Source of the DNA: Lentisphaeria bacterium
Lineage (GTDB): Bacteria > Verrucomicrobiota > Lentisphaeria > Victivallales > UBA1829
Length of the DNA: 58,596 nt
Direction of reading: 5' to 3'
Assembly (NCBI GenBank): GCA_017456495.1
Contig: JAFTJI010000028.1
Location: 1 to 58,596 of the forward strand
Position 1 is the first letter of the stretch, and every line of letters starts with the position of its first letter. This document shows, in pieces, positions 1 to 58,596 of the stretch. Below the pieces are notes generated by a model, which was not told where the DNA came from, ran no database searches, and saw only the letters and a list, made by a program, of their open reading frames with translations. The translations under genes and the position numbers were made by a program.

Positions 1-1065
1 CAGGCAGCAAAGAAATTCAATGTGATCGAAGTCGTTGCCTGCGCCGATATCATTCCGGAACGCGCCGCAAAGAAAACTGAACTTTACGGTGTGCCGAACA
101 TGACCAATGAAGAACTTCTCGCCAGAGAAGATATTGAGATCGTGCTCAACCTTACACCGCCGCGTGTTCACTCCAAGATCGCAATGGATACCCTCAACGC
201 CGGGAAACATGCCTACTCCGAAAAACCCTTCGGCGTGGATGCAGCGGATGCTGCAAAAGTCATGACTCTGGCAAAAGAAAAAGGGCTGCGCGTCGGCTGC
301 GCTCCCGATACATTCCTCGGCGGCGGACAGCAGACAGCCCGGAAACTGATCGACGACGGCTGGATCGGGAAACCTCTTTCCGGTACGGCAATGGTTCTCG
401 GCAGAGGTCCGGAAAAGTGGCCTCAGGCACCTTTCTTCTACGATTACGGTGCAGGTCCCATGCTGGATTTGGGTCCTTACTATATCACCGCTCTCGTAAA
501 CATGCTCGGCCCTGCGGAAAGCGTTACGGCTGTTACGACCAAAGGTTTTGAAACACGCACCTACGGTGCAGAAGTGGCAGACGAATACAAAGACAAGTAC
601 AAACCGTTTGACAAGTATCCTGTCAATGTGACCACACACCTGACCGGAATCATCAAATTCAAATGCGGTGCAGTGATCACTATGATCGCCAGCTTTGACT
701 GCTACAAGCACGGACATTGCCCCATTGAGATTTACGGTACGGAAGGTTCTCTGCAGGTTCCCGACCCCAATACATTCGGCGGTCCCGTGCGTGTCTTCAA
801 GCCGGGTTATGAAAGCTGGCAGGAAGTTCCGCTGACTCACGGCTATACCGAAAACAGCCGTTCCATCGGTGCTGCGGATATGGCAAACGCTCTTCACAGC
901 GGACGTCCCCACCGTGCAAACGGCGATCTGGCAAACCATGTTCTTGAAGTCATGCTTGCCTTTGACAAGTCCAGTGAACTCGGCAAAGAAGTTATTCTGG
1001 AAACCACCTGTGAACGTCCGGCAGCACTTCCTCTGGGACTGGAACCGGGAATGCTTCCTGAATGA
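1..1065 (+). CDS. Gfo/Idh/MocA family NAD(P)-dependent oxidoreductase, 5' end cut by the window edge
   Basis: Frame 1 is open from base 1 (QAAKKFNVIEVV...), so the GTG at 22 is internal. The N-terminal Rossmann GxGxxG part is missing. The family-typical EKP motif (YSEKPF) and C-terminal domain are present. Stop TGA at 1063-1065. Confidence 0.85.
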   Translation, partial: QAAKKFNVIEVVACADIIPERAAKKTELYGVPNMTNEELLAREDIEIVLNLTPPRVHSKIAMDTLNAGKHAYSEKPFGVDAADAAKVMTLAKEKGLRVGCAPDTFLGGGQQTARKLIDDGWIGKPLSGTAMVLGRGPEKWPQAPFFYDYGAGPMLDLGPYYITALVNMLGPAESVTAVTTKGFETRTYGAEVADEYKDKYKPFDKYPVNVTTHLTGIIKFKCGAVITMIASFDCYKHGHCPIEIYGTEGSLQVPDPNTFGGPVRVFKPGYESWQEVPLTHGYTENSRSIGAADMANALHSGRPHRANGDLANHVLEVMLAFDKSSELGKEVILETTCERPAALPLGLEPGMLPE

Positions 1066-1106
1066 TCGTCTGACCGTTTCAAAGGCAGATCAAAGCCAAA
1101 AGAAAA

Positions 1107-1147
1107 CGCCCCGAAAGTACATTTCAGCTTTCGGGGCGATTTTTTTC
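1107..1147. terminator. Bidirectional intrinsic terminator between convergent genes
   Basis: Perfect stem CGCCCCGAAAG / CTTTCGGGGCG with a 9-nt loop. It is preceded by an A-run and followed by TTTTTTT. Confidence 0.8.
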
Positions 1148-1170
1148 AGATGCTGTCAAACGATCTCAAC

Positions 1171-1659
1171 TCAGCGATGTCCGCCGCGATGAGGGGGACG
1201 GGGTGCAGGTTTTCTCGGAGGAGGAGCTTTTCTGACATATTCGTCAAGAGTTCTCATCATTGCACGGGGACCGCCCTTCATATAGCCGGTTTTTCCCAAA
1301 AATTTTCCATGATCGTTCGTAATAATGATCGTGGGATAACCGCGGACGCCATATTTTGCAGCAAGAACGCGATTCTTTGCCATAATATGTTTAGGCGGCT
1401 GATTCCGTCTCGGGAAATCTGCTTTATACAGGATAAAATTATCATTGAGATATTTTACCATTTCCCGTTTGGAAAGGATCTCGCGATCCAGTCTGATACA
1501 CCATCCGCACCAGTCTGAACCTGTAAAGAATGCAAAAACAGGTTTTCCGGTTCTCTTTGACAGACGTAACGCCTCGTCGAAATCCCGCTGCCAATGGAGT
1601 CCCTGGGCAAAAAGACCAACTGTCAAAACAGTCAGCAGACACACTAACATTTTCTTCAT
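1171..1659 (-). CDS. Secreted thioredoxin-fold protein (thioredoxin_7/DUF255-like)
   Basis: CxxC motif in FTGSDWCGWC and signal-peptide-like MKKMLVCLLTVLTVGLFAQG. Start moved to the ATG at 1659, which has GGAGG 7 nt upstream. The longer ORF to 1707 has no RBS. Confidence 0.75.
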   Translation of the reverse strand: MKKMLVCLLTVLTVGLFAQGLHWQRDFDEALRLSKRTGKPVFAFFTGSDWCGWCIRLDREILSKREMVKYLNDNFILYKADFPRRNQPPKHIMAKNRVLAAKYGVRGYPTIIITNDHGKFLGKTGYMKGGPRAMMRTLDEYVRKAPPPRKPAPRPPHRGGHR

Positions 1660-1756
1660 AACGAACCTCCTTCTATTGTTATCAGGGGGGATGTTTGAAT
1701 CCGGCACCGGGAACCGCCCCGATGCCGGCAGTGCTTTTTATTCAGAGAGGATTCTC

Positions 1757-2776
1757 TCAGTTGCACCACTCAGTGATGCTTGCGACTGCAGCGCAGTCTG
1801 CGATGTCCTGGGGAGAACAACCGCGGGAGACGTCCACGAAGGGACGGCGGAGACCCTGGATCAGGGGTCCGATTGCAGTAGCACCGGCAAGACGTTCTGT
1901 TGCCTTGTAGATAGAGTTACCGCAGTTCAGGTCGGGGAAGACGAGAACGTTGCAGTATCCTGCGATTTCGGAGCCGGGAGCTTTTTTCTTTCCGATTTCG
2001 GGAACGACAGCTGCATCGAACTGGAATTCGCCGTCGACTTTCAGTTCGGGATCAAGAGCTTTTGCCTTGGCAACAGCTTCCACGACTTTGTCGATAATGG
2101 GATCATGTGCGGAACCCTTGGTGGAACAGCTGATCATACCGACTTTGGGTTCTGCGCCGGTGAACATCTTGAAGGAACGGGCGGTTGCGACAGCGATTTC
2201 AGCCAGCTGATCGCTGTCGGGGTTGATGTTCAGACCGCAGTCTGCATAGAACAGTGCACCGTTGTGTCCCCACTTGGGATCGGGCATCTGCATCAGGAAG
2301 AATGCGGAAGCGGATTTGAAACCGGGAGCGGTCTTAAAAAGCTGAAGAGCCGGACGGGTCTTGCTTGCGGTGTTGTGGTTGTAACCGTTGGGGTTTCCAC
2401 CGCCGGAGACATAACCGTGAGCATCACCTGCGCAAACCATTGCAGCGGAGAACACGCAGGTATCTTTCAGCCATTCGCGAGCCTGTTCGGGGGTCAGACC
2501 TTTGCTCTTGCGGATTTCGCAGCAGACCTGAATATATTTTTCCAGGTTGGGGGTCTTGAGAACGTCAACGACTTCAACGCCGTCAAGATTGATATTTTCA
2601 GCTGCAGCCAATGCTCTGATAGCATCTTCATCGCCAACGAGAACCGGTTTTGCAACGCCGGTTGCGACCATGATTTCAGCTGCTTTGAGGTTACGGGGAT
2701 CATCGCTTTCGGTCAAGCAGACCTTGCGGCCCAGAGTCTTCGCTTTCGCGCGGATTTTGTCGAGAACTGTTTCCAT
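1757..2776 (-). CDS. pta: Phosphate acetyltransferase
   Basis: Full-length PTA_PTB-type sequence (about 339 aa) with conserved blocks such as GNSIYK and RGCSPQDI-like C-terminus. The ATG at 2776 sits 5 nt after GGAG; the listed start at 2782 is a GTG overlapping that RBS. Confidence 0.9.
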   Translation of the reverse strand: METVLDKIRAKAKTLGRKVCLTESDDPRNLKAAEIMVATGVAKPVLVGDEDAIRALAAAENINLDGVEVVDVLKTPNLEKYIQVCCEIRKSKGLTPEQAREWLKDTCVFSAAMVCAGDAHGYVSGGGNPNGYNHNTASKTRPALQLFKTAPGFKSASAFFLMQMPDPKWGHNGALFYADCGLNINPDSDQLAEIAVATARSFKMFTGAEPKVGMISCSTKGSAHDPIIDKVVEAVAKAKALDPELKVDGEFQFDAAVVPEIGKKKAPGSEIAGYCNVLVFPDLNCGNSIYKATERLAGATAIGPLIQGLRRPFVDVSRGCSPQDIADCAAVASITEWCN

Positions 2777-2894
2777 ATTCACTCCATTTCTGATTTATTT
2801 TGCCTGTTCTTTGAACAGATTACCATCTTTGGGAAATTTAGCACAGATTCCTGCACTTTCAACCCGTATTGGATAAAAAAAACATTTTTTCTCT

Positions 2895-3059
2895 GAGGCA
2901 ATTTCTAAAGTCCGGCAAAATTTGGCTGAAAAAAGATTGTTGATGAGTTGGAAATGGTAGTTTGAGCGTGGCTACCCACAAGGTAACCACCGAAAACGCT
3001 CCATTTGCAGATCGCAACAAGAATTTTCTGACATTTTTGAAGACTTTTGAAATTGCCTC
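2895..3059 (+). mobile_element. MITE-like repeat, copy A (165 bp)
   Basis: Terminal inverted repeats GAGGCAATTTCTAAAGTC ... GACTTTTGAAATTGCCTC, flanked by direct CTCT/CTCT. Homologous to 50264-50447 and 58459-58596. The central segment is shorter and different from copies B and C. Confidence 0.8.
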
Positions 3060-3213
3060 CTCTGTTCAAACGTCTGAAAATGAGAAAAAAAAGGATCTGT
3101 TTCAAAAAAGACCGGATTTTTTTAGCACAGAAGAATCCCGGGATTCATTTGAACCTGTAAAATTCCTCACAAGAGTACTGATTTCACAAAACAGAAAAAC
3201 AAGGCTAAAAAAA

Positions 3214-5118
3214 CTACCGGCGAACTCTTTTTAGTAGCTGTAAATTGTTCTTTGCCAGGGGATTTCCGTATTGGATTGCAATTTGTAAATACTTTTCAGC
3301 TTTTGCAAAATCCGGTTTTAATCCTCTGGTTCCAAGCATATGGATATACCCCAAAGCATTATATGCGTACCCTAAAACTTCCCGGTTATTACTTTCAGCC
3401 GTAATCTGCAGGAGTAAACGTCTTGCCTCGATATAAGATACATTTCTCCCCTGCCGATTCACAATCTTACAACGCCGGTTCACCAATAGCAAGGCTCTAT
3501 TCAATCTTCCGTATTCATTACCAAGTTCGGCAGCTTTTGTATAACTTTGAAATGCTTCATTGTATTTACCTTTATTTTCCAAAGCAATACCTTTATTATT
3601 ATAATAAGTACCGCTATCTTTATCTCTCGGTGGATTGGCTGAAGGCTTTTCTGCGCTAACTGAAGGCTTTTTCGGACTATTCAAAAGCTTTTCTGCGCTA
3701 ACTGAAGTTTTTTTCGGACTATTCAAAAGCTCTTCTGCGCTAACTGAAGGCTTTTTCGGACTATTCAAAGGCTTTGGTACGCTAACAGAAGGCTTTGCGC
3801 TGTTCGAAGGCTTTTCTGCGCTAACAGAAGGCTTTGCGCTGTTCGAAGGCTTTTCTGCGCTAACCGAAGGCTTTTTCGGAATATCCGAAGCTTCTTGTGT
3901 ATTGTTCGAAGCGTTTGCTTCGAACAATTTATTAAGCTCAATTTGTTGGGGATGGGGAACCGCAACTGCGGCTATATCCTGGGCTAAATCTTTAAACAAA
4001 TAACTGTTCGGTATTAGATGGGACCTCGTTATTTTACCCGAAGAAAATGATGAGCTATACTTTACGGGACTCACCGTGAAATTTTTTTGTTTCTCTATCG
4101 ACAGAAGAGTACTCGGATAAAGCTGCTCGGAAAACGCAAAACTACACCATTTTTGAGGTCTCATATCTACCACCAGCACATCGAACTCCGGAGAACGCCA
4201 TTTGGATAATCTGGAGCATGGTATATTTCCCCGCCATATATCGGAGAAAGATATTTCAAAATTCATGGCACGATCATTATCAAAAATATGCCAAGCATCA
4301 AAATTGTCTAAATCAAACCTGGATTTTTCGCCGTAGTAGATTTCAAAATCTTTTTTATTCTCGGATTTGACAAAACAAATGAACATATTGTGCTTTTTTG
4401 GATCACGCTGCTTTGTAAAGCCAAGTTCCGTCATAAATATATCCGGTTTGATCTGGATTTTTTTCGGATCAAATTGCCAGTATCCATTGACGATCAGTCT
4501 TGATTTATTGCCATACATATCATTTCCGATCCCGACGGAATCAATAACGATTTCATATCCTTGAGCAGTATTCAGCAAACATTTGCTCAAAATTTCTTTC
4601 CGTTGACCAACAGACATATCTCCACGGGCAGCATACTGTCTGGTAAATTCATTATCAATGCGACTGTTGAGCGAAGTAAGACATTCCACTGCATTGATCA
4701 CGAATTCATTATCGGTATTTTCACCGGATTCTGACAGAATTTTGTTTGCCTTGGCATATTGTACAAAGGCTTTTTGAATATCTTCTTCCATCTTTATAAA
4801 GACAGCCAACCGAGGCAGAGAAAAAATATTGGCAACGAAATTATCCAACTTCTGTTTCTGCTTATCCAGTTCCAAGCGGAGGTTCCGGTTTTGATTTTTC
4901 CGGGATTCTGTCGAAAGTTTTTTTCTGGTTTCAGCAAAATATTTACCGTCACTCATATCAGAAATAAAGCTGGTCACTGCAAAAATCACCCGTTTTCCTG
5001 GAGATAATCTCTGATCTCCAGCCCCCAGCAACACTAAAACCAGAATTGTAGAATTTGAAAACAGCCAAATAATAAGAGATACAAAAATATTGCTCCAGCA
5101 GATTTTTTTATTATCCAT
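3214..5118 (-). CDS. Hypothetical membrane-anchored protein with coiled coil, unknown core domain, Pro/Ser-rich tandem repeats and C-terminal Sel1/TPR-like repeats
   Basis: N-terminal hydrophobic helix (IFVSLIIWLFSNSTILVLVLLGAG). PSVSAEKPSNSAK-type repeats. C-terminal YYNNKGIALENKGKYNEAFQSYTKAAELGN and GYAYNALGYIHMLG...AEKYLQIAIQYGNPLAKNNL resemble Sel1 repeats. AAAGGGA RBS before the ATG at 5118. Confidence 0.7.
   Translation of the reverse strand: MDNKKICWSNIFVSLIIWLFSNSTILVLVLLGAGDQRLSPGKRVIFAVTSFISDMSDGKYFAETRKKLSTESRKNQNRNLRLELDKQKQKLDNFVANIFSLPRLAVFIKMEEDIQKAFVQYAKANKILSESGENTDNEFVINAVECLTSLNSRIDNEFTRQYAARGDMSVGQRKEILSKCLLNTAQGYEIVIDSVGIGNDMYGNKSRLIVNGYWQFDPKKIQIKPDIFMTELGFTKQRDPKKHNMFICFVKSENKKDFEIYYGEKSRFDLDNFDAWHIFDNDRAMNFEISFSDIWRGNIPCSRLSKWRSPEFDVLVVDMRPQKWCSFAFSEQLYPSTLLSIEKQKNFTVSPVKYSSSFSSGKITRSHLIPNSYLFKDLAQDIAAVAVPHPQQIELNKLFEANASNNTQEASDIPKKPSVSAEKPSNSAKPSVSAEKPSNSAKPSVSVPKPLNSPKKPSVSAEELLNSPKKTSVSAEKLLNSPKKPSVSAEKPSANPPRDKDSGTYYNNKGIALENKGKYNEAFQSYTKAAELGNEYGRLNRALLLVNRRCKIVNRQGRNVSYIEARRLLLQITAESNNREVLGYAYNALGYIHMLGTRGLKPDFAKAEKYLQIAIQYGNPLAKNNLQLLKRVRR
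3636..3892 (-). repeat. In-frame tandem repeats (about three 42-nt units, then 39-nt units) inside the 3214-5118 CDS
   Basis: TTCTGCGCTAAC recurs at 3649, 3691 and 3733 (42-nt period), then CTTTTCTGCGCTAACAGAAGGCTTTGCGCTGTTCGAAGG repeats with a 39-nt period. It encodes the PKKPSVSAEKLLNS / AKPSVSAEKPSNS units. Confidence 0.85.
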
Positions 5119-5129
5119 GACGTTCCCTT

Positions 5130-5702
5130 TCAGCGTTCTTTGAACTGACCATTTCCTATTTCTTCATAAGGCCTGCCACTTGCATTCCGCCAAATTCCTA
5201 TTGGATCATCAGCATGCCGCAGTAATTCAGTTCCATTCGACAGCCGAACCGTTTCAACCACTCTTCCTGGCGAGTCTGTTGGTTTTTGCATATTAGCCTT
5301 TATTGTTACTGATATAAAAATACCAATAAAAACAATTGCAATCAACAATATAATACCCATAACGACTGCATATACCACAAGAGATGTTATCAACAGAAAT
5401 GCTGATGTTATGATTGCCACAAAAAAAGGGTAGAAAAATTTACGAAAAAAACCGGGCAGCACAAATATATGATCGATATGAAAAATCTCATTAAAAAATC
5501 CAGTGGCGAAACAAAAATATTCCAGAGATAATTTGTCGATCGCCGCCAGAATGGATACTGAAAGAAGCCCCGAAAGAAGCGACAATGAAAGCATATGTTT
5601 TGCTCCCTGATAATTTGATAGAGCTTTACCCTTATGATTAAAAATAAACTCATCCAGTTTTCTTATCTGATCCTGAATTTTCCCCAACCCCAATCGATCC
5701 AT
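5130..5702 (-). CDS. Hypothetical multi-pass membrane protein
   Basis: Three or four hydrophobic segments (e.g. LSLSLLSGLLSVSILAAI, FFVAIITSAFLLITSLVVYAVVMGIILLIAIVFIGIFISV) and a soluble C-terminal tail. AGGAGA RBS. It ends 11 nt before the next gene's start. Confidence 0.65.
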   Translation of the reverse strand: MDRLGLGKIQDQIRKLDEFIFNHKGKALSNYQGAKHMLSLSLLSGLLSVSILAAIDKLSLEYFCFATGFFNEIFHIDHIFVLPGFFRKFFYPFFVAIITSAFLLITSLVVYAVVMGIILLIAIVFIGIFISVTIKANMQKPTDSPGRVVETVRLSNGTELLRHADDPIGIWRNASGRPYEEIGNGQFKER

Positions 5703-6179
5703 TTCACTTCTCCTGCTTTGCAGTTATTGTTAATGTCCCAAATTTTATGATAGGACGAATTATTAAAAAAAAGAGCTTCTTCCTTTTTTAACAACCGAAC
5801 AAAAAAGAAAAGGAAGAAACAAATATATAATAAATTTATCATGGAAACAATAATTTGTCAAGCGGAAAATGTATTTTCTTTTGATTAATTAGTCATAAAT
5901 TTATCAGCAACCTGCGAAAAGAACGGCCTTACAGAGATTTTGAAAATGAATTTGAAATACTGGTAATTGAAACTGTCAGCGGAAAGGTTTCCGTTTTGCC
6001 TCAAACTGCCCATAACAGTGTATGCAACACAGATTACGATAGATGGTCAAAAGAGGGGGAGGCTGTTGCAAACTGGCATTTTTGAAAGAGCAATTTTGTA
6101 TAAAGAGCTCCATTAAAAAAGCATTTTCAGCATATAGTTTTTGCAACAGCTCCTGAAAAAGATCTTTCTAATATTGAGA

Positions 6180-7076
6180 TCAAAGATGGAAGACAGGCTC
6201 CGCTTTTCCGCTTTGGAGAGATTTCAAAGCAGCTTCCTGCAACGCCATGACTTCCACAGAATCTTCCAGCGCAACAGGCTGTTCCCCATGGAGGAATTTG
6301 ACAAATTCTTTCATCAGCATGTAGTAGAACGGAACGCGTCCGGTCACCTTGATGAAAAGTCCGTCATTTTCTTTGGTACGGATCAACGCACCGTAGCTGT
6401 ATGCGGAACCAAGCTCAACAATACCTGTTCTGCCGTCGGCATACTTGATACGGAACAGGTAGTTATCCCCTTCTTTTACGCCGCGGACAGATTCGGCACC
6501 GCAGCCCATGATGCGCTGGATCATTTCAAATGTATGACAGCCGTACCAGATGACCGCTTCGCCTTTCGGCGGGATCCCGGCAGGTCCCCAGGTCATGCCT
6601 TTTTCCACGGGCAGATTCTTTTCCAGACCTTCCACGAAGTCGATATCGAACCGGAGACTGGAGGAAGTGAAGAAGCGGACATTATATTTCTTTGCAAGGT
6701 CGATGATCTTGCACATGTTTTCCACGCTGTCGGCAAAGGGTTTGTCAAGAAAGATCGGCTTGCCCAGGGGAGCGCATTTTTCAAAATATTCCAAATGCAG
6801 TGCGGGATCGTTGATTTCGATCATGATCGCATCGCAATCTGCAACAGACTCTTCAAAGTTTTCAGTGACTGTCACGCCGATGCTTTCCAGATATTCCTGA
6901 CGTTTATCGAGACCTTCTTTGTTCTGAAACGCGGTTTCAAAGCGGAGGCATCTTGTGACGCGCAAACCGGAGATTTTCTGATCTTCGGGGGTGGCGGGAT
7001 CCTGCATCAGCTTCGGGAACGCTGTTGCGTGGCTGGTATCAAGTCCAACAATGGCAATTTTGATTTCTTCTGACAT
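6180..7076 (-). CDS. Gfo/Idh/MocA family oxidoreductase
   Basis: N-terminal IKIAIVGLDTSH Rossmann-like start and family-like length. Start set to the ATG at 7076 (AAAGGAA RBS); the listed 7094 start is a TTG that overlaps the upstream gene's stop. Confidence 0.8.
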   Translation of the reverse strand: MSEEIKIAIVGLDTSHATAFPKLMQDPATPEDQKISGLRVTRCLRFETAFQNKEGLDKRQEYLESIGVTVTENFEESVADCDAIMIEINDPALHLEYFEKCAPLGKPIFLDKPFADSVENMCKIIDLAKKYNVRFFTSSSLRFDIDFVEGLEKNLPVEKGMTWGPAGIPPKGEAVIWYGCHTFEMIQRIMGCGAESVRGVKEGDNYLFRIKYADGRTGIVELGSAYSYGALIRTKENDGLFIKVTGRVPFYYMLMKEFVKFLHGEQPVALEDSVEVMALQEAALKSLQSGKAEPVFHL

Positions 7077-7090
7077 GGTTGATTCCTTTC

Positions 7091-7876
7091 TCAATTATTT
7101 TTCCGGAATTCGGATGGTGATTGTTTCATAAATTTACTGAACTGGCGGGAAAAGTAAAATTCTCCGCCGAATCCGCTGGCAAAAGCGATCTCTTTGACAA
7201 GCATATCTGTTGTCTGAAGCAGATGTGCTGCGTAACGGATCCGCTGCTGCAGAATATAATGGTTCGGGGAATATCCGGTTTCGCGCCGGAACAATCGTCG
7301 GAAATGCACCTCCGACAGTTTATTTTCCAATGCAAACGCCCCGATATTCCACTCTTTTTCAGGATGTTCCGCGATTTTTTCTGCAAAACCAGCAATGATT
7401 TTATGGTTGAATGCTCCAGCTTGACGGGGCGCAGGCTGATTCATGGAAAGCAGCAGAGCCTTTTCCAGCAGCAGAACGGATTCTCCGAAACCCGTCCGTG
7501 AATTTTTCTGCAGCTGCCGGACGATTTCCCCCATCAGAGAGGTGAACTCTTTCTCTTCCGTGATGATGATTTTCTCTCCGATCTCCGGCATCAAACCTCC
7601 GGCAAGATAACGGTTCACCCGCTCTCCGCGGAAACAAACATAATAATGTTCGCGTCCGCCGGAGGGTGTGTGATAGGTGAACCTTTTCCCCGGTCCGGTC
7701 AGAAACAGAAGCGGACCTTCCGCCAGCCATGCCGGACCGTCATCGCATTGAACATAGATCTCCCCTCCCCTGATGTATTGCAGACCGTAGTAATCAAAGG
7801 AGCGATCCTTTGTCACTCCGGTCGCATGTTTACTGCTGCCGAAGCAGACAAACTCAAGGTCAGAGAAGTAATCCAT
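7091..7876 (-). CDS. AraC family transcriptional regulator
   Basis: N-terminal cupin-like sensor domain and C-terminal double HTH (FRRLFRRETGYSPNHYILQQRIRYAAHLL...FYFSRQFSKFMKQSPSEFR). Confidence 0.9.
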   Translation of the reverse strand: MDYFSDLEFVCFGSSKHATGVTKDRSFDYYGLQYIRGGEIYVQCDDGPAWLAEGPLLFLTGPGKRFTYHTPSGGREHYYVCFRGERVNRYLAGGLMPEIGEKIIITEEKEFTSLMGEIVRQLQKNSRTGFGESVLLLEKALLLSMNQPAPRQAGAFNHKIIAGFAEKIAEHPEKEWNIGAFALENKLSEVHFRRLFRRETGYSPNHYILQQRIRYAAHLLQTTDMLVKEIAFASGFGGEFYFSRQFSKFMKQSPSEFRKNN

Positions 7877-7881
7877 GATGA

Positions 7882-8994
7882 TTACATGATTCCTTTGGGA
7901 ACCTTGACGGTCTTTTTCAGCGGGTTCTGCTTATGGCATTCTTCAATGATCGCGATCTGACGGCGAACCTGTTCGAGCTGGACAACCAGCGGTTCCCCGG
8001 CTGTGATTGCATCGTAGATATTGCAATAGTATTTGGTTCCCCAATCGTCAAAGGAGTTGGCGAAATCGGGGAGTTCCATCTTTTCAGAATAGAAATTCAG
8101 TTTTTCGGAGCAGTAGACGGGAAGACGTCCCTCGGTTTCCATAGTTTCGATTCTGACCTGAACAGGCTGTGCCTCGGACGGCTTGTAATACTTCCATTCC
8201 ACGGTGCTGCCGTCTGCAACGAGAGAACCGTTGGAACCGAAGACCTGGTACATCTTCTGGGGGAAGAGACACTCTTTGGTCACTTCCAGGTCGATGACCG
8301 GATGACCTTTTCCATCAAAAACGAGTTTGACAAAATCTTCTGCATCGCCTGCGTTATTGTAGTTGGCGAGTCTGGAGAAAATGCGTTCCGGCATGGATGC
8401 GCCGAACATATCCCACAAAGCGATCATCTGATCCAGCGGATGGGGAGCGGTGTTCATCAGTTCCCCGGCATTCAGCCCCTGAACGGTCTGCCAGTCCCAG
8501 CGTCTGCCGAATGAGTTGTAAGAAACTTTGACCATTGCGATTTCGCCGAGGACTCCGGAGCGGATAACATCACAGATTTTCTGATAAAGGGGACGGAAAC
8601 GCGCCTGCTGGAAGACCGCGAAGAACTTTCCTGTTTCTTTCTGAACTTTCAGGAGACGGTCAACTTCGCTGACTTTGTTGGTCAGAGGTTTTTCGCTGAT
8701 CACGTTATAGCCGGCTTTCATGGCTTCGATGGAGATATCCACATGCTTGTGGCTGCGGCTGGCATTGACGACCAGTTCCACATTTTTATCTTTCAGAAGC
8801 TCTTTGTAATCGGCATAGTGCTTGCACTTGGGATTTGCACCGGGGTTGGTGTTGGCTCTGCGTTCTTCAATGGGGTCCGCAACGGCTACCACATCAAAAC
8901 GTTCCTGCAATGCGGGACAGCATTCAAAAAGATGACGGTGGATGTTCCGTCCGCTGCGACCCTGACCGATGATACCGACTTTGATCCGTTTCAT
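7882..8994 (-). CDS. Gfo/Idh/MocA family oxidoreductase
   Basis: MKRIKVGIIGQGRSGRNIH Rossmann motif, EKPL motif (ISEKPL), AAGGAG RBS. Confidence 0.85.
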   Translation of the reverse strand: MKRIKVGIIGQGRSGRNIHRHLFECCPALQERFDVVAVADPIEERRANTNPGANPKCKHYADYKELLKDKNVELVVNASRSHKHVDISIEAMKAGYNVISEKPLTNKVSEVDRLLKVQKETGKFFAVFQQARFRPLYQKICDVIRSGVLGEIAMVKVSYNSFGRRWDWQTVQGLNAGELMNTAPHPLDQMIALWDMFGASMPERIFSRLANYNNAGDAEDFVKLVFDGKGHPVIDLEVTKECLFPQKMYQVFGSNGSLVADGSTVEWKYYKPSEAQPVQVRIETMETEGRLPVYCSEKLNFYSEKMELPDFANSFDDWGTKYYCNIYDAITAGEPLVVQLEQVRRQIAIIEECHKQNPLKKTVKVPKGIM

Positions 8995-9140
8995 GATACT
9001 TTTCTCCTTTGTGAGTTAAAGTGATTGATTCTATCTTAAACTATCACAAAAAAAACAAAATGCAAGCATATCAGAGAAAAAAAGGATATCTTTTCTGATC
9101 ATCCATAAACAAAAAGAAACATTTCATACAGAAGTAAAAA

Positions 9141-10166
9141 TCAAAAAGTTGCTATCCAGGGGATAACTTTTTCCATGACCTCTTCCGGTGTGATCAGATC
9201 CATGCATGAGCCGCTTTCTTTCGGACAAATCCCTTTTCTGCATCCGGCACACGGAACTTCTTTCCGGATAAAGAGATGTCCTTTTCCCACCGGATGCCAC
9301 TTTTCTTCCGGAAGTTCATGAGCGGAATAAAGGATCGCACACCGGATTCCGGCTATCCCGGCAAGATGCGCACTTCCGGTGTCGTTTCCGATATAACAAA
9401 GGCATTTCCGGTAAAATGCAATCACTTCTCTCAACGTCTTACAATCGGTATCAGGCAGAAAAACACCCCCACATGAAGCGATCAGCTTTTCAGCGAACAC
9501 TCTATCAGAAGGACCTCCTGTATAGACAGGCAGAAAATCCATTTTTGTTTTCAGCAGTTTTATCAGCTCAACATAATTTTCCTGTTTCCAGAGACATGCC
9601 GGTTTTTTACCGCCGATTCCAAAAGCGATCATTGGAACATCAGAGCCGTCTTGAATTGCCTCAGCTGTTTTTTCTGCAGTCAGCACTTCAGCTTCTGTTA
9701 GAGGAAAATTGAAAATCTCTTCTGAAAAAGTCAGACCACAATCCTGCAATTGATTGATATACTCCTGATAGATCGGTCCTCCCGCGCTTTCCTGGTATTG
9801 CGAGAGCTCCTGCTTTTTGAATTGAAACAGTAGAGAACCAACTGCTATTGTCTTGGAATATTCATGATTGAATGCAAAGGAAAAGACCCGGTCAAAACGA
9901 TATTTGAGGAGAAGACGGAAAAATGGCAGATAGAAGCTCAATTTTTCGCGGAGATTCCGGGGCGGCGGCAACAAGTGAACTTCCGAAAAAAGATCATCAC
10001 CGGCAAAAAGTTCCGCATGGAGCGGGTAATTTGTGGTATAATGATTCATCAGAATCAGGTCGGCATCAGGATAATTCTTCCGGATCATACGGAATGCGGG
10101 ATATGTTACAAGAGTATCTCCCACGTGACCGAAATAATAGATTAAAATCTTCCTGCGCTTTTTCAT
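9141..10166 (-). CDS. Glycosyltransferase family 9 (heptosyltransferase-like)
   Basis: HVGDTLVTYPAFRMIRKNYPDADL N-terminus and C-terminal GNDTGSAHLAGIAG motif, both typical of GT9. Confidence 0.75.
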   Translation of the reverse strand: MKKRRKILIYYFGHVGDTLVTYPAFRMIRKNYPDADLILMNHYTTNYPLHAELFAGDDLFSEVHLLPPPRNLREKLSFYLPFFRLLLKYRFDRVFSFAFNHEYSKTIAVGSLLFQFKKQELSQYQESAGGPIYQEYINQLQDCGLTFSEEIFNFPLTEAEVLTAEKTAEAIQDGSDVPMIAFGIGGKKPACLWKQENYVELIKLLKTKMDFLPVYTGGPSDRVFAEKLIASCGGVFLPDTDCKTLREVIAFYRKCLCYIGNDTGSAHLAGIAGIRCAILYSAHELPEEKWHPVGKGHLFIRKEVPCAGCRKGICPKESGSCMDLITPEEVMEKVIPWIATF

Positions 10167-10599
10167 CCAAAGGTTCCGTAATTTTGTTTCAGAGTTCCAG
10201 CCTCTTTTTGTTCACGCGTAATATACTGCAAGTATTCTTAAAATCAAGCAGAACAAAAAAGATAAACTCGTGAAATATAAATGAGATCGTTGCAAAACCT
10301 ACATGCAGAACACACGTTTTAACGGAGTCTTTTATGATGATTTCCGGTGCAAGCAGCGTAAACCGGATGATCCGGGAAACATACGCATCGTCTTTCCGAT
10401 GTGACAGAAATAAGGAAAAGACAAAGCTGTTTCCGCAGTTTTGCAATGCCATAACCATAAATTTTTAACAGTCTTTTGTGTTTGAAAAACATTTTCCGAA
10501 ACGATGTTCTCTATAATGAAGGATTTGTAAGAGTATTTTCTTCTGTACGCCAAACACAGATATGAGACAATATTGATATTAATTGAGAATATATCAATA

Positions 10600-10628
10600 T
10601 TGACAAAAAAGTTGTTTTGTGTTATATT
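10600..10628 (+). promoter_or_regulatory. Sigma70-like promoter candidate (TTGACA-17-TATATT)
   Basis: TTGACA at 10600-10605, exact 17-nt spacer, TATATT at 10623-10628. It lies about 265 nt upstream of the first pseudopilin gene. Confidence 0.5.
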
Positions 10629-10892
10629 TAGTTTCAGAAGGGAGTTTCCGGTATTTCAATCTGCGCTTCGTGTAAATGTTTGAATATTTTTTTTATTTTC
10701 AACAAATTAAATGATCCGCAAAAAATAAAAGCAAATCTCCGGATGATAATAAAAAGCAGTTATCTGCTGAAAAGTATGCTGATTTTTATTATGTACACTC
10801 CCGGGTTCGTATTGCAATTATTTTGATAATTGCATGAATCAGAATCATTGCAAAAGATCGGAAGGACCTTAATTGTAGAAGGAGATAAAAAA

Positions 10893-11609
10893 ATGAGACT
10901 ATTACACAAAAGAAACAAATGCTTCACACTGATTGAACTTCTGGTCGTAATCGCAATCATCGCAATCCTTGCCGGAATGCTGCTGCCTGCGCTGAATAAT
11001 GCAAGAGCACACGCAAAGGCTTCCAGTTGTACTGCAAAGTTGAAACAGCTGGGAACTTATACGACCCTTTACAGCGATGATAATGCCGGCTTTATTATTC
11101 CTGCGTATGTGAAGAAGTGGGGATCAAATCACACTTGGGCAGTGGTTCTGAGAGGAGAGATGAAAATGGATTGGAAACTTCTCTGGTGTCCCGGAGATCC
11201 GCCGCCGGTCATGAGCCGTGAACATATTCCCAATGCCCTGATCAATATGAGTGATTATATCCGCTATTCATTGAATCAGAATGCTTCCCCGTTCAGCAAC
11301 GATGCCTCGTTTACTCCGACTCTCTGGAAAACCTCACACATCAAACAGCCTTCCAATTTTATTCATGCGATGGACCGGAAAAATACTCATGCGTTCTCCC
11401 CGAAACCGCGTATCGGCAAGCCGTTTTTTGACAAGAACAGTCTTGAACAAAATTCCAGTTTCCCTGTTCTGGGATGGCACGGCGGATCTGTTTCGTTCCT
11501 GCATTTCGACGGTCACACTTCCAGTACCAAACGCGTACCGATAGATCCCTCTGTTGATAAATGGCTGTGGTTCCGGACGGGAGACTCTGATGAACCGTAT
11601 GCAGATTGA
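10893..11609 (+). CDS. Prepilin-type N-terminal cleavage/methylation domain protein, H-X9-DG (DUF1559-like) pseudopilin
   Basis: [24 protein letters not shown] class III signal and C-terminal [14 protein letters not shown] (H-X9-DG). ATG at 10893 follows GGAGA. Confidence 0.9.
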
Positions 11610-11658
11610 TTTCTGTTTGTAATATTTTTAAGCACGATAATAAGGAGTATTTCAGAGA

Positions 11659-12411
11659 ATGTCTGTTTTGCAACAAAAAATGAAACAATTACACAAAAGA
11701 AACAAATGCTTCACACTGATTGAACTTCTGGTCGTAATCGCGATCATCGCAATCCTTGCCGGAATGCTGCTGCCTGCGCTGAATAATGCCAGGGGACGGG
11801 CACGCGCTACTGATTGTATTTCGAGACTGAAACAGCTGGGGCTTTTCAATCAGACCTACAGTGATGATTCCGGAGATTGCATTATACCTTCCTATGTAAA
11901 AAAATGGCATGGAAATTATACATGGGCACGGGTTCTCAACCTTAACTATGGTGTCGAACGCAAGTTTTTTGTGTGTCCCGGCAATCCGCCGCCGTCTGGA
12001 AATTATGAAAATCCCGATCTGAAGAATATGAACTATATTATCCGGTACGGTTACAACAGGTACGCTTCACAGTATTGTGATTCCACCTCTGAAATTCCGA
12101 GATTCCATAAATTATCCAATATCAAAAATCCCTCGAGATTTGTACATGTTATGGATCGAAAAAACGCTTATGTATTCCGTGGGGTATCAGGTTATCCGTT
12201 TTTTGCAAATGTATCAGGGGGACCCGGTGAGGATTTGCGGAGCTGGCCTGTGGTTTCAGAAAACTGGCATGCAAGAAGTGCTTCTATGCTGCACATGGAT
12301 GGTCATGTGACAAATACAACGACACTTCCGATCAAAGCTGAAGATGATCCTTACATGTGGTATCGTACCGGAGACAGTTCTGAATCATACTCAGATACCA
12401 TAAGTGAATGA
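11659..12411 (+). CDS. Prepilin-type H-X9-DG pseudopilin (tandem paralog)
   Basis: Same [24 protein letters not shown] signal and C-terminal [14 protein letters not shown]. An alternative start at 11680 (MKQLHK) is possible. Confidence 0.9.
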
Positions 12412-12458
12412 TGCTGAAAATGTTACGATCTCGATTAAAAAAATATTAAGGAGTAAAA

Positions 12459-13475
12459 ATGTCTGCACTAGAACAGAAGATAGACCATTACATCAAAGAG
12501 GGCGTTTTTGACGGGGCGGTTATCCTTGCCGGAACAGAAAAAGAAGATCTGTTTTCCCATACGCAGGGGCTTTCCAACCGGAATACGAACCGTCCCATGA
12601 GTATGGACACTGTCTTTGATGTATCAAGTATTTCCAAGCCTATGGGGACAGCGACTTCGGTTCTGCTGTTAGCGGAACGCGGTCTGCTGGATCTGGACCG
12701 TCCGTTTACAGATTATCTTCCCGAATACAACGGAACGATGGTGAATCCGAACGTTAATTTCCGGATGCTTGCCAGTCATTATTCCGGGATCATTCCGGAT
12801 TATCCCCTGGGCGTTTCATCGGAAGAACTGATGTCCCGGATGATGAAATCTCCGTTTGTACACGAACCGAATACTTTGTTCCGTTACTGCTGTGTCAATT
12901 ACAATTTTATGAGTCTGATCGTTGAAAAAATCAGCGGTCAGCCGCTGGAAGTGTTCGCGGAAGAAAATATTTTCAAGCCCCTTGGCATGACAGATACCGC
13001 CTGGGCGACCCCGAAACCGGAACAGCGGGACCGTTTGGTGATCCATTGCCGTTGTGTCGACAGTGATCCGGCGGTGATTTTTGACCGCTGGGCGCGTGTT
13101 TTGCATCCTCATGCCATGGGAAATGCGGGGATTTTCACAACTGCACCGGACCTTGCAAAATACGCCAGAATGATCCTGCGGAAAGGAAAAGGATTTTTCC
13201 GGAGTGATATCGTTGAACGCGAAATGTTCCGGAATTTTGCTCCGGAGGGGATGAAACCCCGTTCGTTCGGATGGGATCTCACCCCGGAACTGCTGATCAA
13301 AAACTTCTCGGATCAGACCATTTACCACAGCGGTTCCAGCGGACAATCCATGTGGATCGACTGGGGTACCGGAAAATTCTGTATTGTTCTGACCAATCTG
13401 TTCGGGGAGCATGATGCAGGAATTGCCGCCCGCCTGGATATAGCAAATGAAATAACAGGAGAAATATGGAAATGA
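12459..13475 (+). CDS. Serine hydrolase of the beta-lactamase/transpeptidase-like family (PF00144-like)
   Basis: SxxK motif SISKPMGTA. Size and overall pattern resemble class C-like esterases. AAGGAG RBS. Confidence 0.7.
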   Translation: MSALEQKIDHYIKEGVFDGAVILAGTEKEDLFSHTQGLSNRNTNRPMSMDTVFDVSSISKPMGTATSVLLLAERGLLDLDRPFTDYLPEYNGTMVNPNVNFRMLASHYSGIIPDYPLGVSSEELMSRMMKSPFVHEPNTLFRYCCVNYNFMSLIVEKISGQPLEVFAEENIFKPLGMTDTAWATPKPEQRDRLVIHCRCVDSDPAVIFDRWARVLHPHAMGNAGIFTTAPDLAKYARMILRKGKGFFRSDIVEREMFRNFAPEGMKPRSFGWDLTPELLIKNFSDQTIYHSGSSGQSMWIDWGTGKFCIVLTNLFGEHDAGIAARLDIANEITGEIWK

Positions 13476-14335
13476 AACTGTTCGGATTCATTATCGGAGT
13501 TCTTTTCTTCCATTTGGTCTGCGCCGATCAAATTGCGGAAAGAACTGCATGGCTGAAAAAATTCAATGCAGCAAAAGATCCCCTTCCCATTCTGGAAGAA
13601 GGGATGAAATCTTCAGATGCGGAGATTCAGGCAAAAGCTGTTTTTGAGTATTTTCAAATCAAAAAAGATGCCGCGTATCCGGTACTTCTGCGTCTGGCAA
13701 ACAAGTCTTCGGACCAGCTCGCCAGAGTTCTGATCTGCTGCGCTGAAACTTTGAAGGATAAAAAGCAGAAAGCAGAATTGCTGAAAGCGATCGCTTACGG
13801 AACATACAGTTCCTCTGCTGCGGCAGAAGCAAACCGGAAGAATTTTTCCTTCCACAGAATCAATGTCCGCTTGCAGGATAGAAAAGATTGGGACTTCAAC
13901 ATTGAAAAAATCATGACTGTCCGGATTCCGGAAACGAACTGGAAATCTTTCCATGACAGAGATGCTTCGGGGCACATGAAAGGCTTTTTCAGTGTGGATT
14001 ATTCAGACAAACATTGGGTGAAAGCGGGTCCGAAGACTTTGAAATATCAGCCGCTTGTCTGGTACCGCATCAGATTTACAGCTCCGAAAAAACCTGTATG
14101 CAATGCAGCGGAACTCCACTTTGCAGGAGTTGAAGCAACGGCATGGGTCTGGTTGAATGGCATTTACATCGGTGCCAGAGATGAAGGGCAGTCTGCCTGG
14201 AACAAACCCTTTGCCCTTGATATTACCAACGAAATCCGTTGGGGAGAAGAAAATGTACTTGTTGTCAGAGTCAGTTCCACTGATGTTTCTGACAGCGGAA
14301 TTTATAAACCTGTAACTTTGGAGATTTTGAAATGA
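13466..14335 (+). CDS. Secreted protein with C-terminal GH2-type sugar-binding (galactose-binding-like) domain
   Basis: Signal peptide MKLFGFIIGVLFFHLVCA. The C-terminal VWYRIRF...AELHFAGVEATAWVWLNGIYIGARDEG...FALDITNEIRWGEENVLVVRV resembles the GH2 N-terminal beta-sandwich. The start overlaps the upstream stop. Confidence 0.5.
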   Translation: MEMKLFGFIIGVLFFHLVCADQIAERTAWLKKFNAAKDPLPILEEGMKSSDAEIQAKAVFEYFQIKKDAAYPVLLRLANKSSDQLARVLICCAETLKDKKQKAELLKAIAYGTYSSSAAAEANRKNFSFHRINVRLQDRKDWDFNIEKIMTVRIPETNWKSFHDRDASGHMKGFFSVDYSDKHWVKAGPKTLKYQPLVWYRIRFTAPKKPVCNAAELHFAGVEATAWVWLNGIYIGARDEGQSAWNKPFALDITNEIRWGEENVLVVRVSSTDVSDSGIYKPVTLEILK

Positions 14336-15012
14336 AAAAAACAACATTCTTTGCACTTTTCACCGCTTTGACCACCTCTGTTTTCGCACAGGAAATCGAA
14401 TGGGATTTTACCAAAGGAATCAAACCGAACGGCCCTTATGAATTTAAGCTTATCGCACCGGCAACTATTGAAGACGGCTATCTTTATGTGAATGATCCTC
14501 TCGACAGAAAATGCCCGGGATCAGTTTATTCAATGCAGAAATATGCAGACCTCACTCCGAAAGGGGCATTTTCCATGACATTTGTATTCACCATGGAAAA
14601 AGCAAGATCACCGCAGTATTACCAGATGCTTTGGGACAGCAAAGGTGATTACTACGATAAAAAAAGCGGTAAGCCGCTTGACAATTCCGGTTTTACAGTA
14701 GCGATCTACCGTCCGAAAAACGCAAAGGTCATGGGAATCAATATCTGGCTTGGAAATGGAAAAGAGACCTCGACCATCAAAACAAAGAGAGTCCCCTTTG
14801 AAATCGGGAAAAAATATACTCTGGTGTTCAATTATGATGGAAAGAGCAAATATTCCGTTACGCTGGATGGAAAAGTTCTCGGAGAAGGAACTGTGGCTCC
14901 CGGCGGTGCGATCGGTCAGGCTATCTACAAACCCACGATCGGGAACCGTTCTGTTGGAAGTTACTTCCCCTTTGACGGAAAGATCTACTCTGTCAAAATG
15001 GTCAAAAAATGA
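14332..15012 (+). CDS. Secreted LamG/concanavalin-like jelly-roll domain protein
   Basis: Signal peptide, stand-alone roughly 200-aa domain ending GNRSVGSYFPFDGKIYSVKM. Clear paralog of the N-terminus of the next gene. ATGA start/stop overlap. Confidence 0.55.
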   Translation: MKKTTFFALFTALTTSVFAQEIEWDFTKGIKPNGPYEFKLIAPATIEDGYLYVNDPLDRKCPGSVYSMQKYADLTPKGAFSMTFVFTMEKARSPQYYQMLWDSKGDYYDKKSGKPLDNSGFTVAIYRPKNAKVMGINIWLGNGKETSTIKTKRVPFEIGKKYTLVFNYDGKSKYSVTLDGKVLGEGTVAPGGAIGQAIYKPTIGNRSVGSYFPFDGKIYSVKMVKK

Positions 15013-15015
15013 GGT

Positions 15016-18000
15016 ATGACAGTGAATTTCAAAACTAAAATAACAGCTCTGCTTGGCGGACTTCTCTTATGGAGCGGTCTCCATGCAGATGTTTTGGAAT
15101 GGGATTTTTCCAAAGGGATCAATCCGCTGAACAACAAGATGCAGTTCAAAATTTCCGGAACGGCAGCAGAAATCAAAGATGGTTATCTGCGGCAGCCGGT
15201 CGTCAACCGGACAACTCCGGGCGGCATTTTTGCAGCTGAAAAATACCCTGAACTGACCCCGCAGGGTGCGTTCCGGATAGCCTTTGAAATCACGATGGAG
15301 CCGAAACGAAATCAGGACAGTTTTCTGTTTCTCTGGGATAACAAAGGGGATTACTATGGAGACAAGTCGGGGAAACCGCAGAAAAATTCCGGGTTCACCA
15401 TTGGAATGTACCGGGCTCCGAATGGAAAAGTGATCGTTCCCAAAGCTTGGCTCGGATTCGGAAAAGAGACCTTTGCCGTCAACGGGGTTTCCTTTGCAGT
15501 TGTGCCCGGTAAAAAATATCTCTTTGAATTTTACTACAACGGCAGCGGACTTGCGGCATTTTACATTGATGGTAAGCTGAACAGGGAAGTTGCAGTATTT
15601 CCCGGCGGACCTGTTGCGCCCGCACTGTATAAAACAGCGATCGGAAACCGCACTGTCGGAAATTATCTCGGCTTTGATGGAAAGATCCACTCTGTAAAAA
15701 TGACGACAGCGAAAGCAGAACATCTGGTTGTGCGAGCTGCCGGACGGAAAGTTTTCCAGCGCGGAGAAAAGAATGCTGTTCTCAAAGTTGAGGTACGGAA
15801 TGTCTCCCATCAGGAAACGGAAGGCTTGAAAGTCGGCGGGAAAAAGATTATTTCCGTTCCTGTCCGAACAAATCTTACAGCAGGAGATTATAAAGTTGAT
15901 TTTTCTTTCAACGGAAAAAAATATTCTCTGTCTTACACTGTAGCGCCTTTGATCCACGAAAAAATGCCCATTCTGATGTGGGGATTCGGTGATTCTTTTC
16001 ATATTCTCAGAAAAACCGGTTTTACGCATATGCTGAACAGCTATGCCGGACCGCAGTTCTTCCGTCCGAAAGAAAATCACAAAGCAAGAATGCTTTCTGA
16101 ACTGGATGAGATGTACAAGTACGGCTTCTTTTTCAGCGACTATTTTACGTTGCCGCATTATCCGCAGGTCACCAAAAAATATCCCCGTCTGACCCGTGAC
16201 GGAAAGCCGTATCTCAAGGGAAGAAGGATGAATCTGGATGCCCAGAATCCGCAGGCACAGAAAGATATGCGGGAATGGGCGGAAAAATTTGCTTTGACGT
16301 ACGATGGACATCCTGCACTTCAGATGCTTGATATCTGTTCTGAGATCCGTGACTGGTCCACACCGTCATTTTCAAAATATGAGCGGGATGCATGCCGGAA
16401 AGCCACCGGAGCGGATATTCCTGCGAAGGTGAATGGACGCTCGATCCATTATCTGCAGATCCCCGGTCTCCCTGTCAGCAGGATCATTCCGGATAACAAT
16501 CCTTATCTGGTTTATTACCGCTGGTTCTGGTCAAACGGAGACGGCTGGAATCCGCTGTTCTCGATCATTGCAGACGGCTATCGGAAACATCTTCCGTCCA
16601 CATTCAAAAGCTACTTTGCGCCTGCGGTCCGTCAGCCGCCCTGCAGAGCAGTCGGCGGCAATGCTGATTTCCTCGGACAGTGGTCCTATTCCAATCCGGA
16701 GCCCATGCTGCTGGCAGCCACAGCGGATGAACTTCTTGCAACTGGAAACGGCAGACCTGTTATTCAGGGAACGCAGCTGATCCTTTACCGCAACGCGACG
16801 GCTCCGAAAAATGTGAAAGTCTCACCGGAACCGGCTTGGGTCGCAAAGGAAAAAGATGCAAATTACATCACGAACCCGCCGGATACACTGATCCAGTCTG
16901 TCTGGGCAACGCTCTCCAGACCGGTTCACGGAATGATTTTCCACGGTGACGGTTCTTTCTATCCGCCGCCGATCAAAGGAGCAAGCATTTACAGATGCAC
17001 CAATGACAAATCGGAACCTGCATTACGGAAACTGATTCAGGAAGTCATCCAGCCTCTGGGTCCGGCATTGCGGAATGTAAAAGGAAAGAAATCTGAAGTT
17101 GCGATCCTGCACAGTTTCACCTCTTCTGTTTTAGCGTTGCGCGGAAGTTACGGCTGGAGCGGCTGGCTGCCCGATCTGCATATTGCCCTTCAGACAGCAG
17201 GTCTTGATCCGTATGTGATTTTTGAAGAGGATATTCTGGAAGGAAAAATCGACCATGTCAAGATCATTTTCCTTTCCCATTGTGATGTTCTGACGGAGTC
17301 TCTTTACAAAAAGCTGATGGAATTTCAGGTTCGCGGCGGAATCATTATCGCCGATGAGTTTGCGCCTCCGGCAATATTGCCGAACCTCCGTTTCCATACG
17401 GTTGCGCGCGGCAGAGATGTTCTGCAGAATAAGAAAAATCTTGTGAAGCTTGGTGCCACGATCCGGAAACAGCTTGCGGGACATTATGTTCCCCGTTCTG
17501 AAACCAGCACCCCCGACCTGATCTCTCACCTCCGCGACGATTATCTGTTCGTAATCAACGACAAACGGATATTCGGAGATTATATCGGTCAGTGGAAACG
17601 GTTTGCGGAAAAAGCTCTCCCGAACAAAGGGACTGTAACGGTCAACCGGAAAGCCGGAGCTGTTTATGATCTGGTCAAACGCTGCGCTGTTCCGTTCAAA
17701 GTCGTCAACGGAAAAACCGTCATAGATGTTGCCTTTGACGGTGCCGGCGGTAAACTGTTCCTGCTGCTTGATTCTCCGCTCAAACCGTTCACACTGGTTG
17801 TGAAACCGAATGGTGAAGTGATTGCAAAAAGCGGAACCTCTGCAGTGATCCCGGTTCAGCTGATCGTGCGTGATCCCAACGGAAAAGAAACCGATGATAC
17901 TCATTACGGAGCAGCTGTAAACGGAGAGTTCCGTTATAAGATCAATATTCCCGAAAATGCTGCGAAAGGAAAGTGGTGTGTTGAACTGAAGAGTCTTCCC

Positions 18001-18039
18001 GATCAGAGCATTGTGAAAGGAGCGTTGATCGTAAAATGA
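15016..18039 (+). CDS. Large secreted protein: N-terminal LamG-like domain plus probable glycoside-hydrolase-like TIM barrel and GH42-trimerisation-like module
   Basis: Signal peptide. Residues about 25-225 align by eye with the 14332-15012 product. The central and C-terminal regions resemble GH42-type architecture only loosely (IIFLSHCDVL...GGIIIADEF). Confidence 0.45.
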   Translation: MTVNFKTKITALLGGLLLWSGLHADVLEWDFSKGINPLNNKMQFKISGTAAEIKDGYLRQPVVNRTTPGGIFAAEKYPELTPQGAFRIAFEITMEPKRNQDSFLFLWDNKGDYYGDKSGKPQKNSGFTIGMYRAPNGKVIVPKAWLGFGKETFAVNGVSFAVVPGKKYLFEFYYNGSGLAAFYIDGKLNREVAVFPGGPVAPALYKTAIGNRTVGNYLGFDGKIHSVKMTTAKAEHLVVRAAGRKVFQRGEKNAVLKVEVRNVSHQETEGLKVGGKKIISVPVRTNLTAGDYKVDFSFNGKKYSLSYTVAPLIHEKMPILMWGFGDSFHILRKTGFTHMLNSYAGPQFFRPKENHKARMLSELDEMYKYGFFFSDYFTLPHYPQVTKKYPRLTRDGKPYLKGRRMNLDAQNPQAQKDMREWAEKFALTYDGHPALQMLDICSEIRDWSTPSFSKYERDACRKATGADIPAKVNGRSIHYLQIPGLPVSRIIPDNNPYLVYYRWFWSNGDGWNPLFSIIADGYRKHLPSTFKSYFAPAVRQPPCRAVGGNADFLGQWSYSNPEPMLLAATADELLATGNGRPVIQGTQLILYRNATAPKNVKVSPEPAWVAKEKDANYITNPPDTLIQSVWATLSRPVHGMIFHGDGSFYPPPIKGASIYRCTNDKSEPALRKLIQEVIQPLGPALRNVKGKKSEVAILHSFTSSVLALRGSYGWSGWLPDLHIALQTAGLDPYVIFEEDILEGKIDHVKIIFLSHCDVLTESLYKKLMEFQVRGGIIIADEFAPPAILPNLRFHTVARGRDVLQNKKNLVKLGATIRKQLAGHYVPRSETSTPDLISHLRDDYLFVINDKRIFGDYIGQWKRFAEKALPNKGTVTVNRKAGAVYDLVKRCAVPFKVVNGKTVIDVAFDGAGGKLFLLLDSPLKPFTLVVKPNGEVIAKSGTSAVIPVQLIVRDPNGKETDDTHYGAAVNGEFRYKINIPENAAKGKWCVELKSLPDQSIVKGALIVK

Positions 18040-19208
18040 AAAACAGAGAGATGCAAACCGTCAAAACAGATGTTGTTGTTTGCGGAGGCGGAATTGCCGG
18101 TTGTGCTGCAGCGATCCAGGCTGCACGCAGCGGAGTAAAGACTATTCTTCTGGAAAAAACAGTTTTTCCCGGCGGGCTCGCCACCTCCGGACTGGTCTAT
18201 ATTTATCTGCCGATTTGCGACGGTTATGGAAATCAGATGGTTCATGGACTTGGAGAAGAGCTGCTTCACGCCTCCATCAAGTATGGGCCCGGTGATATTC
18301 CGGAGAATTGGCGTTCTCCGGAACCGAAGATGATGAACCAGAGATTTTTTACAAAATTTTCACCGCCAGCCTTTGTTCTGAGCTTGGATGAACTTCTGGA
18401 AGAAGCAGGCGTGGATGTCTGGTATGATACTCTTCTGTGCGATGCGGAAACGGATGAAGATTCCCGTGTCCGGGCAGTTGAAGTGGAGAACAAGAGCGGC
18501 AGGATCCGGATCGAAGCGCACTGTTTTGTTGATGCAACAGGCGATGCTGACCTTGCGGTCCGGTGCGGTGCAGAGATCATCGAATCAACCAACCTGCTTT
18601 CTATCTGGGCAATCGAATATGATAAGAATGCGCTCGAGGACTGGCATAAACTTGCGCCGGAACTGGGACGGATCGTGATCAATCAGAAAGATCCTCAGGC
18701 AGAAGAGCACCGGGGAATTTCCGGCGCAGGCGTCAGCCGTTTTATCCGGGAAACCCGCGGATTTGTCAGGGAACGTTATCAGACAGCATTGAAAAACGGC
18801 GCGAACAGAAATGATCTGTTCCCCGTGCTGCTGCCCTCCATGGCAGATTACCGGACGACCCGTTTTATCAAGGGAAAAATGACTCTTGACAGCAGTATGT
18901 CCAAAATGAGCTTTGAGGATTCCATCGGCATGATCGGCGATTGGACAAAGCCGGCTCCCACCGTGGAACTGCCTTACAGGATCCTGCTGCCGGAAAAAGT
19001 CCGCGGTCTGCTTGCTGCCGGACGGTGTATTTCTGTTCAGGGAGAATCTGTTGAACTGACCCGTGTGATTCCTGTTGCCGCAATGACAGGACAGGTTGCA
19101 GGTTATGCTGCAGCTCTTTCCCTGCAAAAAGGCTGTATGCCGGATGAATTGCCTGTGGAAGAGCTGCAAAACGAATTGAAACAGCAGGGCTTTATTCTGC
19201 ACAAATAA
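18036..19208 (+). CDS. FAD-dependent oxidoreductase (PF12831-like)
   Basis: VVVCGGGIAGCAAAIQAARSGVKTILLEK dinucleotide-binding motif followed by GGLATSG. ATGA overlap with the upstream gene. Confidence 0.8.
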   Translation: MKNREMQTVKTDVVVCGGGIAGCAAAIQAARSGVKTILLEKTVFPGGLATSGLVYIYLPICDGYGNQMVHGLGEELLHASIKYGPGDIPENWRSPEPKMMNQRFFTKFSPPAFVLSLDELLEEAGVDVWYDTLLCDAETDEDSRVRAVEVENKSGRIRIEAHCFVDATGDADLAVRCGAEIIESTNLLSIWAIEYDKNALEDWHKLAPELGRIVINQKDPQAEEHRGISGAGVSRFIRETRGFVRERYQTALKNGANRNDLFPVLLPSMADYRTTRFIKGKMTLDSSMSKMSFEDSIGMIGDWTKPAPTVELPYRILLPEKVRGLLAAGRCISVQGESVELTRVIPVAAMTGQVAGYAAALSLQKGCMPDELPVEELQNELKQQGFILHK

Positions 19209-19224
19209 GACGAGAGGAGTTTTT

Positions 19225-21543
19225 ATGTCTTGGATTGATTGGATCATTGCAATCGTGCCGGTGGCATTTGTGATCGGGATCGGTATCTGGTCCAGAAGAT
19301 ATGTCCGCGGAGTATCGGATTACATGGCGGCGGGGCGAATCTGCCGGCGTTATGTTCTGACCACGGCGCTGATGGCAGAAGCGATTGGATTGGTCACACT
19401 GATTTCCTATGTGGAAGTCCGTTATATGACAGGGTTTGCATTGACTTACTGGAACAACCTGATGCTTCCGCTTGGGATGATCCTGACCATGTCGGGCTAC
19501 TGTTACTACCGTTACCGCGAAACCAAAGCGATGAGTATCGGGCAGTATCTGGAAATGCGTTACAATCGGAGTTTGCGTGTTTTTGCAAGTTTCCTGCGTT
19601 CCATTTCTGAAATCATAGCCAACTCGATCATGCCGGCTCTTGCTGCAAGATTCTTCATTACATTTCTTGACCTTCCGCAGAAATTTACAGTTTTCGGTTT
19701 TGAGATCTCCACCTTTGCCGTTATCATGCTGGTGACACTGACGTTTGCAGTGTTGTTGATCTGTTTGGCAGGACAGCTTTCTCTTACGGTCACGGACACG
19801 ATCCAGGGGTTGATCTTCTTCCCCGTCATGCTCGTGTTTATTGCGTTCGTCTGGTACAAATTCTCCTGGTCCGGAGAAATCATGGAGGTTCTCAGCGACC
19901 GTTCAGCGGGGGAAAGTTTTCTGAATCCTTACGATATCAAGAAGCTGAAAGATTTCAACATCCTCATGCTTCTTACGACATTTATCGGAATGTTTCTGAA
20001 CCGTCTTGCCGGTATCGGAGGAGAAGCCAGTGCCGCATTGAATGCGCATGAAGCCAAGATGGGAGCGATCCTCGGAACATGGCGCGGTGCATTCATGGGA
20101 ATCTTTATGGTGCTGATCGCCACTGCTCTGATCACGATGCTGCATCATAAAAACTTCTCTGCAGATGCAAAAGAGATCCGTACAAATATTTCAAGAAAAG
20201 CTGCGGAAGAATTGGTGAATGATCCGGCAGAGCGGGCAGCTCTGATGCAGAAAATAAGAGCGATCCCGGAACATAAACATCAAAAAGGAATTGATGCGCC
20301 CTACTCCAGAAAAAATTCCCCTGATGAAGTCTATTTCAATACGGCACAGGCTCAGTTCGGAACAGATGGAGAGGGAAGTTCCAGGACCCAGCAGTTCAAA
20401 ACGCTGTTCCGTCAGCTGCTTCTGCCTGCAACGTTCCGTCATATGCTCCCGGTGGGGCTGACAGGATTGTTCTGTATGATGATCCTCCTGTTCATTCTGT
20501 CCACGGATGACAGCCGTATTTTCTGCGCCAGCTCCACGCTGGTTCAGGACTGTGTGGTTCCGTTCTATAAGAAAGGAGAACTGACTCCGGAAAAACATGT
20601 ATTTTACTTACGTGTTCTGTCGATCCTCGTTGGCGTGGTCTTCTTTATCGGTTCACTGTTCATGTCGCAGCTGGACTTTATCAACCTGTTCGTTCAGATC
20701 ACCTACGGGATGTGGCTTGGCGGCTGCGGACCGATGCTTGTGTTCGGGCTTTACAGCCGGTTCGGAACTGCTGCGGGTGCCTGGAGTTCCCTGCTGAGCG
20801 GTATGGGCTTGACTGCGTTCGGGATCTTCCTGCAGCGCGGCTGGGCGAAAACAATTTATCCCTGGCTGGAAAGCAACGGATATGTCCCCGCCGTTCAGAA
20901 TTTCCTGACGACCATCTCCAAGCCGTTCTATCCGTATGTTGACTGGACGGAGATGACCCGGTTGAAATGTCCCATCAACTCTTATGAGTTCTATCTGTGT
21001 TCCATGCTGCTGTCACTGGCAGTTTATGTGATCGTCTCCAAGCTGACATTCAAGGAACCGTTCAATCTTGACCGTATGCTTCATCGCGGAGAGTATGCAG
21101 TGGAAGGCGAAGAAAAGAAGACATTCAGCTTCAAAGAAAATTTCAATCTGAAACGGTTTTTCTCCATCTTCGTAGGAATCACTCCCCAGCATACACGCGG
21201 CGACAAAATCATTGTCTGGAGTGTGTTCATCTATACGTTCGTTTACAAATTCCTGTTGTTCTTTGTAGGTGTGGCAATCTGGAACGAGATCTCTCCCTGG
21301 CCCATTGAGTGGTGGGGCAAATACTTCTTCATCACCTGTCTGCTGGTTCCCGGTATTTCCGGTTTGATCACCGTCGTCTGGTTCACCATCGGAAGTTCCA
21401 GAGACCTTGTCCGGATGTTCCGGGATTTGGAACAACGCACCGATAACCCGCTGGACAACGGAATGGTGGAAGGAGATATTTCCATTTCTGACAAAGAGCA
21501 GGTGGAAAAAGTTGAAGCACCGAAAAACGAAGAGAAAAAGTAA
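19225..21543 (+). CDS. Sodium:solute symporter (SSS) family transporter, long form
   Basis: At least 13 hydrophobic segments, SSS-like N-terminus (IAIVPVAFVIGIGIWSRRYVRGVSDYMAAGR) and a charged C-terminal tail. GAGGAG RBS. Confidence 0.8.
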   Translation: MSWIDWIIAIVPVAFVIGIGIWSRRYVRGVSDYMAAGRICRRYVLTTALMAEAIGLVTLISYVEVRYMTGFALTYWNNLMLPLGMILTMSGYCYYRYRETKAMSIGQYLEMRYNRSLRVFASFLRSISEIIANSIMPALAARFFITFLDLPQKFTVFGFEISTFAVIMLVTLTFAVLLICLAGQLSLTVTDTIQGLIFFPVMLVFIAFVWYKFSWSGEIMEVLSDRSAGESFLNPYDIKKLKDFNILMLLTTFIGMFLNRLAGIGGEASAALNAHEAKMGAILGTWRGAFMGIFMVLIATALITMLHHKNFSADAKEIRTNISRKAAEELVNDPAERAALMQKIRAIPEHKHQKGIDAPYSRKNSPDEVYFNTAQAQFGTDGEGSSRTQQFKTLFRQLLLPATFRHMLPVGLTGLFCMMILLFILSTDDSRIFCASSTLVQDCVVPFYKKGELTPEKHVFYLRVLSILVGVVFFIGSLFMSQLDFINLFVQITYGMWLGGCGPMLVFGLYSRFGTAAGAWSSLLSGMGLTAFGIFLQRGWAKTIYPWLESNGYVPAVQNFLTTISKPFYPYVDWTEMTRLKCPINSYEFYLCSMLLSLAVYVIVSKLTFKEPFNLDRMLHRGEYAVEGEEKKTFSFKENFNLKRFFSIFVGITPQHTRGDKIIVWSVFIYTFVYKFLLFFVGVAIWNEISPWPIEWWGKYFFITCLLVPGISGLITVVWFTIGSSRDLVRMFRDLEQRTDNPLDNGMVEGDISISDKEQVEKVEAPKNEEKK

Positions 21544-21574
21544 AACGCTGTTTTGTTGAGAAGCGATCATATCA

Positions 21575-21619
21575 AACCTGTCAGCACGGAAGAACCTTTT
21601 TCCGGCTGACAGGTTTTAT
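21575..21619 (+). terminator. Intrinsic terminator at the end of the 10.9-21.5 kb operon
   Basis: Stem AACCTGTCAGC / GCTGACAGGTT followed by TTTAT. Confidence 0.7.
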
Positions 21620-21664
21620 GGATTTGACAGAAAACAGAAAAATCCGCACAGGAAAGGTTGTTTT

Positions 21665-24124
21665 ATGTACGATAAAGATTCTTTGATCAGATATTTTCAT
21701 GATTTTTCGCAGAAAATCAACCGGAAACGGCTGATGTCCCGGCTGGAAACGCTTGCAAACTTTGAAAGACCGCAAACCTCTCCGGCTCAGGAACGCGCGG
21801 CAGAATATACATTTTCCCTTTTGAAAGAAGATGGTTTCACCAATCCGGAACTGCTGAAATTCCCTGCAGATGGAAAAACTGTTTATCAGGATAAGATCAT
21901 GCCTTTGCTGTGGGATGTCTCCAAAGCCGTTCTTTCGTCCGCTGCAACGGGGGAAGTCTATGCGGATTATGAAGCGAATCCCTTTGCCATCGTTGCCGGC
22001 TCCACTGCCACGCCGCCGGAGGGGATCTATACCCAAGTCATTACGGAAACGCAATTATTGTCCGGAGAAGATGCTGCCGGTGCATTGGTTCTGCTCTCCC
22101 CCGGAACCAGGCCCTGCAATACGGTTTTACGTCCGCTGCTGGATTTGGGCGCGATCGGTTTTGTGAGCGATTATCTTTCCGGACGGTATCAAACTCCCGA
22201 TGCGTGTCAATGGGTCAACGGCTGTACCGATGCCGGAGATTGGCATGTGACTTTGGAGGACCGGGACTTTATCGGTTTTTCCGTATCTCCGAAAGTCGGG
22301 GCAAAACTGCGCGCTCTCGCTGATAAAGGGAACTGCAATGTTCATGTCATCAGCGATGCCCGCCGGTACAGCGGAGAAATCTCCGTTGTGACCGGATTGA
22401 TCCCCGGGAAATCAGAAAAAGAGTTCTGGATCGTTGCGCATCTCTATGAACCTCTGCTGAATGATGATTCCACCGGAGTGACTGCTGCTGTCGAAATTGC
22501 AAGAATGATCCGGGATACGGTTCAGACAGAATACTCCATCCGGGTCGTTTTCGCCCATGAACTCTACGGTTTTGCCGCATACGCATCATATCGGGGCGAT
22601 TATCTTGGAAATCAAGTCGTTGGCGGCTGCAATCTTGATGATCTTGCTTCCTGTCAGCCGGGAAAACTTTTGCTTGTTCCTGCCGGAGAAGCTGTTCCGT
22701 TCCACGGAAATGAGATCCTGAAACAGTGTTTTGAATCCATGCAGGAGGTCGTCCCGGGACTTCAACTGGACTCCTGCGGACAATATTATGATGACCTTGC
22801 TCTGGGCGATCCGACCGTTGGTGTTCCCATGACCTGGCTCATGGGAAAAGGTTCACTCTGGCACAATTCAGCACAATGTGAGAAGGATTATATCGACCCG
22901 GAAATCTTTTTCCGGACAACAGCCTTCGCCGCAGCATATATTTTCGCCTGTGCTGATACGCCTGCCGGAACAGTAACGATCCGCCGGACTCCTCCGGCTG
23001 CAGAAAAACATTCTCCCGTCCGGGATTATGCCACACAAATCGTTTTTGCAAGAAACAGCTGCGGTTTTCCGTTCTCATTGGCGAAGATCCCTCACAGAAA
23101 ACGCCCGGTTCTGCCAGACGGTGTGCTGTATGGTCCTTTTGCGAACGTGCTTGCGAATATGGACGGCAAAAAGAATATGGCGCAAATCATTCTGGAAACG
23201 GAAGGGGAACGGCATACAGAACTGAAAGATTCTCAGATCATGCAGTATCTGAACCGTCTGAATGTTCTGGAAAAATATGGATATCTGACCGCGGTCAAGC
23301 GTCCGGCGATCACAGAAAACGAGATCATTTCCGCCTTGAAAGAGTTGGGAATAACTCCTGATAATATCCTGCTTGTTCATGCCTCGACAACAAAGTGCGG
23401 TTTTGTTCAGGGCGGATCTGAAACGATCGTAAACGCCATCAGAAAAACAGCCGGAACTGCTTTGTTTACCACCTTTACCAATCCTTATATCTACCTCGGC
23501 GGACCTTATAAAGTCTGGAATTACCGTCCGTTTTCCAGTGATAATATAAAAGCGGTCTGGACTGGCGGCGCAGGACGTTATCTTCTTGAAAACGTTCCGG
23601 ATGCCGTCCGCAGCCGTCATGTGACCCACTCCTGGACAGGAGTCGGAGCTTTGGCGCACGCATGTCTGGATTCTCATGGTCCGGCGGATCCGCCCTGCGG
23701 AGAAACCAGCCCTATGGCAAAAGCATTGGAACTGAACGGAAAAGTTCTGTATTTCGGTTCAGGTCTTGCACCGTCCACCTTCCTGCACTATCTGGAAGAT
23801 CAGCTCCGTCTGGCATATCTTGACAGCGCAATTTGCAAAGTCAAGGAGGCTGACGGACGGTTGAAAACGGTTCTGATAGAACGCCATTTGCCGGGACACC
23901 GGGAGTTTTATACTCTGGATGCTGAACACGGAAAATTTTTCACGAAAGCCATTGCGGCGGGACTGGAAGTCAAAACGGTTCCGCTGGGGATCGGAAAACT
24001 TCAGCTGATTGATTTGCGGCAATTCTATGAAGTCGGTATGAAACTGCTGAAAGCTGAACCGGATCTGTTATTGTGCGACAGCGAAAAATGTGTATTTTGC
24101 AGTAAGTACCGACAGAAGAGGTAA
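21665..24124 (+). CDS. Fusion protein: M28/DUF4910-like aminopeptidase-fold domain + winged-helix-like segment + C-terminal AAC(3)-family N-acetyltransferase domain
   Basis: The C-terminal roughly 270 aa carries the AAC(3) pattern (ILLVHASTTKCGFVQGGSETIVNAI ... SRHVTHSWTGVGALA ... SPMAKALELNGKVLYFGSGLAPSTFLHYLE). The N-terminal roughly 480 aa looks peptidase-M28/DUF4910-like. Confidence 0.6.
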   Translation: MYDKDSLIRYFHDFSQKINRKRLMSRLETLANFERPQTSPAQERAAEYTFSLLKEDGFTNPELLKFPADGKTVYQDKIMPLLWDVSKAVLSSAATGEVYADYEANPFAIVAGSTATPPEGIYTQVITETQLLSGEDAAGALVLLSPGTRPCNTVLRPLLDLGAIGFVSDYLSGRYQTPDACQWVNGCTDAGDWHVTLEDRDFIGFSVSPKVGAKLRALADKGNCNVHVISDARRYSGEISVVTGLIPGKSEKEFWIVAHLYEPLLNDDSTGVTAAVEIARMIRDTVQTEYSIRVVFAHELYGFAAYASYRGDYLGNQVVGGCNLDDLASCQPGKLLLVPAGEAVPFHGNEILKQCFESMQEVVPGLQLDSCGQYYDDLALGDPTVGVPMTWLMGKGSLWHNSAQCEKDYIDPEIFFRTTAFAAAYIFACADTPAGTVTIRRTPPAAEKHSPVRDYATQIVFARNSCGFPFSLAKIPHRKRPVLPDGVLYGPFANVLANMDGKKNMAQIILETEGERHTELKDSQIMQYLNRLNVLEKYGYLTAVKRPAITENEIISALKELGITPDNILLVHASTTKCGFVQGGSETIVNAIRKTAGTALFTTFTNPYIYLGGPYKVWNYRPFSSDNIKAVWTGGAGRYLLENVPDAVRSRHVTHSWTGVGALAHACLDSHGPADPPCGETSPMAKALELNGKVLYFGSGLAPSTFLHYLEDQLRLAYLDSAICKVKEADGRLKTVLIERHLPGHREFYTLDAEHGKFFTKAIAAGLEVKTVPLGIGKLQLIDLRQFYEVGMKLLKAEPDLLLCDSEKCVFCSKYRQKR

Positions 24125-24139
24125 TACAGACCGACTGGC

Positions 24140-25018
24140 TTATTCATTCATTTTCCGGGTGATTCTCCGTGCATATTCTGCCGGAGAACACCCTTTTTCT
24201 CTTTTGAAAATCGCGCAGAAGTATGCCGAAGAGGAAAATCCAATCTGTTCGGCTATGGATTGGATCGTGTTTCCGGTTTCCAGAAGCAGCCGTTCTGCTT
24301 CCTGCATCCTCAGATTCATCTGATAAACCTGCGGGGATTTGTCGTAGACCGCGTTCCAATGCCGGAAAAAAGTTGCACGGGAAATATGGTTTGCTGCCAG
24401 CAGTTCGTTCAGATCTATGGTCGTATTGTAATTCATTTTGATGTATGAAGCAATATTCTGGATCCGTTGACGGCTGTCATTGTGAAGCTTCTGTTTTCCG
24501 GTATTGATCCGGAACAGGATCAATTCTTCCAGCAATTGAAATGCGAGCAGATCGAGTTTATCGGCAATAGAATAATTCTGGGAGATCCGCAGTTTTTCCG
24601 TCATTTCATGAACGATTGCAGTGATTTGCGGGGTCAATTCAAAATCCCAGACAAGAGGACCGCTGGAAAAATGGGCATCGAAAAACGGCTGAAACAGTGT
24701 TTTGTTATAGTGAATGCAAATACTGTTTGGAGAATATAAATAGTCGTTGTAATACCTGTGTCCCGGACATTTCAGGATCACATGGGGAAACGTGTTGATA
24801 TACTCTTCTCCATTGATATTATTCCGGATTTTTTCAACGTTTCCGGTCAACCGGAGAGAGAATTGGTATTCATCCCGGAAGTAAAAAACAGAATCTTTTC
24901 CACGCAGGGAACTGTCTGCTTCTGTTCCGCCTGGATAATAACCGATCGCATCAAGGGGATAGGGAAATGCAAAAAGGCGTTCTGTCTCATTCAAGCTGAT
25001 CCGGATATGATTATCCAT
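24140..25018 (-). CDS. AraC family transcriptional regulator
   Basis: C-terminal double HTH (ISRATFFRHWNAVYDKSPQVYQMNLRMQEAERLL...SSSAYFCAIFKREKGCSPAEYAR). Confidence 0.9.
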   Translation of the reverse strand: MDNHIRISLNETERLFAFPYPLDAIGYYPGGTEADSSLRGKDSVFYFRDEYQFSLRLTGNVEKIRNNINGEEYINTFPHVILKCPGHRYYNDYLYSPNSICIHYNKTLFQPFFDAHFSSGPLVWDFELTPQITAIVHEMTEKLRISQNYSIADKLDLLAFQLLEELILFRINTGKQKLHNDSRQRIQNIASYIKMNYNTTIDLNELLAANHISRATFFRHWNAVYDKSPQVYQMNLRMQEAERLLLETGNTIQSIAEQIGFSSSAYFCAIFKREKGCSPAEYARRITRKMNE

Positions 25019-25036
25019 AATATCCTTTTTCCGTTT

Positions 25037-26290
25037 TTACTCTTGTATAAATTCCCGGTAAATCGTAATCGGAATCAGTGCTGACCAGCCGCAGAAATCA
25101 GGGGATGCTGCCTTGGATTCGCTCTCACTCTGCAAAGGAGAATAATTCTCCCAGAGAGTCCCGGTTTTTTCCCAGACATTGTATGCTGCTGTATAAAAGC
25201 GTTCCGCTATTTGTTTTGCCAGATCCATACGCCCGTAACGGCGCAAACCGCACAGGGTCATATACATTGTGGGAGCCCAGACGGGACCTTTCCAGTAATG
25301 TTTTTCCGTAACGCCGAATCCGTCATCATCAGCAGACAGACTGGGGATTCCGCAAGGCAAACCGAATGTTTCCGAATTTGTCAAATGTCCGATCAGCCGT
25401 TCCGCACGTTCCTGCGGGGCTACTTCTGCAATCAGGCTCCAATAAGCTCCAATATGTTTGTGACGGATCAAGGATCCTTCCATGTAATCTTTGTAAAAGC
25501 CTTCTGTTTCATCCCAGCAGAGCCTGTTGATCGTCTCTGCCAGTTTTTTGTGTTCGGTCCGAAACTCTGCGGCATCCTTTTCATATCCGAATTTTTCCGC
25601 GATTTTTGCCAGGTTCAAAGCATCGAAAGCGACCTGACATGTTGTGTCGACCCAGCCCAACTGTCTGTTCAAATCAAAATATTTTTCACCGTGGGATATC
25701 ATGTTCCGGTAGAAACGATCGCCCCGTTCCCCCTCATCAAGAATCGCTGCTCGTGTCAGTTTGATTCCGTCCGGATGAGAATAAGTTTCCGGATCATTCA
25801 CTCTTGGGATATCGTCCATTCCGCAGCCCCAATGATCTGTGAAATACAAACCGTCGCTGCGCTGCCATTTGTAATTGAAGCGGTGCAGTTTGACCAAATG
25901 AGGATAAACTTTTTTGAGTCTTCCGGGAAAAATCCCCAGTTCATCCAGCTCCAGTTCGATCCAGCTCAACAATGGCGGTGCGAAACTTACGGGAAAATCC
26001 GGGGACCATTTGCTGATCCCGTTGCTGTGGATCTGACGGGAGATGAATCCCTCCTCAGTCTGACAGCGGTAGAAGTTATCCAGAGATCCTTCCAGCGGGA
26101 AGCGGGTACTGTAATATTTTGCCCAATGTCCGCAGAAAGCAGTATCCCATAAAAAGATATCTTCAAAAGCCCCGCCGGTTCCCAAACGCGGAGAACAAAG
26201 TTTTGTCGGTTTTTCATCCCGGAACATTTTCCTGTCAGCGATCTCCAACGCTGCCTGACAAAAAGCCTCTGTACGCATAACTGAACACAT
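25037..26290 (-). CDS. Six-hairpin (alpha/alpha)6 glycoside hydrolase, GH63/GH37 trehalase-like
   Basis: FEDIFLWDTAFCGHW, WKGPVWAPTMYM and GTLWENYSP blocks are typical of MGH1/GH63-like enzymes. The ATG at 26290 has better RBS spacing than the one at 26299. Confidence 0.65.
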   Translation of the reverse strand: MCSVMRTEAFCQAALEIADRKMFRDEKPTKLCSPRLGTGGAFEDIFLWDTAFCGHWAKYYSTRFPLEGSLDNFYRCQTEEGFISRQIHSNGISKWSPDFPVSFAPPLLSWIELELDELGIFPGRLKKVYPHLVKLHRFNYKWQRSDGLYFTDHWGCGMDDIPRVNDPETYSHPDGIKLTRAAILDEGERGDRFYRNMISHGEKYFDLNRQLGWVDTTCQVAFDALNLAKIAEKFGYEKDAAEFRTEHKKLAETINRLCWDETEGFYKDYMEGSLIRHKHIGAYWSLIAEVAPQERAERLIGHLTNSETFGLPCGIPSLSADDDGFGVTEKHYWKGPVWAPTMYMTLCGLRRYGRMDLAKQIAERFYTAAYNVWEKTGTLWENYSPLQSESESKAASPDFCGWSALIPITIYREFIQE

Positions 26291-26499
26291 CTTCAACATT
26301 CCTTTTCAGAATTGGATCTTTTCACGATATACCGGTATTTCCGGGATGGGAGTTAATATACCATTTTCAGCAGAAAAATCAAGAAAATTGTTGAAAAGGA
26401 CGCCTTTTTAACGCGGAATATTTTATGAGTGACGGAACGGGGCTGTTCAACAGTGAAATAAAATTACCTCCTGAAATAAAAAATATAGCAGTTTTCTTC

Positions 26500-26528
26500 T
26501 TGACAAATAACGTTTTAACGTGTATAGT
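26500..26528 (+). promoter_or_regulatory. Sigma70-like promoter candidate (TTGACA-17-TATAGT)
   Basis: TTGACA 26500-26505, 17-nt spacer, TATAGT 26523-26528, about 33 nt upstream of the regulator's ATG. Confidence 0.55.
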
Positions 26529-26560
26529 AAACTTGGTTAACCTAGTTGGAGTATATCCCC

Positions 26561-27616
26561 ATGTCCCTTGATTTTGCTCAAATAGCAAAGAAAATTGAAA
26601 TGGATATTAAAAACGGCACATATCCTGATACGCTGCCGTCTATTACTTCATTGGCAAAAATGTTTCAGGTTTGTACCTCCACGGTCAAACGGAGTTTGTC
26701 TCTGCTGCGGTCACAGGATCTTGTATCAGGAGAACACGGGCGGTGCGTCAGAGTAAATTCCAAAGCAGCCAGCAATCCTTATTTCAGGAAAAATGTGATT
26801 TTTTTGACTTCACTGGTGAATCTTTCCATGCCGTTTTATGCGGAAACGCTGGAGCTGTTGACGAAACTGCTTTTTGAAAAGTATATCAGCGTTCATATTT
26901 TCATTTCGGAAAATCAGGTAAATGAATGCAGTTTCACCCCGGATTGTGTCGTGTTTATCAACAGCGAGAAACAAGTTTTGCTTGATACGCTTCTTCGCAG
27001 ATTTCCGGATTGCAAAGTGATAAAACTGAATCAGCGGTCCAGCCGTTTTCCTTATGTGATCACAGACAATTACAACGCCGGTTACAAAGCGATGCGCCAT
27101 CTTGCAGAGGATTGCGGACACACACATATCGGTATTCTTGCGACCCAGCTGCACTACCCTCAGGCAATTTTTCATCAACGGTACTGCGGGGCAATGGATT
27201 ACGCAAAGAAACATCCGTCTGTAAAACTCAGTATGGTTGAAGTGGCGGAACTGGATTTGGAATCAGCAGGAAGATTAATGCCCCAGCTGATGAAAAAAGA
27301 TCCGCAGATCAGCGCGGTTTTTGCATCCTGCGACATCATGGCTCTGGGCGTTTATGGTTATGCAGCAAGATACGGATTGAAGATCCCGGAGGATCTGGCT
27401 GTTATCGGCGTTGATAATCAGAGTTTCGGAAAAAGTCTGGTTCCGCCTCTGACAACGATGTCGGAGAACGTGAAAGAGACTGCGGATCATCTTTATTTCG
27501 GAATCCTCAACCTGCTCATGAACAATCCTGTTGACAGAGAATGCGTTACGCAGCCGTATCTTATCGAAAAAGAGAGCACCGTAAAAAATTTATCCAGAGA
27601 GAGAGGTGAATTTTGA
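26561..27616 (+). CDS. Chimeric regulator: GntR-type winged HTH fused to a LacI/PBP1-type sugar-binding domain
   Basis: N-terminus LPSITSLAKMFQVCTSTVKRSLSLLRSQDLVSGEHGRCVRV is GntR-like. The rest (VITDNYNAGYKAMRHLAEDCGHTHIGILA ... DIMALGVYGYAARYGLKIPEDLAVIGVDN) is LacI-family-like. ATG at 26561 follows GGAG. Confidence 0.8.
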   Translation: MSLDFAQIAKKIEMDIKNGTYPDTLPSITSLAKMFQVCTSTVKRSLSLLRSQDLVSGEHGRCVRVNSKAASNPYFRKNVIFLTSLVNLSMPFYAETLELLTKLLFEKYISVHIFISENQVNECSFTPDCVVFINSEKQVLLDTLLRRFPDCKVIKLNQRSSRFPYVITDNYNAGYKAMRHLAEDCGHTHIGILATQLHYPQAIFHQRYCGAMDYAKKHPSVKLSMVEVAELDLESAGRLMPQLMKKDPQISAVFASCDIMALGVYGYAARYGLKIPEDLAVIGVDNQSFGKSLVPPLTTMSENVKETADHLYFGILNLLMNNPVDRECVTQPYLIEKESTVKNLSRERGEF

Positions 27617-29358
27617 ACAGACCGCCGCAACAGATATTCCCCCCTGCTTCCGACCGGAAGGCATGGACAGAAGCAGCCCGAAAGCCCCTTAACAAAGGAC
27701 TGAAAAAAGATATTATGAAAAGAGCCGGGGAGCTTCTGAAAGAACCGATCCCCGATTTTACGGCTTCTCTTTTCATGAATTTCGTCCGGAACGGAAACCG
27801 GAATAAGCTGGAAACGCCTTACTTTCTGCGCAGACAGAATCTCGGGATCCTTGCCGTGGCAGAGTGCTTTGAACATAAAGGAAAATATCTCGACAGAGTC
27901 ATAGACTATATCTGGGAGATCACTTCCGAACATACTTGGTGCGTTCCGGCTCACTGCCGGCTGCAGGATGATCCGTTCCCGGAATTTCCTGTTGAAATTG
28001 TTGACCTGTTCAATGCTGAAACCGCCGCCGTGCTTGCGCTGACGATGAATCTTCTGGAAGAAGAGATCAAAGCGGTCTCTCCTAACTTCATAAAGATGAT
28101 CAAAGAAAAAATCGTCAGCCGCATTGCTGTTCCGTTGGAAAACGGACCGGATCCGTTCTGGTACGAGGGAATCAACAACTGGACCCCCTGGTGCTGCACA
28201 AACTCACTCTGTGCGGTCATCTGGGCGTTACGCGATGAACCGGAACGGCAGGAACGGCTGATCCGGAAACTTTATACGGCAATCAAAAACTTTATACGAC
28301 ACTATCCGGAAGATGGTTTCTGTTTTGAAGGACCGTCGTACTGGGCAGTTTCCCCCGGAAAAATGCTCGGCTTTTTCGAGCTGATGGGGGAATGGGACGA
28401 TGATCCGAAAGTCAAAAAGATGGCGGAATATATTGCAGATACCCGCATGACTTCTGTCAACAGCATGAATTTCGGAGACAATATATCCACCGCAAAATTT
28501 CCAGCCTGGATCATTTACCGTTTCGGGGAAAGAGTCAACAGCCAGCCCTTGAAAAATATGGCTCTTGAGTGCGTGAAAAAACTGGTTTTCCAGGATATTA
28601 CCCGTGAACTTTTCAATATGCTCGGATATCTTTTCTGGCTGCCGGGAAAGACCGGAAAAGTAAAATTTACAGGAAAACCGTTATCTTTTTATGATAAAAT
28701 GCAGGTTTTTGTGATGCGGCAGAATGATATGACTCTTGCGGTAAAACGCGGTCATGCCTGGAGCCATCATCATCTTGATATCGGGCATTTTATGTTGTTT
28801 TTCAAGGATAAACCAATAATCATTGATCTTGGCAAGCCGGAATATACGCGGGATACTTTTAACGAAAACCGTTTCAAGAATGATATCATGAACAACAGAG
28901 GACATAATATCCCGTTATTCAATGACGTTGGACAGCTTGAACTTGCCCCCCCGGCTCCCGATGCAATGAGTTATCAGGAGGGAAAAGATTTTATCAGCTG
29001 TAAAATGGATTTAACGACAGCGTATTGTCCGGAAGCAAAACTGAAATCCTTCGTCCGGGAACTTGTCTACAACCGGAAAACAAAAGTTCTGGATCTGCTG
29101 GACCGCTGGGATTCAGATGAGGAAAAGAACGATATTTATGCAAATTTCTTCACGCCTGCGAAAGTTGTGCAGCGTGACGGAAAATTATTCATCGGAGAAG
29201 CAGAAGTAACTGTCGAAGGCGGCAGTATCTCTGTAGAAAAAATCAAGGTTACAGATGTAAACCAGCGTCTTGCATGGGGAAACTCTCTTAACAGGATCCG
29301 GATCAAAACACAAACAGGAAAACAGGGAAATTGGCGGGTGTCATTTCTCTTGAAGTAA
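27613..29358 (+). CDS. Heparinase II/III-like polysaccharide lyase family protein
   Basis: The (alpha/alpha) toroid-like N-half and the WSHHHLDIGHFMLF block are typical of the heparinase II/III C-terminal domain. The TTG start overlaps the upstream TGA, so the start is uncertain. Confidence 0.65.
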   Translation: MNRPPQQIFPPASDRKAWTEAARKPLNKGLKKDIMKRAGELLKEPIPDFTASLFMNFVRNGNRNKLETPYFLRRQNLGILAVAECFEHKGKYLDRVIDYIWEITSEHTWCVPAHCRLQDDPFPEFPVEIVDLFNAETAAVLALTMNLLEEEIKAVSPNFIKMIKEKIVSRIAVPLENGPDPFWYEGINNWTPWCCTNSLCAVIWALRDEPERQERLIRKLYTAIKNFIRHYPEDGFCFEGPSYWAVSPGKMLGFFELMGEWDDDPKVKKMAEYIADTRMTSVNSMNFGDNISTAKFPAWIIYRFGERVNSQPLKNMALECVKKLVFQDITRELFNMLGYLFWLPGKTGKVKFTGKPLSFYDKMQVFVMRQNDMTLAVKRGHAWSHHHLDIGHFMLFFKDKPIIIDLGKPEYTRDTFNENRFKNDIMNNRGHNIPLFNDVGQLELAPPAPDAMSYQEGKDFISCKMDLTTAYCPEAKLKSFVRELVYNRKTKVLDLLDRWDSDEEKNDIYANFFTPAKVVQRDGKLFIGEAEVTVEGGSISVEKIKVTDVNQRLAWGNSLNRIRIKTQTGKQGNWRVSFLLK

Positions 29359-29396
29359 GGTAGTTTTATAACAAAATATAACAGAAAGGATTACTT

Positions 29397-30083
29397 ATGA
29401 AAAGTAACGCAGCAGTTCGGAAGAAACAGTTCACCCTGATAGAACTTCTTGTTGTAATCGCTATCATCGCGATTCTGGCAGGAATGCTTCTGCCCGCATT
29501 GAATCAGGCAAGAGAAAAAGCACGCGGCACCACTTGCGTCGGAAACCTGAAACAGCTTGCTCTGATCAAACACATGTATGCAGACTCCAATAATGGTTTT
29601 CTGCCCGGTCCCAATAACCAAGGTGCGGCCCCTTATTCCACATGGCTTTCAGTTCTCTATAACACAAAATATATTACCAGCCGGAACAACAAGCCGGAAT
29701 ATGTGCACTATAACGATGCCGGTGTGAACAAAATGCTGGATTGTCCGTCAACGACCACTTCCGATCCGGGCTGGAGATATGATCAAAACGTTACTTCCTC
29801 TGACTATTCCATCAACTGGTACGGCAGCAATAACAACGGAACCAACTCCGGAGCCCATTGTCTGAAAAAAGTGATCAATCCTTCAAACTGGCTGATGACT
29901 ATGGATGCCAAAGGAACAAACGCATCCGGAACAAAAACACCTAACGTGATCTCCGGCATTGATCAGATCTCCTCCATCCGCCACAATCAGAAATTCAACT
30001 CTGCAATGGGCGATGCCAGTGTCAGAACATTCCAGTATTCTATGATGAAAAACAGTTACCTGCAGTACTACTGGGGTAAATAA
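29397..30083 (+). CDS. Prepilin-type pseudopilin, H-X9-D(A) variant
   Basis: [24 protein letters not shown] signal. The C-terminal [15 protein letters not shown] places His and Asp at H-X9-D spacing, but with Ala instead of Gly. Confidence 0.85.
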
Positions 30084-30097
30084 AACGGGGAGCTGAA

Positions 30098-32431
30098 ATG
30101 AGAAAAGTACTTTCTACTCTCCTGCTTTTTACCTTTGCGCTTGCGGTGATGGCAGATATCACCATCGCAGAAAAAGGCAAAAGCAATTATGTTATCATGA
30201 TACCGGACAACTGTCCCGGTCATATTCAAAAATCTGTCTATGATATGCAGGATATTCTGCACCGGATCACGGGAGTCAAACTTCCGGTCAAAAAAGAAAG
30301 TGCAGTTGCCGCCGGAGTACCGAAGCTCTCTGTCGGAAACACAAACTTTGCAAAGCAGCACGTCCGTTTTGCAAAGGGAGCCAATGCAGAAGAGATGGCA
30401 GTCAAGACAGTCGGAAAAGATATTGTCATCAACGGAAACTCCATTGTCGGGACCTGTTTTGCCATTTATGATTTTCTGGAAAATCAGTGCGGCTGCCGCT
30501 GGTATGACAAGTTCAATGTAAAAATCCCCAAAAAAGCGAAGCTGGTGATCAAAGATGTGAACATGCAGCGTGCGCCGTCATTCATTTTCCGGCGTATTTT
30601 CACGCAGGCTCGCAACTGGTCCTCCGGGGATCCTCTTGGCTCCCTCCGCAGCAAAGCGACCTATAACTCCATTCCCAACCCCGTCATGGGGCGTCCGACA
30701 GATATCCATTCCATGTACTTTTATACAAGGGATTGGCCCAAGGATAAACTTTATCTTCTTTCCAAAAATCCGGATGGAAGACGGAATGCGCAGAAAGGAC
30801 AGCTTGGACCGAACACCTGCGTGACCCATCCGGAAGCGGTTGCTCTCTTCAAAAAGAAACTCCGCTATTTCATCAGCCGCGACCGTGCTGACAGCAAGAA
30901 ATACGGTTATGTTGCGCCGATCCTTTACAATATCAGTATCAACGACTGTTCCAGCTATTTCTGTTACTGCGACAGCTGTCAGGCTGTTGTGAAAAAGCAC
31001 GGGGAATCCGGACTTCTGCTCCACTTCATCAACATGCTTGCAAAGGATATTGCGAAAGATTATCCGGATGTGATCATTCACACCTGTGCCTATGCTTTTA
31101 CCGCGCCGCCGCCGAAAACGGATATCAAAGCCGCGCCCAATGTGGCAGTTGAACTTGCCCATAATATCGGGAACTATTATTCAGCGATCGAAGAGGATAC
31201 CAATCCCGCATTTGCAAATCAGGTCAAAAACTGGGGTGCAAGAACCGGAATGCTCGGGATCTGGGATTACTGGGTTTTCTATTGGGATACCTACCCGGCG
31301 CCGTACCACAATGTTCATCAGATCAAAAAAGATTTGATGTTCTACTACAAAAATGGTGTCCGCACGCTGAGAATTGAATCTGAAGCAGCAGATACAGCAA
31401 ACTTCTTCAGTCTCAAATACTGGCTGGGCTACAAACTCATGGATGATATCACGCAGGATGATAAAGCGTTGATCAATGAATTTATGAACGACTATTACGG
31501 TCCGGCAGCTCCGGAAATGAAAGAGTTCATGGATTATCTCGCCCTGCGCCAGAAAGGACAGTACAAAGAAGTTTTCAAAAGCAAGTTTGAAAAAGATCCG
31601 CGCCCCTGGCTCGACAAAGCTTTTTATGACAAAGTTCAGGCTCTGTTTGACCGTGCAGAAGCAAAATGCAAGCCCGGATCTATTTATCTTATCAACGTTC
31701 GCAGAGAACGGATCCCTGTGGATGTCAGTTTGCTCAACCGTTATGACCTGATCAAACCTGCCATTTCCCGGAAAGCTCTTGCAGAACGTTACCGCTCCTA
31801 TGCGATCGCCCACATCAAACGGAACAAAAAGCCCTCTTCTCATGATGCAGAGATCCTTCTCATCAACAATGAAGTGGAAAAATATATCCGCGCCGATGAG
31901 ATCAATGCCATGAAAAAGGCAAAGAAACCGTCCTGGACGATCACCGGAAACTGGAGCAAAAAGGTCATCAAGTATGAAACGACCGGTATTCCAACAAAAC
32001 GTGATCTGACGATTGAGGCAAAACACCTGAACGGGATCCTTTATCTGCGTTTGACGGAAAATATTGATACCAGAAAGATCAAAACCGGAAAACAGACCTT
32101 TATGGGCGATGACTGGGAAATTTTCCTGTCATCTGACCGCAAAGGGAACTATGTTCAATTTCTGGTTGACCCCTCCGGCAGATGCGATATGACCATGATG
32201 AAAAATAAGAAAATCGGTTATATCAACGTCAAAGGTGTCACTGTCAAATCAAAAGTGGAACCCCAAAAATGGATTCTTGAAGTGGCGATCCCTCTTAAGA
32301 ATCTGCCGATCAAAAATATCCGCTACGGCAATATCATCCGCGGCATACAGAATGCCGGATGTGCCTGGAGCCCCACATTTACGTTAACCTACGGACACAC
32401 TGAAGCTTTCGGTGAATTAATCTTTCAATAA
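30098..32431 (+). CDS. Secreted DUF4838/GH20-like glycoside-hydrolase-like protein with C-terminal CBM9-like domain
   Basis: Signal peptide. CYCDSCQ motif region and overall layout resemble DUF4838. The C-terminal GDDWEIFL...WILEVAIPLKNL pattern is CBM9-like. Confidence 0.5.
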   Translation: MRKVLSTLLLFTFALAVMADITIAEKGKSNYVIMIPDNCPGHIQKSVYDMQDILHRITGVKLPVKKESAVAAGVPKLSVGNTNFAKQHVRFAKGANAEEMAVKTVGKDIVINGNSIVGTCFAIYDFLENQCGCRWYDKFNVKIPKKAKLVIKDVNMQRAPSFIFRRIFTQARNWSSGDPLGSLRSKATYNSIPNPVMGRPTDIHSMYFYTRDWPKDKLYLLSKNPDGRRNAQKGQLGPNTCVTHPEAVALFKKKLRYFISRDRADSKKYGYVAPILYNISINDCSSYFCYCDSCQAVVKKHGESGLLLHFINMLAKDIAKDYPDVIIHTCAYAFTAPPPKTDIKAAPNVAVELAHNIGNYYSAIEEDTNPAFANQVKNWGARTGMLGIWDYWVFYWDTYPAPYHNVHQIKKDLMFYYKNGVRTLRIESEAADTANFFSLKYWLGYKLMDDITQDDKALINEFMNDYYGPAAPEMKEFMDYLALRQKGQYKEVFKSKFEKDPRPWLDKAFYDKVQALFDRAEAKCKPGSIYLINVRRERIPVDVSLLNRYDLIKPAISRKALAERYRSYAIAHIKRNKKPSSHDAEILLINNEVEKYIRADEINAMKKAKKPSWTITGNWSKKVIKYETTGIPTKRDLTIEAKHLNGILYLRLTENIDTRKIKTGKQTFMGDDWEIFLSSDRKGNYVQFLVDPSGRCDMTMMKNKKIGYINVKGVTVKSKVEPQKWILEVAIPLKNLPIKNIRYGNIIRGIQNAGCAWSPTFTLTYGHTEAFGELIFQ

Positions 32432-32446
32432 GCAAGGAGAAAGAAA

Positions 32447-33334
32447 ATGAGTGTTATTTTACCTGCGCTGGTTGCGCTTGCCATCGGGCAGTCTCACCTC
32501 GTAAAAATTGATGACCGGACAGAAGCCAGGATCACAGTTCAAAAAGAATCTGTAAAAATCAACTGGGTCTGCAATGAATCCAATATGGCTCATGTCAAAA
32601 GTTATTACCACAAAAAGAACCGCTGGAATCTCTTTATCGGAGAAAATGTTGACTTGTGGTTTACTCCCCACTCCTACAAATCCCACAAAGTGGTTTATCC
32701 CCCGAATTACCGGGTCATGTCCAACCCATCCGGAAACTTCTTCAGTGCATTCCTCGGAGTACCCCGTCCCTGCAAAGATTTCCGTCATGAGGTGAAGCTG
32801 AATGATAAAAGCTGGACCGTTGAATGGGAAATCCCTTATGCCGCACTGGAATCCGGGACGTTCAACAAACCAGCCGTTTCCAAAACATATTCGCCTAATG
32901 TGTATTGGGCATTTCAATTCAACCGCCGCAGCGAATCCGGCGGAAAGAAAACCTATGTAAAATCTCCGGCTTTCGTCATTGAACTTCCCAAGGATCTTAT
33001 TGCGCCCTACCAGCAGATCATGCTGTACAATTTCACCGCAAAGAACGGAAAAGCGGCAGGAGAGACTGTTGTTGATTTCAAACTGAACAACCGGTTCAAG
33101 AGTGCTTTTAACGGAAAATTGAAAATCGTTCTTCTGGAAGGCAGCGCGGAAACCGTTCTCAAAGAACAGGCAGTAACGATCCCGGCACAAGGCAATATGG
33201 CAATTTCCCATACGGCAAAATTACCGGAAAAAGCTGTTAAATTCGGTATTAAAGTTTATGTATATGATGCCAAAGGACTTCTGGTTCGGGTCTCTTATGA
33301 TCTGCCGGTCAAAAATCCCTGGGTTGCATTCTGA
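32447..33334 (+). CDS. Hypothetical protein, CBM9/DOMON-like N-terminal domain
   Basis: GENVDLWFTP ... WTVEWEIPYAAL ... WAFQFNRR resembles CBM9 signatures. AAGGAG RBS. Confidence 0.4.
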   Translation: MSVILPALVALAIGQSHLVKIDDRTEARITVQKESVKINWVCNESNMAHVKSYYHKKNRWNLFIGENVDLWFTPHSYKSHKVVYPPNYRVMSNPSGNFFSAFLGVPRPCKDFRHEVKLNDKSWTVEWEIPYAALESGTFNKPAVSKTYSPNVYWAFQFNRRSESGGKKTYVKSPAFVIELPKDLIAPYQQIMLYNFTAKNGKAAGETVVDFKLNNRFKSAFNGKLKIVLLEGSAETVLKEQAVTIPAQGNMAISHTAKLPEKAVKFGIKVYVYDAKGLLVRVSYDLPVKNPWVAF

Positions 33335-33348
33335 GTTGAGGTAAGAAC

Positions 33349-35145
33349 ATGGCAAAATGGATGTCTCCGGCAAACGCTCCGGAATCAACGTATATTACAG
33401 TTTACAGAAACTGTTTCTCTGTTCAGAGCGAACAGAATCTTGAATTTGAGTTCAGTGCGGATAACCGCGCACAGCTTTATCTGGATGGACAGCTGCTGAT
33501 CAACGGTCCGGAACGCGGAGCCGCTGAATACTGGTATCTGCAGAGAGTAAAAACTCAGGTTCCTGCCGGGGATCACGTTTTGACTGCCCGCGTGATCAGC
33601 GTTCGTCCGGCAGATGTGAAGCTCCGGGAATATGCTTATGCTCAAATGAGCATCAGACCCGGTTTTTACATCAACGAAAAGACCTCCCTGCTGAACGGAT
33701 GGGAATATCAGCTTGAAAAGATCCATGCGTTTGTAAAACCTTTCCCGGATTGGGGAACATTCCCCCGGGTCCACCTGAAACCGGATCATAACTCCGGTAT
33801 TCTCTCCGGCATCGGCGGAGAATGGGAACCGGTTGCATATTTTGAGGATGAACGGGTTCTGCATGAACCGGATCTTCCGCTTATGCGGCACGAAAAAATC
33901 GAACCTGACCAGATTGCCCCCGGACTTTATTACTTCAAACAGTACGTTTGTGTCTGGACTGATTACAAATTCAAAGGAAAAGGAACCGTCCGTATCCGCT
34001 GGAGCGAAACTCCTTATCTGACCGATGAGTTTGATTCTCTTCATCTCAAAGGAAAGAAAGGAAACCGTGACGGTAAATTCTTTGTCGGGACACCTGATGT
34101 TTTTGAAGTCGACGGGGAAACGGTCTGGCAGGATTTCTGGTGGAAAGCCGGACATTATCTGGAAATTTCAGTCGAAGGCGATGTCTCTTATGAGGCAAAT
34201 TTCTATCTGACCGGATATCCTTACAAGGAGTTCAAACCGCGTTCCGAGCTGGAAAAAATGGCATTTGAAACCTTGCAGGCATGTTCGTTCGAAACGTATA
34301 TGGATTGTCCATATTATGAACAGCTTCAATATCTCGGAGATTCCAGACTGGAAGCATTATGCACCTATCTGATCACCGATGACCACCGTCTGATCCGGAA
34401 AGCTCTCCGGATGTTCTCACTTTCCCAGAGACCGGATGGCTCCCTGAACGCACAATATCCGTCATGCAGCATACAGACGATTCCCTCTTTCATGCTGGTT
34501 TGGCTGCTGATGCTGCAGGATTATCACAAACATCACGGCAATGATGATCTGGTGATGGAGTTGAGACCAAGAGCTGAAAAGCTTCTGAAATTTCTCTTTT
34601 CCAATATCAAAGATGATCTGATCCGGGTTCCCGGCTGGAACTTCTTTGACTGGTGCGACTGCTGGGAGAGCGGAGTTCCCCCGGGAGGTGAACTCAACAG
34701 TGCCATGAATTTCATGTTTGTTCTGGCAATGCAAAGTGCTGCAGATATGGGATTCGGTGAAAATCTGCGGGAACAGGCTGCACGTACAGCGGCAAAGATC
34801 AGAGAAACATTTTACGATGAAGAACGGAACCTTTACGCGCTCGATATTGAAAAGAAGCATTTCTCTGAACATTCGCAAGTTCTTGCCCTGCTGACGGTTG
34901 GAGATAAATCTGTCATTCCCGGATTGAGAACAGTCGAACTCACGCCCTGCAGCATTTACTTCTCCTATTATTATCTTGAAGCCTGTCTGAAATATGAACT
35001 CAACGATCTGCGGGAAAAACGGCTTGACCGCTGGCGCGCGCTCTGTTCGGAAGGGTTGACAACGTTCCCGGAAGAGTTTGACAATCCCCGTTCAGACTGC
35101 CACGCATGGAGTTCTCATATTCTCGGGATCCTGCTGAAAATGTAA
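33349..35145 (+). CDS. GH78-like alpha-L-rhamnosidase family protein
   Basis: N-terminal beta-sandwich (FEFSADNRAQLYLDGQLLINGP), catalytic-domain hallmark MDCPYYEQLQYLGDSRL, and a six-hairpin C-half. Confidence 0.6.
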   Translation: MAKWMSPANAPESTYITVYRNCFSVQSEQNLEFEFSADNRAQLYLDGQLLINGPERGAAEYWYLQRVKTQVPAGDHVLTARVISVRPADVKLREYAYAQMSIRPGFYINEKTSLLNGWEYQLEKIHAFVKPFPDWGTFPRVHLKPDHNSGILSGIGGEWEPVAYFEDERVLHEPDLPLMRHEKIEPDQIAPGLYYFKQYVCVWTDYKFKGKGTVRIRWSETPYLTDEFDSLHLKGKKGNRDGKFFVGTPDVFEVDGETVWQDFWWKAGHYLEISVEGDVSYEANFYLTGYPYKEFKPRSELEKMAFETLQACSFETYMDCPYYEQLQYLGDSRLEALCTYLITDDHRLIRKALRMFSLSQRPDGSLNAQYPSCSIQTIPSFMLVWLLMLQDYHKHHGNDDLVMELRPRAEKLLKFLFSNIKDDLIRVPGWNFFDWCDCWESGVPPGGELNSAMNFMFVLAMQSAADMGFGENLREQAARTAAKIRETFYDEERNLYALDIEKKHFSEHSQVLALLTVGDKSVIPGLRTVELTPCSIYFSYYYLEACLKYELNDLREKRLDRWRALCSEGLTTFPEEFDNPRSDCHAWSSHILGILLKM

Positions 35146-35195
35146 ATTTTTCAGCAGGCTGCATGCAGGGGTATGTTATGCAGCAACCGGAAAAT

Positions 35196-35231
35196 CCGCG
35201 GAACAGAAAGCGATTCTTTTCTGTTCCGCGG
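35196..35231. terminator. Long perfect hairpin between convergent genes (terminator candidate)
   Basis: CCGCGGAACAGAAA / TTTCTGTTCCGCGG, 14-bp stem. On the minus strand it is followed by ATTTTCC. The U-tract is weak in both directions. Confidence 0.5.
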
Positions 35232-35256
35232 GAGTCTGATAAAAATCTTTTGTCCG

Positions 35257-36645
35257 TTACAGTTCAATATCCGGCAAAGTCCGGAGAGATTTTCTGATAT
35301 CATCCTCTGCAAGAGAAGATTCATTCATCTTTCCATCATTGAACTTGCCATACGCCAGCATATCAAAATATCCTGTTCCGGTCAAGCCGAAAACGATCGT
35401 CTCAGCCCGGTTTTCCCGTTTGCAGCGCAACGCTTCCTGAATTGCTGCATAGATCGCATGACTGCTTTCGGGAGCAGGCAGGATCCCCTCGACCCGGGCG
35501 AATTCTGTTGCCGCCTTAAACACCTCTGCCTGAGGAACAGCAACAGCTTCAAGAAGTTTGTCGTGATACAACTGCGATATGATGGAGTTCATACCGTGGT
35601 AGCGCAGTCCGCCGCTGTGAACAGGCGACGGCATAAATCCGCTGCCCAGCGTGTACATTTTAGCCAATGGACAGATTTTTCCGGTATCGCAGTAATCATA
35701 CACGAACTTTCCACGGGTCAAGCTGGGACATGCTTCCGGTTCAACAGCAATCAAACGGTAATTCTGTTCTCCACGCAGCATTTCACCTGCAAAGGGAGCA
35801 ATCAGACCGCCCAGATTTGAACCGCCCCCGGCACAGCCGATGATCACATCCGGCTTGATACCATACATTCCCAACGCAGTTTTCGTCTCAAGACCAATCA
35901 CACTCTGATGCAGCAGAACCTGATTCAATACCGACCCGAGAACATAACGGAAGCCATCCATCTTCAACGCAGCCTCCACAGCCTCGGAAACAGCACATCC
36001 CAAACTGCCGGATGTTTCCGGATACTCTGCCAGAATCTTTTTTCCGACTTCCGTGGTCATTGACGGCGATGGGATCACGTTCGCACCGTAAGTCCGCATA
36101 ACTTCCCGGCGGAATGGTTTCTGTTCGTAAGAACACTTGACCATGAACACGCGGCATTCCAAACCGTAAAAAGCACAAGCCATTGAGAGAGCAGTTCCCC
36201 ATTGACCAGCCCCGGTTTCCGTGGTCACGCCCTTCAGCCCCTGCTTTTTTGCGTAATATGCCTGTGCAATCGCGGAGTTGAGCTTGTGGCTCCCGGATGT
36301 GTTATTTCCCTCAAATTTATAAAAGATTTTTGCAGGAGTTTCCAGCATTTTTTCCAGAAACTCAGCATGGATCAGCGGAGCAGGACGGTACATCCGGTAA
36401 AAATTACGGACATCTTCCGGGATCGGAATCAAACGGTTCGTTTCGTCCATTTCCTGTGCTGCGGCTTCCGCGCAGAACACCCTTGACAAAGCACTTACTG
36501 TTACCGGCTCCATTGTGACAGGATCCAGAAGAGGTGCAATTTTTCCCGGCATATCAGCCCGCATATTATACCAATGCCGGGGAAGTTCCTTCTCTGCGAG
36601 AATGATCTTGTACGGAATTTCCCTGTTTTCTGTGTTGTTTTTCAT
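35257..36645 (-). CDS. trpB: TrpB-like PLP-dependent enzyme (tryptophan synthase beta chain, type 2)
   Basis: 462 aa, which is TrpB2 length. PLP lysine context GSHKLNSA, TETGAGQWGTALS and GCAGGGSNLGG blocks. GGAG RBS. No trpA or other trp genes in the window. Confidence 0.85.
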   Translation of the reverse strand: MKNNTENREIPYKIILAEKELPRHWYNMRADMPGKIAPLLDPVTMEPVTVSALSRVFCAEAAAQEMDETNRLIPIPEDVRNFYRMYRPAPLIHAEFLEKMLETPAKIFYKFEGNNTSGSHKLNSAIAQAYYAKKQGLKGVTTETGAGQWGTALSMACAFYGLECRVFMVKCSYEQKPFRREVMRTYGANVIPSPSMTTEVGKKILAEYPETSGSLGCAVSEAVEAALKMDGFRYVLGSVLNQVLLHQSVIGLETKTALGMYGIKPDVIIGCAGGGSNLGGLIAPFAGEMLRGEQNYRLIAVEPEACPSLTRGKFVYDYCDTGKICPLAKMYTLGSGFMPSPVHSGGLRYHGMNSIISQLYHDKLLEAVAVPQAEVFKAATEFARVEGILPAPESSHAIYAAIQEALRCKRENRAETIVFGLTGTGYFDMLAYGKFNDGKMNESSLAEDDIRKSLRTLPDIEL

Positions 36646-36660
36646 TTTGTCTCCTTATGT

Positions 36661-36700
36661 GAGGCAATTTCAAAAGTCTCCGGACTTTTGAAATTACCTC
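36661..36700. mobile_element. Mini copy of the MITE family (terminal inverted repeats only)
   Basis: GAGGCAATTTCAAAAGTC-tccg-GACTTTTGAAATTACCTC is the two 18-bp TIRs of the family joined by 4 nt. Flanks are ATGT/GTGT. It lies 15 nt upstream of the trpB2 ATG. Confidence 0.7.
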
Positions 36701-36705
36701 GTGTT

Positions 36706-36741
36706 AAAAAATAAACCCCGCTCGGCTCATTCCGGACGGGG
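36706..36741 (-). terminator. Second intrinsic terminator in the trpB2 leader
   Basis: Minus-strand RNA CCCCG(U)...CGGGG followed by UUUAUUUUUU. Confidence 0.65.
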
Positions 36742-36744
36742 TAA

Positions 36745-36778
36745 TAAAAAAGCGGATCAAACACCATGTTCAATCCGC
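36745..36778 (-). terminator. Attenuator terminator (segments 3:4) of the trp leader
   Basis: Minus-strand RNA GCGGAU-15 nt loop-AUCCGC followed by UUUUUU. The left arm can instead pair with UCCGCCG, which lies just after the leader stop codon. Confidence 0.65.
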
Positions 36779-36829
36779 CGATCTGACTGTTCTATTTATC
36801 TGTACAAAAACGAAGATGCCCCGGCGGAA

Positions 36830-36883
36830 TTACCACCGGCGCCACCAGCAAAAAGATAAAAAGTTATGAATTTCGTTTCTCAT
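36830..36883 (-). CDS. Tryptophan-rich leader peptide (17 aa: MRNEIHNFLSFCWWRRW)
   Basis: ATG AGA AAC GAA ATT CAT AAC TTT TTA TCT TTT TGC TGG TGG CGC CGG TGG TAA read on the minus strand. Three of the last five codons are Trp. It sits upstream of trpB2 and is followed by alternative hairpins. No SD is visible. Confidence 0.6.
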   Translation of the reverse strand: MRNEIHNFLSFCWWRRW

Positions 36884-36892
36884 AATAGTAAA

Positions 36893-36921
36893 AATATAAT
36901 ACTGCTGTTTTGATTTTTCAA
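36893..36921 (-). promoter_or_regulatory. Sigma70-like promoter candidate for the trp leader (TTGAAA-17-TATATT)
   Basis: On the minus strand, TTGAAA (36921-36916), 17-nt spacer, TATATT (36898-36893). The -10 box ends 9 nt before the leader ATG, which implies a leaderless or near-leaderless transcript. Confidence 0.45.
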
Positions 36922-37012
36922 GTCAGAAAAAAAAATTTTTTTTTGAGGTAATTTCAGCTGAAGGCTTTCCATGGTCATCAGTCATGCAAAACAGCATCGT
37001 TTTCTATCCCTT

Positions 37013-37070
37013 TTTTGATACAATAATGCACCTTGAAAATCTTGACTTTCAATTTTACGTCATCTATATT
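37013..37070 (+). promoter_or_regulatory. Conserved upstream motif plus sigma70-like promoter (site 1)
   Basis: TTTTGATACAATAATGCACCT (37013-37033), 8-nt gap, TTGACT (37042-47), 17-nt spacer, TATATT (37065-70). Same architecture as 40591-40648. Confidence 0.6.
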
Positions 37071-37101
37071 ACAGAAGAACTTCCATGAAAGGAATAGAAA
37101 A

Positions 37102-38958
37102 ATGAGTAAATTTTCTGTCAGGAAAAATGATGGTGTTCCGGCATTATTCAGGGATGGGATTCCGGAAGTTCCTGTGATGTACTGGATGCGTGAATTGAAT
37201 GCGGAAGACCTTACTGATATCTATGCGGCGGGGATCCGTCTTTTTACCTGTTACTGGACACGAACGCCCATGAATCATCCTTTCTGGATCGGAGAAAATA
37301 AATACGATTTCAGCTGGTTCGATGAACAGATGGAGCTTTTTGCAAAACACTGTCCGGAAGGATGGCTCGCACCGCGTATTTTTGTTTCTGCACCGGAATG
37401 GTGGCTGAAAGAGAACCCTGATGAATGTATCGGTTACGCCCAGCCGGAAGGGGTTCCGCTGAACGTTTCCTTTGCTTCGGAGAAATGGAAAAAAGAAGCG
37501 GGTGAAGCACTCCGTCAACTGCTCCGTCATTTCAAGTCCATGCCGTGGGCAGAGAGGATCGGCGGGATCCAGGTCGCTGCAGGTCATTGCGGAGAATGGC
37601 ACGTTTGGAACTCCTACTCGATCCCGGGCGGCAGCAAAGCGATGGAACAGCGTTACGGAGCCCCGATCCCGCCGCCGGATCAACGCGGTGAAAAATTCTG
37701 GAAGTGCTTCTTCAGTGCCGGAGCTGAAGCGATCGACGGCTTTTGCAATATTGTAAAAGAGGAAACGGATTATCTTGCCATTGCATTTTACGGTTATTTT
37801 CAGAACAGCGACAATCCGTATCTGATGCACCTTGCTGTGGATCAGCTGATGCGCAGTCCCAATGTGGACATGCTGGCAAGCCCCCATGTGTACAGCAGAC
37901 GTCTTCCCGGAGAGGATGCCTATTTCCGGGCATTTCCCGCGACATTGGCAAAACATGGGAAGATGTTTGTGGATGAAGCCGATGACCGGACTCATCTCGG
38001 CAGTTACCATGATTACAACGGCAAGCGGATCATGGGGGATACCGTGGAAGAATCTCAGAATATGATGTACCGGGAACTGGGCAACGCAATGACCCATTGT
38101 GTCGGACTCTGGTACATGGATATCGACGGAGGAATGTTCCATGCTCCGGTTTACCAGAAGATCATTGCCGATGCTTATCAGCTCTATAAAAAACATCTGC
38201 GTCTGCCGCAGAAACGGGTCTCGGAAGTTGCTGTCGTTCTTGATCCGGCAGGCAGAATGAGCCGTCCGAACTACTCCACTTCAAACTGTATTGATGAGGT
38301 TGCAGTTCAGGAACTTGCGTTTTCTTCGCTGACAAGATCCGGTGCACCGTTTGATGTTTATACCAGCGGTGATCTGGATTATGAAACATTATCCCGGTAT
38401 AAAGTCCTTGTGATCATGAGCGGAGCCGCGCTCAGTGCAGAAGCCCGGAGCGGTTTGAGAGAACTGAAAAGTGATAACCGGACGATCATCTGGCTCTGGG
38501 GCGCAGGCTCCGTTCTGAATGAGGAGTTTACAGAAAAAGGGATCCGGGAATTGACAGAGCTTGATATCCGGATGACACCGGAGCAACCGTTCCCGCATCT
38601 CACGGAAGATGGGTTTTGTCCCGGAAAAATCGTGCCCGGTTTTGAACCGATTGAAACAGAAAAAGAGTTCGGAGCATGGCGCAGTATTTACTTCGGAACA
38701 GCAGATGTCCCCCCCGCAAAATTCCGGGAGATCCTGCGGAATGCCGGGGTCTTCATTTACTCGGAAAGCGACGATGTCATTTCTGTTTCAAAGAGTGCAT
38801 TGATGCTTCTGGCATCTTCTGCCGGAGTCAAAAACATCACCCTGCCGGAAACGAAGACGGTTTGGAACATGCGGAAAAAAGAACTCCTCGGGACAGATAT
38901 CACCCGCCTTTCCGTCTCAATGGAACAGGGGGAAACGCTGCTTTTGGAACTGCAGTAA
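37102..38958 (+). CDS. Putative glycoside-hydrolase-like TIM-barrel protein (GH42-like layout), function unknown
   Basis: Start set to the ATG at 37102 (AAAGGAA RBS); the listed TTG at 37033 lies inside the promoter. No signal peptide. The C-terminal YKVLVIMSGAALS region resembles the GH42 trimerisation module. Confidence 0.4.
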   Translation: MSKFSVRKNDGVPALFRDGIPEVPVMYWMRELNAEDLTDIYAAGIRLFTCYWTRTPMNHPFWIGENKYDFSWFDEQMELFAKHCPEGWLAPRIFVSAPEWWLKENPDECIGYAQPEGVPLNVSFASEKWKKEAGEALRQLLRHFKSMPWAERIGGIQVAAGHCGEWHVWNSYSIPGGSKAMEQRYGAPIPPPDQRGEKFWKCFFSAGAEAIDGFCNIVKEETDYLAIAFYGYFQNSDNPYLMHLAVDQLMRSPNVDMLASPHVYSRRLPGEDAYFRAFPATLAKHGKMFVDEADDRTHLGSYHDYNGKRIMGDTVEESQNMMYRELGNAMTHCVGLWYMDIDGGMFHAPVYQKIIADAYQLYKKHLRLPQKRVSEVAVVLDPAGRMSRPNYSTSNCIDEVAVQELAFSSLTRSGAPFDVYTSGDLDYETLSRYKVLVIMSGAALSAEARSGLRELKSDNRTIIWLWGAGSVLNEEFTEKGIRELTELDIRMTPEQPFPHLTEDGFCPGKIVPGFEPIETEKEFGAWRSIYFGTADVPPAKFREILRNAGVFIYSESDDVISVSKSALMLLASSAGVKNITLPETKTVWNMRKKELLGTDITRLSVSMEQGETLLLELQ

Positions 38959-38971
38959 AAGGAGGGAAAAC

Positions 38972-40369
38972 ATGGATCATGCGCCTTTTTCCATCCGCGG
39001 CTTCAATATGTGTGAAAGCCTGCTCCGTCATTCGTCTGAACAGCTGAAGACGTTCATCTGCCGTATGAAACGGCTCCGGCTGAACACATTGATCCTTCAT
39101 TATGATTACGGCTGGAAACGTTATCAGGAGTTACTTCTTGAGGAGTGCAGAAAAGCCGGAGTTGAAATTATTCTCATGACATTCGGTCCCAGGACATTTC
39201 TTTCCTGCTGCGACTGGAAACCTCAATGGTTTGCCAGGAAGGAAGATGGAAGCCCGTGGACCCGGAAGCTGGAGTGTGAAACCTATCCCTGCGCTGCTGA
39301 ACCGGAGTGTCTGGAGGCTTATGAATACGGTGCGCGGACGTGGCTCAGAGAACTTCCCCCGCAAATCAGACACGTTCACATGCGTGCTGCTGACGGAATC
39401 ATGTTCTGTCAGTGTGAACGCTGCCGGAAACTGCCGGAACATGAACGCTGGCAGCCATTTGTTGACTGTTTTGCAAAAGCTGCGCAGGAAGTCCGCCCGG
39501 ATTTGAGATTTGAGACAGATATCTATGTGATGCGGTACAACATCCCGGAAAATCCTGCGGCGTTCCATCGGATGAACAACATCATGTACGACACCTTTTA
39601 CCGCGCGCCATCTTATCCGCTTGACACTGATGAGGATATCTGCACCGGAAACTGCATGGATTATGCCTCAGGTCATACAACTCCGGATGCGGCAACGATC
39701 TCCCGCTATCATGCCAACCGGCTGAGAGAGTGGAGCACGGCATTTCCCGGCAAGGTTTATATTCATGAAAACGCAATGATGCAAAGTTATTACGGCACGT
39801 TCCAGCACGGGACAAGCTCATATCTGAAAGATCTGGAGCTGTATCGGGAACTTGGGCTGCAAGGCGTTTGTTATGAAGCGTTTGAACCGGGATTTATCAA
39901 TTTTGAACCGATGTTTGAAACCCTTGCGCAGGCGATGAACGGAGAAGAAGTTCAGCATGAAATGAGTGAAATTGAACGTTATCTCCAGAATCATCCCCAG
40001 CCTGTTTTCTGTCTGGATCCGGATTTCCCGCTGGAAAAATTTTTCAAAGATCCTTTTCTTCTGGAACAGAACCGTCTTTTCCGGGAAATGATGCTGAAAC
40101 CGGGATTCGGATTGTTCCGCCGCTATGTGGATTTTGCGTTTGCCAACGAAGAACGGATGGATCCGCTGTATATCGGTTATGGGATTGCAAAAAATTGTCT
40201 GGCTGAAAAAGTTGCGGAATTTCCCGATATTTCTGCAGAAGCTCAAGACTTTCTCTCCCGCAGAAAACTTTGGGACTTTATGGAAGATATCCCGCAAACC
40301 AAAGATCCCCGGGAAGTTTGTAAAAAGATCATCTTTGAACTGATGGAAAAAGGACGCGGAATCCTTTAA
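38972..40369 (+). CDS. DUF4838/GH20-like TIM-barrel protein, function unknown
   Basis: LRLNTLILHYDYGW and the CQCERCRKL cysteine motif resemble the CYCDSCQ region of the 30098-32431 product. AAGGAGGG RBS. Confidence 0.4.
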   Translation: MDHAPFSIRGFNMCESLLRHSSEQLKTFICRMKRLRLNTLILHYDYGWKRYQELLLEECRKAGVEIILMTFGPRTFLSCCDWKPQWFARKEDGSPWTRKLECETYPCAAEPECLEAYEYGARTWLRELPPQIRHVHMRAADGIMFCQCERCRKLPEHERWQPFVDCFAKAAQEVRPDLRFETDIYVMRYNIPENPAAFHRMNNIMYDTFYRAPSYPLDTDEDICTGNCMDYASGHTTPDAATISRYHANRLREWSTAFPGKVYIHENAMMQSYYGTFQHGTSSYLKDLELYRELGLQGVCYEAFEPGFINFEPMFETLAQAMNGEEVQHEMSEIERYLQNHPQPVFCLDPDFPLEKFFKDPFLLEQNRLFREMMLKPGFGLFRRYVDFAFANEERMDPLYIGYGIAKNCLAEKVAEFPDISAEAQDFLSRRKLWDFMEDIPQTKDPREVCKKIIFELMEKGRGIL

Positions 40370-40590
40370 GACGCCGAATCTGCCAGTTTAATTATTCTAT
40401 ACTTTACAAAAGTTTTACTCCGGTCAGAAAATGATCGTTCCGGGCTGAAGTATTTCTCTGCCATCCATTGATCGCGCCGGATTCCATTATCTGTTGAAGT
40501 TCTGTGAATCAACATGATTCAGAAAAGTCTTCTGCTCTGTTTTCAGCGAACAGAACATGCGGAAAACAATCAGTGTTTTTTGTATCCGCA

Positions 40591-40648
40591 TTTTGATAAT
40601 ATAATGCACCTGAAAAAGTTTGCATTTGTCTTTTTTCTCTGCTATATT
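40591..40648 (+). promoter_or_regulatory. Conserved upstream motif plus sigma70-like promoter (site 2)
   Basis: TTTTGATAATATAATGCACCT (40591-40611), 8-nt gap, TTGCAT (40620-25), 17-nt spacer, TATATT (40643-48). Upstream of the pseudopilin gene. Confidence 0.6.
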
Positions 40649-40725
40649 AGCTCCGGATCTTAAAAAAACGGGGGTATCCCGTGAGTCCGGCATTTTTGCA
40701 AACAATAAAAGAAAGGTATGAGATC

Positions 40726-41472
40726 ATGAGTAATGAAAATTCAAAGGTACTTTCTGGAAAGAAAACAAAGTTGTCAAGTTTTACTCTCATCGAATTGCTT
40801 GTAGTGATCGCAATTATCGCGATATTGGCAGGAATGCTGCTGCCGGCATTGAACAATGCCCGGGAATCCGGACGTGCCGCCGCCTGTAAATCCAACCTGA
40901 AACAGCTCGGAGTTGCTTCATCCATGTACTCTGATGAAAACAATGGGTATATGGTTGGGAACAGACAGCATTTGTCCTGGAGTACACAGATCGTTCCTTA
41001 TATCGGAGGCAAAAGATATGATACCATGGGAACTGCCGATGCAGTAGATGCATTCAAAAATAATGTATTCAAATGTGCGACTGCCGACAGCAAATTCGGA
41101 TTGTCCACAGACTATGGAAGTTATGGATTACAGACTCTTTTCTATGATAAAAACAATATCAAAACATCAAAAATCACAACAGCTTCCACTCTGATTCAGC
41201 TTTGCGATACAAACATTGCTACTGTATATTCCGGAATCGTGCGTATTGCTGTCGTTTGGAACATCTTCCCTTATAACATCAACGCCCGAAAATCGGCGGG
41301 AGTTATAAACAACAACATCGGGGATCACCATAAGAACAGTGCAAACTTCTGTATGGTTGATGGTCATGTGGAATGGATCAACTTTTTTACCGTTTACCAG
41401 AGAGGGGTTGACCGGAAGTATTGGAGTGCAGACGGAACATTTGCCGGAGCCGGTGCCGATCTTAGTCTGTAA
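40726..41472 (+). CDS. Prepilin-type H-X9-DG pseudopilin
   Basis: [24 protein letters not shown] signal and C-terminal [18 protein letters not shown] at 40726 follows GAAAGG; the listed GTG at 40681 is less likely. Confidence 0.9.
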
Positions 41473-41527
41473 AAAATCAACTTTTAAATCTTTGCAAACT
41501 TGAAATAAAACAAGAGAGGGGCTTTTT

Positions 41528-43516
41528 ATGCTTAATTTCCTGAAAATCACTGGTGCAATTGCAGCTTTAAGTGCCATTTCTGCCTTCGCCGCACCGAAAG
41601 AACCGCTTGATACAGTAAACCGTCAGCCGGTTCCGAAATGGTCCTGGAACGTAAAAAACAATGGTGAACTCACCATCACCCTCCCGGGAAACAGTTACGC
41701 ATTGAGAACACGGATCTCCTATCCTCACATGCCGAAAGAAGGCTGGTATCTCATTCCGGGAAACGCTGTTAAAGTGACAAAAGACGGTGCAAAAACAGTT
41801 GTTGATTTCAAGTGCAAATATTACACACTGCACCGCACGATCCATGCTGCCGGACACAAACTTGTAGTTCGCGATACTTACAAAAACATCACTTCCGGCG
41901 ATCTTGCCATTGCATTTGATAATATTCTGACCCCGGCAAGGATCCCGAAAAAGGACAATGTCCGTATCGCGGGCTGCTACCGTCCCGGTTCCGCTCCTGT
42001 TCCGGATTCTCCGGCGCAAAACTCTTCCATTCTTTTTGAAAATCCCAATGGCACGCTGGCAATGGTTCTGGAAGATGACTTCTACCGTCTGCAGGCAGCT
42101 CTGAAAAAGTCTACCGGAAGAGGTGCGGTGCAAAACCGTTCTTTCGCGTTGCCGCCCAATGACAGCTACACCTTTGAGTTCAGTTTTTATCCCATCGGGA
42201 ATGGAGATTACTGGGATTTCATCAACCAGCTCCGCAGGGATTGGAAACTCAATACAAAGATCGACGGCAACCTGATTTTCTGTACCTGTCCGCACCCGCA
42301 AGTTGCAAGCTATACGCCTGAAATATTGCAGAATGCTGTCGTCAAATACCTCGGCGGGAAATATATCGGAGGAACCAATAACACCTGGTATGGCCAGCCC
42401 TCTTTCTGGATCACGCCCGGTTCAAGAAACTTCATGAAAGATTACGTTTCCCGTGACCACCAGCTGAAAAAACTCCTGAACGCCTCAAAAAAAGTCCGGA
42501 AATGGTCTCCCGATCTTTCTGTCGTTGCCAGAATCCAGACTGTTTTCGGCGCGCCTCCGCAGGGATTGAAAGATCCCGTTCCCTATGCTGACAGTGTGAT
42601 CATTGAGGCAAACGGAAAACCAAAACAGAGAATTTCCAGAAGCAGAGATAAAAAACCTGTCGGTTATATCAATCTTCATTACCCGATGGTGGGCAACAGC
42701 TATTACAAACTCCTTGTCGATCTGGTCAACAAAGCGATGGACAGCGGGATCAAAACGATTTACTTTGACACGTTCTGTTACAGTTTCTGGTCTCTTTACG
42801 GACGCTGGACATATGACCGCTGGGACAACCGCACAGTGGATATTGATCAGAAGACCTGGACGATTGCAAAGAAAAAAGCTGACCTTGCAGTGCTTTCTTC
42901 CGATGCCGCGGTCGAATTGAACAAACTCATCACCAAACGCGGAGGTAAGATGTTCTTCAACGGAACTCCTACCACCCGGAAGCAGATGTCTATCCTTCCG
43001 ACAAGTTACAGTTTCGCAGAATCTTCCTACAATCAGCTGCCCATTACCCAACACGCATCCCATCCGGTAAATCTCGGATACTATCCCGGTTACCAGACCA
43101 GAAAAAATGCCTGGAAGACTCCGAAAGATATGTACGAAAATGCCATGGACAATCTGGAATACGGCTGTTTGACCTACGTTTACTGGCTGACCAGCAAGCT
43201 CCCGACAGCCCCGACAATTTATGCACGGATGTTCCCGATCACCATCAAGAACATTTATGCCGGATGCGTGGAAGGGGAAGAACGGATCGTCACGAAACGG
43301 TCCGGGAAATACAGTTTCGGAACAAATACAGAGCCTAAGATTTATATTTATAACAAGGAAGGCGTGGAAAGTTCCCCGACAGCAGATCAGGTTAAATTTG
43401 AAACCGTTGACGGCAAAGTCATTGTTCATCTGACTCTGCCGGAAGGATTTGCTGCGATTCTTGAAAAACAGACAGAAAATGTCCGCGATGCGCTGGCAAA
43501 TGAACTGAATTTCTGA
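41528..43516 (+). CDS. Secreted hypothetical protein (662 aa)
   Basis: Signal peptide MLNFLKITGAIAALSAISAFA. I recognise no motifs. Position and size suggest a glycan-active enzyme. Confidence 0.5.
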   Translation: MLNFLKITGAIAALSAISAFAAPKEPLDTVNRQPVPKWSWNVKNNGELTITLPGNSYALRTRISYPHMPKEGWYLIPGNAVKVTKDGAKTVVDFKCKYYTLHRTIHAAGHKLVVRDTYKNITSGDLAIAFDNILTPARIPKKDNVRIAGCYRPGSAPVPDSPAQNSSILFENPNGTLAMVLEDDFYRLQAALKKSTGRGAVQNRSFALPPNDSYTFEFSFYPIGNGDYWDFINQLRRDWKLNTKIDGNLIFCTCPHPQVASYTPEILQNAVVKYLGGKYIGGTNNTWYGQPSFWITPGSRNFMKDYVSRDHQLKKLLNASKKVRKWSPDLSVVARIQTVFGAPPQGLKDPVPYADSVIIEANGKPKQRISRSRDKKPVGYINLHYPMVGNSYYKLLVDLVNKAMDSGIKTIYFDTFCYSFWSLYGRWTYDRWDNRTVDIDQKTWTIAKKKADLAVLSSDAAVELNKLITKRGGKMFFNGTPTTRKQMSILPTSYSFAESSYNQLPITQHASHPVNLGYYPGYQTRKNAWKTPKDMYENAMDNLEYGCLTYVYWLTSKLPTAPTIYARMFPITIKNIYAGCVEGEERIVTKRSGKYSFGTNTEPKIYIYNKEGVESSPTADQVKFETVDGKVIVHLTLPEGFAAILEKQTENVRDALANELNF

Positions 43517-43590
43517 GTTCCCGGAACAGATAACGGTCCGGAACACTAATCCGGACCGGACTTTCACAAAATCATAACTTTTGCCACAAA

Positions 43591-44340
43591 ATGAATGATT
43601 ACAGCGTATTGGTTTACGGAGCGACCTTCTGGGGGATCGGCTTTGCTGCGGCATCGTCCGGCGTACTCGTTATTGATCCGGGAATCAATCCCGGACACGA
43701 GTTCGCTGACACATTCTGCACAAAAATCTGCCGTCCGGAACAGCTGCAGACAGAGTTTGCCAGATATTTTTATTCTGTATTGCAAAAACACAATGCAATC
43801 CATGATGGAAAACTTCATCCCGCAGCGTTGGTTCCAATGCTTTGTTCTTTTATCCTGGAACACAAAATCAATGTTCTGCTTGATACGATTCTGATTGAAA
43901 AACAGCCGGTTTGCATCATGAGCGGTGCTTCAAAGAGGAATATTTCTGCCGATCAGATCATTGATACGCTGACTCCATCCGGAACGGTATGGAAAAAGTA
44001 TTTCAATGCGCTTCTTCACGGAGAAGAGAATGCCGTGATTCCAACGGAATATCTGAACGGCAGCGCAGATTCTCCAACAATTGCTCCGGGCAGATTTTCA
44101 TCCGAAGCAGTGCTTCATTTTCCTGTTTCTCCCGGAACGGGTTATGCTGAAGCAAGGCAGGAACTCGAAGCGTTCTGGAGATTGCGCCCCGAAATGCTTT
44201 CCAAATGGAAAATCGCAGCTCTTGCACCTGAATTTTATGAAATAACAGATTCTTCACAGCAAAAAAACCGCTTTTTCAGTCAGGGCTATTCCGATCCGCT
44301 GCTTGCGCTGGATTCCGGCATTATGGAGGCTTTAAAATGA
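43591..44340 (+). CDS. Hypothetical protein with degenerate dinucleotide-binding-like N-terminus
   Basis: VLVYGATFWGIGFAAAS resembles a decayed GxGxxG. No clear RBS. The stop overlaps the next start (ATGA). Confidence 0.45.
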   Translation: MNDYSVLVYGATFWGIGFAAASSGVLVIDPGINPGHEFADTFCTKICRPEQLQTEFARYFYSVLQKHNAIHDGKLHPAALVPMLCSFILEHKINVLLDTILIEKQPVCIMSGASKRNISADQIIDTLTPSGTVWKKYFNALLHGEENAVIPTEYLNGSADSPTIAPGRFSSEAVLHFPVSPGTGYAEARQELEAFWRLRPEMLSKWKIAALAPEFYEITDSSQQKNRFFSQGYSDPLLALDSGIMEALK

Positions 44341-46022
44341 TACGTTACGATATCATCGTTGCCGGAGCCGGAACCGCCGGAGTCTTTGCCGCATTATCTG
44401 CTGCAAAACAGGGGATGAACGTGCTGCTTCTTGAGAAGACCACCGCATGCGGAGGAATCGGGACAAACGGAGCGATCGCACCTTATTATGACCGCAGTTT
44501 CATTGATCTTTCTGCTGATATTGATAAAGATGTTTTTGACCGGCAGGACGGATCAGGTTTTCTTCTGCCGTTGAAAAGAAATTGTGTTTCCACAGAGCTG
44601 CTCAAAAGGGCGTATGAACAGGAACTTCTGAAAAATGGGGTTGAGATCATCTACCGGGCAGTTGTCTCCGGAGTTCTTTCTGATGGGAACCATGTCATCG
44701 GTTTGAGATGGCATGATCCGCAGGGAAATCATGAAGCGGGGGCTGGAGTTGTGATTGACGCAACCGCGGACGGAACCGTTCTGGCACTTGCCGGGGCTGA
44801 GTTCCTTGAAGATGGGATCCGTCAGCCTTATGCCAGAATTTATTCTTATCTTGCCGGTGATTCTTTATGGAACTTTGGCGGTGATGCCGGATATGTCAAT
44901 CAGGATGATCCGGAAAATTTGAGTCTGGAACTGCTCAAAAGTGCTGCTGCACAAGTTCCGGAGCAGTTTTCGGAAGTGGAAAAACGTTTTCTGACAGCTC
45001 CGGTGCCTGGACTTCGGGAAGGACGGCATCTCCGGGGACGTGAAACGGTGCGTTTCTCTGATATCGTTCACAATAAGCAGACCGGGAATCCGGTTGCCCG
45101 GGAGTATGCGAACTTTGATACTCATACCATTGATCTGGTCTTTGAAGATGAGGAATTTTATTTATTCTGCGTTGCAGCACTCCAATGGGAGACGCACTTC
45201 AATATAACGATCCCGTTCGGGGCATTGTTACCTGTTGGAATGGAAGGAATTATCGCTGCCGGACGAATGATTTCAGCCGATCATGAAGCATCACAGGGAG
45301 TCCGGATGAAAGGATGTATGAAACATCTCGGAGCTATTGCCGGAGCGGCGGCAGCGATCTCTGTGAAAAAAAAGATTTCTCTTTCAAAGGTTTCTTCACA
45401 GGAGATCACAGCCCTTTATCCCCTGCCGGAACGGGCGGAGTTACTCAAACAAAATACGGATCTCTGGCTTTCGGATCCTGTTGAAATAAAGGAAAAATTA
45501 AAGAAAAGCAATCCCGGAACAGCCATCTGGTCGGCGTATTTGAATGGCGTAACGGAACCGCTTTATGAACTGCTTGACGAATCGGGATTTGCCCGTGTCC
45601 ATGGGGCTTTTGCACTGGCTTTGCAACATGATAAAAAAGCTCTGAAAGTTTTGCGGGAGCTGGTGGAAAGGGAGGATCAAACCCGTTCTGAGACATTACG
45701 GAACGAACCTGTCCGGGAACCTCATGGAGCGATTGCTGCCTATCTGCTGGGCAGATTGAATGATAAAGAGAGTTTTCCGTTGCTTTGCAGCCTTTTTGAA
45801 AACAGCAGAGATTTCTTTTTTGTATCAGCCGCATGGCATTCTCTGCTTCGTTTGACAGAAAACAATTCAGAGCTCCGTCGATCCGGCTATGAAGTTCTGA
45901 AAAGTTTTGCTGAAGGGCAGAGAAAAATCCCCCCCTTCCGCTGTTACTGCGGAGAAATCTGTGATGCAACGGAAAAAATGAAAAGCATTACTTTGAAACA
46001 TTTGAAAAATATTACTCTCTAA
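44337..46022 (+). CDS. FAD-dependent oxidoreductase (PF12831-like) with C-terminal HEAT/ARM-like helical repeats
   Basis: YDIIVAGAGTAGVFAALSAAKQGMNVLLLEK ... GGIGTNG. The C-terminal roughly 170 aa is helical-repeat-like (ALKVLRELVE...AAYLLGRLNDKESFPLL). Confidence 0.7.
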   Translation: MIRYDIIVAGAGTAGVFAALSAAKQGMNVLLLEKTTACGGIGTNGAIAPYYDRSFIDLSADIDKDVFDRQDGSGFLLPLKRNCVSTELLKRAYEQELLKNGVEIIYRAVVSGVLSDGNHVIGLRWHDPQGNHEAGAGVVIDATADGTVLALAGAEFLEDGIRQPYARIYSYLAGDSLWNFGGDAGYVNQDDPENLSLELLKSAAAQVPEQFSEVEKRFLTAPVPGLREGRHLRGRETVRFSDIVHNKQTGNPVAREYANFDTHTIDLVFEDEEFYLFCVAALQWETHFNITIPFGALLPVGMEGIIAAGRMISADHEASQGVRMKGCMKHLGAIAGAAAAISVKKKISLSKVSSQEITALYPLPERAELLKQNTDLWLSDPVEIKEKLKKSNPGTAIWSAYLNGVTEPLYELLDESGFARVHGAFALALQHDKKALKVLRELVEREDQTRSETLRNEPVREPHGAIAAYLLGRLNDKESFPLLCSLFENSRDFFFVSAAWHSLLRLTENNSELRRSGYEVLKSFAEGQRKIPPFRCYCGEICDATEKMKSITLKHLKNITL

Positions 46023-46043
46023 CCACTTGAGGGACGGAACGAT

Positions 46044-47855
46044 ATGAAACAAAGACAGCCTGCTTTTGAAATCAACGATAACTTGATCATTGTCGAAAAC
46101 CGCTATGGGAAATTGACCCTTGCACTGCCGCCGCAGCCCAGTTATTTTTTCTGCAAAACGACAAAGCGGCTTTTCGGCATGATCGCCGGAGGGGATTGTA
46201 CTGCTTCAGAAAAGAAAGAAGATGTTTCTGAAACGGAAAATTGGCAGATCGAAACATTGGATAACGGGGATCTTCTGCTGAAACGGAGTGAATCTTCTGC
46301 CGTCTGGAAGAAAAAAACATTTTGTCTCAGAGTAACTTCCAACGCATTTTGCTGGTACCATGAGCTGGAAGGCGAAGGCAAGCTGGAAGATGTCCGGTTT
46401 TTCCGCAGCTGTTATCAGGGCAGAGAATATGGATTTGCCGGAAATTTTGATGAAGTCTATACAGCAGCCCCAAACTTCCGGGAACAGCAGTGGTTCCATC
46501 CGTGTTCGCGGGTTGTGATTTCCAATGGAAACGACAGCAGCCCCAATACCGGGCTTCATGCGCTGGCATCTGTTCCCCACGTTATGGGATTGCATGACCG
46601 CCGCGATAAGACATTGATGGGAGTTGCCGCATTTGCAGAACCGGGAGAGTATCTCTGGGATGAAATGATCTGGAATCCGGAAGTATTGATTTCCCCCTCT
46701 GATTATCATGGAGATCTTGTAAGAGCCGGAGGGTTCGCACTCAGTTACTATGGGAAAAAACAGATCAACGGGAACTGGACCTCTCCGGAACTGGTTTTCA
46801 CGTTCCCGGACAAAGTGGAAAATACTTTGGGAACAGCTCTGGAATATGCTTACGCCGAAAAACTTCTGCCCCGTCCGAAAAAACACAAAATCACAGCATG
46901 GTGGCAGGAACCCATTTATTGCATGTGGGATGATCAGACGGCTTTAGCGTTCAAATCGGAAATTGATTATCACCGTGTTCCGGATGGTAATCCGGGGGAA
47001 TTTGCAAGCGAATACTGGGCTGACCGCTGGCTTGATAAACTGGCGGAAAACAACATAAAACCCGGAATCATCATCCTTGATGACAAGTGGCAGAAAACAA
47101 AAGTTGCTGCCGATCCGGATACGGAAAAATGGAAAGATCTGCGCGGATGGATCGACCGCTGTCATGAAAAAGGGATCCGGGTGTTTCTCTGGGGGCTTGC
47201 GTGGCACAATGAGGATATTCCCCTTGACGAAGCGATCACCCGTGACGGTGAAATCGTTGCCGGAGATGTCACAAATCCTGCATATGAAAAGCGGCTCAGA
47301 GAAAAAGTCTACCGCTATTTTTCATCCGATCCGGGCTGTTTGAACGCCGATGGAGTGAAGATTGACGGTCTGATGGCTTTGCCGGTGGGGCGCGGGTTGA
47401 AGAATTATGGTAATATCTGGGGACTGGAATTACAGAAACGTTTTCTGCAAACCGTTTATTCCGAAGCAAAAAAAGTGAAACCGGAAGTTTGCATCTCAAC
47501 ATTCACGGCAAATCCTTATCTGGATGAATTTTCAGATATGGTGCGTCTGGCAGATATGTTCACATACCGTCTGACAACCGAAGATTCCATGCGATGGCGT
47601 TATTCCGTATTCAAAACGACCAATCCTTACGTTTTGATCGACACTGACAGTCAGCTGAACTATAATCTGGATCCGGATTATCTGCATGCGCTGGATGTCG
47701 GTGCAGAAATGGGGATCCCGACAATTTACAATGCGGAATTTTTACGCCGGAACCGCTACTTTTTTGCGGCAGACTACCGTACTCTTACCAGAGAAGAGTA
47801 CAGAAAGACAGCTGAAATTTTTGCAAAGCACCGGAAGAAGATCAAAATCTCCTGA
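46044..47855 (+). CDS. Putative glycoside hydrolase, clan GH-D-like TIM barrel
   Basis: IILDDKWQ and ADGVKIDG blocks recall the DDGW and KxD motifs of GH27/36/31-type enzymes. No signal peptide. Confidence 0.45.
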   Translation: MKQRQPAFEINDNLIIVENRYGKLTLALPPQPSYFFCKTTKRLFGMIAGGDCTASEKKEDVSETENWQIETLDNGDLLLKRSESSAVWKKKTFCLRVTSNAFCWYHELEGEGKLEDVRFFRSCYQGREYGFAGNFDEVYTAAPNFREQQWFHPCSRVVISNGNDSSPNTGLHALASVPHVMGLHDRRDKTLMGVAAFAEPGEYLWDEMIWNPEVLISPSDYHGDLVRAGGFALSYYGKKQINGNWTSPELVFTFPDKVENTLGTALEYAYAEKLLPRPKKHKITAWWQEPIYCMWDDQTALAFKSEIDYHRVPDGNPGEFASEYWADRWLDKLAENNIKPGIIILDDKWQKTKVAADPDTEKWKDLRGWIDRCHEKGIRVFLWGLAWHNEDIPLDEAITRDGEIVAGDVTNPAYEKRLREKVYRYFSSDPGCLNADGVKIDGLMALPVGRGLKNYGNIWGLELQKRFLQTVYSEAKKVKPEVCISTFTANPYLDEFSDMVRLADMFTYRLTTEDSMRWRYSVFKTTNPYVLIDTDSQLNYNLDPDYLHALDVGAEMGIPTIYNAEFLRRNRYFFAADYRTLTREEYRKTAEIFAKHRKKIKIS

Positions 47856-47930
47856 ACCGGAAAACCGGGATCATCAGAAATCATTCCAATCAGTTTCCGG
47901 AAAAACATCTGATAAAAAAAGGTTTTTGAC

Positions 47931-47959
47931 TTGACAATCAGGTATTCTTATGGTAATTT
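47931..47959 (+). promoter_or_regulatory. Sigma70-like promoter candidate (TTGACA-17-TAATTT)
   Basis: TTGACA 47931-36, 17-nt spacer, TAATTT 47954-59. Upstream of the DegT-family gene. Confidence 0.45.
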
Positions 47960-47979
47960 GTGTGCAGCAGGAAAAAAAA

Positions 47980-47997
47980 TGATGTTCGCAAACATCA
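47980..47997. promoter_or_regulatory. 7-4-7 inverted repeat, operator candidate
   Basis: TGATGTT-cgca-AACATCA, perfect arms, about 20 nt downstream of the putative -10 box. Confidence 0.4.
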
Positions 47998-48074
47998 GCA
48001 ATTTTGCCCCAAAAAGAGACTTGAGCTACTGAGAAATAAAGTTTCAAATATAACAGAAATGAGGAGAACAAAGA

Positions 48075-49292
48075 ATGAACACATTAGCAGTTAACGGTGG
48101 AACACCGGTTTTTTCCGAACCGAAAACATTTGCCCCCTGGCCGCCGGTTTATCCGGAAACCGGAGATAAGCTGCGGGAAATATATATGAGTGCGAACTGG
48201 AGTTTTTACGGTCCGGTCGAAAGCGATTTTGAAAAGAAATTTGCAGATTATCACAATGCTGAATACGGCATTTTTATGGTCAACGGAACCACTACGCTGG
48301 AATGTGCCCTCGCCGCTCTTGGAGTCGGGCCCGGCGACGAGGTGATCGTTCCCAGCTGGACTTGGATGGCAACCGGAATGGCACCGATCTATCTTGGAGC
48401 AACACCGGTTTTCGTTGATGGAGAAAAAGACACTTTCTGTATTGATCCTGAGGCATTTGAAGCAGCCATCACACCGCGGACCAAAGCGGTCATTCCGGTA
48501 CATCTCTTCGGCTCCATGGCTGATATGGACAGAATCTGCGCCATTGCAGAAAAACACGGGATCGCCGTCATTGAAGATTGTGCCCATGCTCACGGCGGAA
48601 AATGGAACGGAAAGGGAGTCGGCAGCTTCGGAAAAGTCGGAAGTTTCAGCTTCCAGCAGTCCAAGATCATGACATCCGGCGAAGGCGGTCTCTGTACTGC
48701 AAATGATCCGAAGATTTTTGAGACGATCTGCCGTTTGAAACATATCGGTTATGCACCCGGAGGACGGCGCGGTGTCGCTGCCGGAGGAAAACCGGAAATG
48801 GGATTGCTCTGCCATAACTACCGCGCGACAGAGTTTCAGGCGCAAATCCTTCTGGATCAGCTTGATCATCTGGAAGCAGACTCGATTTACCGTTCAGAAA
48901 ATGCGGAGTATCTGCGCAAAAAACTGGAAGCTATCCCCGGCTTGAAAACGCAGGCTCCCGGACGGTGCGCCACCATGCAAAGCTATTATGTGTTCGGCAT
49001 CACCGTTGATCCGGAAGTTCTGAAGCCCGGTCTGACCAAAGCGGACGTCATTGCAGCGATCAACGCAGAAGGTGCAAATGAAGTTTTCGGCGGCTGGGGA
49101 GCTGTGACCTATGAACAGAATCTCTGGAACGTTGCACCGGAAAAATACCGGGTCGAAAGCCATGAAGTTGTCCGTGATATCATTCAAAACCGGATCATTC
49201 TGCTTGGGATCCAGTGGCTGATGAGCGACCGGGCGGCATTGGATAAACTGGTTGATGCCTTTGCAAAAGTCATGAAGGCATATTCCAGATAA
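48075..49292 (+). CDS. DegT/DnrJ/EryC1/StrS family PLP-dependent aminotransferase
   Basis: NGTTTLECALAALGVGPGDEVIVPSWTW, IPVHLFG and FSFQQSKIMTSGEGG (PLP lysine context) blocks. AGGAG RBS. Confidence 0.85.
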   Translation: MNTLAVNGGTPVFSEPKTFAPWPPVYPETGDKLREIYMSANWSFYGPVESDFEKKFADYHNAEYGIFMVNGTTTLECALAALGVGPGDEVIVPSWTWMATGMAPIYLGATPVFVDGEKDTFCIDPEAFEAAITPRTKAVIPVHLFGSMADMDRICAIAEKHGIAVIEDCAHAHGGKWNGKGVGSFGKVGSFSFQQSKIMTSGEGGLCTANDPKIFETICRLKHIGYAPGGRRGVAAGGKPEMGLLCHNYRATEFQAQILLDQLDHLEADSIYRSENAEYLRKKLEAIPGLKTQAPGRCATMQSYYVFGITVDPEVLKPGLTKADVIAAINAEGANEVFGGWGAVTYEQNLWNVAPEKYRVESHEVVRDIIQNRIILLGIQWLMSDRAALDKLVDAFAKVMKAYSR

Positions 49293-49362
49293 TTACGCTT
49301 GCAATCTGCGGAAGATAGGTGTAAAGCAGATCACCTGATGCGATCAAAGTTACATATATGGG

Positions 49363-50223
49363 ATGATTTTCAGAATGGATTTCGTTTTCAAGAAAAGTAA
49401 AAATCTGACAAAGAAATGGGACGAGACCTACTGGTTTTCGTCCTCGTTTCAGGGGCGGAAAAAACAGATCGTGCTTGCCTTTTACGGGGAAAGCACAGTT
49501 TTTGAACCCTGCGAAATCCCCTGCCCAGGGTGTATGGATCTTTACTGTTTTGAATATATCGTTCAGGGGAAAGGAATCCTGATAGACGCAGATAATTCCC
49601 AGTATCAATTATCTCCGGGGGCGATGTATATCATTTCCCCGGAACGTCATTGCCGGATCCTGGTAAATTCCGGACAGGGCTTGCAGAAAATCATGCTCGG
49701 AGTTGCCAATGGTACGCTGCTGCAGATGATGCTTTATCATTCCCAGCTGGGCAGCGGAGAACTGCTTCAGCTGGATGATAACAGTGAAGCAGTAGAGATT
49801 TTCCGGCAGATCGGCGGGATGGTAAAGACGGGGAGCGTTCCGGAGCAGTGGCTCGCCACGGAATGTTACCGGTTCCTGCTGCAGTTATCCATGGCTGAAA
49901 ATACCGCGCCCTGCCATTCGCTGCATTCCGTCAGTGAATATATGCAGAACAACCTGCAGCACACTTTGACACTGGAGCAGCTTGCTGCTGTCGCGGGGAT
50001 GTCCAAAATCTCATTTATCCGGAAATTCCGGAAAGTATTCGGCTGCACTCCGATCCAGCATTTGATCGCATTGCGGCTGGATTATGCAAGAACTTTGCTC
50101 AAGCTGCCCAATATGTCCGTCAACGAAGTCGCTTCTCTGTGCGGATACCGGAACGTTAAATTCTTTTCACGGGAATACCACCGTCATTTCAAATTTCCCC
50201 CGTCACAAAACAGACAGGGTTGA
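49363..50223 (+). CDS. AraC family transcriptional regulator
   Basis: C-terminal double HTH (MSKISFIRKFRKVFGCTPIQHLIALRLDYARTLL...VKFFSREYHRHFKFPPSQ). Confidence 0.9.
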   Translation: MIFRMDFVFKKSKNLTKKWDETYWFSSSFQGRKKQIVLAFYGESTVFEPCEIPCPGCMDLYCFEYIVQGKGILIDADNSQYQLSPGAMYIISPERHCRILVNSGQGLQKIMLGVANGTLLQMMLYHSQLGSGELLQLDDNSEAVEIFRQIGGMVKTGSVPEQWLATECYRFLLQLSMAENTAPCHSLHSVSEYMQNNLQHTLTLEQLAAVAGMSKISFIRKFRKVFGCTPIQHLIALRLDYARTLLKLPNMSVNEVASLCGYRNVKFFSREYHRHFKFPPSQNRQG

Positions 50224-50263
50224 AATCCTTCCCGAAATCAACCATGACATCTGTAAAAGTGAT

Positions 50264-50447
50264 GAGGCAATTTCAAAAGTCCGGCAAAATTTGTCTGAAA
50301 AAGGATTGTTGATGAGCTGGAAATGGCAGTTTGAGTGTGGCTACCATCCTCCTTCGCTGAAGCTATGGAGGATAAACCGGGAACGCTCCATTTTACAGAT
50401 CGAAACAAGGATTTTCTGACATTTTAGAAGACTTTTGACATTGCCTC
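50264..50447 (+). mobile_element. MITE-like repeat, copy B (184 bp, complete)
   Basis: TIRs GAGGCAATTTCAAAAGTC ... GACTTTTGACATTGCCTC. Perfect 4-bp direct repeats TGAT/TGAT flank it. It contains an internal ATCCTCC...GGAGGAT stem. Confidence 0.85.
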
Positions 50448-50456
50448 TGATATAAA

Positions 50457-51896
50457 TCACATATTCTTAAGCAATTGACGGAACTCTTCTGCCGCCATTT
50501 CAAGAGTACCCGGATAACTTGCTCCGCCGCCAAGACAGAAATATCCGGAGAAGTTGCGGCAGCGCATGATAGAAATCAACTCCTTGATCTCCGCATTCCC
50601 GCGCGCCAGCCCGGTTCCGGTTCCATCCCAGGTGCTATCTGCAATATCAAGCTGTCCGGTCGTCTTGATGAAACGTCCGGTGGAATAGGAATAAAGAAAT
50701 GGATGTTCTCCGGCTTTGGCAAAATTTGCAGCGTTGAAACAAAAAACGGATTCCGTATCTTTTTTGAGCACTCCGGCAAATTCCTGCGCGGCAGATTTTG
50801 CACTCTGAGCAACGTTATAAAGCACAACTGTCAAGCCGGATTTTTTCAGGATCTCAGCTGTTTTTGCAGAACCTGCCAGGGGCATGATCACCCGGAAAAT
50901 CCCTGCTGCAAGGAGTTTTTCTGCCAATTTTTCCGGTTCGTCAGGAATGATCGGCAAACGGATCCCGGAAACTTCGATATTTTCTCCTTTAAGTTCCTGT
51001 ACAGCAGACAGAAGTTTTGCCGCGGGGAGATTCGCAGCGATCTTTCCCTGAACATAATCCAACTCAATACGGCTGATCCCCTGTTTCTTCAGGTTCTCCA
51101 CCATTTCCGGAATATAACGCCCAGCCAGACGGGAAGAGACGGTCAACCGGAAAGATTCTTTCGTCATTTCATGGGCATAAATTGCGGCATGCTGTTTGAC
51201 GCAGTCGGCACATTCCGGATTGTTGCAGAGAACCAGATCGGGGCATTCTCCACCGGCAGTGAGGAGGATATCGAACATGGCAGTACAGTCGATCACTCGC
51301 ACCTGCGCATTGCCGATCCGACCAACATTCATGGCTCCGGATTGCAGCAGAAGAGAATCGAGCCCGATAAAGTCGCGGTGCGGTCCGGGAAAATATTTAT
51401 ATTCTTTCCTGACCTCTTCTCCGGAGGGTGTTTTGACAGTACAGGAAATCGGCTGCAGGTAAGGGAGTTCCAGAAGTGCTTCGATACTGTGAAGCGTTGT
51501 ATTCCGATCCTGATCGACACCAAGCAGGCAGATCATACCTTGTTTTTCCGCCAATCTGGTAAATGGTGTATGGATCCCGTGAGCAGTTTCCGCTTTCCAA
51601 TGATCTTTGCAAAGTTCTTCTGCCGCCGGTCCGTATGCGGCAACAGCCCCGACCGGACAGGTACTGACAATCGCGCCGGGGAGATTTTTGACTTCTTCAA
51701 CAAGAACGCCGAGCTTTCCGAAAGCCGGAACCAGCAAGGTTCCTTTTCTGCCGATCACATCAAGAAACGCCTTGATAACTTCTGAAGGACCGCCTTCCAC
51801 TTCGCCCAGACTCAAATAGGAGCTGTGAAGCATTACGATGCTGCCTTTTTTTAATCCGAGACTCTTCAATCCTTCCGCAATTTCTTTCCGGTCCAT
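50457..51896 (-). CDS. Fusion protein: N-terminal AAC(3)-family N-acetyltransferase domain + C-terminal xylose-isomerase-like TIM barrel (sugar phosphate isomerase/epimerase family)
   Basis: GSIVMLHSSYLSLGEVEGGPSEVIKAFLDVIG ... LLGVDQDRNTTLHSIE is the AAC(3) pattern. Residues about 255-479 look AP_endonuc_2/IolE-like. AGGAG RBS. Confidence 0.6.
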   Translation of the reverse strand: MDRKEIAEGLKSLGLKKGSIVMLHSSYLSLGEVEGGPSEVIKAFLDVIGRKGTLLVPAFGKLGVLVEEVKNLPGAIVSTCPVGAVAAYGPAAEELCKDHWKAETAHGIHTPFTRLAEKQGMICLLGVDQDRNTTLHSIEALLELPYLQPISCTVKTPSGEEVRKEYKYFPGPHRDFIGLDSLLLQSGAMNVGRIGNAQVRVIDCTAMFDILLTAGGECPDLVLCNNPECADCVKQHAAIYAHEMTKESFRLTVSSRLAGRYIPEMVENLKKQGISRIELDYVQGKIAANLPAAKLLSAVQELKGENIEVSGIRLPIIPDEPEKLAEKLLAAGIFRVIMPLAGSAKTAEILKKSGLTVVLYNVAQSAKSAAQEFAGVLKKDTESVFCFNAANFAKAGEHPFLYSYSTGRFIKTTGQLDIADSTWDGTGTGLARGNAEIKELISIMRCRNFSGYFCLGGGASYPGTLEMAAEEFRQLLKNM

Positions 51897-51918
51897 TTTT
51901 TTCTCCTGTTATGACTGC

Positions 51919-52584
51919 TTATTCATTATTCACTTCTGCCAAAACTCTGCACGGAATCTGGGTCAGTGTCGGAATTTTCGGAAATAAAACGGTCAGCTCC
52001 ACCTGTTTTGCCTGAATACGGCTCATGCCGCGCGGCTCGCAGACTGTGCTGACTCCTGCACCGAAAAGTTTCAGAAAAACACCTTCCAGGGATTGGCTTT
52101 CAAAGACATCAGAAACCAGCAGACGGACACCGCATGAGATGATCCAATCCACGGCACTGGAATCCAGCCAGACGCTCCTCCGTTCAATTTCATAAGGTTC
52201 CAATTCTCCGAGAGCATTGATCATGAGAGCCGGTGTGGTCACCTTTGAACCGAATGCCTGTTCCAAATCCACCCCGGTAATTTTTCCGCTGCCGCTTGCC
52301 CGGTCAAGCCGGATCACCGAACAGGGAACCCGATAGAGATCTTCGACCGGAACATTGTCCGCACGAACGCCGTCATCGGTTTCCCTGATATGTCCCGGAA
52401 GATCAATATAGCTTCCGTACATGGAATTGACCTCAAGATCATAAACCATTCCTGTATAAGCAGTATTGGCAGACTTCAAAGGAACCTCTTTGGGACGGAT
52501 CCGTTCAACGGCATCCTGCGGAAAAGTACATGTAAGATCTATGAGACGGCTTTTTTTCTCCGGACTGTTGCAGGGATTTTCCAT
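51919..52584 (-). CDS. Cyclase-family-like protein (PF04199-like) with a divergent metal motif
   Basis: GSYIDLPGHI aligns with the HxGTHxDxPxH cyclase/kynurenine-formamidase motif, but the first two His are replaced. Start chosen at 52584 (AGAGGA RBS); the ORF extends to 52605. Confidence 0.4.
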   Translation of the reverse strand: MENPCNSPEKKSRLIDLTCTFPQDAVERIRPKEVPLKSANTAYTGMVYDLEVNSMYGSYIDLPGHIRETDDGVRADNVPVEDLYRVPCSVIRLDRASGSGKITGVDLEQAFGSKVTTPALMINALGELEPYEIERRSVWLDSSAVDWIISCGVRLLVSDVFESQSLEGVFLKLFGAGVSTVCEPRGMSRIQAKQVELTVLFPKIPTLTQIPCRVLAEVNNE

Positions 52585-52732
52585 TTTATTCCTCTGTTTT
52601 ATCATGGATGCTGGATTATCTGAAATAATGCGTTACTATAGCATCGGTTCCAAAGATTTCAATAAGATCCAAATCCCTCTCTTTCAAAAAGATTTAAGGT
52701 TTCCCGTATGTTTTATGCTTTTTCTGTCCCAT

Positions 52733-52753
52733 TTTTGATACTATAATGCACCT
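52733..52753 (+). promoter_or_regulatory. Third copy of the conserved motif TTTTGATAnnATAATGCACCT (no obvious promoter downstream)
   Basis: TTTTGATACTATAATGCACCT, with the same upstream TTTTCTGTCCC context as sites 1 and 2. It lies in the intergenic region between two minus-strand genes. Confidence 0.4.
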
Positions 52754-52851
52754 TTTTTCATACGGATATTTTCCGGTGGGATCGGACGGTTTACGCGCTG
52801 GCTGGCATTATGAAACGGCAAAAAATGGGACTGTTACACCCTCCCCGTTTC

Positions 52852-54897
52852 TTAAAACCCGGTGATCTGATAAAGTCCGGCAGTATGATGGAGATGCTGA
52901 TTTTCCGGGAGAATCGTTTTCACACCGTAACGCATCAGCTCAGCACCGCTCTGGATCAGCTCTTCATCTGCTGCAAAAAGCTTTTTCACGCGGTAATTTT
53001 TCGCGGGATCAAGATCCTGCAGACGGAAGTTCCGGACAGAACGGCGGGAAGCTCCATCGCTGAACACAAAAAGCAGTGAATCAGTCGTCTGATCCCCCTG
53101 CATCTGGAATGCAAGATACTTTTCATAGTCTGTAACAGAAGAATCCGGAGCAGTCAGCAGGAACACATGGGAATCGGAGAAGAATTTCCGGTTTTCTTTG
53201 TAGAAACTGACAAAGGAGGCAGCCCGGGTCTTGATTTCCGGATCCAACTCAGCGAGTTCTCCGGAAAATCCGGGGATCCCAAGCAGTCCGGAGATCATGA
53301 CATAATCCAGATCGAACAGAGCCGCTTCATCCCAGGTTGCGGCGGCACTTGCAAGAACCTGTGTTACATCGGAAACTTTTGTTCTGCGTTCCGGAGCCGG
53401 ACGCATGACGATCCAGTTCAAGGTCCGTCCGGGTAAAGTCCGCATAAAAGTTCCCTGACGGATCCGCAGCGTTTCAAAAGGATGAGCGTTGTCGCTGATA
53501 AACGCATGGTCATAGATCAAAGCGGTTGAAAGGTCATTGCGGAGACTTCCGGAGCCGCAGTTTTCGATCACGAGGTCAGGGAACTCTTTCCGGAGAAGCT
53601 GCATCTGCTCGTTCAGAATCGTGCAATAATTGTGAAGCTCCGTACCTGTTCCATCATAACCGACACTTGCATTGAAGTCGATCTTAATATATTCCGCACC
53701 GAATTTTTTTACATTTTCAGCGATCACGTTGCGGAAATATTCTGCAGCGGCAGGCTGAGTCAAATCAATTCTTGTGGTATGTTCCGGAAACCATTCAGGA
53801 TGTTCGTTTCTGATGGGGATCCCGAAAGCAAACCGTTCAGGTTCCATCCAGAAACCGAACTTCAAACCGGCAGCGCGGACTTCATCGGCAAAGGCTTTCA
53901 TGTTTCCATAGAAAGGGGCATCCGTCTTTTCCCGCCAGTCACCAACAAGTGACCAGCCGGAATCTCCGCCGAACCAGCCGGCATCGACGATAAAGACTTC
54001 GCAGCCGATCTCTTTTGCCCCCTGAAGTTGCCGGGAGAGCTGCTCACGGGTAAAATCTGTAAAGCGGTAAAGCCAGCCGTTATAAACCACGGGGGGCTGA
54101 TGAAGGTTTGCTTCCGGCATCCGTTCCCGGATCATGTATTTCTGAAGGGGCGCACTGATCTTCAGGAGGTCTCCCATAGGGACATCCTGGATCAGGATTT
54201 CGGGAAGTTCAAGTACCTCTCCGGGCTGAAGCATCAGAAAAAGATCCGTATCTGCCAATCCGGCTTCAAGAACAGCTGTCGGGGCTTCATTGCTGATGAT
54301 ATCGGAATGAACGTGGATGGTCCAGTTTCCGCGGGGGAAAACGTGGAAAGCTGCGGCAGTCATATTTTCTTCATCGCGGATCACACAGAACGGGGTATTG
54401 CCAACAGTTGATCTTGCGGCTCTTCCGTGAAGATGAACATCCGCCCCGCGCAGGGGCTGACACTGCAGGAGATTTTCAGCGTTCCAACGGGACATCTGGG
54501 AATAGATGTTATGTTCGCCCGGAGAGAAAACCCAGCGGGGCAATGCACGGCGCACTGTAACGGCTTTGTCACTGGTATTTTTCAGCTGATAATGACAGTC
54601 GATCAGACCGTATTCCGGTTCAAATTTCCACAGAGATTCCATACAGACCGTTTTTCCGGCATCAGAAGCGGCAAACCGGAACTCCTTTTCAGAAGAGGAA
54701 AGAATTTCATATTTCCATTTGGGACCTTCCAGCCGTTTTTCATCCACACAGACCACAGCAAGCCCGGAACAGGAATAGTCATCCTCCTGCATATTGTGTC
54801 CGCAGGTCATCCCGCAAAGATCAGTCAATGTCAGGGTTGCAGATTCCGTATCATAAGAGAATTTTGTACAATTCGGGAAAGTAAAATTTTTTTTCAT
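52852..54897 (-). CDS. Alpha-galactosidase, GH36
   Basis: FIVDAGWFGG, YIKIDFN and ENCGSGSLRND correspond to the GH36 DDGWF, KWDMN and CxSGGGR blocks. ATG at 54897 follows AAGGAG. Confidence 0.85.
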   Translation of the reverse strand: MKKNFTFPNCTKFSYDTESATLTLTDLCGMTCGHNMQEDDYSCSGLAVVCVDEKRLEGPKWKYEILSSSEKEFRFAASDAGKTVCMESLWKFEPEYGLIDCHYQLKNTSDKAVTVRRALPRWVFSPGEHNIYSQMSRWNAENLLQCQPLRGADVHLHGRAARSTVGNTPFCVIRDEENMTAAAFHVFPRGNWTIHVHSDIISNEAPTAVLEAGLADTDLFLMLQPGEVLELPEILIQDVPMGDLLKISAPLQKYMIRERMPEANLHQPPVVYNGWLYRFTDFTREQLSRQLQGAKEIGCEVFIVDAGWFGGDSGWSLVGDWREKTDAPFYGNMKAFADEVRAAGLKFGFWMEPERFAFGIPIRNEHPEWFPEHTTRIDLTQPAAAEYFRNVIAENVKKFGAEYIKIDFNASVGYDGTGTELHNYCTILNEQMQLLRKEFPDLVIENCGSGSLRNDLSTALIYDHAFISDNAHPFETLRIRQGTFMRTLPGRTLNWIVMRPAPERRTKVSDVTQVLASAAATWDEAALFDLDYVMISGLLGIPGFSGELAELDPEIKTRAASFVSFYKENRKFFSDSHVFLLTAPDSSVTDYEKYLAFQMQGDQTTDSLLFVFSDGASRRSVRNFRLQDLDPAKNYRVKKLFAADEELIQSGAELMRYGVKTILPENQHLHHTAGLYQITGF

Positions 54898-55040
54898 AAT
54901 CCAAACTCCTTCGTTTTCTGTAAGATACACCCTGAAAGATAAATTTCAAATGCTTAAAAAAATAAAAATTCTTATAATATGAGATTGAAAATGATGATTT
55001 TGCAAGTATATTTTTTTTCTGAATCAAGGAAGGGAACAGA

Positions 55041-55784
55041 ATGAAAAACGGTGAAAAAAGTTTTGCGAAATTGTTTGAGCTTCTGGAGCTGATCGCCCGG
55101 AGTCATAATGGAATCAGCGGAAAGGAGCTTTCGTCCCTCTCCGGGATCCCGCAAAGTACAACGTTCCGGATGCTGAAATTTATGGCGGATCATGATTATC
55201 TGCGGGCTGAGCACGGAAAATATACCTTGAGCACCGGATTCATCCGGCTTGGAAACGTGGCATTTCAGCAGAATCCTCTTGTAAAATTTGCCCGTCCGGT
55301 TCTGGAAGAACTCGCCCGTGTGACTCAGGAAACGGTTCATTTTGCAAAATTGCAGAATGACCGGATCATTTATATTGACAAAGTGGAGGGCAGCCGTCCG
55401 ATCCGGATGGGATCGCTGATCGGGAAAACCAACCCGCTTTACTGCACAGGTGTTGGAAAAGCGATTTTTGCATTTCTTGAACAGGAAAAACAGGAACAAC
55501 TTCTTTCCGGAATGAGTTACCAGCAATTCACGGAAACAACGATCGTAACAGATTCCGCAATGCGGAAAGAACTGGCGCAAATCAGAAAACGCGGATATGC
55601 CATTGATAACTGTGAACATGAAACCGGAGTTTATTGTGTGGCAGCTCCGATCCTTGACGGCAACAGAAACAGCATCGCCGGAATCAGTATTTCCGGTGCA
55701 GAATTTTACATGAAAGACAATGCCGCAACATTGGCAAAACTTGTTCAAACCGCCGCAAGACAGATCTCTGAAAAAGTTGTTTGA
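55041..55784 (+). CDS. IclR family transcriptional regulator
   Basis: N-terminal wHTH (FELLELIARSHNGISGKELSSLSGIPQSTTFRMLKFM) and C-terminal IclR effector domain (GVYCVAAPILD). Confidence 0.9.
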   Translation: MKNGEKSFAKLFELLELIARSHNGISGKELSSLSGIPQSTTFRMLKFMADHDYLRAEHGKYTLSTGFIRLGNVAFQQNPLVKFARPVLEELARVTQETVHFAKLQNDRIIYIDKVEGSRPIRMGSLIGKTNPLYCTGVGKAIFAFLEQEKQEQLLSGMSYQQFTETTIVTDSAMRKELAQIRKRGYAIDNCEHETGVYCVAAPILDGNRNSIAGISISGAEFYMKDNAATLAKLVQTAARQISEKVV

Positions 55785-55830
55785 TTTTCGGGGATAAACT
55801 TTTTATTCTGACTGCCTCAGAAACAACGCA

Positions 55831-55871
55831 AAAAAAACTCCGCTGAGCCATAACAGAACAGCGGAGTTTTT
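55831..55871. terminator. Bidirectional intrinsic terminator
   Basis: AAAAAAA-ACTCCGCTG ... CAGCGGAGT-TTTTT between the convergent IclR and glutamine synthetase genes. Confidence 0.8.
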
Positions 55872-55889
55872 GTATGATCGGAAAAGCAA

Positions 55890-57389
55890 TCAGCAGTGGA
55901 AGTATTTTTCCACCAGTTCCAGGATCTTAGCCTGATCGTTGCCAATGTCAGCACGGAGGGTGCGGTCATTGAACTTACGCAGGGTTGCGATCAAGCCGTC
56001 AATCATCGTGGGAGCAAACACGCCGTCTTTTTCATAGAATGCGCGCTGAGCTTCGAGACAATCAGCAGATGCTGCACAGCTGTCGGGCAGAACATTGAGA
56101 GAATCAAGAACAGCCTTGTTTTCATCCTTATGGATATTGACGTTCACATAGGTTTTTGCTGCGACATCAAGAGCGTTGGGGTTTTCGAATCCGTGACGGA
56201 ATGCGACAGCCAGACCTGCGAGGAGCAGGAAGATATCTGCGGAACCGTCGGGGGAACGCATTTCAACAGTCTGCTTCTGGGAGGTATCATAAGAAGCACC
56301 GGATTTTTCGTTCGGGTTAGCCTGAGCACAGAGATCCTTCTTGCTGGTCCATCCGAGGGGAACACGGACAAGCACGGAACGGTTGCGGTCGCCCCAGCAG
56401 ATGTTGGTGGGAGCTTCCTGATGGGGAACCAGACGGAAGTAGCTTGTGGGGTTGGTGTTGCCGAATGCAGTGATGGAGGGAGCAAGTTCCATGAGACCGG
56501 AAATCGCTTTCTTGGCATCATCGGAGAGTGCGCCGTCTTTCTGCATCAGGTTGATACCGTCTTTCATGACGCGGAAGTGGATGTGCATACCGGACCCTGC
56601 TTTTCCGACGGTGATCTTGGGAGCGAAAGTCACATCCAAGCCGTTCTGGTAAGCCAGGTTGCGGATGATCCATTTTGCAACGATGAGCTGTTCTGCAGCT
56701 TCTTCAGCATTGACGGGGAGGAATTCGATTTCGTTCTGTTCGTAAATCTTTCCGTCGAGAGTGAAGTTTCCGACTTCGGAGTGACCGTACTTGATCTGTC
56801 CGCCGGTACGGGAGATGTAGTTCATGCAAAGCTGGCGGAACTCACCGAATTTTGCATAGGGAGCGGATTCGTGATAACCTTTCTGGTCGACTGCAGGATA
56901 GCAGGCATCATCGGGAGCGATAACGTAGTATTCGAGTTCGCCCATTGCCTGAAATTCCAGACCGGTGGAACGTGTGAATGCTTCGCATGCCTTGTGCAGA
57001 GTATATTCCGGAGAGCTGGAAAGGGGTTCGCCGTCTTTATTGAAGAAAGAGCAGAGGAAGTTGATTGTGGGCAGCTCGCAGAAGGGGTCGATGTAAGCTG
57101 TCCGGAAACGGGGAACAACATAAAGGTCGCTGTTGTTTGCTTCGATGAAGGGGAAAAGACTGGAACCGTCAACGCGTTCGCCGCAGGAGAGGATTTCATC
57201 AAGATAAGCAGCGTCGTTGATAACGAAGTTCAAAGTTTTCAGTCTGCCATCGCCGGCAGGATATTGGAAATTAACATGACGGATCTCTTCAGAGATGATA
57301 AAATCAATGATATCTTTTTTGGTAAAATCTTTCGGAGCTTTTCCGATCCGCGCTGCCAGTTCATGACTGGTGTAATTGAGTTTGTCCAT
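55890..57389 (-). CDS. glnA: Glutamine synthetase
   Basis: GSGMHIHF ATP-site block, NPTSYFRLVP, VLVRVPLGW and EMRSPDGSADIFLLLAGL blocks. Start set to the ATG at 57389 (MDKLNY), preceded by AGAGG. Confidence 0.85.
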   Translation of the reverse strand: MDKLNYTSHELAARIGKAPKDFTKKDIIDFIISEEIRHVNFQYPAGDGRLKTLNFVINDAAYLDEILSCGERVDGSSLFPFIEANNSDLYVVPRFRTAYIDPFCELPTINFLCSFFNKDGEPLSSSPEYTLHKACEAFTRSTGLEFQAMGELEYYVIAPDDACYPAVDQKGYHESAPYAKFGEFRQLCMNYISRTGGQIKYGHSEVGNFTLDGKIYEQNEIEFLPVNAEEAAEQLIVAKWIIRNLAYQNGLDVTFAPKITVGKAGSGMHIHFRVMKDGINLMQKDGALSDDAKKAISGLMELAPSITAFGNTNPTSYFRLVPHQEAPTNICWGDRNRSVLVRVPLGWTSKKDLCAQANPNEKSGASYDTSQKQTVEMRSPDGSADIFLLLAGLAVAFRHGFENPNALDVAAKTYVNVNIHKDENKAVLDSLNVLPDSCAASADCLEAQRAFYEKDGVFAPTMIDGLIATLRKFNDRTLRADIGNDQAKILELVEKYFHC

Positions 57390-57476
57390 TACAAAACCTC
57401 TTTTGTTGATATTGAGTTGATGATGGCTTAATATAACACTATAACGCTTGATTGTCAAATAGATCTGCAATGAAAT

Positions 57477-58370
57477 TCAGGCATTTCCGTTCCCTGTCCG
57501 GAATTCTGTCGGGCTCATGCGGAACCTGCTGCGGAACCGTTTGGTAAAATAATTGGAGTCGTGAAAGCCGCAGGAAAAGGCGATCTCTGCAACTTGCTGG
57601 TCAGTATTTTTCAACAGGGAACATGCCGCATTCAAACGGAGCGTGGTCAAATATTGCAGAGGAGTCTGGTTCACAGCAGCTTGAAACGCCCGTAAAAGTG
57701 TATTCACTGACATGCTGGAACATTTTGCCATACGCTGCAAGTCCCAATCCTCCTGAAAAGAGGCTTCAAGGAGACTGAACAAACCAGCCAGCCTGGAGAG
57801 CGGCTGCTTTTCCGTGCTGTTCCCTGTGGAACGGGAAAGGAAGACGGTCAACTCATAGACGGCAGAAAGGATCGCAGCCTCACAGCCGGGTTTCCGGAAC
57901 TCAAACTCCAGTTCCATTTTTCGGATCAGCCCGAGAACATAAGAGAGAGCATGCGCCGAAAGGGTCAGCGTATTATGAAACTCCCGCCTGTTCCGCAGTT
58001 CCGGTTCCAGGCGGAAAATCAGATGATATCCCGGAATCCGGTTCAAATACTCCTGCATATTGGAGAAAATCTTATCAGAAAATATGAAGTTGACCACTTC
58101 AAGATTCTGGTAATCCTCAAAAAAATGGGCAGTTTTTCCGGTAATCATGAAAACATCGCCAACCGAAACAGGATAAGAGGTTCCGTTGATATTCTGTACT
58201 CCGGATCCGGAGGTGATGATCACAAGCTCGGAAAAATCATGCCAGTGAGGAACTCCCGTGTAATCATGGGGATGCGTCAGGACCGTTCCGCGCACTCTGC
58301 GTATGGCAACAGGCACAAAACCTTCCTGAAAATAAAATTCTCCGGGTATCTGTATGATCTTCTTTTTCAT
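57477..58370 (-). CDS. AraC family transcriptional regulator
   Basis: Cupin-like N-domain (HWHDFSELVIITSG) and C-terminal double HTH (MSVNTLLRAFQAAVNQTPLQYLTTLRLNAACSLL...SNYFTKRFRSRFRMSPTEFR). Confidence 0.9.
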   Translation of the reverse strand: MKKKIIQIPGEFYFQEGFVPVAIRRVRGTVLTHPHDYTGVPHWHDFSELVIITSGSGVQNINGTSYPVSVGDVFMITGKTAHFFEDYQNLEVVNFIFSDKIFSNMQEYLNRIPGYHLIFRLEPELRNRREFHNTLTLSAHALSYVLGLIRKMELEFEFRKPGCEAAILSAVYELTVFLSRSTGNSTEKQPLSRLAGLFSLLEASFQEDWDLQRMAKCSSMSVNTLLRAFQAAVNQTPLQYLTTLRLNAACSLLKNTDQQVAEIAFSCGFHDSNYFTKRFRSRFRMSPTEFRTGNGNA

Positions 58371-58458
58371 AATGGTGATAATTTACTATATATTGGTGAT
58401 TTTGTCAAGGCATATTCCGGAAAAATATGCTATATTAGTGCAAAACAACAGATTACAT

Positions 58459-58596
58459 GAGGTAATTTCAAAAGTCCGGCAAAATTTGGCTGAAAAAAGA
58501 TTGTTGATGAGTTGGAAATGGTAGTTTGAGCGTGGCTACCATCCTCCTTCGCTGAAGCTATGGAGGACAAGCCGAAAACGCTCCATTTGCAGATCG
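58459..58596 (+). mobile_element. MITE-like repeat, copy C (3' end cut by the window edge)
   Basis: Starts with GAGGTAATTTCAAAAGTCCGGCAAAATTTGGCTG and is nearly identical to copy B through the ATCCTCC...GGAGGAC core. Confidence 0.8.

Follow-up and report, generated by a model that had tools for sequence, protein, structure and literature searches.

A conserved pair of membrane-protein genes in an accessory, AT-shifted locus of a Lentisphaeria bacterium

Introduction

What is a short AT-rich pair of membrane-protein genes doing between pta and a Gfo/Idh/MocA operon in a Lentisphaeria genome? To our knowledge, the Lentisphaerota are a phylum with almost no experimental biology. The pair lies in contig JAFTJI010000028.1 of assembly GCA_017456495.1, of which the whole stretch from position 1 to 58,596 (58,596 nt) was analyzed and is called the window here. 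The sequence-only reading of the window described an AT-rich island of two genes, suggested to be horizontally acquired and coding for a multi-pass membrane protein and a membrane-anchored Sel1-repeat protein with an unrecognizable core, and suggested phage defense or abortive infection among its possible roles. We asked whether the two genes belong together, whether they form an island, and what their products may do.

Results

The locus and its gene pair

The flanking ORFs place the two genes where they had been described. They are co-directional with an 11-nt gap between them, and the coordinates (Table 1) and SD sequences agree with the earlier description: AGGAG is 8 nt ahead of the small gene ATG (read from the letters) and AAGGGA is ahead of the ATG of the large gene.

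Table 1. Features of the cassette and its flanks in the window.
Feature	Coordinates	Strand	Basis and remarks
pta	1757..2782	-	Flanks cassette on left
MITE-like interspersed repeat, 165-bp	2893..3059		27-nt terminal inverted repeats at 2895-2921 and 3033-3059; between pta and cassette
Large gene, P0001	3214..5118	-	ORF; 634-aa bitopic protein
C-terminal TPR/Sel1-like alpha-solenoid, aa 503-633	3220..3612	-	AF2, Foldseek, homologs
Disordered Pro/Ser/Lys-rich linker, aa 346-497	3628..4083	-	pLDDT below 50
Orphan beta-rich core domain, aa 188-332	4123..4557	-	Core-only model pLDDT 82.9, pTM 0.73
Juxtamembrane amphipathic helix and four-helix stalk or bundle, aa 40-184	4567..5001	-	AF2 full-length and core-only models
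N-terminal transmembrane anchor, aa 8-33	5020..5097	-	AF2 helix 8-33; Kyte-Doolittle span 9-34; conserved S14-L-I-I-W18..S21
Small gene, P0002	5130..5702	-	ORF; 190-aa polytopic membrane protein
AT-rich non-coding stretch	5703..6179		477 bp, about 32-33% G+C; upstream of cassette
Hairpin	5777..5818	-	Perfect 11-nt arms 5777-5787 and 5808-5818, 20-nt loop; U-run next on minus strand
Best sigma-70-like promoter match	5833..5861	-	TTGACA-17-TAAATT with TG; ~130 nt upstream of small gene ATG; consensus match only
Gfo/Idh/MocA gene	6180..7094	-	Flanks cassette on right; part of operon

The two genes are a genuine conserved pair. In a survey of co-occurrence and neighborhoods they were found together in five independent contexts, always in the order small then large, with gaps of 2-14 nt and at 23-98% identity. 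The contexts are the window with L002, L004, L005, L006 with L007, and G010; the flanking genes are different in each. Across contexts dN/dS is 0.14 to 0.27, that is, under purifying selection, with a value of 0.14 for the large gene against its 66%-identical copy in L004. Neighbors of the cassettes code for Pta, thioredoxin, Gfo/Idh/MocA, an M48 peptidase, a nitroreductase, and LPS-kinase-like, formyltransferase and CapA-like proteins, the last three named by eye from sequence.

Further variants, in which parts are fused or split, link the small protein to the anchor/coiled-coil part and to Sel1. The small gene in G152 is followed by one coding for a TM/coiled-coil/Sel1 protein without the beta core, while G002 and G174 have the order Sel1 protein, 118-aa TM/coiled-coil protein, small gene. 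These stand-alone Sel1 partners carry an N-terminal hydrophobic anchor of their own, and the one in G002 scores 85.9 bits to Sel1. Distant members of the small family pair with zinc-ribbon TM proteins or small membrane proteins. As the small protein has other partners at greater distances, the partnership is not strictly one-to-one.

The distribution is sparse. The core family has 13 representatives in 1.84 billion proteins, and only three relatives of the large protein were found in 5.8 billion sequences. Four of 251 Victivallales genomes encode the core and about 10 of the 251 a member of the small family; within a 401-genome sample of the phylum the core was restricted to Victivallales. At 22 related loci, two in the same-genus genomes and 20 elsewhere in the Victivallales, the DNA upstream of pta is different and lacks the cassette. 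Among sister species the pta junction is variable and holds different cargo. The cassette is accessory, as its earlier description as an acquisition implied, and not part of the core synteny.

Architecture of the encoded proteins

The AlphaFold model bears out the order of parts first read for the 634-aa protein, a TM helix, a helical part, a core, a Pro/Ser linker and a Sel1-like tail. Its anchor carries an (S/T)LxxW motif, which is found in all eight partners whose genes adjoin a small-family gene and in none of the three solo core homologs (P0018, P0019 and G001-C95), all encoded without a small gene. The stalk region that follows is conserved in every family member. Anchor and stalk together gave a very weak profile match to Campylobacter MotB (E 0.13).

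The beta-rich core has eight nearly invariant residues: N211, G212, Y213, P218, G263, K265, C301 and R320. A Pfam search of 13 members returned zero matches, as did NCBIfam and PDB-sequence searches. Foldseek with the predicted structure found no structural relative (best PDB match E 0.07, TM-score about 0.1), and stomatin, HflK/C and SPFH structures were not among the matches to the core. The core called unrecognizable from the letters thus has no relative in these profile or structure searches either. Neither protein was found to have a catalytic motif or to belong to an enzyme family.

The linker is encoded by a tandem array at 3642-3884 (42-nt x 5.9, Tandem Repeats Finder), in which an indel of 39 nt (13 aa), one repeat unit, separates the window strain from L002. 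Beyond it, the tail consists of six paired helices with a pLDDT of about 80-88, a repeat-solenoid fold. The Pfam Sel1 (PF08238) score of P0001 is 23.6 bits against a cut-off of 30.7; five of the 13 family members do have a Sel1 Pfam match, the best with an E of 6.6e-15. Foldseek matched the tail to CTPR3, Oxalobacter Sel1, LceB and HcpC at probability 1.0 (TMt up to 0.78), and structures of LpnE and Sel1L were also among the matches. Not every family member has one Sel1 domain: P0005, which keeps the pairing, has none, and G010 has two.

P0002 fits the earlier description as an integral membrane protein with a small soluble tail: four hydrophobic spans are predicted, and the tail, at the C-terminus, is 55 aa long. 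Its conserved N-terminal soluble helix carries D17, F21 and Y31, which along with N71 and Y91 are invariant in the small family. N71 is the sole invariant TM polar residue; the adjoining E72 is not conserved, G010 and distant members lacking it. An LPGFFRKFFYP loop accompanies the roughly four TM spans, and positive charges are found at the N-terminus, in the RK loop and in the tail. Pfam, PADLOC and PDB-sequence searches with P0002 gave zero matches.

Composition and signs of mobility

The G+C content of the cassette is 38.6% (3060-5702) or 37.7% (3060-6140) compared to 46.8% for the genome (z = -2.7), which puts it in the lowest 1.4% of 5755 genome windows as one of ~28 such regions. The 32-33% G+C first estimated describes a real AT-rich stretch but only its local minima, with 400-bp windows dipping to 31.8-35%. 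Synonymous sites are atypical as well: GC3 of the two genes is 0.37 and 0.31 (percentiles 2.9 and 0.6), and for codon adaptation they rank at percentiles 3.0 and 0.5. All copies of the cassette are AT-shifted relative to their own flanks. The low GC3 could be due in part to low expression rather than foreign origin. Divergence from strain L002 is 0.28% in the island versus 1.5% in the flank; the flank divergence is itself mosaic (0.19% for Trx versus 2.8% for Gfo), and the signal of a younger island is therefore weak.

The horizontally acquired island stands in part. Composition and patchy distribution are those of a genomic island, with the low G+C, the 22 related loci without the cassette and its presence in only four of 251 genomes. 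A strict island is not borne out: there is no tRNA within 1-15000, no integrase ORF within 10 kb of the cassette, only chance-level 12-14-nt repeats as flanking direct or target-site repeats, and no empty site in the relatives searched. We rejected a classical genomic island or integrative element by its hallmark features, as no integrase or transposase, attachment site or flanking direct repeats were found.

On the left, the MITE said to border the island is a real MITE-like element. It has ~169 blastn matches genome-wide, several at contig ends. At such a density, roughly one per 20 kb, a copy is too frequent to serve as a border marker; G001 and G002, both of the same genus, also have copies close to pta. 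On the right, the non-coding stretch given as roughly 440 bp is slightly longer (Table 1) and as AT-rich as described, and an Rfam search of it returned zero matches. The hairpin reported there at about 5774-5818 has perfect arms. It would either belong to the 5' leader of the cassette or weakly terminate the operon upstream. Folding of the 141-nt leader gave z = -3.0, and the hairpin is not kept with the cassette elsewhere, the upstream DNA of L004 and L006 being different. The region of the promoter match holds 12 such sigma-70-like sites versus 9.4 expected by chance.

Discussion

A putative inner-membrane complex

Our preferred reading, for and against which we see the case as evenly balanced, is that the pair forms one operon, spread by horizontal transfer among gut Victivallales, for an accessory complex of the inner membrane. 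Tethered there, the complex would serve as a capture device or scaffold rather than as an enzyme. This reading builds on a conserved pair of known domain architecture that is under purifying selection, sparsely distributed and atypical in composition, and on an anchor motif that tracks the small partner. The 190-aa protein, for which four TM helices and cytoplasmic ends are predicted, would dock the N-terminal anchor of the 634-aa protein via the conserved (S/T)LxxW face, bringing the two proteins into physical contact. The large protein would then project its helical stalk, orphan beta domain, variable-length Pro/Ser/Lys linker and Sel1/TPR solenoid, most probably into the periplasm, where the solenoid may bind a protein or other envelope ligand. 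Sel1-like domains are known to bind other proteins, an example being ExoR with ExoS (PMC7327166). A periplasmic orientation is supported by the solo homologs, which have strongly basic N-flanks, and by the stand-alone Sel1 partners with their own hydrophobic anchor; for the small protein, the predicted topology follows the positive charges described above. The positive-inside counts in the paired clade are ambiguous (+1 to +2 on either side of the anchor), and therefore the large protein could instead face the cytoplasm, as LapB-type TPR proteins do.

If this is true, both protein families of the cassette are new, one having a fold without a solved relative, and recognition of an (S/T)LxxW anchor by a small polytopic subunit would be a docking rule that organizes otherwise unannotated membrane proteins of gut Lentisphaerota. 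It would also be an example of accessory envelope modules moving and swapping domains in these bacteria. The practical impact is limited for now, the family being tiny and confined to uncultured gut and rumen lineages. A bolder extension, which we consider unlikely, is that the cassette is the founding example of a new Victivallales-restricted envelope system, in which the four-helix subunit would recruit interchangeable periplasmic "heads" via the anchor motif. Candidate heads are the orphan beta domain, one or two Sel1 modules, and the separate Sel1 protein. Given its mobility and modularity, such a system could be an envelope-level exclusion or defense device against phages or competitors.

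Alternative explanations

Much of the pattern is also what a defense system would leave. The spread is sparse and patchy with a new context in each genome, the composition is AT-shifted, the pta junction varies with different cargo in sister species, the C-terminal "sensor" part is swapped (no, one or two Sel1 modules), the linker is polymorphic in repeat length between strains, and one distant small-family locus (L122) adjoins an integrase fragment, identified by eye. The cassette would then be an anti-phage or superinfection-exclusion module in which some phage component is sensed or blocked at the envelope by the Sel1 protein while the small one serves as membrane effector or anchor. We nevertheless find this unlikely. 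Zero PADLOC-DB 2.0 models matched either of the two cassette proteins scanned, even at E up to 1, and no nuclease, NADase, protease, pore-former or other effector domain is recognizable. There are no defense genes beside the inspected loci, where the neighbors are metabolic or housekeeping (three of them named by eye), and the family is found in one order only, unlike most defense systems. With no meaningful PHROG match and no copy on a viral contig in addition, the phage-defense or abortive-infection suggestion of the sequence-only reading lost ground. A phage origin, in which the pair is what is left of a lysis or membrane cassette, the small protein being holin-like and the TM/coiled-coil protein spanin-like, is barely credible. 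The topology does resemble holin plus i-spanin, above all in the split 118-aa TM/coiled-coil form, and the best BFVD match of the core is one uncharacterized phage protein (E 4e-4), but that match is poor (TM-score 0.27, rmsd 9.3). PHROGs had no match for the small protein (E 0.31) and matched only Sel1 or coiled-coil stretches of the large one, no endolysin or other phage gene is nearby, a pattern scan of 2.9 million viral contigs found zero copies, and purifying selection in five contexts argues against a remnant.

Sel1-repeat proteins of several host-associated bacteria, including Legionella LpnE and Neisseria NMB0419, have been linked to host interaction (PMC7327166), and LpnE, LceB and HcpC are among the Foldseek matches to the tail. 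The large protein could on this basis be a surface factor whose Sel1 tail, on a variable-length stalk, binds host or partner-cell proteins in the gut, the small protein being a membrane chaperone or anchor. The linker repeat differs by one unit between strains, as is often the case in contingency-type surface proteins, and the two same-genus genomes with a stated source are from gut samples (sheep colon and human gut). We judge this quite improbable, however, as the cell is a diderm and the N-terminal helix anchors the protein in its inner membrane, the loci showed no signal for outer-membrane translocation, no lipobox and no neighboring secretion system, and P0005 keeps the pairing without Sel1. 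An energy-transducing device of the TonB-ExbB, TolA-TolQ, MotAB or GldLM type, in which ion flow via the polytopic subunit moves a periplasm-spanning bitopic subunit, would explain the analogous order of a small polytopic gene upstream of a bitopic gene with a polar anchor motif, stalk, Pro-rich spacer and C-terminal binding domain, and the MotB profile match noted above would fit it. This reading is already weakened because neither protein has an invariant membrane-embedded carboxylate, the polar motif of the anchor being Ser and Trp only. Zero HMM matches to MotA/ExbB/TolQ, MotB/ExbD, TonB_C or GldL/M, no Foldseek structural match, and an accessory distribution atypical for ion-driven machines make it very unlikely.

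Comparison with known systems

The cassette resembles TonB-ExbB and TolA-TolQ in setting a bitopic protein with a polar anchor motif, stalk, Pro-rich spacer and binding domain beside a small polytopic partner. It differs in being accessory rather than core, in its Sel1 C-terminal module, and in lacking the membrane carboxylate, TonB_C, TolA, ExbB or TolQ homology, and an ExbD/TolR-like third subunit. TonB itself was rejected for want of a TonB_C match and with SLxxW rather than SxxxH in the anchor, leaving only the Pro-rich spacer analogous. The ion-driven 5:2 motors (MotAB, ExbBD, TolQR, GldLM and ZorAB) were likewise rejected on the missing invariant TM carboxylate and on finding no Pfam, NCBIfam, PADLOC or Foldseek match, the sole signal being that to MotB at E 0.13. 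GldL/GldM (PorL/PorM), the type IX secretion and gliding motor, also has a small polytopic gene directly upstream of a bitopic gene with a multi-domain periplasmic rod; the cassette has no sequence or fold similarity to it, no conserved TM Glu/Arg pair and no T9SS genes nearby.

In NfeD-stomatin/flotillin (SPFH) operons such as yuaF-floT and ybbJ-qmcA, a short multi-TM protein is encoded upstream of a scaffold. As in the cassette, the multi-TM protein has a small soluble beta-rich C-terminal tail and the scaffold is a membrane-anchored protein with long helices. The domain order of the cassette, helices and then beta, is the reverse of SPFH followed by coiled coil, and we rejected an NfeD/SPFH pair with zero NfeD or Band_7 matches in any member at E up to 1. 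MCE systems (LetAB, PqiAB and MlaD) were also rejected, there being no MlaD/MCE Pfam match; the 50 top Foldseek matches listed, the best with an E of 0.07, did not include an MCE structure.

The C-terminal 130 aa of P0001 share the Sel1/TPR alpha-solenoid with the bacterial Sel1-like proteins ExoR, RgsF, LpnE, LceB and HcpC. Those are soluble periplasmic or secreted repeat proteins, whereas in P0001 Sel1 is an optional terminal module and the conserved parts are the anchor, the stalk and the orphan beta domain. By architectural analogy only, Sel1L/Hrd3-Hrd1 of eukaryotic ERAD is also a Sel1-repeat adaptor held at the membrane by a polytopic partner. It is from a different kingdom and has no homology to the cassette outside the repeat; the anchor of Sel1L is C-terminal and its Hrd1 partner is a RING ligase.

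A two-gene membrane module of atypical composition

The AT-rich stretch at 3060-5702, hereafter the cassette, encodes a small (P0002, 190 aa) and a large (P0001, 634 aa) protein. It is a two-gene membrane module that is conserved, under selection, accessory and atypical in composition. Both families are unannotated and confined to the Victivallales. The G+C content is 32-40% in 400-nt windows over 2.8-6.2 kb versus about 50% on either side. For the cassette it is 38.6% versus 46.8% for the 3.43-Mb assembly (z = -2.7), among the lowest 1.4% of 5755 genome windows; about 28 regions, the cassette included, are similarly rich in A+T. GC3 values of the two genes are 0.37 and 0.31 (genome percentiles 2.9 and 0.6), and their genome-referenced codon-adaptation indices fall at percentiles 3.0 and 0.5. 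As GC3 and codon adaptation are also low, the AT shift is more than an amino-acid effect; the atypical composition claimed from spot counts in the sequence-only reading is thus borne out by windowed G+C and codon adaptation. In every host the cassette is richer in A+T than the sequence flanking it, with GC3 of 0.32 versus 0.48-0.56 in locus L006 and 0.21-0.27 versus 0.54 in genome G152. Elsewhere in the window, G+C also drops to about 30-36% at 10000-11000, upstream of tandem pseudopilin-like genes.

The small gene is followed after 11 nt by the large gene. AGGAG precedes the former and AAGGGA the latter, as read in the sequence. One flank holds pta and a thioredoxin-like gene, the other a Gfo/Idh/MocA-AraC-Gfo/Idh/MocA operon. 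The two co-directional genes, their flanks, the repeat, the AT-rich stretch and the hairpin had all been described accurately from the sequence alone.

Features of the cassette, its surroundings and the large protein
Feature	Position	Strand	Remark
Small gene, P0002, 190 aa	5702..5130	-	ORF call; upstream member of pair
Large gene, P0001, 634 aa	5118..3214	-	ORF call; downstream member of pair
MITE-like repeat, 165 bp	2893-3059		27-nt terminal inverted repeats
Further MITE-like copy	50262-50447
Further MITE-like copy	58457-58596
AT-rich spacer, 477 bp	5703-6179
Hairpin	5777-5787 and 5808-5818		perfect 11-nt arms
Best sigma-70-like match	5861-5833	-	TTGACA-17-TAAATT with TG; about 130 nt upstream of small gene
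TM helix	P0001 aa 8-33		AlphaFold
Helices	P0001 aa 40-184		AlphaFold
Beta domain	P0001 aa 188-332		AlphaFold
Disordered linker	P0001 aa 346-497		AlphaFold
Helical repeat	P0001 aa 503-633		AlphaFold

Sigma-70-like sites occur at chance level in the region (12 versus 9.4). The leader that would contain the hairpin folds with z = -3.0. The hairpin could be a leader element of the cassette or, equally, serve the upstream operon as a weak terminator, since a U-run trails it on the minus strand. As a component of the cassette it was rejected, because it does not accompany the cassette in other contexts. An Rfam scan of 2700-6300 gave no match. About 65 nt downstream of the stop codon of the large gene lies a perfect palindrome, GAATCCCGGGATTC (3128-3151), with T-runs nearby on each strand. 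Lying between cassette and MITE, it may terminate transcription in both directions. A 483-aa ORF at 1445..2896 (+) was rejected as a gene, being an antisense shadow of pta. Likewise, a 310-aa ORF at 6141-7073 (+), antisense to a Gfo/Idh/MocA gene, is a non-coding shadow frame. Such ORFs swell naive ORF lists for this genome.

The pair is conserved in changing contexts

Following up the co-occurrence survey suggested in the sequence-only reading, we examined homologs of the two genes and found them paired in five contexts with different neighbors, in small-then-large order and 2-14 nt apart. The pta setting is common to the window and two variants from other strains, L002 and L003. In L004 (66% and 63% identity) a CapA-like gene follows. 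The L005 pair (40% identity) encodes a large protein of 367 aa without the linker and Sel1 repeats. In L006 and L007 (33% and 53% identity) the pair is flanked by M48 peptidase and nitroreductase genes. The version in genome G010 (23% and 32% identity) has two Sel1 modules and lies between LPS-kinase-like and formyltransferase-like genes. Relative to L004, the large gene has a dN/dS of 0.14 and the small gene one of 0.27; both are therefore under purifying selection.

Homologs of the core region of P0001 also occur with no small gene nearby, in unrelated contexts. The N-terminal anchor of this solo clade (P0018, P0019 and a protein on contig C95 of G001) is different, running from a basic flank through a TM helix to PxGWRALA. 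In the eight proteins that adjoin a small-family gene, the anchor carries (S/T)LxxW without exception. This motif therefore tracks the small partner, suggesting that the small protein docks the anchor. A 70-aa ORF 5' of P0018 was rejected as a mini-partner as it is not hydrophobic.

Around more distant small-family members the components are also found fused or split. In G152 the gene after the small one encodes a 298-aa protein with the same anchor, coiled coil and Sel1 repeats, the beta core being missing. The order in G002 and G174 is a bona fide Sel1 protein (85.9 bits), a 118-aa anchor/coiled-coil protein and the small gene, while G179 and G155 encode a zinc-ribbon TM protein 5' of the small gene. 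Functionally, these forms tie the small protein to Sel1 and to the anchor/coiled-coil part, and they show the beta core and Sel1 to be interchangeable heads. Related small membrane proteins of 114 aa (L115:2299-2643, G152) and 155 aa (L116:1482-1949, G148) adjoin distant small-family genes; they have a C-terminal amphipathic helix in common and no above-threshold Pfam domain.

The proteins and their rarity

Pfam detects only a sub-threshold Sel1/TPR match in P0001 (residues 499-615) and nothing in P0002, and neither protein has a meaningful match in NCBIfam, PHROGs or PADLOC. Across 13 large and 12 small family members no consistent weak Pfam domain emerged. With the full-length AlphaFold model of P0001 (pLDDT 64), Foldseek retrieved TPR/Sel1 structures only (CTPR3, Oxalobacter Sel1 proteins, LceB, LpnE and HcpC). 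The C-terminal module is a protein-binding solenoid of the Sel1/TPR class. A tandem array (42 nt x 5.9) encodes the linker, which in a 98%-identical strain differs from that of this genome by a single 39-nt unit.

Residues 56-345 of P0001, modeled alone from a six-sequence alignment (pLDDT 82.9, pTM 0.73), form a beta domain with about 10 strands, against which four helices pack. Foldseek found no structural relative of this core in the PDB (best E 0.07, TM about 0.1). One weak BFVD match, to an uncharacterized phage protein (E 4e-4), was rejected given its TM of 0.27 and rmsd of 9.3. Profile searches of PDB sequences with the large protein returned only the Sel1 tail and MotB at E 0.13. The core, in which no catalytic or binding motif had been recognized by eye, thus has no Pfam domain, PDB-sequence profile match or PDB fold relative. 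One family member, the NCBI metagenome protein P0021 (784 aa), starts with a zinc ribbon and has a TM2 domain (Pfam E 7.9e-10); the beta core follows at 441-616, after additional TM helices and some 200 residues without assignment. The core can thus be joined to membrane anchors of quite different kinds.

A profile search of PDB sequences with P0002 found nothing. Only D17, F21, Y31, N71 and Y91 are invariant in the small family. Basic residues are placed at the N-terminus, in an LPGFFRKFFYP loop and after the last span, which fits a predicted topology of four spans with both ends cytoplasmic. There is no conserved catalytic constellation in either protein.

Both families are small. A word-index search of 5.8 billion proteins recovered three relatives per protein. 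When the core profile was run exhaustively with HMMER against 1.84 billion cluster representatives, 13 proteins matched at E <= 1e-3, all metagenome-derived and none named on cluster look-up. The core is present in four of 251 Victivallales species genomes (G000, G001, G010 and G177), most other matches being to the Sel1 tail only; about 10 of the 251 have convincing matches to the small family. Across 401 genomes sampled from the phylum, only Victivallales genomes yielded the core. Core pattern scans found no relative in viral contigs or JGI metagenome contigs, nor did a close-homolog alignment of the core in genome contigs. A literature search on Victivallales and Sel1 found nothing. What is new is the core fold and the pairing of small partner with anchor motif, of modest weight since the family is tiny and its hosts are uncultured.

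A putative scaffold in the inner membrane

In the best-supported model, to which we would give an even chance, the small protein would dock the anchor of the large protein in the inner membrane, and the complex would present exchangeable binding heads, probably in the periplasm. The charge balance around the P0001-type anchor is ambiguous in the paired clade. The solo clade is strongly N-in (for example, KRKKRIKR in P0019), and the stand-alone Sel1 partners have their own N-terminal hydrophobic anchor; for these reasons a periplasmic location of stalk, core and Sel1 is favored. Bacterial Sel1/TPR solenoids include periplasmic regulators and host-interaction factors such as LpnE, RgsF and ExoR, the last of which binds ExoS (PMC7327166).

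A small polytopic protein is likewise encoded upstream of a bitopic scaffold in the TonB-ExbB/TolA-TolQ and GldL-GldM systems and in NfeD-stomatin operons. Compared with these systems, the pair has no homologous domains, matching carboxylate or matching fold. Neither protein has a conserved membrane carboxylate, which argues against a 5:2 motor of the MotAB, ExbBD or GldLM type. Membership of the intramembrane-protease, CPBP, SPFH/NfeD, MCE, TonB or 5:2-motor groups was rejected, as the defining motifs or domains are absent. The phage-defense role raised in the sequence-only reading would be in keeping with the population genetics of the pair, which resemble those of defense genes, but finds no HMM or context support: PADLOC gave nothing meaningful, and neither PHROGs nor viral-contig scans linked the pair to phages.

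The genomic site and possible mobility

Synteny breaks upstream of pta. In the two genomes of the same genus, a different small low-GC gene lies 5' of pta, encoding a zinc-ribbon TM protein with a PA-repeat in G001 (L028:3052-3804) and a TlpA-like thioredoxin lipoprotein in G002 (L029:9165-9788). A xylA-xylB pair is conserved next to the variable gene in both, with MITE copies nearby. This junction behaves as a hot-spot for variable cargo. Among 22 Victivallales pta loci, none has the cassette or the Gfo/Idh/MocA operon upstream, and an empty site with pta beside that operon was not found, the region being a general synteny breakpoint. Horizontal acquisition, as first proposed from composition and context, gains from the patchy distribution and variable contexts as well as the atypical composition, but no integrase, tRNA or flanking direct repeats were found at the cassette, nor an empty site.

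The repeat taken as the left border of the island is a genuine MITE-like element. With about 169 blastn hits in the assembly, however, it is too frequent to mark an island edge and was rejected as a boundary. Several copies lie at contig ends, so the element probably causes much of the assembly fragmentation.

Compared with strain L002, the cassette diverges by 0.28% versus 1.5% in a 2.8-kb flank (Fisher p ~2e-6). That flank is itself mosaic, so the low divergence is only suggestive of a recent spread by recombination. Over window positions 1-5707, divergence from L002 is 2.8% in the Gfo/Idh/MocA gene, 1.07% in pta and 0.19% in the thioredoxin-like gene, a strongly mosaic pattern that points to frequent homologous recombination among strains. 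In L122 (contig C85 of G155; 1-540, 872-2052) a distant member of the small family and the adjoining gene for its zinc-ribbon TM partner are bordered by a tyrosine-integrase-like fragment and a dnaN-like ORF, both identified by eye, hinting that at least some variants are carried by integrative elements.

Follow-up and report, generated by a model that had tools for sequence, protein, structure and literature searches.

Background

Why should each sugar-degrading gene cluster of a bacterium carry its own pilin-like gene, placed immediately 5' of the gene for a large secreted enzyme? The question is raised by a 58,596-nt (58.6 kb) stretch of DNA from a Lentisphaeria bacterium (GCA_017456495.1 JAFTJI010000028.1:1-58596), here called the window, in which pilin-like genes start at positions 10893 and 11659 (locus I, 10893-21543), 29397 (locus II), and 40726 (locus III). 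The host is a gut bacterium of the Lentisphaerota group.

Known prepilin peptidases require Gly at position -1 of their substrates. In type II secretion systems (T2SS), the tip subunits of the pseudopilus are thought to contact substrates, and the type IVb minor pilins bind co-encoded secreted proteins (TcpB-TcpF in V. cholerae, CofB-CofJ in ETEC), the pilin mediating release or display of the secreted protein via the pilus machinery. The sugar-binding proteins of the Sulfolobus bindosome carry class III signal peptides, have ABC-type SBP folds, and are encoded beside ABC transporters. In the literature that we found, no function is assigned to the HX9DG/DUF1559 family; its paralogues number 68 in Planctopirus, 74 in Rhodopirellula, and 67 in Verruconatronum. 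In a proteome study of Verruconatronum alginivorum (Opitutales), a PulG-like pseudopilin was located inside an alginate-induced operon, where it adjoins an SSF symporter and signal-peptide lyases; the organism has a separate T2SS cluster, by which the lyases are exported according to a mere suggestion of the authors (PMC13274419). This anecdotal case is the only published precedent found. It comes from another phylum-level lineage, and the paper reports no pairing rule, statistics, or -1 residue.

Here we report that the conserved unit is a two-gene cassette consisting of a pseudopilin gene followed by the gene for one large signal-peptide protein. Its recurrence across the lineage suggests a testable function for this very large family of proteins.

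Results and discussion

Four pseudopilin genes

The prepilin N-terminal domain PF07963 (21.7-32.8 bits, cut-off 21.2) and TIGR02532 (21.7-22.0 bits, cut-off 16.3) are matched by all four genes, and the C-terminal H-X9-D(G/A) motif is present in 4/4 products ([36 protein letters not shown] + [12 protein letters not shown]), as a preliminary description of the window had stated. The H-X9-DG motif also occurs in 93 of the 113 closest homologues. By family HMM the four genes divide: PF07596 (DUF1559, cut-off 23.3 bits) is passed by 29397 (31.1 bits) and 40726 (42 bits) only, and 10893 and 11659, which give no match, are tied to it only via homologues carrying PF07596 (32-38% identity). Against TIGR04294 (H-X9-DG, cut-off 19 bits), 40726 passes with 26.1 bits, 29397 (DA in place of DG) lies just under the cut-off with 18.0 bits, and 10893 and 11659 are not matched although the literal motif is present in both. 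Scores against the equivalog models are far under their cut-offs (about 32 vs 88.85 bits for GspG, about 28 vs 80 bits for GspH, and about 30-35 vs 400 bits for PilA). The best PDB sequence matches are PilA/GspG helices, and sources label the homologues 'type II secretion system protein'.

A pseudopilin/secreted-protein cassette

Pairing was counted in 80 related loci plus the window, with signal peptides called by a crude heuristic. The gene directly downstream of the pseudopilin gene (+1) encodes a signal peptide in 43/67 cases (64%) vs 18% in the background (p=6e-15), so that the pseudopilin genes do lie directly 5' of genes for secreted, carbohydrate-active-looking proteins, as had been claimed, and do so above chance. 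The enrichment is kept in non-anchor pseudopilins, i.e., those not chosen by query similarity (14/22, p=5e-6), and the +1 proteins are large (mean 709 vs 370 aa). At +2 to +5 and at -1 to -5 the frequency is that of the background; the downstream secreted enzymes of the preliminary description are thereby reduced from a run to one +1 gene. Polytopic proteins (at least 6 TM segments) make up 1.5% at +1, and 29-36% of the +1 genes are without a signal peptide detectable by the crude heuristic. In Lentisphaerota the +1 frequency is 71% vs a background of 20%, while the small sample of Verrucomicrobiota-labeled loci shows no significant pairing (4/16 vs 17%). The pairing is Lentisphaerota-specific, the Verrucomicrobiota sample being small.

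The +1 partners include Laminin_G_3, CBM9, DUF4838, DUF6259, GH42, GH123_N, heparinase, PL8, and other types; cultured V. vadensis has a 1348-aa CBM4_9+CBM9+GH42-like protein in this position. Only 6 of about 2950 pairs of +1 partners are homologous. Since the partners are nearly all from different families, the cassette is not one duplicated unit. Orthologous cassettes retain their order at 41-53% identity, which upholds the consistent gene order noted earlier. In large part, then, the original observation is borne out, with a conserved unit smaller than proposed.

Gene content of the three loci

The features of the window are collected in Table 1. Genes within the loci are tightly spaced, as described before, with gaps of 3-55 nt and overlaps of 4-10 nt.

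Table 1. Coordinates and supporting matches of the genes in loci I to III
Locus	Feature	Coordinates	Strand	Evidence
I	Pseudopilin A, 238 aa, HX9DG type	10893..11609	+	PF07963 32.8 bits, TIGR02532, 12-residue motif; -1 = Cys
I	Pseudopilin B, 250 aa, tandem paralogue of A	11659..12411	+	54% identity to A, 12-residue motif; -1 = Cys
I	Serine hydrolase, beta-lactamase fold	12459..13475	+	PF00144 E=1e-49; no signal peptide at N-terminus
I	289-aa secreted protein, GH2_N-like sugar-binding domain	13466..14335	+	PF02837 37.9 bits; signal peptide predicted
I	226-aa secreted protein	14332..15012	+	Signal peptide predicted; 47% identity to N-terminus of 1007-aa protein, E=2e-56
I	1007-aa secreted protein, C-terminal MG2-like domain	15016..18039	+	PF01835 29.6 bits, under cut-off
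I	Cytoplasmic FAD oxidoreductase, locus accessory	18036..19208	+	PF12831 E=2e-63; missing from L083, L084
I	Polytopic membrane protein, 772 aa, weakly SSS-like	19225..21543	+	TIGR00813 52 bits vs cut-off 184
II	GntR-HTH + periplasmic-binding-fold regulator, head of locus	26546..27616	+	PF00392, PF13377
II	Heparinase II/III-like protein, no signal peptide	27613..29358	+	PF07940 24.2 bits
II	Pseudopilin C, 228 aa, DUF1559, H-X9-DA	29397..30083	+	PF07596 31.1 bits; -1 = Gln
II	DUF4838 secreted protein, 777 aa, +1 partner of pseudopilin C	30098..32431	+	PF16126 E=4e-49; signal peptide predicted
II	295-aa protein + GH78-like (rhamnosidase six-hairpin) enzyme, accessories	32447..35145	+	PF17389; synteny in L090
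III	Pseudopilin D, 248 aa, DUF1559 + HX9DG	40726..41472	+	PF07596 42 bits, TIGR04294 26.1 bits; -1 = Ser
III	662-aa secreted protein, +1 partner of pseudopilin D	41528..43516	+	Very small family
III	249-aa protein, PF12831 FAD oxidoreductase with HEAT repeats, 603-aa protein, accessories	43591..47855	+	No signal peptides

In locus I the copy numbers are unequal, with 2 pseudopilins and 3 secreted proteins. The GH2-like protein reported for this locus is recovered as the GH2_N-like protein at 13466, and it is the conserved +1 partner in the orthologous loci L083 and L084, where it lies directly 3' of the pseudopilin gene. The serine hydrolase had been counted among the signal-peptide proteins, for which its N-terminus leaves no room; it lies elsewhere in L083, is missing from L084, and is a variable accessory outside the conserved cassette. 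The 1007-aa protein has syntenic orthologues of 990 and 1047 aa in the same two loci and no PDB sequence match. LamG proteins, as previously annotated, find no Pfam match in the window: the 226-aa protein is possibly ConA/LamG-like, to judge from a weak, sub-threshold Laminin_G_3 match in an orthologue. The SSS transporter said to end locus I is better called a weakly SSS-like protein, and it is absent from the orthologous loci.

Locus I alone is led by pseudopilins, whereas locus II starts with the regulator and the heparinase-like gene, so that the term 'pseudopilin-led' applies to the former only. In place of several DUF4838-like proteins the window has one (30098); the orthologous locus L090 (41% identity) has the order pseudopilin, DUF4838, 309-aa protein, rhamnosidase-6H. 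The 662-aa protein of locus III has 17 homologues in 5.8 billion clusters; a pseudopilin gene immediately precedes the homologue's gene in L088 and L089 and lies two genes 5' of it in L085. PF12831 FAD oxidoreductases do occur in two of the three loci (at 18036 and 44337). A conserved three-part module that includes this enzyme is nonetheless contradicted, as PF12831 is not among the common neighbor families and is missing from the orthologous loci. Most later genes of each locus (FAD enzymes, GH78-like, GH42-like, and others) are without a signal peptide.

An invariant helix and a proposed machinery encoded elsewhere

In agreement with the preliminary description, none of the sizeable ORFs in the window matched a T2SS or type IV pilus family; 1.08 Mb of related flanks contained no GspE-type Walker A motif. 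Mature residues 1-25 of the four paralogues are identical ([25 protein letters not shown]), an identity kept despite synonymous codon differences among the genes, and all of 88 homologues have E15 (= +5) and P32 (= +22). A helix shared to this degree speaks for a partner or machinery in common and against a plain membrane anchor, and one shared machinery is predicted from it. A single central T2SS would not argue against locus-specific subunits.

We tentatively propose, as a reading somewhat short of an even chance, that each pseudopilin is a locus-regulated, interchangeable subunit of a single type IV filament or T2SS-type pseudopilus machinery, shared by the loci and encoded elsewhere in the genome, and that it couples the enzyme encoded with it to export or display; the existence of such a machinery in this organism is assumed. 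The locus regulator would induce pseudopilin and partner enzyme as a pair. By its invariant helix the pseudopilin would dock into the shared assembly platform or filament, and its variable head may recognize the co-encoded enzyme in the periplasm and couple it to the machinery, by which the enzyme would be either exported through the outer membrane or displayed on the filament or the surface of the cell. Locus transporters, e.g., the SSS-like protein, would then take up the oligosaccharides, and those enzymes of the locus that lack a signal peptide would complete their breakdown.

Variable heads and the possibility of glycan capture

The heads are hypervariable around a small conserved core (Cys46/Cys99 and His196/Asp206/Gly207/His208). 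A full-length pseudopilin search returned at least 7976 matches, and a head-only search 69 matches in 1.84 billion representatives. The AF2 models are confident (pLDDT 91.5 and 94.2), with a long helix and then beta strands (helix 13-63 in pseudopilin A, pLDDT 91.5). In a Foldseek search against the PDB, the modeled head matched no pilin or other solved structure (best E=3.3).

Hypervariable, locus-specific heads might also be expected if each head binds the poly- or oligosaccharide of its locus at the surface or in the periplasm, in the manner of the bindosome or SusD, and has a partner enzyme of matching specificity, while the filament concentrates substrate for 'selfish' uptake. PF07596 is labeled 'SBP_bac_10' in Pfam, and an older paper describes it as a solute-binding family. 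The sugar-binding Sulfolobus proteins with pilin-type signal peptides are established, and in Akkermansiaceae a type IV-like pilus, MUL2, has been implicated in the attachment and uptake of glycans. Furthermore, a homologue of the 662-aa protein in a presumably different lineage (L087) is without a pseudopilin and comes after ABC-transporter and binding-protein genes, which occupy the pseudopilin's place. We nevertheless consider glycan capture unlikely. The pseudopilin gene adjoins a secreted enzyme and not a transporter, as the rarity of polytopic +1 proteins indicates, and in loci II and III no obvious transporter adjoins it. The modeled head matches no CBM, SBP, or lectin fold, and the His/Asp/His and Cys pair, being conserved in all heads, are not specificity determinants.

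Residue -1 and prepilin processing

The -1 residues of the four window pseudopilins are C, C, Q, and S, in place of the canonical Gly (rarely Ala), and the prepilin HMM matches start only at +1. Among the 113 closest homologues, -1 is G in 3 and A in 3. G or A is found at this position in 5/75 Lentisphaerota paralogues vs 35/35 in Verrucomicrobiota; in Lentisphaerota the residue is essentially unconstrained (S, R, K, C, N, T, Y, D, and others). With the canonical Gly(-1) missing, processing and filament assembly may differ from those of known systems.

These observations, together with the occurrence of secreted-protein pairing in the same lineage that lost Gly(-1), would suit an uncleaved, pilin-like signal anchor that in Lentisphaerota never enters a filament and whose periplasmic head tethers or chaperones the co-encoded enzyme at the cytoplasmic membrane. 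A simple anchor, however, would not keep 25-35 residues, including E5 and P22, invariant under purifying selection, and a relaxed peptidase in this phylum is equally possible; we regard the anchor as quite improbable. A further reading is that adjacency serves no function specific to the locus: duplication would have scattered redundant copies of a major pseudopilin, and their place beside secreted enzymes would reflect nothing more than shared regulation or expression level. This fits the enormous family, its uniform N-termini, and the lack of significant pairing in the Verrucomicrobiota-labeled loci, but is highly improbable given enrichment confined to +1, gene order persisting to 41% identity, heads far too divergent for redundancy, and +1 partners from unrelated families, which rule out simple co-duplication.

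Comparison with known systems

The window genes resemble the HX9DG/DUF1559 family of Planctomycetota, Verrucomicrobiota, and Lentisphaerota in their N-terminal helix, C-terminal H-X9-DG, and massive paralogy; they differ in the missing Gly(-1), and two of the four lie under the family HMM thresholds, their link to the family being the literal motif and homologues only. The alpha-1 helix, with its E5 and P22, is also that of the T2SS pseudopilins (GspG/PulG; GspH-K at the tip). Unlike these, the window genes lie outside a gsp operon in many dispersed copies, each beside a cargo-like gene, and have an approximately 190-aa head without a pilin-like structural match, again with Gly(-1) missing. 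As in TcpB/TcpF, the pilin gene adjoins a secreted-protein gene (64-71% vs 18-20% background). The TcpB/TcpF and CofB/CofJ pairs are found one per genome within a complete pilus operon, whereas the pairs described here are many per genome, away from machinery, and with glycan-degrading cargo.

The loci are also reminiscent of Bacteroidota polysaccharide utilization loci (SusC/SusD) in combining a regulator, secreted CAZymes, cytoplasmic finishing enzymes, and a locus-specific non-catalytic accessory. In contrast to those loci, no SusC (TonB-dependent receptor) or SusD family has a Pfam match among the scanned window ORFs, and the accessory adjoins an enzyme instead of a transporter. The archaeal bindosome and the Akkermansiaceae MUL2 pilus are further cases of pilin-type machinery used for sugar acquisition; neither shows per-enzyme pairing, MUL2 is a single conserved pilus locus, and the bindosome differs in the SBP fold of its proteins and in its neighboring transporters.

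The proposal of interchangeable subunits might be extended to the phylum: Lentisphaerota may have turned the type IV filament/T2SS scaffold into a combinatorial, cargo-addressed system with well over a hundred subunits per genome, one invariant assembly helix, a structurally new head dedicated to one co-encoded secreted enzyme, and processing (or deliberate non-processing) without the need for Gly(-1). This extension is speculative, and we consider it rather unlikely. If true, such cargo-addressed pseudopilins would be a genetically encoded answer to export substrate selection and a non-SusC/D logic for polysaccharide utilization loci.

Regulators upstream of the cassettes

The cassette often has a GntR, LacI, or AraC regulator upstream. 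GntR+Peripla_BP_3, the architecture of the locus II regulator, was found among the upstream neighbors in 16/62, in addition to 2 LacI and 2 AraC. The best promoter-like site near the regulator of locus II is at 26500-26528.

Gene organization of the pseudopilin loci

The contig is a Victivallales-like (Lentisphaerota) metagenome sequence most closely related to Victivallis vadensis and to MAGs assigned to Victivallales and Lentisphaeria; genes identical to those of the window are present in ENA assemblies. A simple ORF map combined with family scans resolved three plus-strand clusters (loci I to III, table below), in each of which the distal genes are mostly cytoplasmic. The 226-aa protein of locus I is a paralogue of the N-terminus of the 1007-aa protein.

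The four genes starting at 10893, 11659, 29397 and 40726 (pseudopilins A to D) had been described as prepilin-like; all pass prepilin N-terminal models, share an identical 25-residue string and literally contain the C-terminal H-X9-D(G/A) motif. Their assignment to DUF1559 holds directly for C and D, which score over the threshold, whereas A and B are joined to the family only via homologues carrying PF07596. The TIGR04294 threshold is reached by D only, with C slightly under it (18.0 bits versus a cut-off of 19). In agreement with the preliminary description, the window contains no match to the secretin, GspE/F, PilB/C/Q and A24 peptidase families of type II secretion system (T2SS) and pilus machinery. 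PDB sequence and profile searches with the 1007-aa, 662-aa and DUF4838 proteins gave nothing useful, and promoter and terminator scans of the window gave counts not clearly above shuffled controls, the two 11-of-12 promoter-scan sites being weak hints only.

Features of the three loci, the remainder of the contig and related loci (positions in the window unless a related locus is named)
Feature	Position	Strand	Content
Locus I	10893-24124	+	Two tandem pseudopilins (A, B) at the start, beta-lactamase-fold serine hydrolase, GH2_N-like protein, 226-aa protein, 1007-aa protein, PF12831 FAD oxidoreductase, SSS-like membrane protein
Last gene of locus I	21665-24124	+	DUF4910/M28-peptidase-like and N-acetyltransferase fusion, 819 aa; PF02522
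Locus II	26546-40369	+	GntR/periplasmic-binding-fold regulator, heparinase-like protein, pseudopilin (C), DUF4838 protein, 295-aa protein, GH78-like, opposite-strand PLP enzyme, GH42-like, 465-aa protein
Locus III	40726-50223	+	Pseudopilin (D), 662-aa protein, 249-aa protein, PF12831+HEAT protein, 603-aa protein, DegT aminotransferase, AraC regulator
Codon of residue -1, A	10920-10922		C, ahead of FTLIE
Codon of residue -1, B	11707-11709		C, ahead of FTLIE
Codon of residue -1, C	29427-29429		Q, ahead of FTLIE
Codon of residue -1, D	40777-40779		S, ahead of FTLIE
Head of pseudopilin A	11007-11609		Modelled alone
Promoter-scan site	10600-10628		11 of 12
Promoter-scan site	26500-26528		11 of 12
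PF02522 protein	50457-51896	-	
PLP-dependent (PALP) gene	35257-36645	-	
215-aa ORF	35173-35820	+	Low-complexity
GFO/IDH/MocA oxidoreductase	22-1065		
GFO/IDH/MocA oxidoreductase	6180-7094		
GFO/IDH/MocA oxidoreductase	7882-8994		
AraC-type regulator	7091-7876		
AraC-type regulator	24140-25018		
AraC-type regulator	49363-50223		
AraC-type regulator	57477-58370		
Low-G+C stretch	4001-6000		36.7% G+C
TPR/Sel1 membrane protein (634 aa) and family-less 190-aa protein	3214-5702	-	
T2SSE-family ATPase, L084	1-101	-	364 aa, PilT-sized
Stretch with 662-aa relative and preceding transporter genes, L087	1749-7992		Relative at 35% identity
Signal-peptide protein of V. vadensis, L028	2524-6570	-	1348 aa

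Pairing of pseudopilin and secreted-protein genes

The association of pseudopilin genes with genes for secreted proteins was analyzed over 80 loci containing relatives of the window pseudopilins, drawn from GTDB species genomes. Genes were called with a simple longest-ORF caller, which reproduces the window map, and one crude signal-peptide heuristic was used for every gene alike. Across 117 pilin-like genes in all, the immediate downstream co-directional non-pilin gene carried a signal peptide in 44 of 72 cases, compared with 153/832 in the background and 9/69 among upstream neighbours (p=4e-14 and 4e-9, respectively). When positions were considered separately, +1 was the sole enriched position (64% signal peptide, p=6e-15), with positions +2 to +5 and -1 to -5 at background frequency. 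The +1 proteins are unusually long (709 versus 370 aa), and polytopic transporters are not enriched among them. Signal peptides were also found in 14 of the 22 +1 genes of 38 pseudopilins that lay in the flanks by accident and not by query similarity (p=5e-6). Families at +1 include Laminin_G_3, CBM9, DUF4838, DUF6259, GH42, GH123_N, heparinase II/III, PL8, arabinofuranosidase and rhamnosidase, and by these memberships the +1 proteins look carbohydrate-active. The window itself encodes five secreted partners, at 13466, 14332, 15016, 30098 and 41528. Upstream co-directional neighbours comprised a GntR+Peripla_BP_3 regulator in 16/62 cases, plus two LacI and two AraC regulators.

Because the enrichment is restricted to +1, and from the neighbour families, the recurrent unit consists of an optional regulator, the pseudopilin(s) and one large secreted glycan-active protein. 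The preliminary description had proposed a larger module of pseudopilin, several signal-peptide CAZyme-like proteins and an FAD oxidoreductase. Its secreted component is borne out at +1, but the serine hydrolase of locus I lacks a signal peptide; the PF12831 enzyme and the SSS transporter fall outside the recurrent unit in both neighbour families and orthologous loci, and the reported LamG proteins have no match inside the window and a weak one in a single orthologue. For Lentisphaerota the observation is thus borne out with robust statistics, and the module must shrink to a two-gene cassette. A co-diversification test, asking whether similar heads (the variable domain after the N-terminal helix) accompany homologous partners, gave p=0.002 by permutation but p=0.25 by Mann-Whitney; it was underpowered, since only 6 homologous partner pairs occur among ~2950, and was dropped as evidence.

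Conservation of the cassettes in relatives

In two relatives of locus I (L083 and L084) the pseudopilin (41% and 53% identity, respectively) still lies ahead of the GH2_N-like protein, GntR or LacI regulators are found upstream of the cassette, and the genes for the serine hydrolase, the FAD enzyme and the SSS protein have moved or are missing. A large protein directly follows the GH2_N-like protein in L083, and in L084 a 232-aa protein separates it from a ~1000-aa MG2-like protein. L084 also carries, ~10 kb upstream of the cassette, a T2SSE-family ATPase gene. No other sign of a type IV filament apparatus was seen in the vicinity of a cassette; a search of locus flanks for GspE-type machinery by Walker-A regular expression, the sole method, found none and is a weak negative.

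The locus II relative L090 (DUF4838 orthologue, 41% identity) retains the gene order AraC, pseudopilin, DUF4838, 309-aa protein, rhamnosidase-6H; no pseudopilin accompanies the remoter DUF4838 genes, at 32% identity in a Verrucomicrobia MAG and at 25% on another contig. The 662-aa family of locus III is tiny (17 matches), and relatives with 42-46% identity still have a pseudopilin upstream, immediately so in L088 and L089 and at a distance of two genes in L085. The more distant relative in L087, presumably another lineage, is preceded by a binding protein (SBP_bac_5) and a pair of ABC permeases, not by a pseudopilin; the accessory system to which this enzyme family is attached therefore differs between lineages. 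In V. vadensis DSM 14823 (NZ_QEKH01000029.1, locus L028) a pseudopilin gene lies just upstream of the gene for a protein that has a signal peptide and combines CBM4_9 and CBM9 with a GH42-like domain.

Conserved helix and variable head

The genes of pseudopilins C and D show many synonymous differences from the others yet encode the same 25 residues; the helix is therefore under purifying selection and not simply copied recently. Recent duplication or gene conversion is thus ruled out for C and D, and is possible for the tandem pair A/B. Across 88 homologues E5 and P22 are invariant, and the head conserves only Cys46, Cys99-Pro100, Ser154, His196, Asp206-Gly207-His208 and a few aromatics; it is otherwise hypervariable, with pairwise head scores between loci near noise. 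The full-length pseudopilin retrieved at least 7976 matches, compared with 69 representatives in 1.84 billion for the head alone, only five of them under 1e-10. AlphaFold2 predicts for full-length pseudopilin A a helix of 51 residues leading into beta strands (pLDDT 91.5), and for the head alone a confident model (pLDDT 94.2, pTM 0.90). Foldseek comparison of both models with the PDB, pilins included, detected nothing significant beyond the N-terminal helix, and in a PDB sequence search similarity was likewise limited to the alpha-1 helix. The conserved Cys46/Cys99, His196, Asp206 and His208 point to a disulfide and to a possible site for metal binding.

Residue -1 and the lineage split

The residue before the cleavage site (-1) is Gly in canonical prepilins. 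None of the window pseudopilins has it there, and among the 113 closest homologues Gly occurs in 3 and Ala in 3. Gly or Ala is found in 35/35 paralogues from Verrucomicrobiota-labelled loci versus 5/75 from Lentisphaerota-labelled loci plus the window, where nearly any residue occurs (L003-L082 and the window). This implies that the prepilin-peptidase step would be altered or absent in Lentisphaerota. Secreted +1 proteins are likewise frequent in Lentisphaerota (37/52, 71%, versus 20% background, p=9e-14) and not significantly enriched in the small Verrucomicrobiota sample (4/16 versus 17%). Loss of the canonical cleavage determinant thus goes together with presence of the cassette, both following the same lineage split. 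Cleavage by signal peptidase I after the helix was considered and rejected, the A-x-A-like motif not being conserved across the four paralogues.

Proposed role of the cassette

We tentatively favour, at somewhat less than even confidence, the proposal that the pseudopilins are interchangeable subunits, each controlled by its locus regulator, that would join one common type IV filament or pseudopilus machinery, the head linking the co-encoded enzyme to export or display. It is preferred because the partner is a secreted enzyme and not a transporter, the head varies freely on a frozen helix, and each unrelated enzyme family owns a pseudopilin. That the pseudopilins instead capture glycan as pilins seems doubtful to us; a type IV-like pilus locus of Akkermansiaceae (MUL2) is implicated in glycan attachment and uptake. 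The residue -1 data favour an uncleaved membrane tether or chaperone, which the frozen helix speaks against and which we consider unlikely. Adjacency without specific function is quite improbable in view of the synteny and position-specificity.

Literature on DUF1559 describes a large paralogous family of unknown function and nothing beyond that, a search for 'H-X9-DG' found nothing relevant, and neither a systematic account of the pairing rule nor the -1 anomaly was found stated; one anecdotal case and conceptual analogues were found. The closest precedent for a locus-embedded pseudopilin is Verruconatronum alginivorum (2026; PMC13274419), in which a PulG-like pseudopilin lies inside an alginate-induced operon beside lyases with signal peptides and an SSF symporter. 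Paralogues number 67 in that genome, another pseudopilin is also over-expressed during growth on alginate, the T2SS genes lie at a different site, and the authors suggest T2SS export and nothing more (PMC13274419). [quoted passage not shown] Within a known family, these genes are set apart by their system-level arrangement, by the missing Gly(-1) and by a head fold that has no solved relatives.

Few paralogue expansions in PVC bacteria are as large as that of DUF1559/HX9DG, and how the T2SS chooses its substrates has long been debated; a rule, conserved across Lentisphaerota, that places one pseudopilin beside one secreted enzyme with a nearby regulator makes both problems testable in the cultivable V. 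vadensis, whose DSM 14823 cassette is directly accessible to experiments. The rule would further describe the way in which Lentisphaerota of gut and rumen organize glycan foraging without SusC/D, and helps annotators to pick out, locus by locus, the key secreted enzyme.

Other features of the contig

The aminoglycoside 3-N-acetyltransferase-like domain (PF02522) occurs in two proteins, both at glycan-locus edges, which suggests amino-sugar N-acetylation/deacetylation chemistry, not antibiotic resistance. The 58 kb also encode four AraC-type regulators and three GFO/IDH/MocA oxidoreductases, alongside the two PF12831 flavoenzymes, a set that hints at oxidative (keto-sugar) steps in glycan breakdown. 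The PALP gene splits locus II, with the GH78-like gene on one side and the GH42-like gene on the other, and the ORF overlapping it is probably spurious. The G+C content falls below the ~47% window average in a stretch spanning the TPR/Sel1 membrane protein and its family-less neighbour, which may be foreign DNA.

Follow-up and report, generated by a model that had tools for sequence, protein, structure and literature searches.

A Trp-codon leader ORF and tandem terminators upstream of a stand-alone trpB2 in Lentisphaerota: a candidate transcription attenuator with one antiterminator strand

Introduction

What controls a trpB gene that has no trp genes for neighbours is the question raised by a stand-alone trpB2 located on the minus strand (35257-36645) of the DNA stretch analysed here (58,596 nt in full, hereafter the window). 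The gene encodes a TrpB-like PLP enzyme of 462 aa, scoring 656.7 bits with NF009057 (cut-off 366) and 577.4 with TIGR01415 (cut-off 518.85), but only 142.8 with the canonical TrpB model TIGR00263, under its cut-off of 392.45. It is surrounded by glycosidase and DUF1559-type genes, and MAGs of Lentisphaerae and Victivallaceae supply its closest relatives. An earlier note, made from the sequence alone, had described the locus as an orphan type-2 trpB in a PVC/Lentisphaerota setting, preceded by a Trp-codon leader with an attenuator. The type and isolation of the gene are confirmed by the NF009057 and TIGR01415 scores and the non-trp neighbours, the setting agrees with the closest relatives, and the reading of the leader is supported by the comparative data presented below. 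In Bacillota, trpB2 orthologues (70-73% identical protein) sit behind T-boxes carrying GAA-UGG-N, often in the arrangement T-box-trpS-trpB2, so that sensing of Trp-tRNA appears to be a recurring control of this gene. The regulation predicted here fits an enzyme that would supply tryptophan, most simply, to judge by TrpB2 enzymes in general, from indole in the gut.

Results

Promoter and leader ORF

The region upstream of trpB2 is arranged on the minus strand in the order promoter, leader ORF, hairpin 1:2, terminator T1, terminator T2, Shine-Dalgarno sequence (SD) and trpB2, and every coordinate previously claimed for the promoter, ORF, stems, and U-runs was reproduced on that strand. The sigma-70-like promoter (36893-36921), proposed as TTGAAA-17-TATATT, consists of the -35 box TTGAAA at 36921-36916, a 17-nt spacer, and the -10 box TATATT at 36898-36893; it matches the consensus at 10 of 12 positions and was picked up independently by a pattern scan. 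The trpL-like leader ORF (36830-36883) has 17 sense codons, MRNEIHNFLSFCWWRRW, followed by TAA (36832-36830), and three TGG are found among its last five sense codons, as had been claimed (36847-45, 36844-42, and 36835-33, that is, codons 13, 14, and 17). When both strands of the 58.6-kb window were scanned for ATG ORFs of 8-40 codons with at least three TGG in the last six, this was the sole hit, and 100 dinucleotide shuffles used as control gave a mean of 0.11 such ORFs per window.

The leader ATG (36883) lies 9 nt past the -10 box and no SD precedes it, which makes the mRNA near-leaderless. The distance of 8-10 nt between the -10 box and the ATG is kept across all family members: in 11/11 listed sequences 8-10 nt separate the end of the motif TTGnnA-N16/17-TAnnnT from the leader ATG, and in 11/11 sequences checked the -35 box is placed 37-39 nt ahead of it; the same motif was read by eye in two outgroup leaders, L081 and L084. 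The conserved spacing and the lack of an SD place the predicted transcription start just a few nucleotides ahead of this ATG, and they argue for leaderless or near-leaderless initiation. Such a start had been called unusual for an attenuator, and it is; a precedent exists, however, in mycobacterial Cys attenuators (bioRxiv 10.1101/834739; PMC4633059). As these sources present them, leaderless poly-Cys short ORFs at the 5' end sense an amino acid by codon runs and control downstream genes, and they differ from the leader studied here in the amino acid, cysteine, and in the phylum.

Pairing segments and terminators

Segment 1 (36833-36842) supplies the 5' strand of hairpin 1:2; it overlaps codons 14-17, and the last Trp codon falls within it. 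Segment 2 (36818-36830), the candidate shared antiterminator strand, starts with the final base of the stop codon and has segments 1, 3, and 5 as alternative partners. Complementarity 1:2 joins CCGGTGG (36839-36833) with CCGCCGG (36827-36821), 2:3 joins TCCGCCG (36828-36822) with CGGCGGA (36780-36774), and 2:5 joins 36830-36819 with 36741-36729. Terminator T1 (3:4; 36745-36779) is formed by a 13-bp stem (36779-36751) with a 3-nt loop and U6 at 36750-36745, with GCGGAT (36778-36773) paired with ATCCGC (36757-36752) and followed by T6; the pattern scan recovered it with 13 pairs, a loop of 3, and the T-run, and found the same hairpin in the related leader L003. The 1:2, 2:3, and 3:4 pairings and the U6 of the earlier note are thus all present and are mutually exclusive. 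The second hairpin with a U-run that it had placed at 36741-36706 was also verified. This is terminator T2 (5:6; 36706-36742), whose stem (36742-36715) has one internal mismatch and is followed by UUUAUUUUUU to 36706; in it CCCCG (36741-36737) pairs with CGGGG (36720-36716), with TTTATTTTTT running to 36706. The calculated energies are -19.1 kcal/mol for 1:2, -16.5 for 2:3, -16.4 for 3:4, and -17.4 for T2, and the whole leader has a folding z-score of -6.65 against shuffles.

Two further readings of the RNA were considered. Sequestration of the trpB2 SD (AAGGAG, 36651-36656), which would amount to translational attenuation, was rejected, as the SD is unpaired in all predicted folds. A second ORF, which would open with an AUG at 36767 within the T1 loop and reach the trpB2 start, was rejected too; it is found only in the window and in L003, with frames that differ downstream of the U-run, and is missing elsewhere.

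The repeat between T2 and the SD

An 18-bp perfect hairpin, absent from the earlier note, lies between T2 and the SD (36661-36700, minus strand). Its two halves are the terminal inverted repeats of a MITE-like repeat that has lost its interior; contigs of the same species (L171, L172) carry the full element of ~165 nt at this site, and other copies are located in the window at 2895-3059, 50264-50447, and 58454-58596. The element is missing at the trpB2 leader of L003, L001, L002, and others. A search of Rfam with the palindrome gave no match, a 30-mer search returned the palindrome itself only, and an inverted-repeat search omitted it. The palindrome is, as judged from these comparisons, an insertion outside the attenuator, and its role as an operator or RNA element was rejected.

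This bears on the possibility that trpB2 is under protein or ligand control, by a repressor at the palindrome, a TRAP-like protein, a T-box, or a riboswitch, with the ORF being incidental. Such a view could draw on the perfect palindrome itself and on the T-box or possible operators used for this gene in other phyla. However, the palindrome represents repeat ends that relatives do not carry, and the ORF, its Trp codons, and the promoter distance are conserved in ~10 lineages. The Rfam scan of the window at the gathering score gave no family match, the T-box model RF00230 had no match in the window, and Trp_leader RF00513 had none in 36600-37050 even at E up to 10, the leader as such being without an Rfam match at that same limit; the leaders L006 and L031 were likewise without a match at the gathering score. 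We consider control of this kind very improbable.

Conservation in related leaders

The same layout recurs before orthologous trpB2 in ~10 other distinct leader sequences of Lentisphaerota type, in which the promoter-to-ATG geometry is equal and the 1:2 and T1 hairpins are retained, the stems showing compensatory changes. Conservation in orthologous trpB2 leaders, which the earlier note had named as the decisive test, is therefore positive, and the covarying stems it asked about are found in 1:2, 3:4, and 5:6. The peptides encoded are MRNEIHNFSSFCWWRRW (L003/L165), MKNNFYNSFSFGWWRRW (L001/L164), MRNDFYNALSFGWWRRW (L002/L166), MKNFSCTSAKNYWCWR (L005), and MRNYLYICCIARPWRVWR (L168), together with ...NWYWWWRTS... 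(L006), ...FTWWRLR (L031), ...DWRWCWR... (L084), and ...DWRRR, with a single Trp codon (L081). Their N-terminal parts are variable, the sequence drifts outside Trp and Arg codons, and conservation is limited to the Trp codons and the pairing segments; Trp-rich C-termini of the relatives read WWRRW, WCWR, WRVWR, WWWR, WWRLR, and WRWCWR.

In the hairpins 1:2, 3:4, and 5:6 taken together, 90.3% of cells are paired, compared with 34-49% after sliding, and eight compensatory pairs occur, a number reached by 0/500 shuffles; three of these pairs belong to 1:2 and four to T2. For T1, 95.8% of cells are paired (8 sequences). When cognate and non-cognate partners were compared, 12/720 permutations reached the cognate value for 1:2 and 2/720 for T2. 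A family covariance model finds one copy in the window and also recovers L081, L006, and L084, on which it was not trained. A metagenome scan, from which L081 and L084 come, gave relatives of at most 74% identity and no close ones among the matches listed; four further trpB2 contigs turned out to be of Bacillota type (T-box or trpS-trpB2) and added no T2-bearing lineages.

Short ORFs and hairpins are frequent in AT-rich intergenic DNA, and a chance ORF beside ordinary terminators, with no regulatory element, might be suspected on that ground. With 0.11 such ORFs expected per window, and with the element and its compensatory changes persisting down to 72% TrpB2 identity, this explanation is refuted by the comparative data, and we give it practically no credence.

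The predicted 2:3 antiterminator

Pairing 2:3 is kept throughout the family, with 98.2% of cells paired (8 sequences) against 16-55% after sliding, and a duplex as good is reached by 0.1-4.9% of shuffles. No covariation of 2:3 was found across 8 sequences, because the partner GGCGGAU is almost invariant. In the window, freeing segment 2 lowers the U-proximal pair probability of T1 from ~0.97 to ~0.2; at equilibrium, 2:3 scarcely affects T1 in L001 and L005, and in some lineages it competes weakly with 3:4 and does not win in every one. The barrier for refolding from 2:3 to 3:4 is low (2.8-6.1 kcal/mol). The E. coli benchmark has a barrier of 5.8 kcal/mol, and there, too, 3:4 is more stable than 2:3. 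Since equilibrium folding alone leaves 3:4 ahead in some lineages, the control of T1 is treated here as kinetic.

A possible second pairing of segment 2

The logic of 1:2, 2:3, and 3:4 described earlier as being of the trpL type is present, but that description was incomplete, as the pairing of segment 2 with the second terminator had not been seen. In the sub-clade that includes the window, segment 2 has a further complement in the 5' arm of T2. The 2:5 duplex reaches -17.3 to -23.6 kcal/mol in 7/7 genomes, and at most 0.6% of shuffles attain it. Cognate partners pair better than non-cognate ones, with 3/720 permutations reaching the cognate mean, on par with the terminator stems. With segment 1 masked and segment 6 not yet made, the minimum free energy (MFE) structure contains 2:5 (9-16 bp) in 6/6 lineages, and 2:5 is never in the MFE structure where 1:2 is able to form. 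The barrier for refolding from 2:5 to 5:6 is 8.5-15 kcal/mol, as against the 5.8 for 2:3 to 3:4 in E. coli. By contrast, column-based covariation in the fixed alignment register was not significant for 2:5 (79% paired, reached by 337/500 shuffles). MAFFT misaligns the T2 register of L005, L168, and L031, and for this reason register-free duplex tests were relied on; the seven sequences that served to test the 2:5 hypothesis are also those from which it arose. In the outgroup lineages L081 and L084, both without a real T2, 2:5 is not significant. Full pairing of segment 2 with segments 3 and 5 at once is impossible, so a hand-over of segment 2 must be assumed. A relay, in which segment 4 would pair with segment 5 and so block T2, was rejected, since 4:5 duplexes do not surpass shuffles (10-80%).

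These data suggest that one antiterminator strand may serve two terminators, and that 2:5 acts as an antiterminator of T2 is plausible, if slightly short of probable. They have to be weighed against a classical attenuator with a single switch (1:2/2:3/3:4), in which T2 would act constitutively, as a back-up or damping terminator with a fixed read-through fraction, and 2:5 would be a by-product of mutually similar GC-rich segments of the CCGG type. The family-wide retention of 2:3, even in L081 and L084, which lack 2:5, speaks for the single switch, as do the very strong 2:3 of L084 (-25.4 kcal/mol, with 0.2% of shuffles as good) and the failure of the fixed-register 2:5 count to beat shuffles. 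Yet a constitutive terminator placed 8 nt past T1 would lower induced and basal expression equally, and four compensatory pairs keep the stem of T2. Moreover, 2:5 is significant like real stems in 7/7 genomes and co-varies between cognate partners. In L031, T2 is the only hairpin bearing a U-run, the first hairpin having none, and 2:5 (11/12 bp), which remains the MFE pairing there, is its sole evident competitor. The single switch is, in our estimate, rather unlikely.

Discussion

Proposed mechanism

We consider it likely, with good confidence, that the leader is a ribosome-mediated transcription attenuator, which senses charged tRNA-Trp through its leader peptide and controls the single-gene trpB2 transcript, and trpB2 is very probably switched on when tryptophan is short. 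In the proposed mechanism, the 17-codon ORF would be translated as a near-leaderless message when RNA polymerase is still within the leader. With tryptophan plentiful, the ribosome would reach the UAA that abuts segment 2 and cover this segment, and after its release segment 1 would pair with segment 2; by either route T1 (3:4 and U6) would form and halt transcription, and T2 (5:6 and its U-run) would catch the polymerases that escape T1. When Trp-tRNA is scarce, the ribosome would stall at UGG13/UGG14 and mask segment 1, leaving segment 2 free to pair with the base of T1 (2:3). Once segment 5 emerges, segment 2 would switch to the 5' arm of T2, and this 2:5 pairing would enclose the 3:4 hairpin; with both terminators disabled, trpB2 would be transcribed, its product presumably making tryptophan from indole. 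The textbook footprint of a ribosome extends ~12-15 nt 3' of its A/P site. If this value is assumed, 36830-36818 stays free when the ribosome halts at W13 or W14, whereas segment 2 would be partly covered by one halted at W17. The UAA borders directly on segment 2. We infer the start site, the ribosome footprints, the kinetics, the hand-over of segment 2 from segment 3 to segment 5, and the response to tryptophan from the sequences.

In its full form, which we advance tentatively as a possibility, the model describes a double-lock, one-key attenuator: segment 2, freed by a stall on the leaderless Trp-codon ORF, would disarm two tandem intrinsic terminators in turn, with 2:3 acting first and 2:5, a trap with a high barrier, taking over once T1 has folded in the wake of the polymerase.

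The promoter, ORF, and terminators could also be considered a free-standing gene for a trans-acting small RNA or small protein, with trpB2 being expressed otherwise. Terminated leader transcripts of ~135-180 nt would certainly arise, and attenuator RNA and peptide acting in trans have a precedent in rnTrpL and peTrpL of Sinorhizobium, as presented in these sources (PMC6614838, PMC7298713). However, only ~20 nt separate T2 from the trpB2 SD in L003, L001, and L002, with no other promoter-like site there, so that trpB2 must be transcribed through the leader. The peptide is also unconserved outside the Trp and Arg codons, and a trans role would add to the cis role and not replace it. We regard this alternative as improbable.

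Relation to known systems

Among the closest known systems is the trp operon attenuator of E. coli, trpL (RF00513), which shares a short ORF with adjacent Trp codons then Arg, the four-segment logic of 1:2/2:3/3:4, a stop just before segment 2, and an intrinsic terminator. UGGUGGCGC is common to both, and the L006 leader has MK(Q)AIF and WWRTS in common with E. coli trpL, along with a stretch of 15 identical nt. The window leader differs in lacking a sequence or structure match to RF00513, and the family model in turn misses E. coli trpL. Unlike E. coli trpL, it has no SD, starts its ORF ~9 nt after the -10 box, and possesses an extra second terminator with its own complementarity to segment 2; its target is a stand-alone trpB2 of Lentisphaerota and not trpEDCBA. 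The trp attenuators of actinobacteria (Corynebacterium, Streptomyces; Seliverstov et al., 2005, PMC1262725) are similar in that leader peptides in which UGG is doubled or tripled are predicted for them, their terminators are GC-rich, and they have conserved segments with threefold complementarity, but they differ in phylum, sequences, biosynthetic-operon targets, and the single terminator. What is called "trpB2A" in C. diphtheriae is an additional trpB copy next to trpA and not a stand-alone type-2 gene.

Bacillota Trp T-boxes control the same gene, with tRNA-Trp charging as the signal and terminator read-through as the output, but there the RNA binds tRNA directly, without a ribosome or leader peptide. 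Two attenuation devices in series within one leader are known from Salmonella mgtCBR (PMC3641672). In that case there are two leader ORFs, one per structure, whereas in the window two terminators appear to share a single ORF and a single antiterminator strand. Within the PVC superphylum, the only proposal of Trp-dependent attenuation at a Trp-salvage trpBA locus, going by what this source sets out, concerns Chlamydia trachomatis trpRBA with TrpL/YtgR (PMC7755916). As described there, attenuation is ascribed to the WWW motif in YtgCR and to the YtgR repressor, and not to a classical leader-peptide switch, and the gene is of trpB1 type, paired with trpA. A literature search gave no paper joining Lentisphaerota and transcription attenuation.

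Significance

The proposed mechanism is a textbook one, here in a phylum that is unstudied and with a second stop signal that is unusual; what is new is the complementarity of segment 2 to T2. The near-leaderless start and the tandem terminators sharing one antiterminator strand would be design variants of the textbook switch. Classical leader-peptide attenuation would thereby be extended to Lentisphaerota, a PVC phylum with almost no studied gene regulation, and Trp-tRNA sensing would govern trpB2 through at least three unrelated devices, namely the leader peptides of Lentisphaerota, those of Bacteroidales, and the Trp T-boxes of Bacillota. The attenuator family is compact (~150 nt) and well defined, and could serve RNA family databases and MAG annotation. 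If the double lock is true, it would represent a new architecture of leader-peptide attenuation, and the stand-alone TrpB2 of gut Lentisphaerota would be an enzyme that Trp starvation induces and that presumably salvages indole.

Leader Elements Upstream of trpB2

The gene at 35257-36645 (minus strand) is recognized as trpB2 by the models NF009057 (656.7 bits) and TIGR01415 (577.4 bits), both over their cut-offs, and reaches only 142.8 bits with the canonical trpB model TIGR00263 (cut-off 392). Its neighbors, located on the opposite strand, encode rhamnosidase-like, GH42-like, DUF4838, and DUF1559/N-methyl proteins; since none of them is a trp gene, trpB2 stands alone. Among species-representative genomes, the nearest TrpB2 loci belong to MAGs named Lentisphaerae (90% identity), Victivallaceae (82%), and Lentisphaeria (82%), which agrees with the Lentisphaerota-type host guessed in the earlier note.

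Upstream elements were checked on the minus strand at 37100-36500, each motif being placed by script. The promoter, read from the sequence and located by scripted motif search, consists of a -35 box TTGAAA (36921-36916), a 17-nt spacer, and a -10 box TATATT (36898-36893). Nine nucleotides (TTTACTATT) separate the -10 box from the ATG (36883) of a leader ORF with its stop at 36832-36830, encoding the peptide MRNEIHNFLSFCWWRRW (codons ATG AGA AAC GAA ATT CAT AAC TTT TTA TCT TTT TGC TGG TGG CGC CGG TGG TAA). It is the only ATG ORF of 8–40 codons with at least three TGG among its last six codons on both strands of the window (mean of 0.11 in 100 shuffles). The promoter (10/12 matches) and the first terminator T1 (13 pairs, loop of 3, T-run) were also found separately by pattern scan. 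The promoter, the Trp-codon ORF, the complementary heptamers and hexamers, and both U-runs described in the earlier note all lie exactly where it had placed them. Folding of 36890-36640 by RNAfold predicts the hairpin formed by leader segments 1 and 2 (1:2, anti-antiterminator), T1 (3:4), and the second terminator T2 (5:6), as had been proposed, together with a further 18-bp hairpin, the energy being -91.2 kcal/mol (z-score of -6.65 relative to dinucleotide shuffles). The sub-structure energies are -19.1 (1:2), -16.5 (2:3, antiterminator), -16.4 (3:4), and -17.4 kcal/mol (T2).

Directly upstream of the -35 box lies an A9T9 tract (AAAAAAAAATTTTTTTTT, 36927-36944, minus strand), which is UP-element-like and is not conserved in L003 (L numbers denote the fetched trpB2 loci). 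A 41-codon frame (36767-36643, minus strand), with its ATG in the T1 loop and its TGA overlapping the trpB2 ATG, was rejected as a gene because it occurs nowhere outside the window and L003, whose frames differ downstream, and is not conserved.

Conservation of the Leader Among Relatives

For comparison, 80 genome loci, at least 80 metagenome loci, and 16 loci via exact-protein look-ups were fetched, and Trp-containing mini-ORFs were scanned for in the 450 nt upstream of each trpB2. Conservation of the leader in front of orthologous genes is borne out by Trp-codon ORFs in all nine Lentisphaerota-type locus groups listed here (TrpB2 identity to the window in brackets): MRNEIHNFSSFCWWRRW in L003, identical to L165 (90%); MKNNFYNSFSFGWWRRW in L001, identical to L164 (82%); MRNDFYNALSFGWWRRW in L002 and L166 (82%); MRNYLYICCIARPWRVWR in L168, identical to L169 (74%); MKNFSCTSAKNYWCWR in L005 (72%); MKQAIFTNMNWYWWWRTSVTAGMLA in L006, a Victivallaceae locus with the leader at 2778-2855 (72%); MMNNGKQNFTWWRLR in L031 (73%); MNKDTFKSFFDWRWCWRGIRLDRAF in L084 (73%); and MEKNTFNNFFDWRRR in L081 (74%). 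The Trp/Arg end of these peptides is conserved and their N-terminal parts are variable. L081 (~1230-1440) and L084 (~350-540) are further members of the family, probably from a rumen metagenome; in the L081 leader MEKNTFNNFFDWRRR, a lone Trp codon precedes three Arg codons. In all listed loci, a TTGnnA-N16/17-TAnnnT promoter ends 8–10 nt before the leader ATG, without a Shine–Dalgarno sequence (SD), and the junction is usually ...ATTATG. As this spacing recurs in all loci, the earlier suggestion of leaderless translation is based on a conserved geometry rather than on a single leader.

With eight of these leaders as its training set, a covariance model has exactly one match in the window (36705-36850, minus strand, 134.6 bits) and recovers the untrained leaders of L081 (40 bits), L006 (33 bits), and L084 (30 bits). 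E. coli trpL gives no match to this model. Lower-scoring matches (e.g., L011, L008, and L004), located in or beside called T-boxes, are regarded as non-specific. Neither leader ORF nor terminator was found in L161 (2700-3000) and L162 (2440-2545; identical to L163), whose TrpB2 proteins (77–78% identity) are closer to that of the window than those of several attenuator-bearing loci. Because these loci have upstream only a plain TTGATT-N17-TAAATT promoter, the attenuator has been lost or replaced in some relatives.

The Probable Core Switch

Structure counts come from eight distinct leaders aligned with MAFFT. For hairpins 1:2, 3:4, and 5:6, 90.3% of cells are paired, compared with 34–49% when the partner is slid, and two-sided changes occur in eight pairs (four in T2, three in 1:2), a number reached in 0/500 shuffles. 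The antiterminator 2:3 proposed in the earlier note is paired in 98.2% of cells (16–55% slid) and is retained, though its changes are one-sided only (C to U, giving G-U), because the partner GGCGGA(U) hardly varies. This near-invariance may result from a chain of constraint in which the Trp/Arg codons fix segment 1, which fixes segment 2, then segment 3, then segment 4. Refolding from 2:3 to T1 has an estimated barrier of 2.8–6.1 kcal/mol; the same method gives 5.8 kcal/mol for 2:3 to 3:4 of the E. coli trp attenuator. At equilibrium, the two U-proximal T1 pairs become less probable when segment 2 is free, falling from ~0.97 to ~0.2 in the window, to ~0.05 in L168, and to ~0.5 in L002, with little effect on T1 in L001 and L005. 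We conclude that 1:2, 2:3, and 3:4 are the family-wide core.

The Second Terminator and the Proposed Pairing 2:5

Tandem hairpins, each with a U-run, are present in the window, L003, L001, L002, L005, and L168, with only ~8 nt between the T1 U-run and the T2 stem. In L003, L001, and L002, T2 lies ~20 nt from the trpB2 SD, which leaves no room for another promoter, and therefore T2 must be passed for trpB2 expression. Segment 2 can pair with the base of T1 and, in addition, with the 5′ arm of T2, the latter pairing (2:5) in the window joining 36830-36825 with 36734-36729 and 36823-36819 with 36741-36737 (UUCCG.CGGGG with CCCCG..CGGAA). In register-free duplex tests, 2:5 energies range from -17.3 to -23.6 kcal/mol in 7/7 T2-bearing sequences, the same seven on which the idea of 2:5 was formed. 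Shuffles of segment 2 reach the real energy in 0–0.6% of cases, as good as for terminator stems (0.1–4.9% for 2:3). The pairing sequences differ between lineages, with CCGGAG..GGGA and UCCC...CUCCGG in L005, a 16-bp duplex in L168, and UUCCGUCG.GGC with GCC.CGAUGGAA in L031. Cognate segments 2 and 5 are more stable than non-cognate ones, and the cognate mean is reached in 3/720 permutations (5:6, 2/720; 3:4, 6/720; 1:2, 12/720; 2:3, 114/720). When segment 1 is masked, mimicking a stalled ribosome, and the transcript ends before segment 6, the minimum free energy (MFE) structure contains 2:5 (9–16 bp) enclosing 3:4 in 6/6 lineages; if segment 1 is left unmasked, 1:2 forms instead and 2:5 is never seen. 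The refolding barrier from 2:5 to the T2 state is estimated at 8.5–15 kcal/mol, and L031 keeps 2:5 as MFE. In the fixed alignment register of the window, however, 2:5 is paired in 79% of cells (29–56% slid), yet not above shuffles (337/500). In L081 and L084, 2:5 is not significant, and the second hairpin, weak and directly next to the SD, lacks a real U-run. L031 speaks in favor of 2:5: its first hairpin has no U-run, T2 is the only terminator, and 2:5 is its obvious competitor. We conclude that T2 and 2:5 form an addition to the core, found in the sub-clade containing the window, the second terminator probably sharing the antiterminator strand, segment 2.

The 18-bp hairpin predicted by RNAfold (36700-36661, minus strand) is not found in L003, L001, and L002. 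In two contigs of the same species (TrpB2 99% identical; L171 2-175 and L172 166-340), its arms are ~125–130 nt apart within a full element of ~165 nt bounded by 18-nt terminal inverted repeats GAGGTAATTTCAAAAGTC ... GACTTTTGAAATTGCCTC. The 58.6-kb window contains at least four copies, at 2895-3059 (96% identity), 50264-50447, and 58454-58596 (running off the window end) and as the remnant at 36661-36700, with a further copy in L003 (299-490); the repeat has no Rfam match. Given the full form in same-species contigs and the repeats elsewhere, the hairpin is a MITE-like insertion between T2 and SD whose interior was lost in this strain. It is outside the switch, though in the read-through mRNA.

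Proposed Mechanism

The mechanism builds on the observed sequence, conservation, and pairing potentials of the leader; its start site, ribosome footprints (textbook values), kinetics, and Trp response are those we infer. When Trp is replete, the ribosome would run to the UAA, which directly abuts segment 2, and mask this segment; after its release, 1:2 would form, T1 would stop transcription, and escaping polymerases would be caught by T2. Under Trp starvation, the ribosome would stall with UGG13 or UGG14 in the A site, masking segment 1 and leaving 36830-36818 free, and segment 2 would hold the base of T1 (2:3). As soon as T1 has formed behind the polymerase, the freed segment 2 would take segment 5 before segment 6 exists, and T2 would be blocked.

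Predicted Control of trpB2 in Other Phyla

In Bacillota, trpB2 genes (70–73% identity) lie directly behind T-boxes in L009 (2575-2819), L012 (2700-2940), and L167 (1-217). In L004, L008, and L011 (~1582-1830), the T-box is followed by a 347-aa gene and then trpB2; the intervening gene is trpS (TIGR00233, 232.6 bits, cut-off 176.75; L008 1901-2944), which makes T-box-trpS-trpB2 a frequent operon layout in Bacillota, and the same synthetase-trpB2 pair occurs in L174 and L175 (1-959). All six T-boxes carry GAA-UGG-N, which, from general knowledge of T-box architecture and the sequence, we presume to be at the specifier position. Bacteroidales leaders form a different family with three consecutive Trp codons (e.g., MFMMNNNSWWWHSYYSDSRRRL, MGFTCNNTWWWRLLQLNES, and MIFSGNTSWWWRSYFLLKS), the ORFs lying ~160–190 nt upstream of trpB2 and being followed by a single GC-rich terminator (L036, L038, L040, L058, L062, L142, L145-L147, L150, L152-L154, L158, and L160); apparently, the gene has its own, separate type of leader-peptide attenuator here. 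In Kiritimatiellia (L014 and L024), no leader ORF or terminator was found in the last ~90 nt before trpB2, and two similar TTACTAT..ATAGTAA-like palindromes (AATTACTATCAATAGTAAC and TTTCTATTTGTAGTAAC) flank a TTGACT promoter, an arrangement suggestive of repressor control. In L047 and L149, from a GC-rich MAG labelled Bacillota, a leader ORF preceded by an SD, MTDRIMRNACVAFDWRWLSRYLPCPNRN, is located ~190 nt upstream of trpB2. Its Trp codons lie in a segment that pairs with the bases immediately behind the stop codon, and one terminator follows, a predicted further independent leader-peptide design. The orthologue thus appears to have been put under Trp-supply control several times by unrelated means. 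This recurrence speaks for the interpretation given to the leader and for the enzyme taking part in tryptophan synthesis.

Relation to Known Attenuators

In its logic, the proposed mechanism follows the textbook trpL switch. The leader peptides of E. coli and the window have UGGUGGCGC in common, and L006 shares with E. coli TrpL MK(Q)AIF, WWRTS, and an identical 15-nt stretch, TGGTGGCGCACTTCC, a likeness that may reflect common descent or convergence. In an Rfam scan, the leader falls outside the family Trp_leader. Related cases include predicted trp attenuators in Actinobacteria (PMC1262725), leaderless amino-acid-sensing short ORFs in mycobacteria (10.1101/834739), tandem attenuators with two ORFs in Salmonella mgtCBR (PMC3641672), and the disputed TrpL/YtgR case in Chlamydia (PMC7755916). 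The combination of “Lentisphaer*” with “transcription attenuation” was not found in the literature searched, whose incomplete coverage makes this weak evidence of novelty. What appears to be new is the phylum, the target (a stand-alone trpB2), the conserved near-leaderless leader ORF, and T2 probably sharing the antiterminator strand. We consider the attenuator finding real, and the comparative sequence evidence supports the leader-peptide attenuator read in the earlier note. The leader family is clean and compact, it informs TrpB2 function, and it offers a testable architectural twist on a textbook principle.
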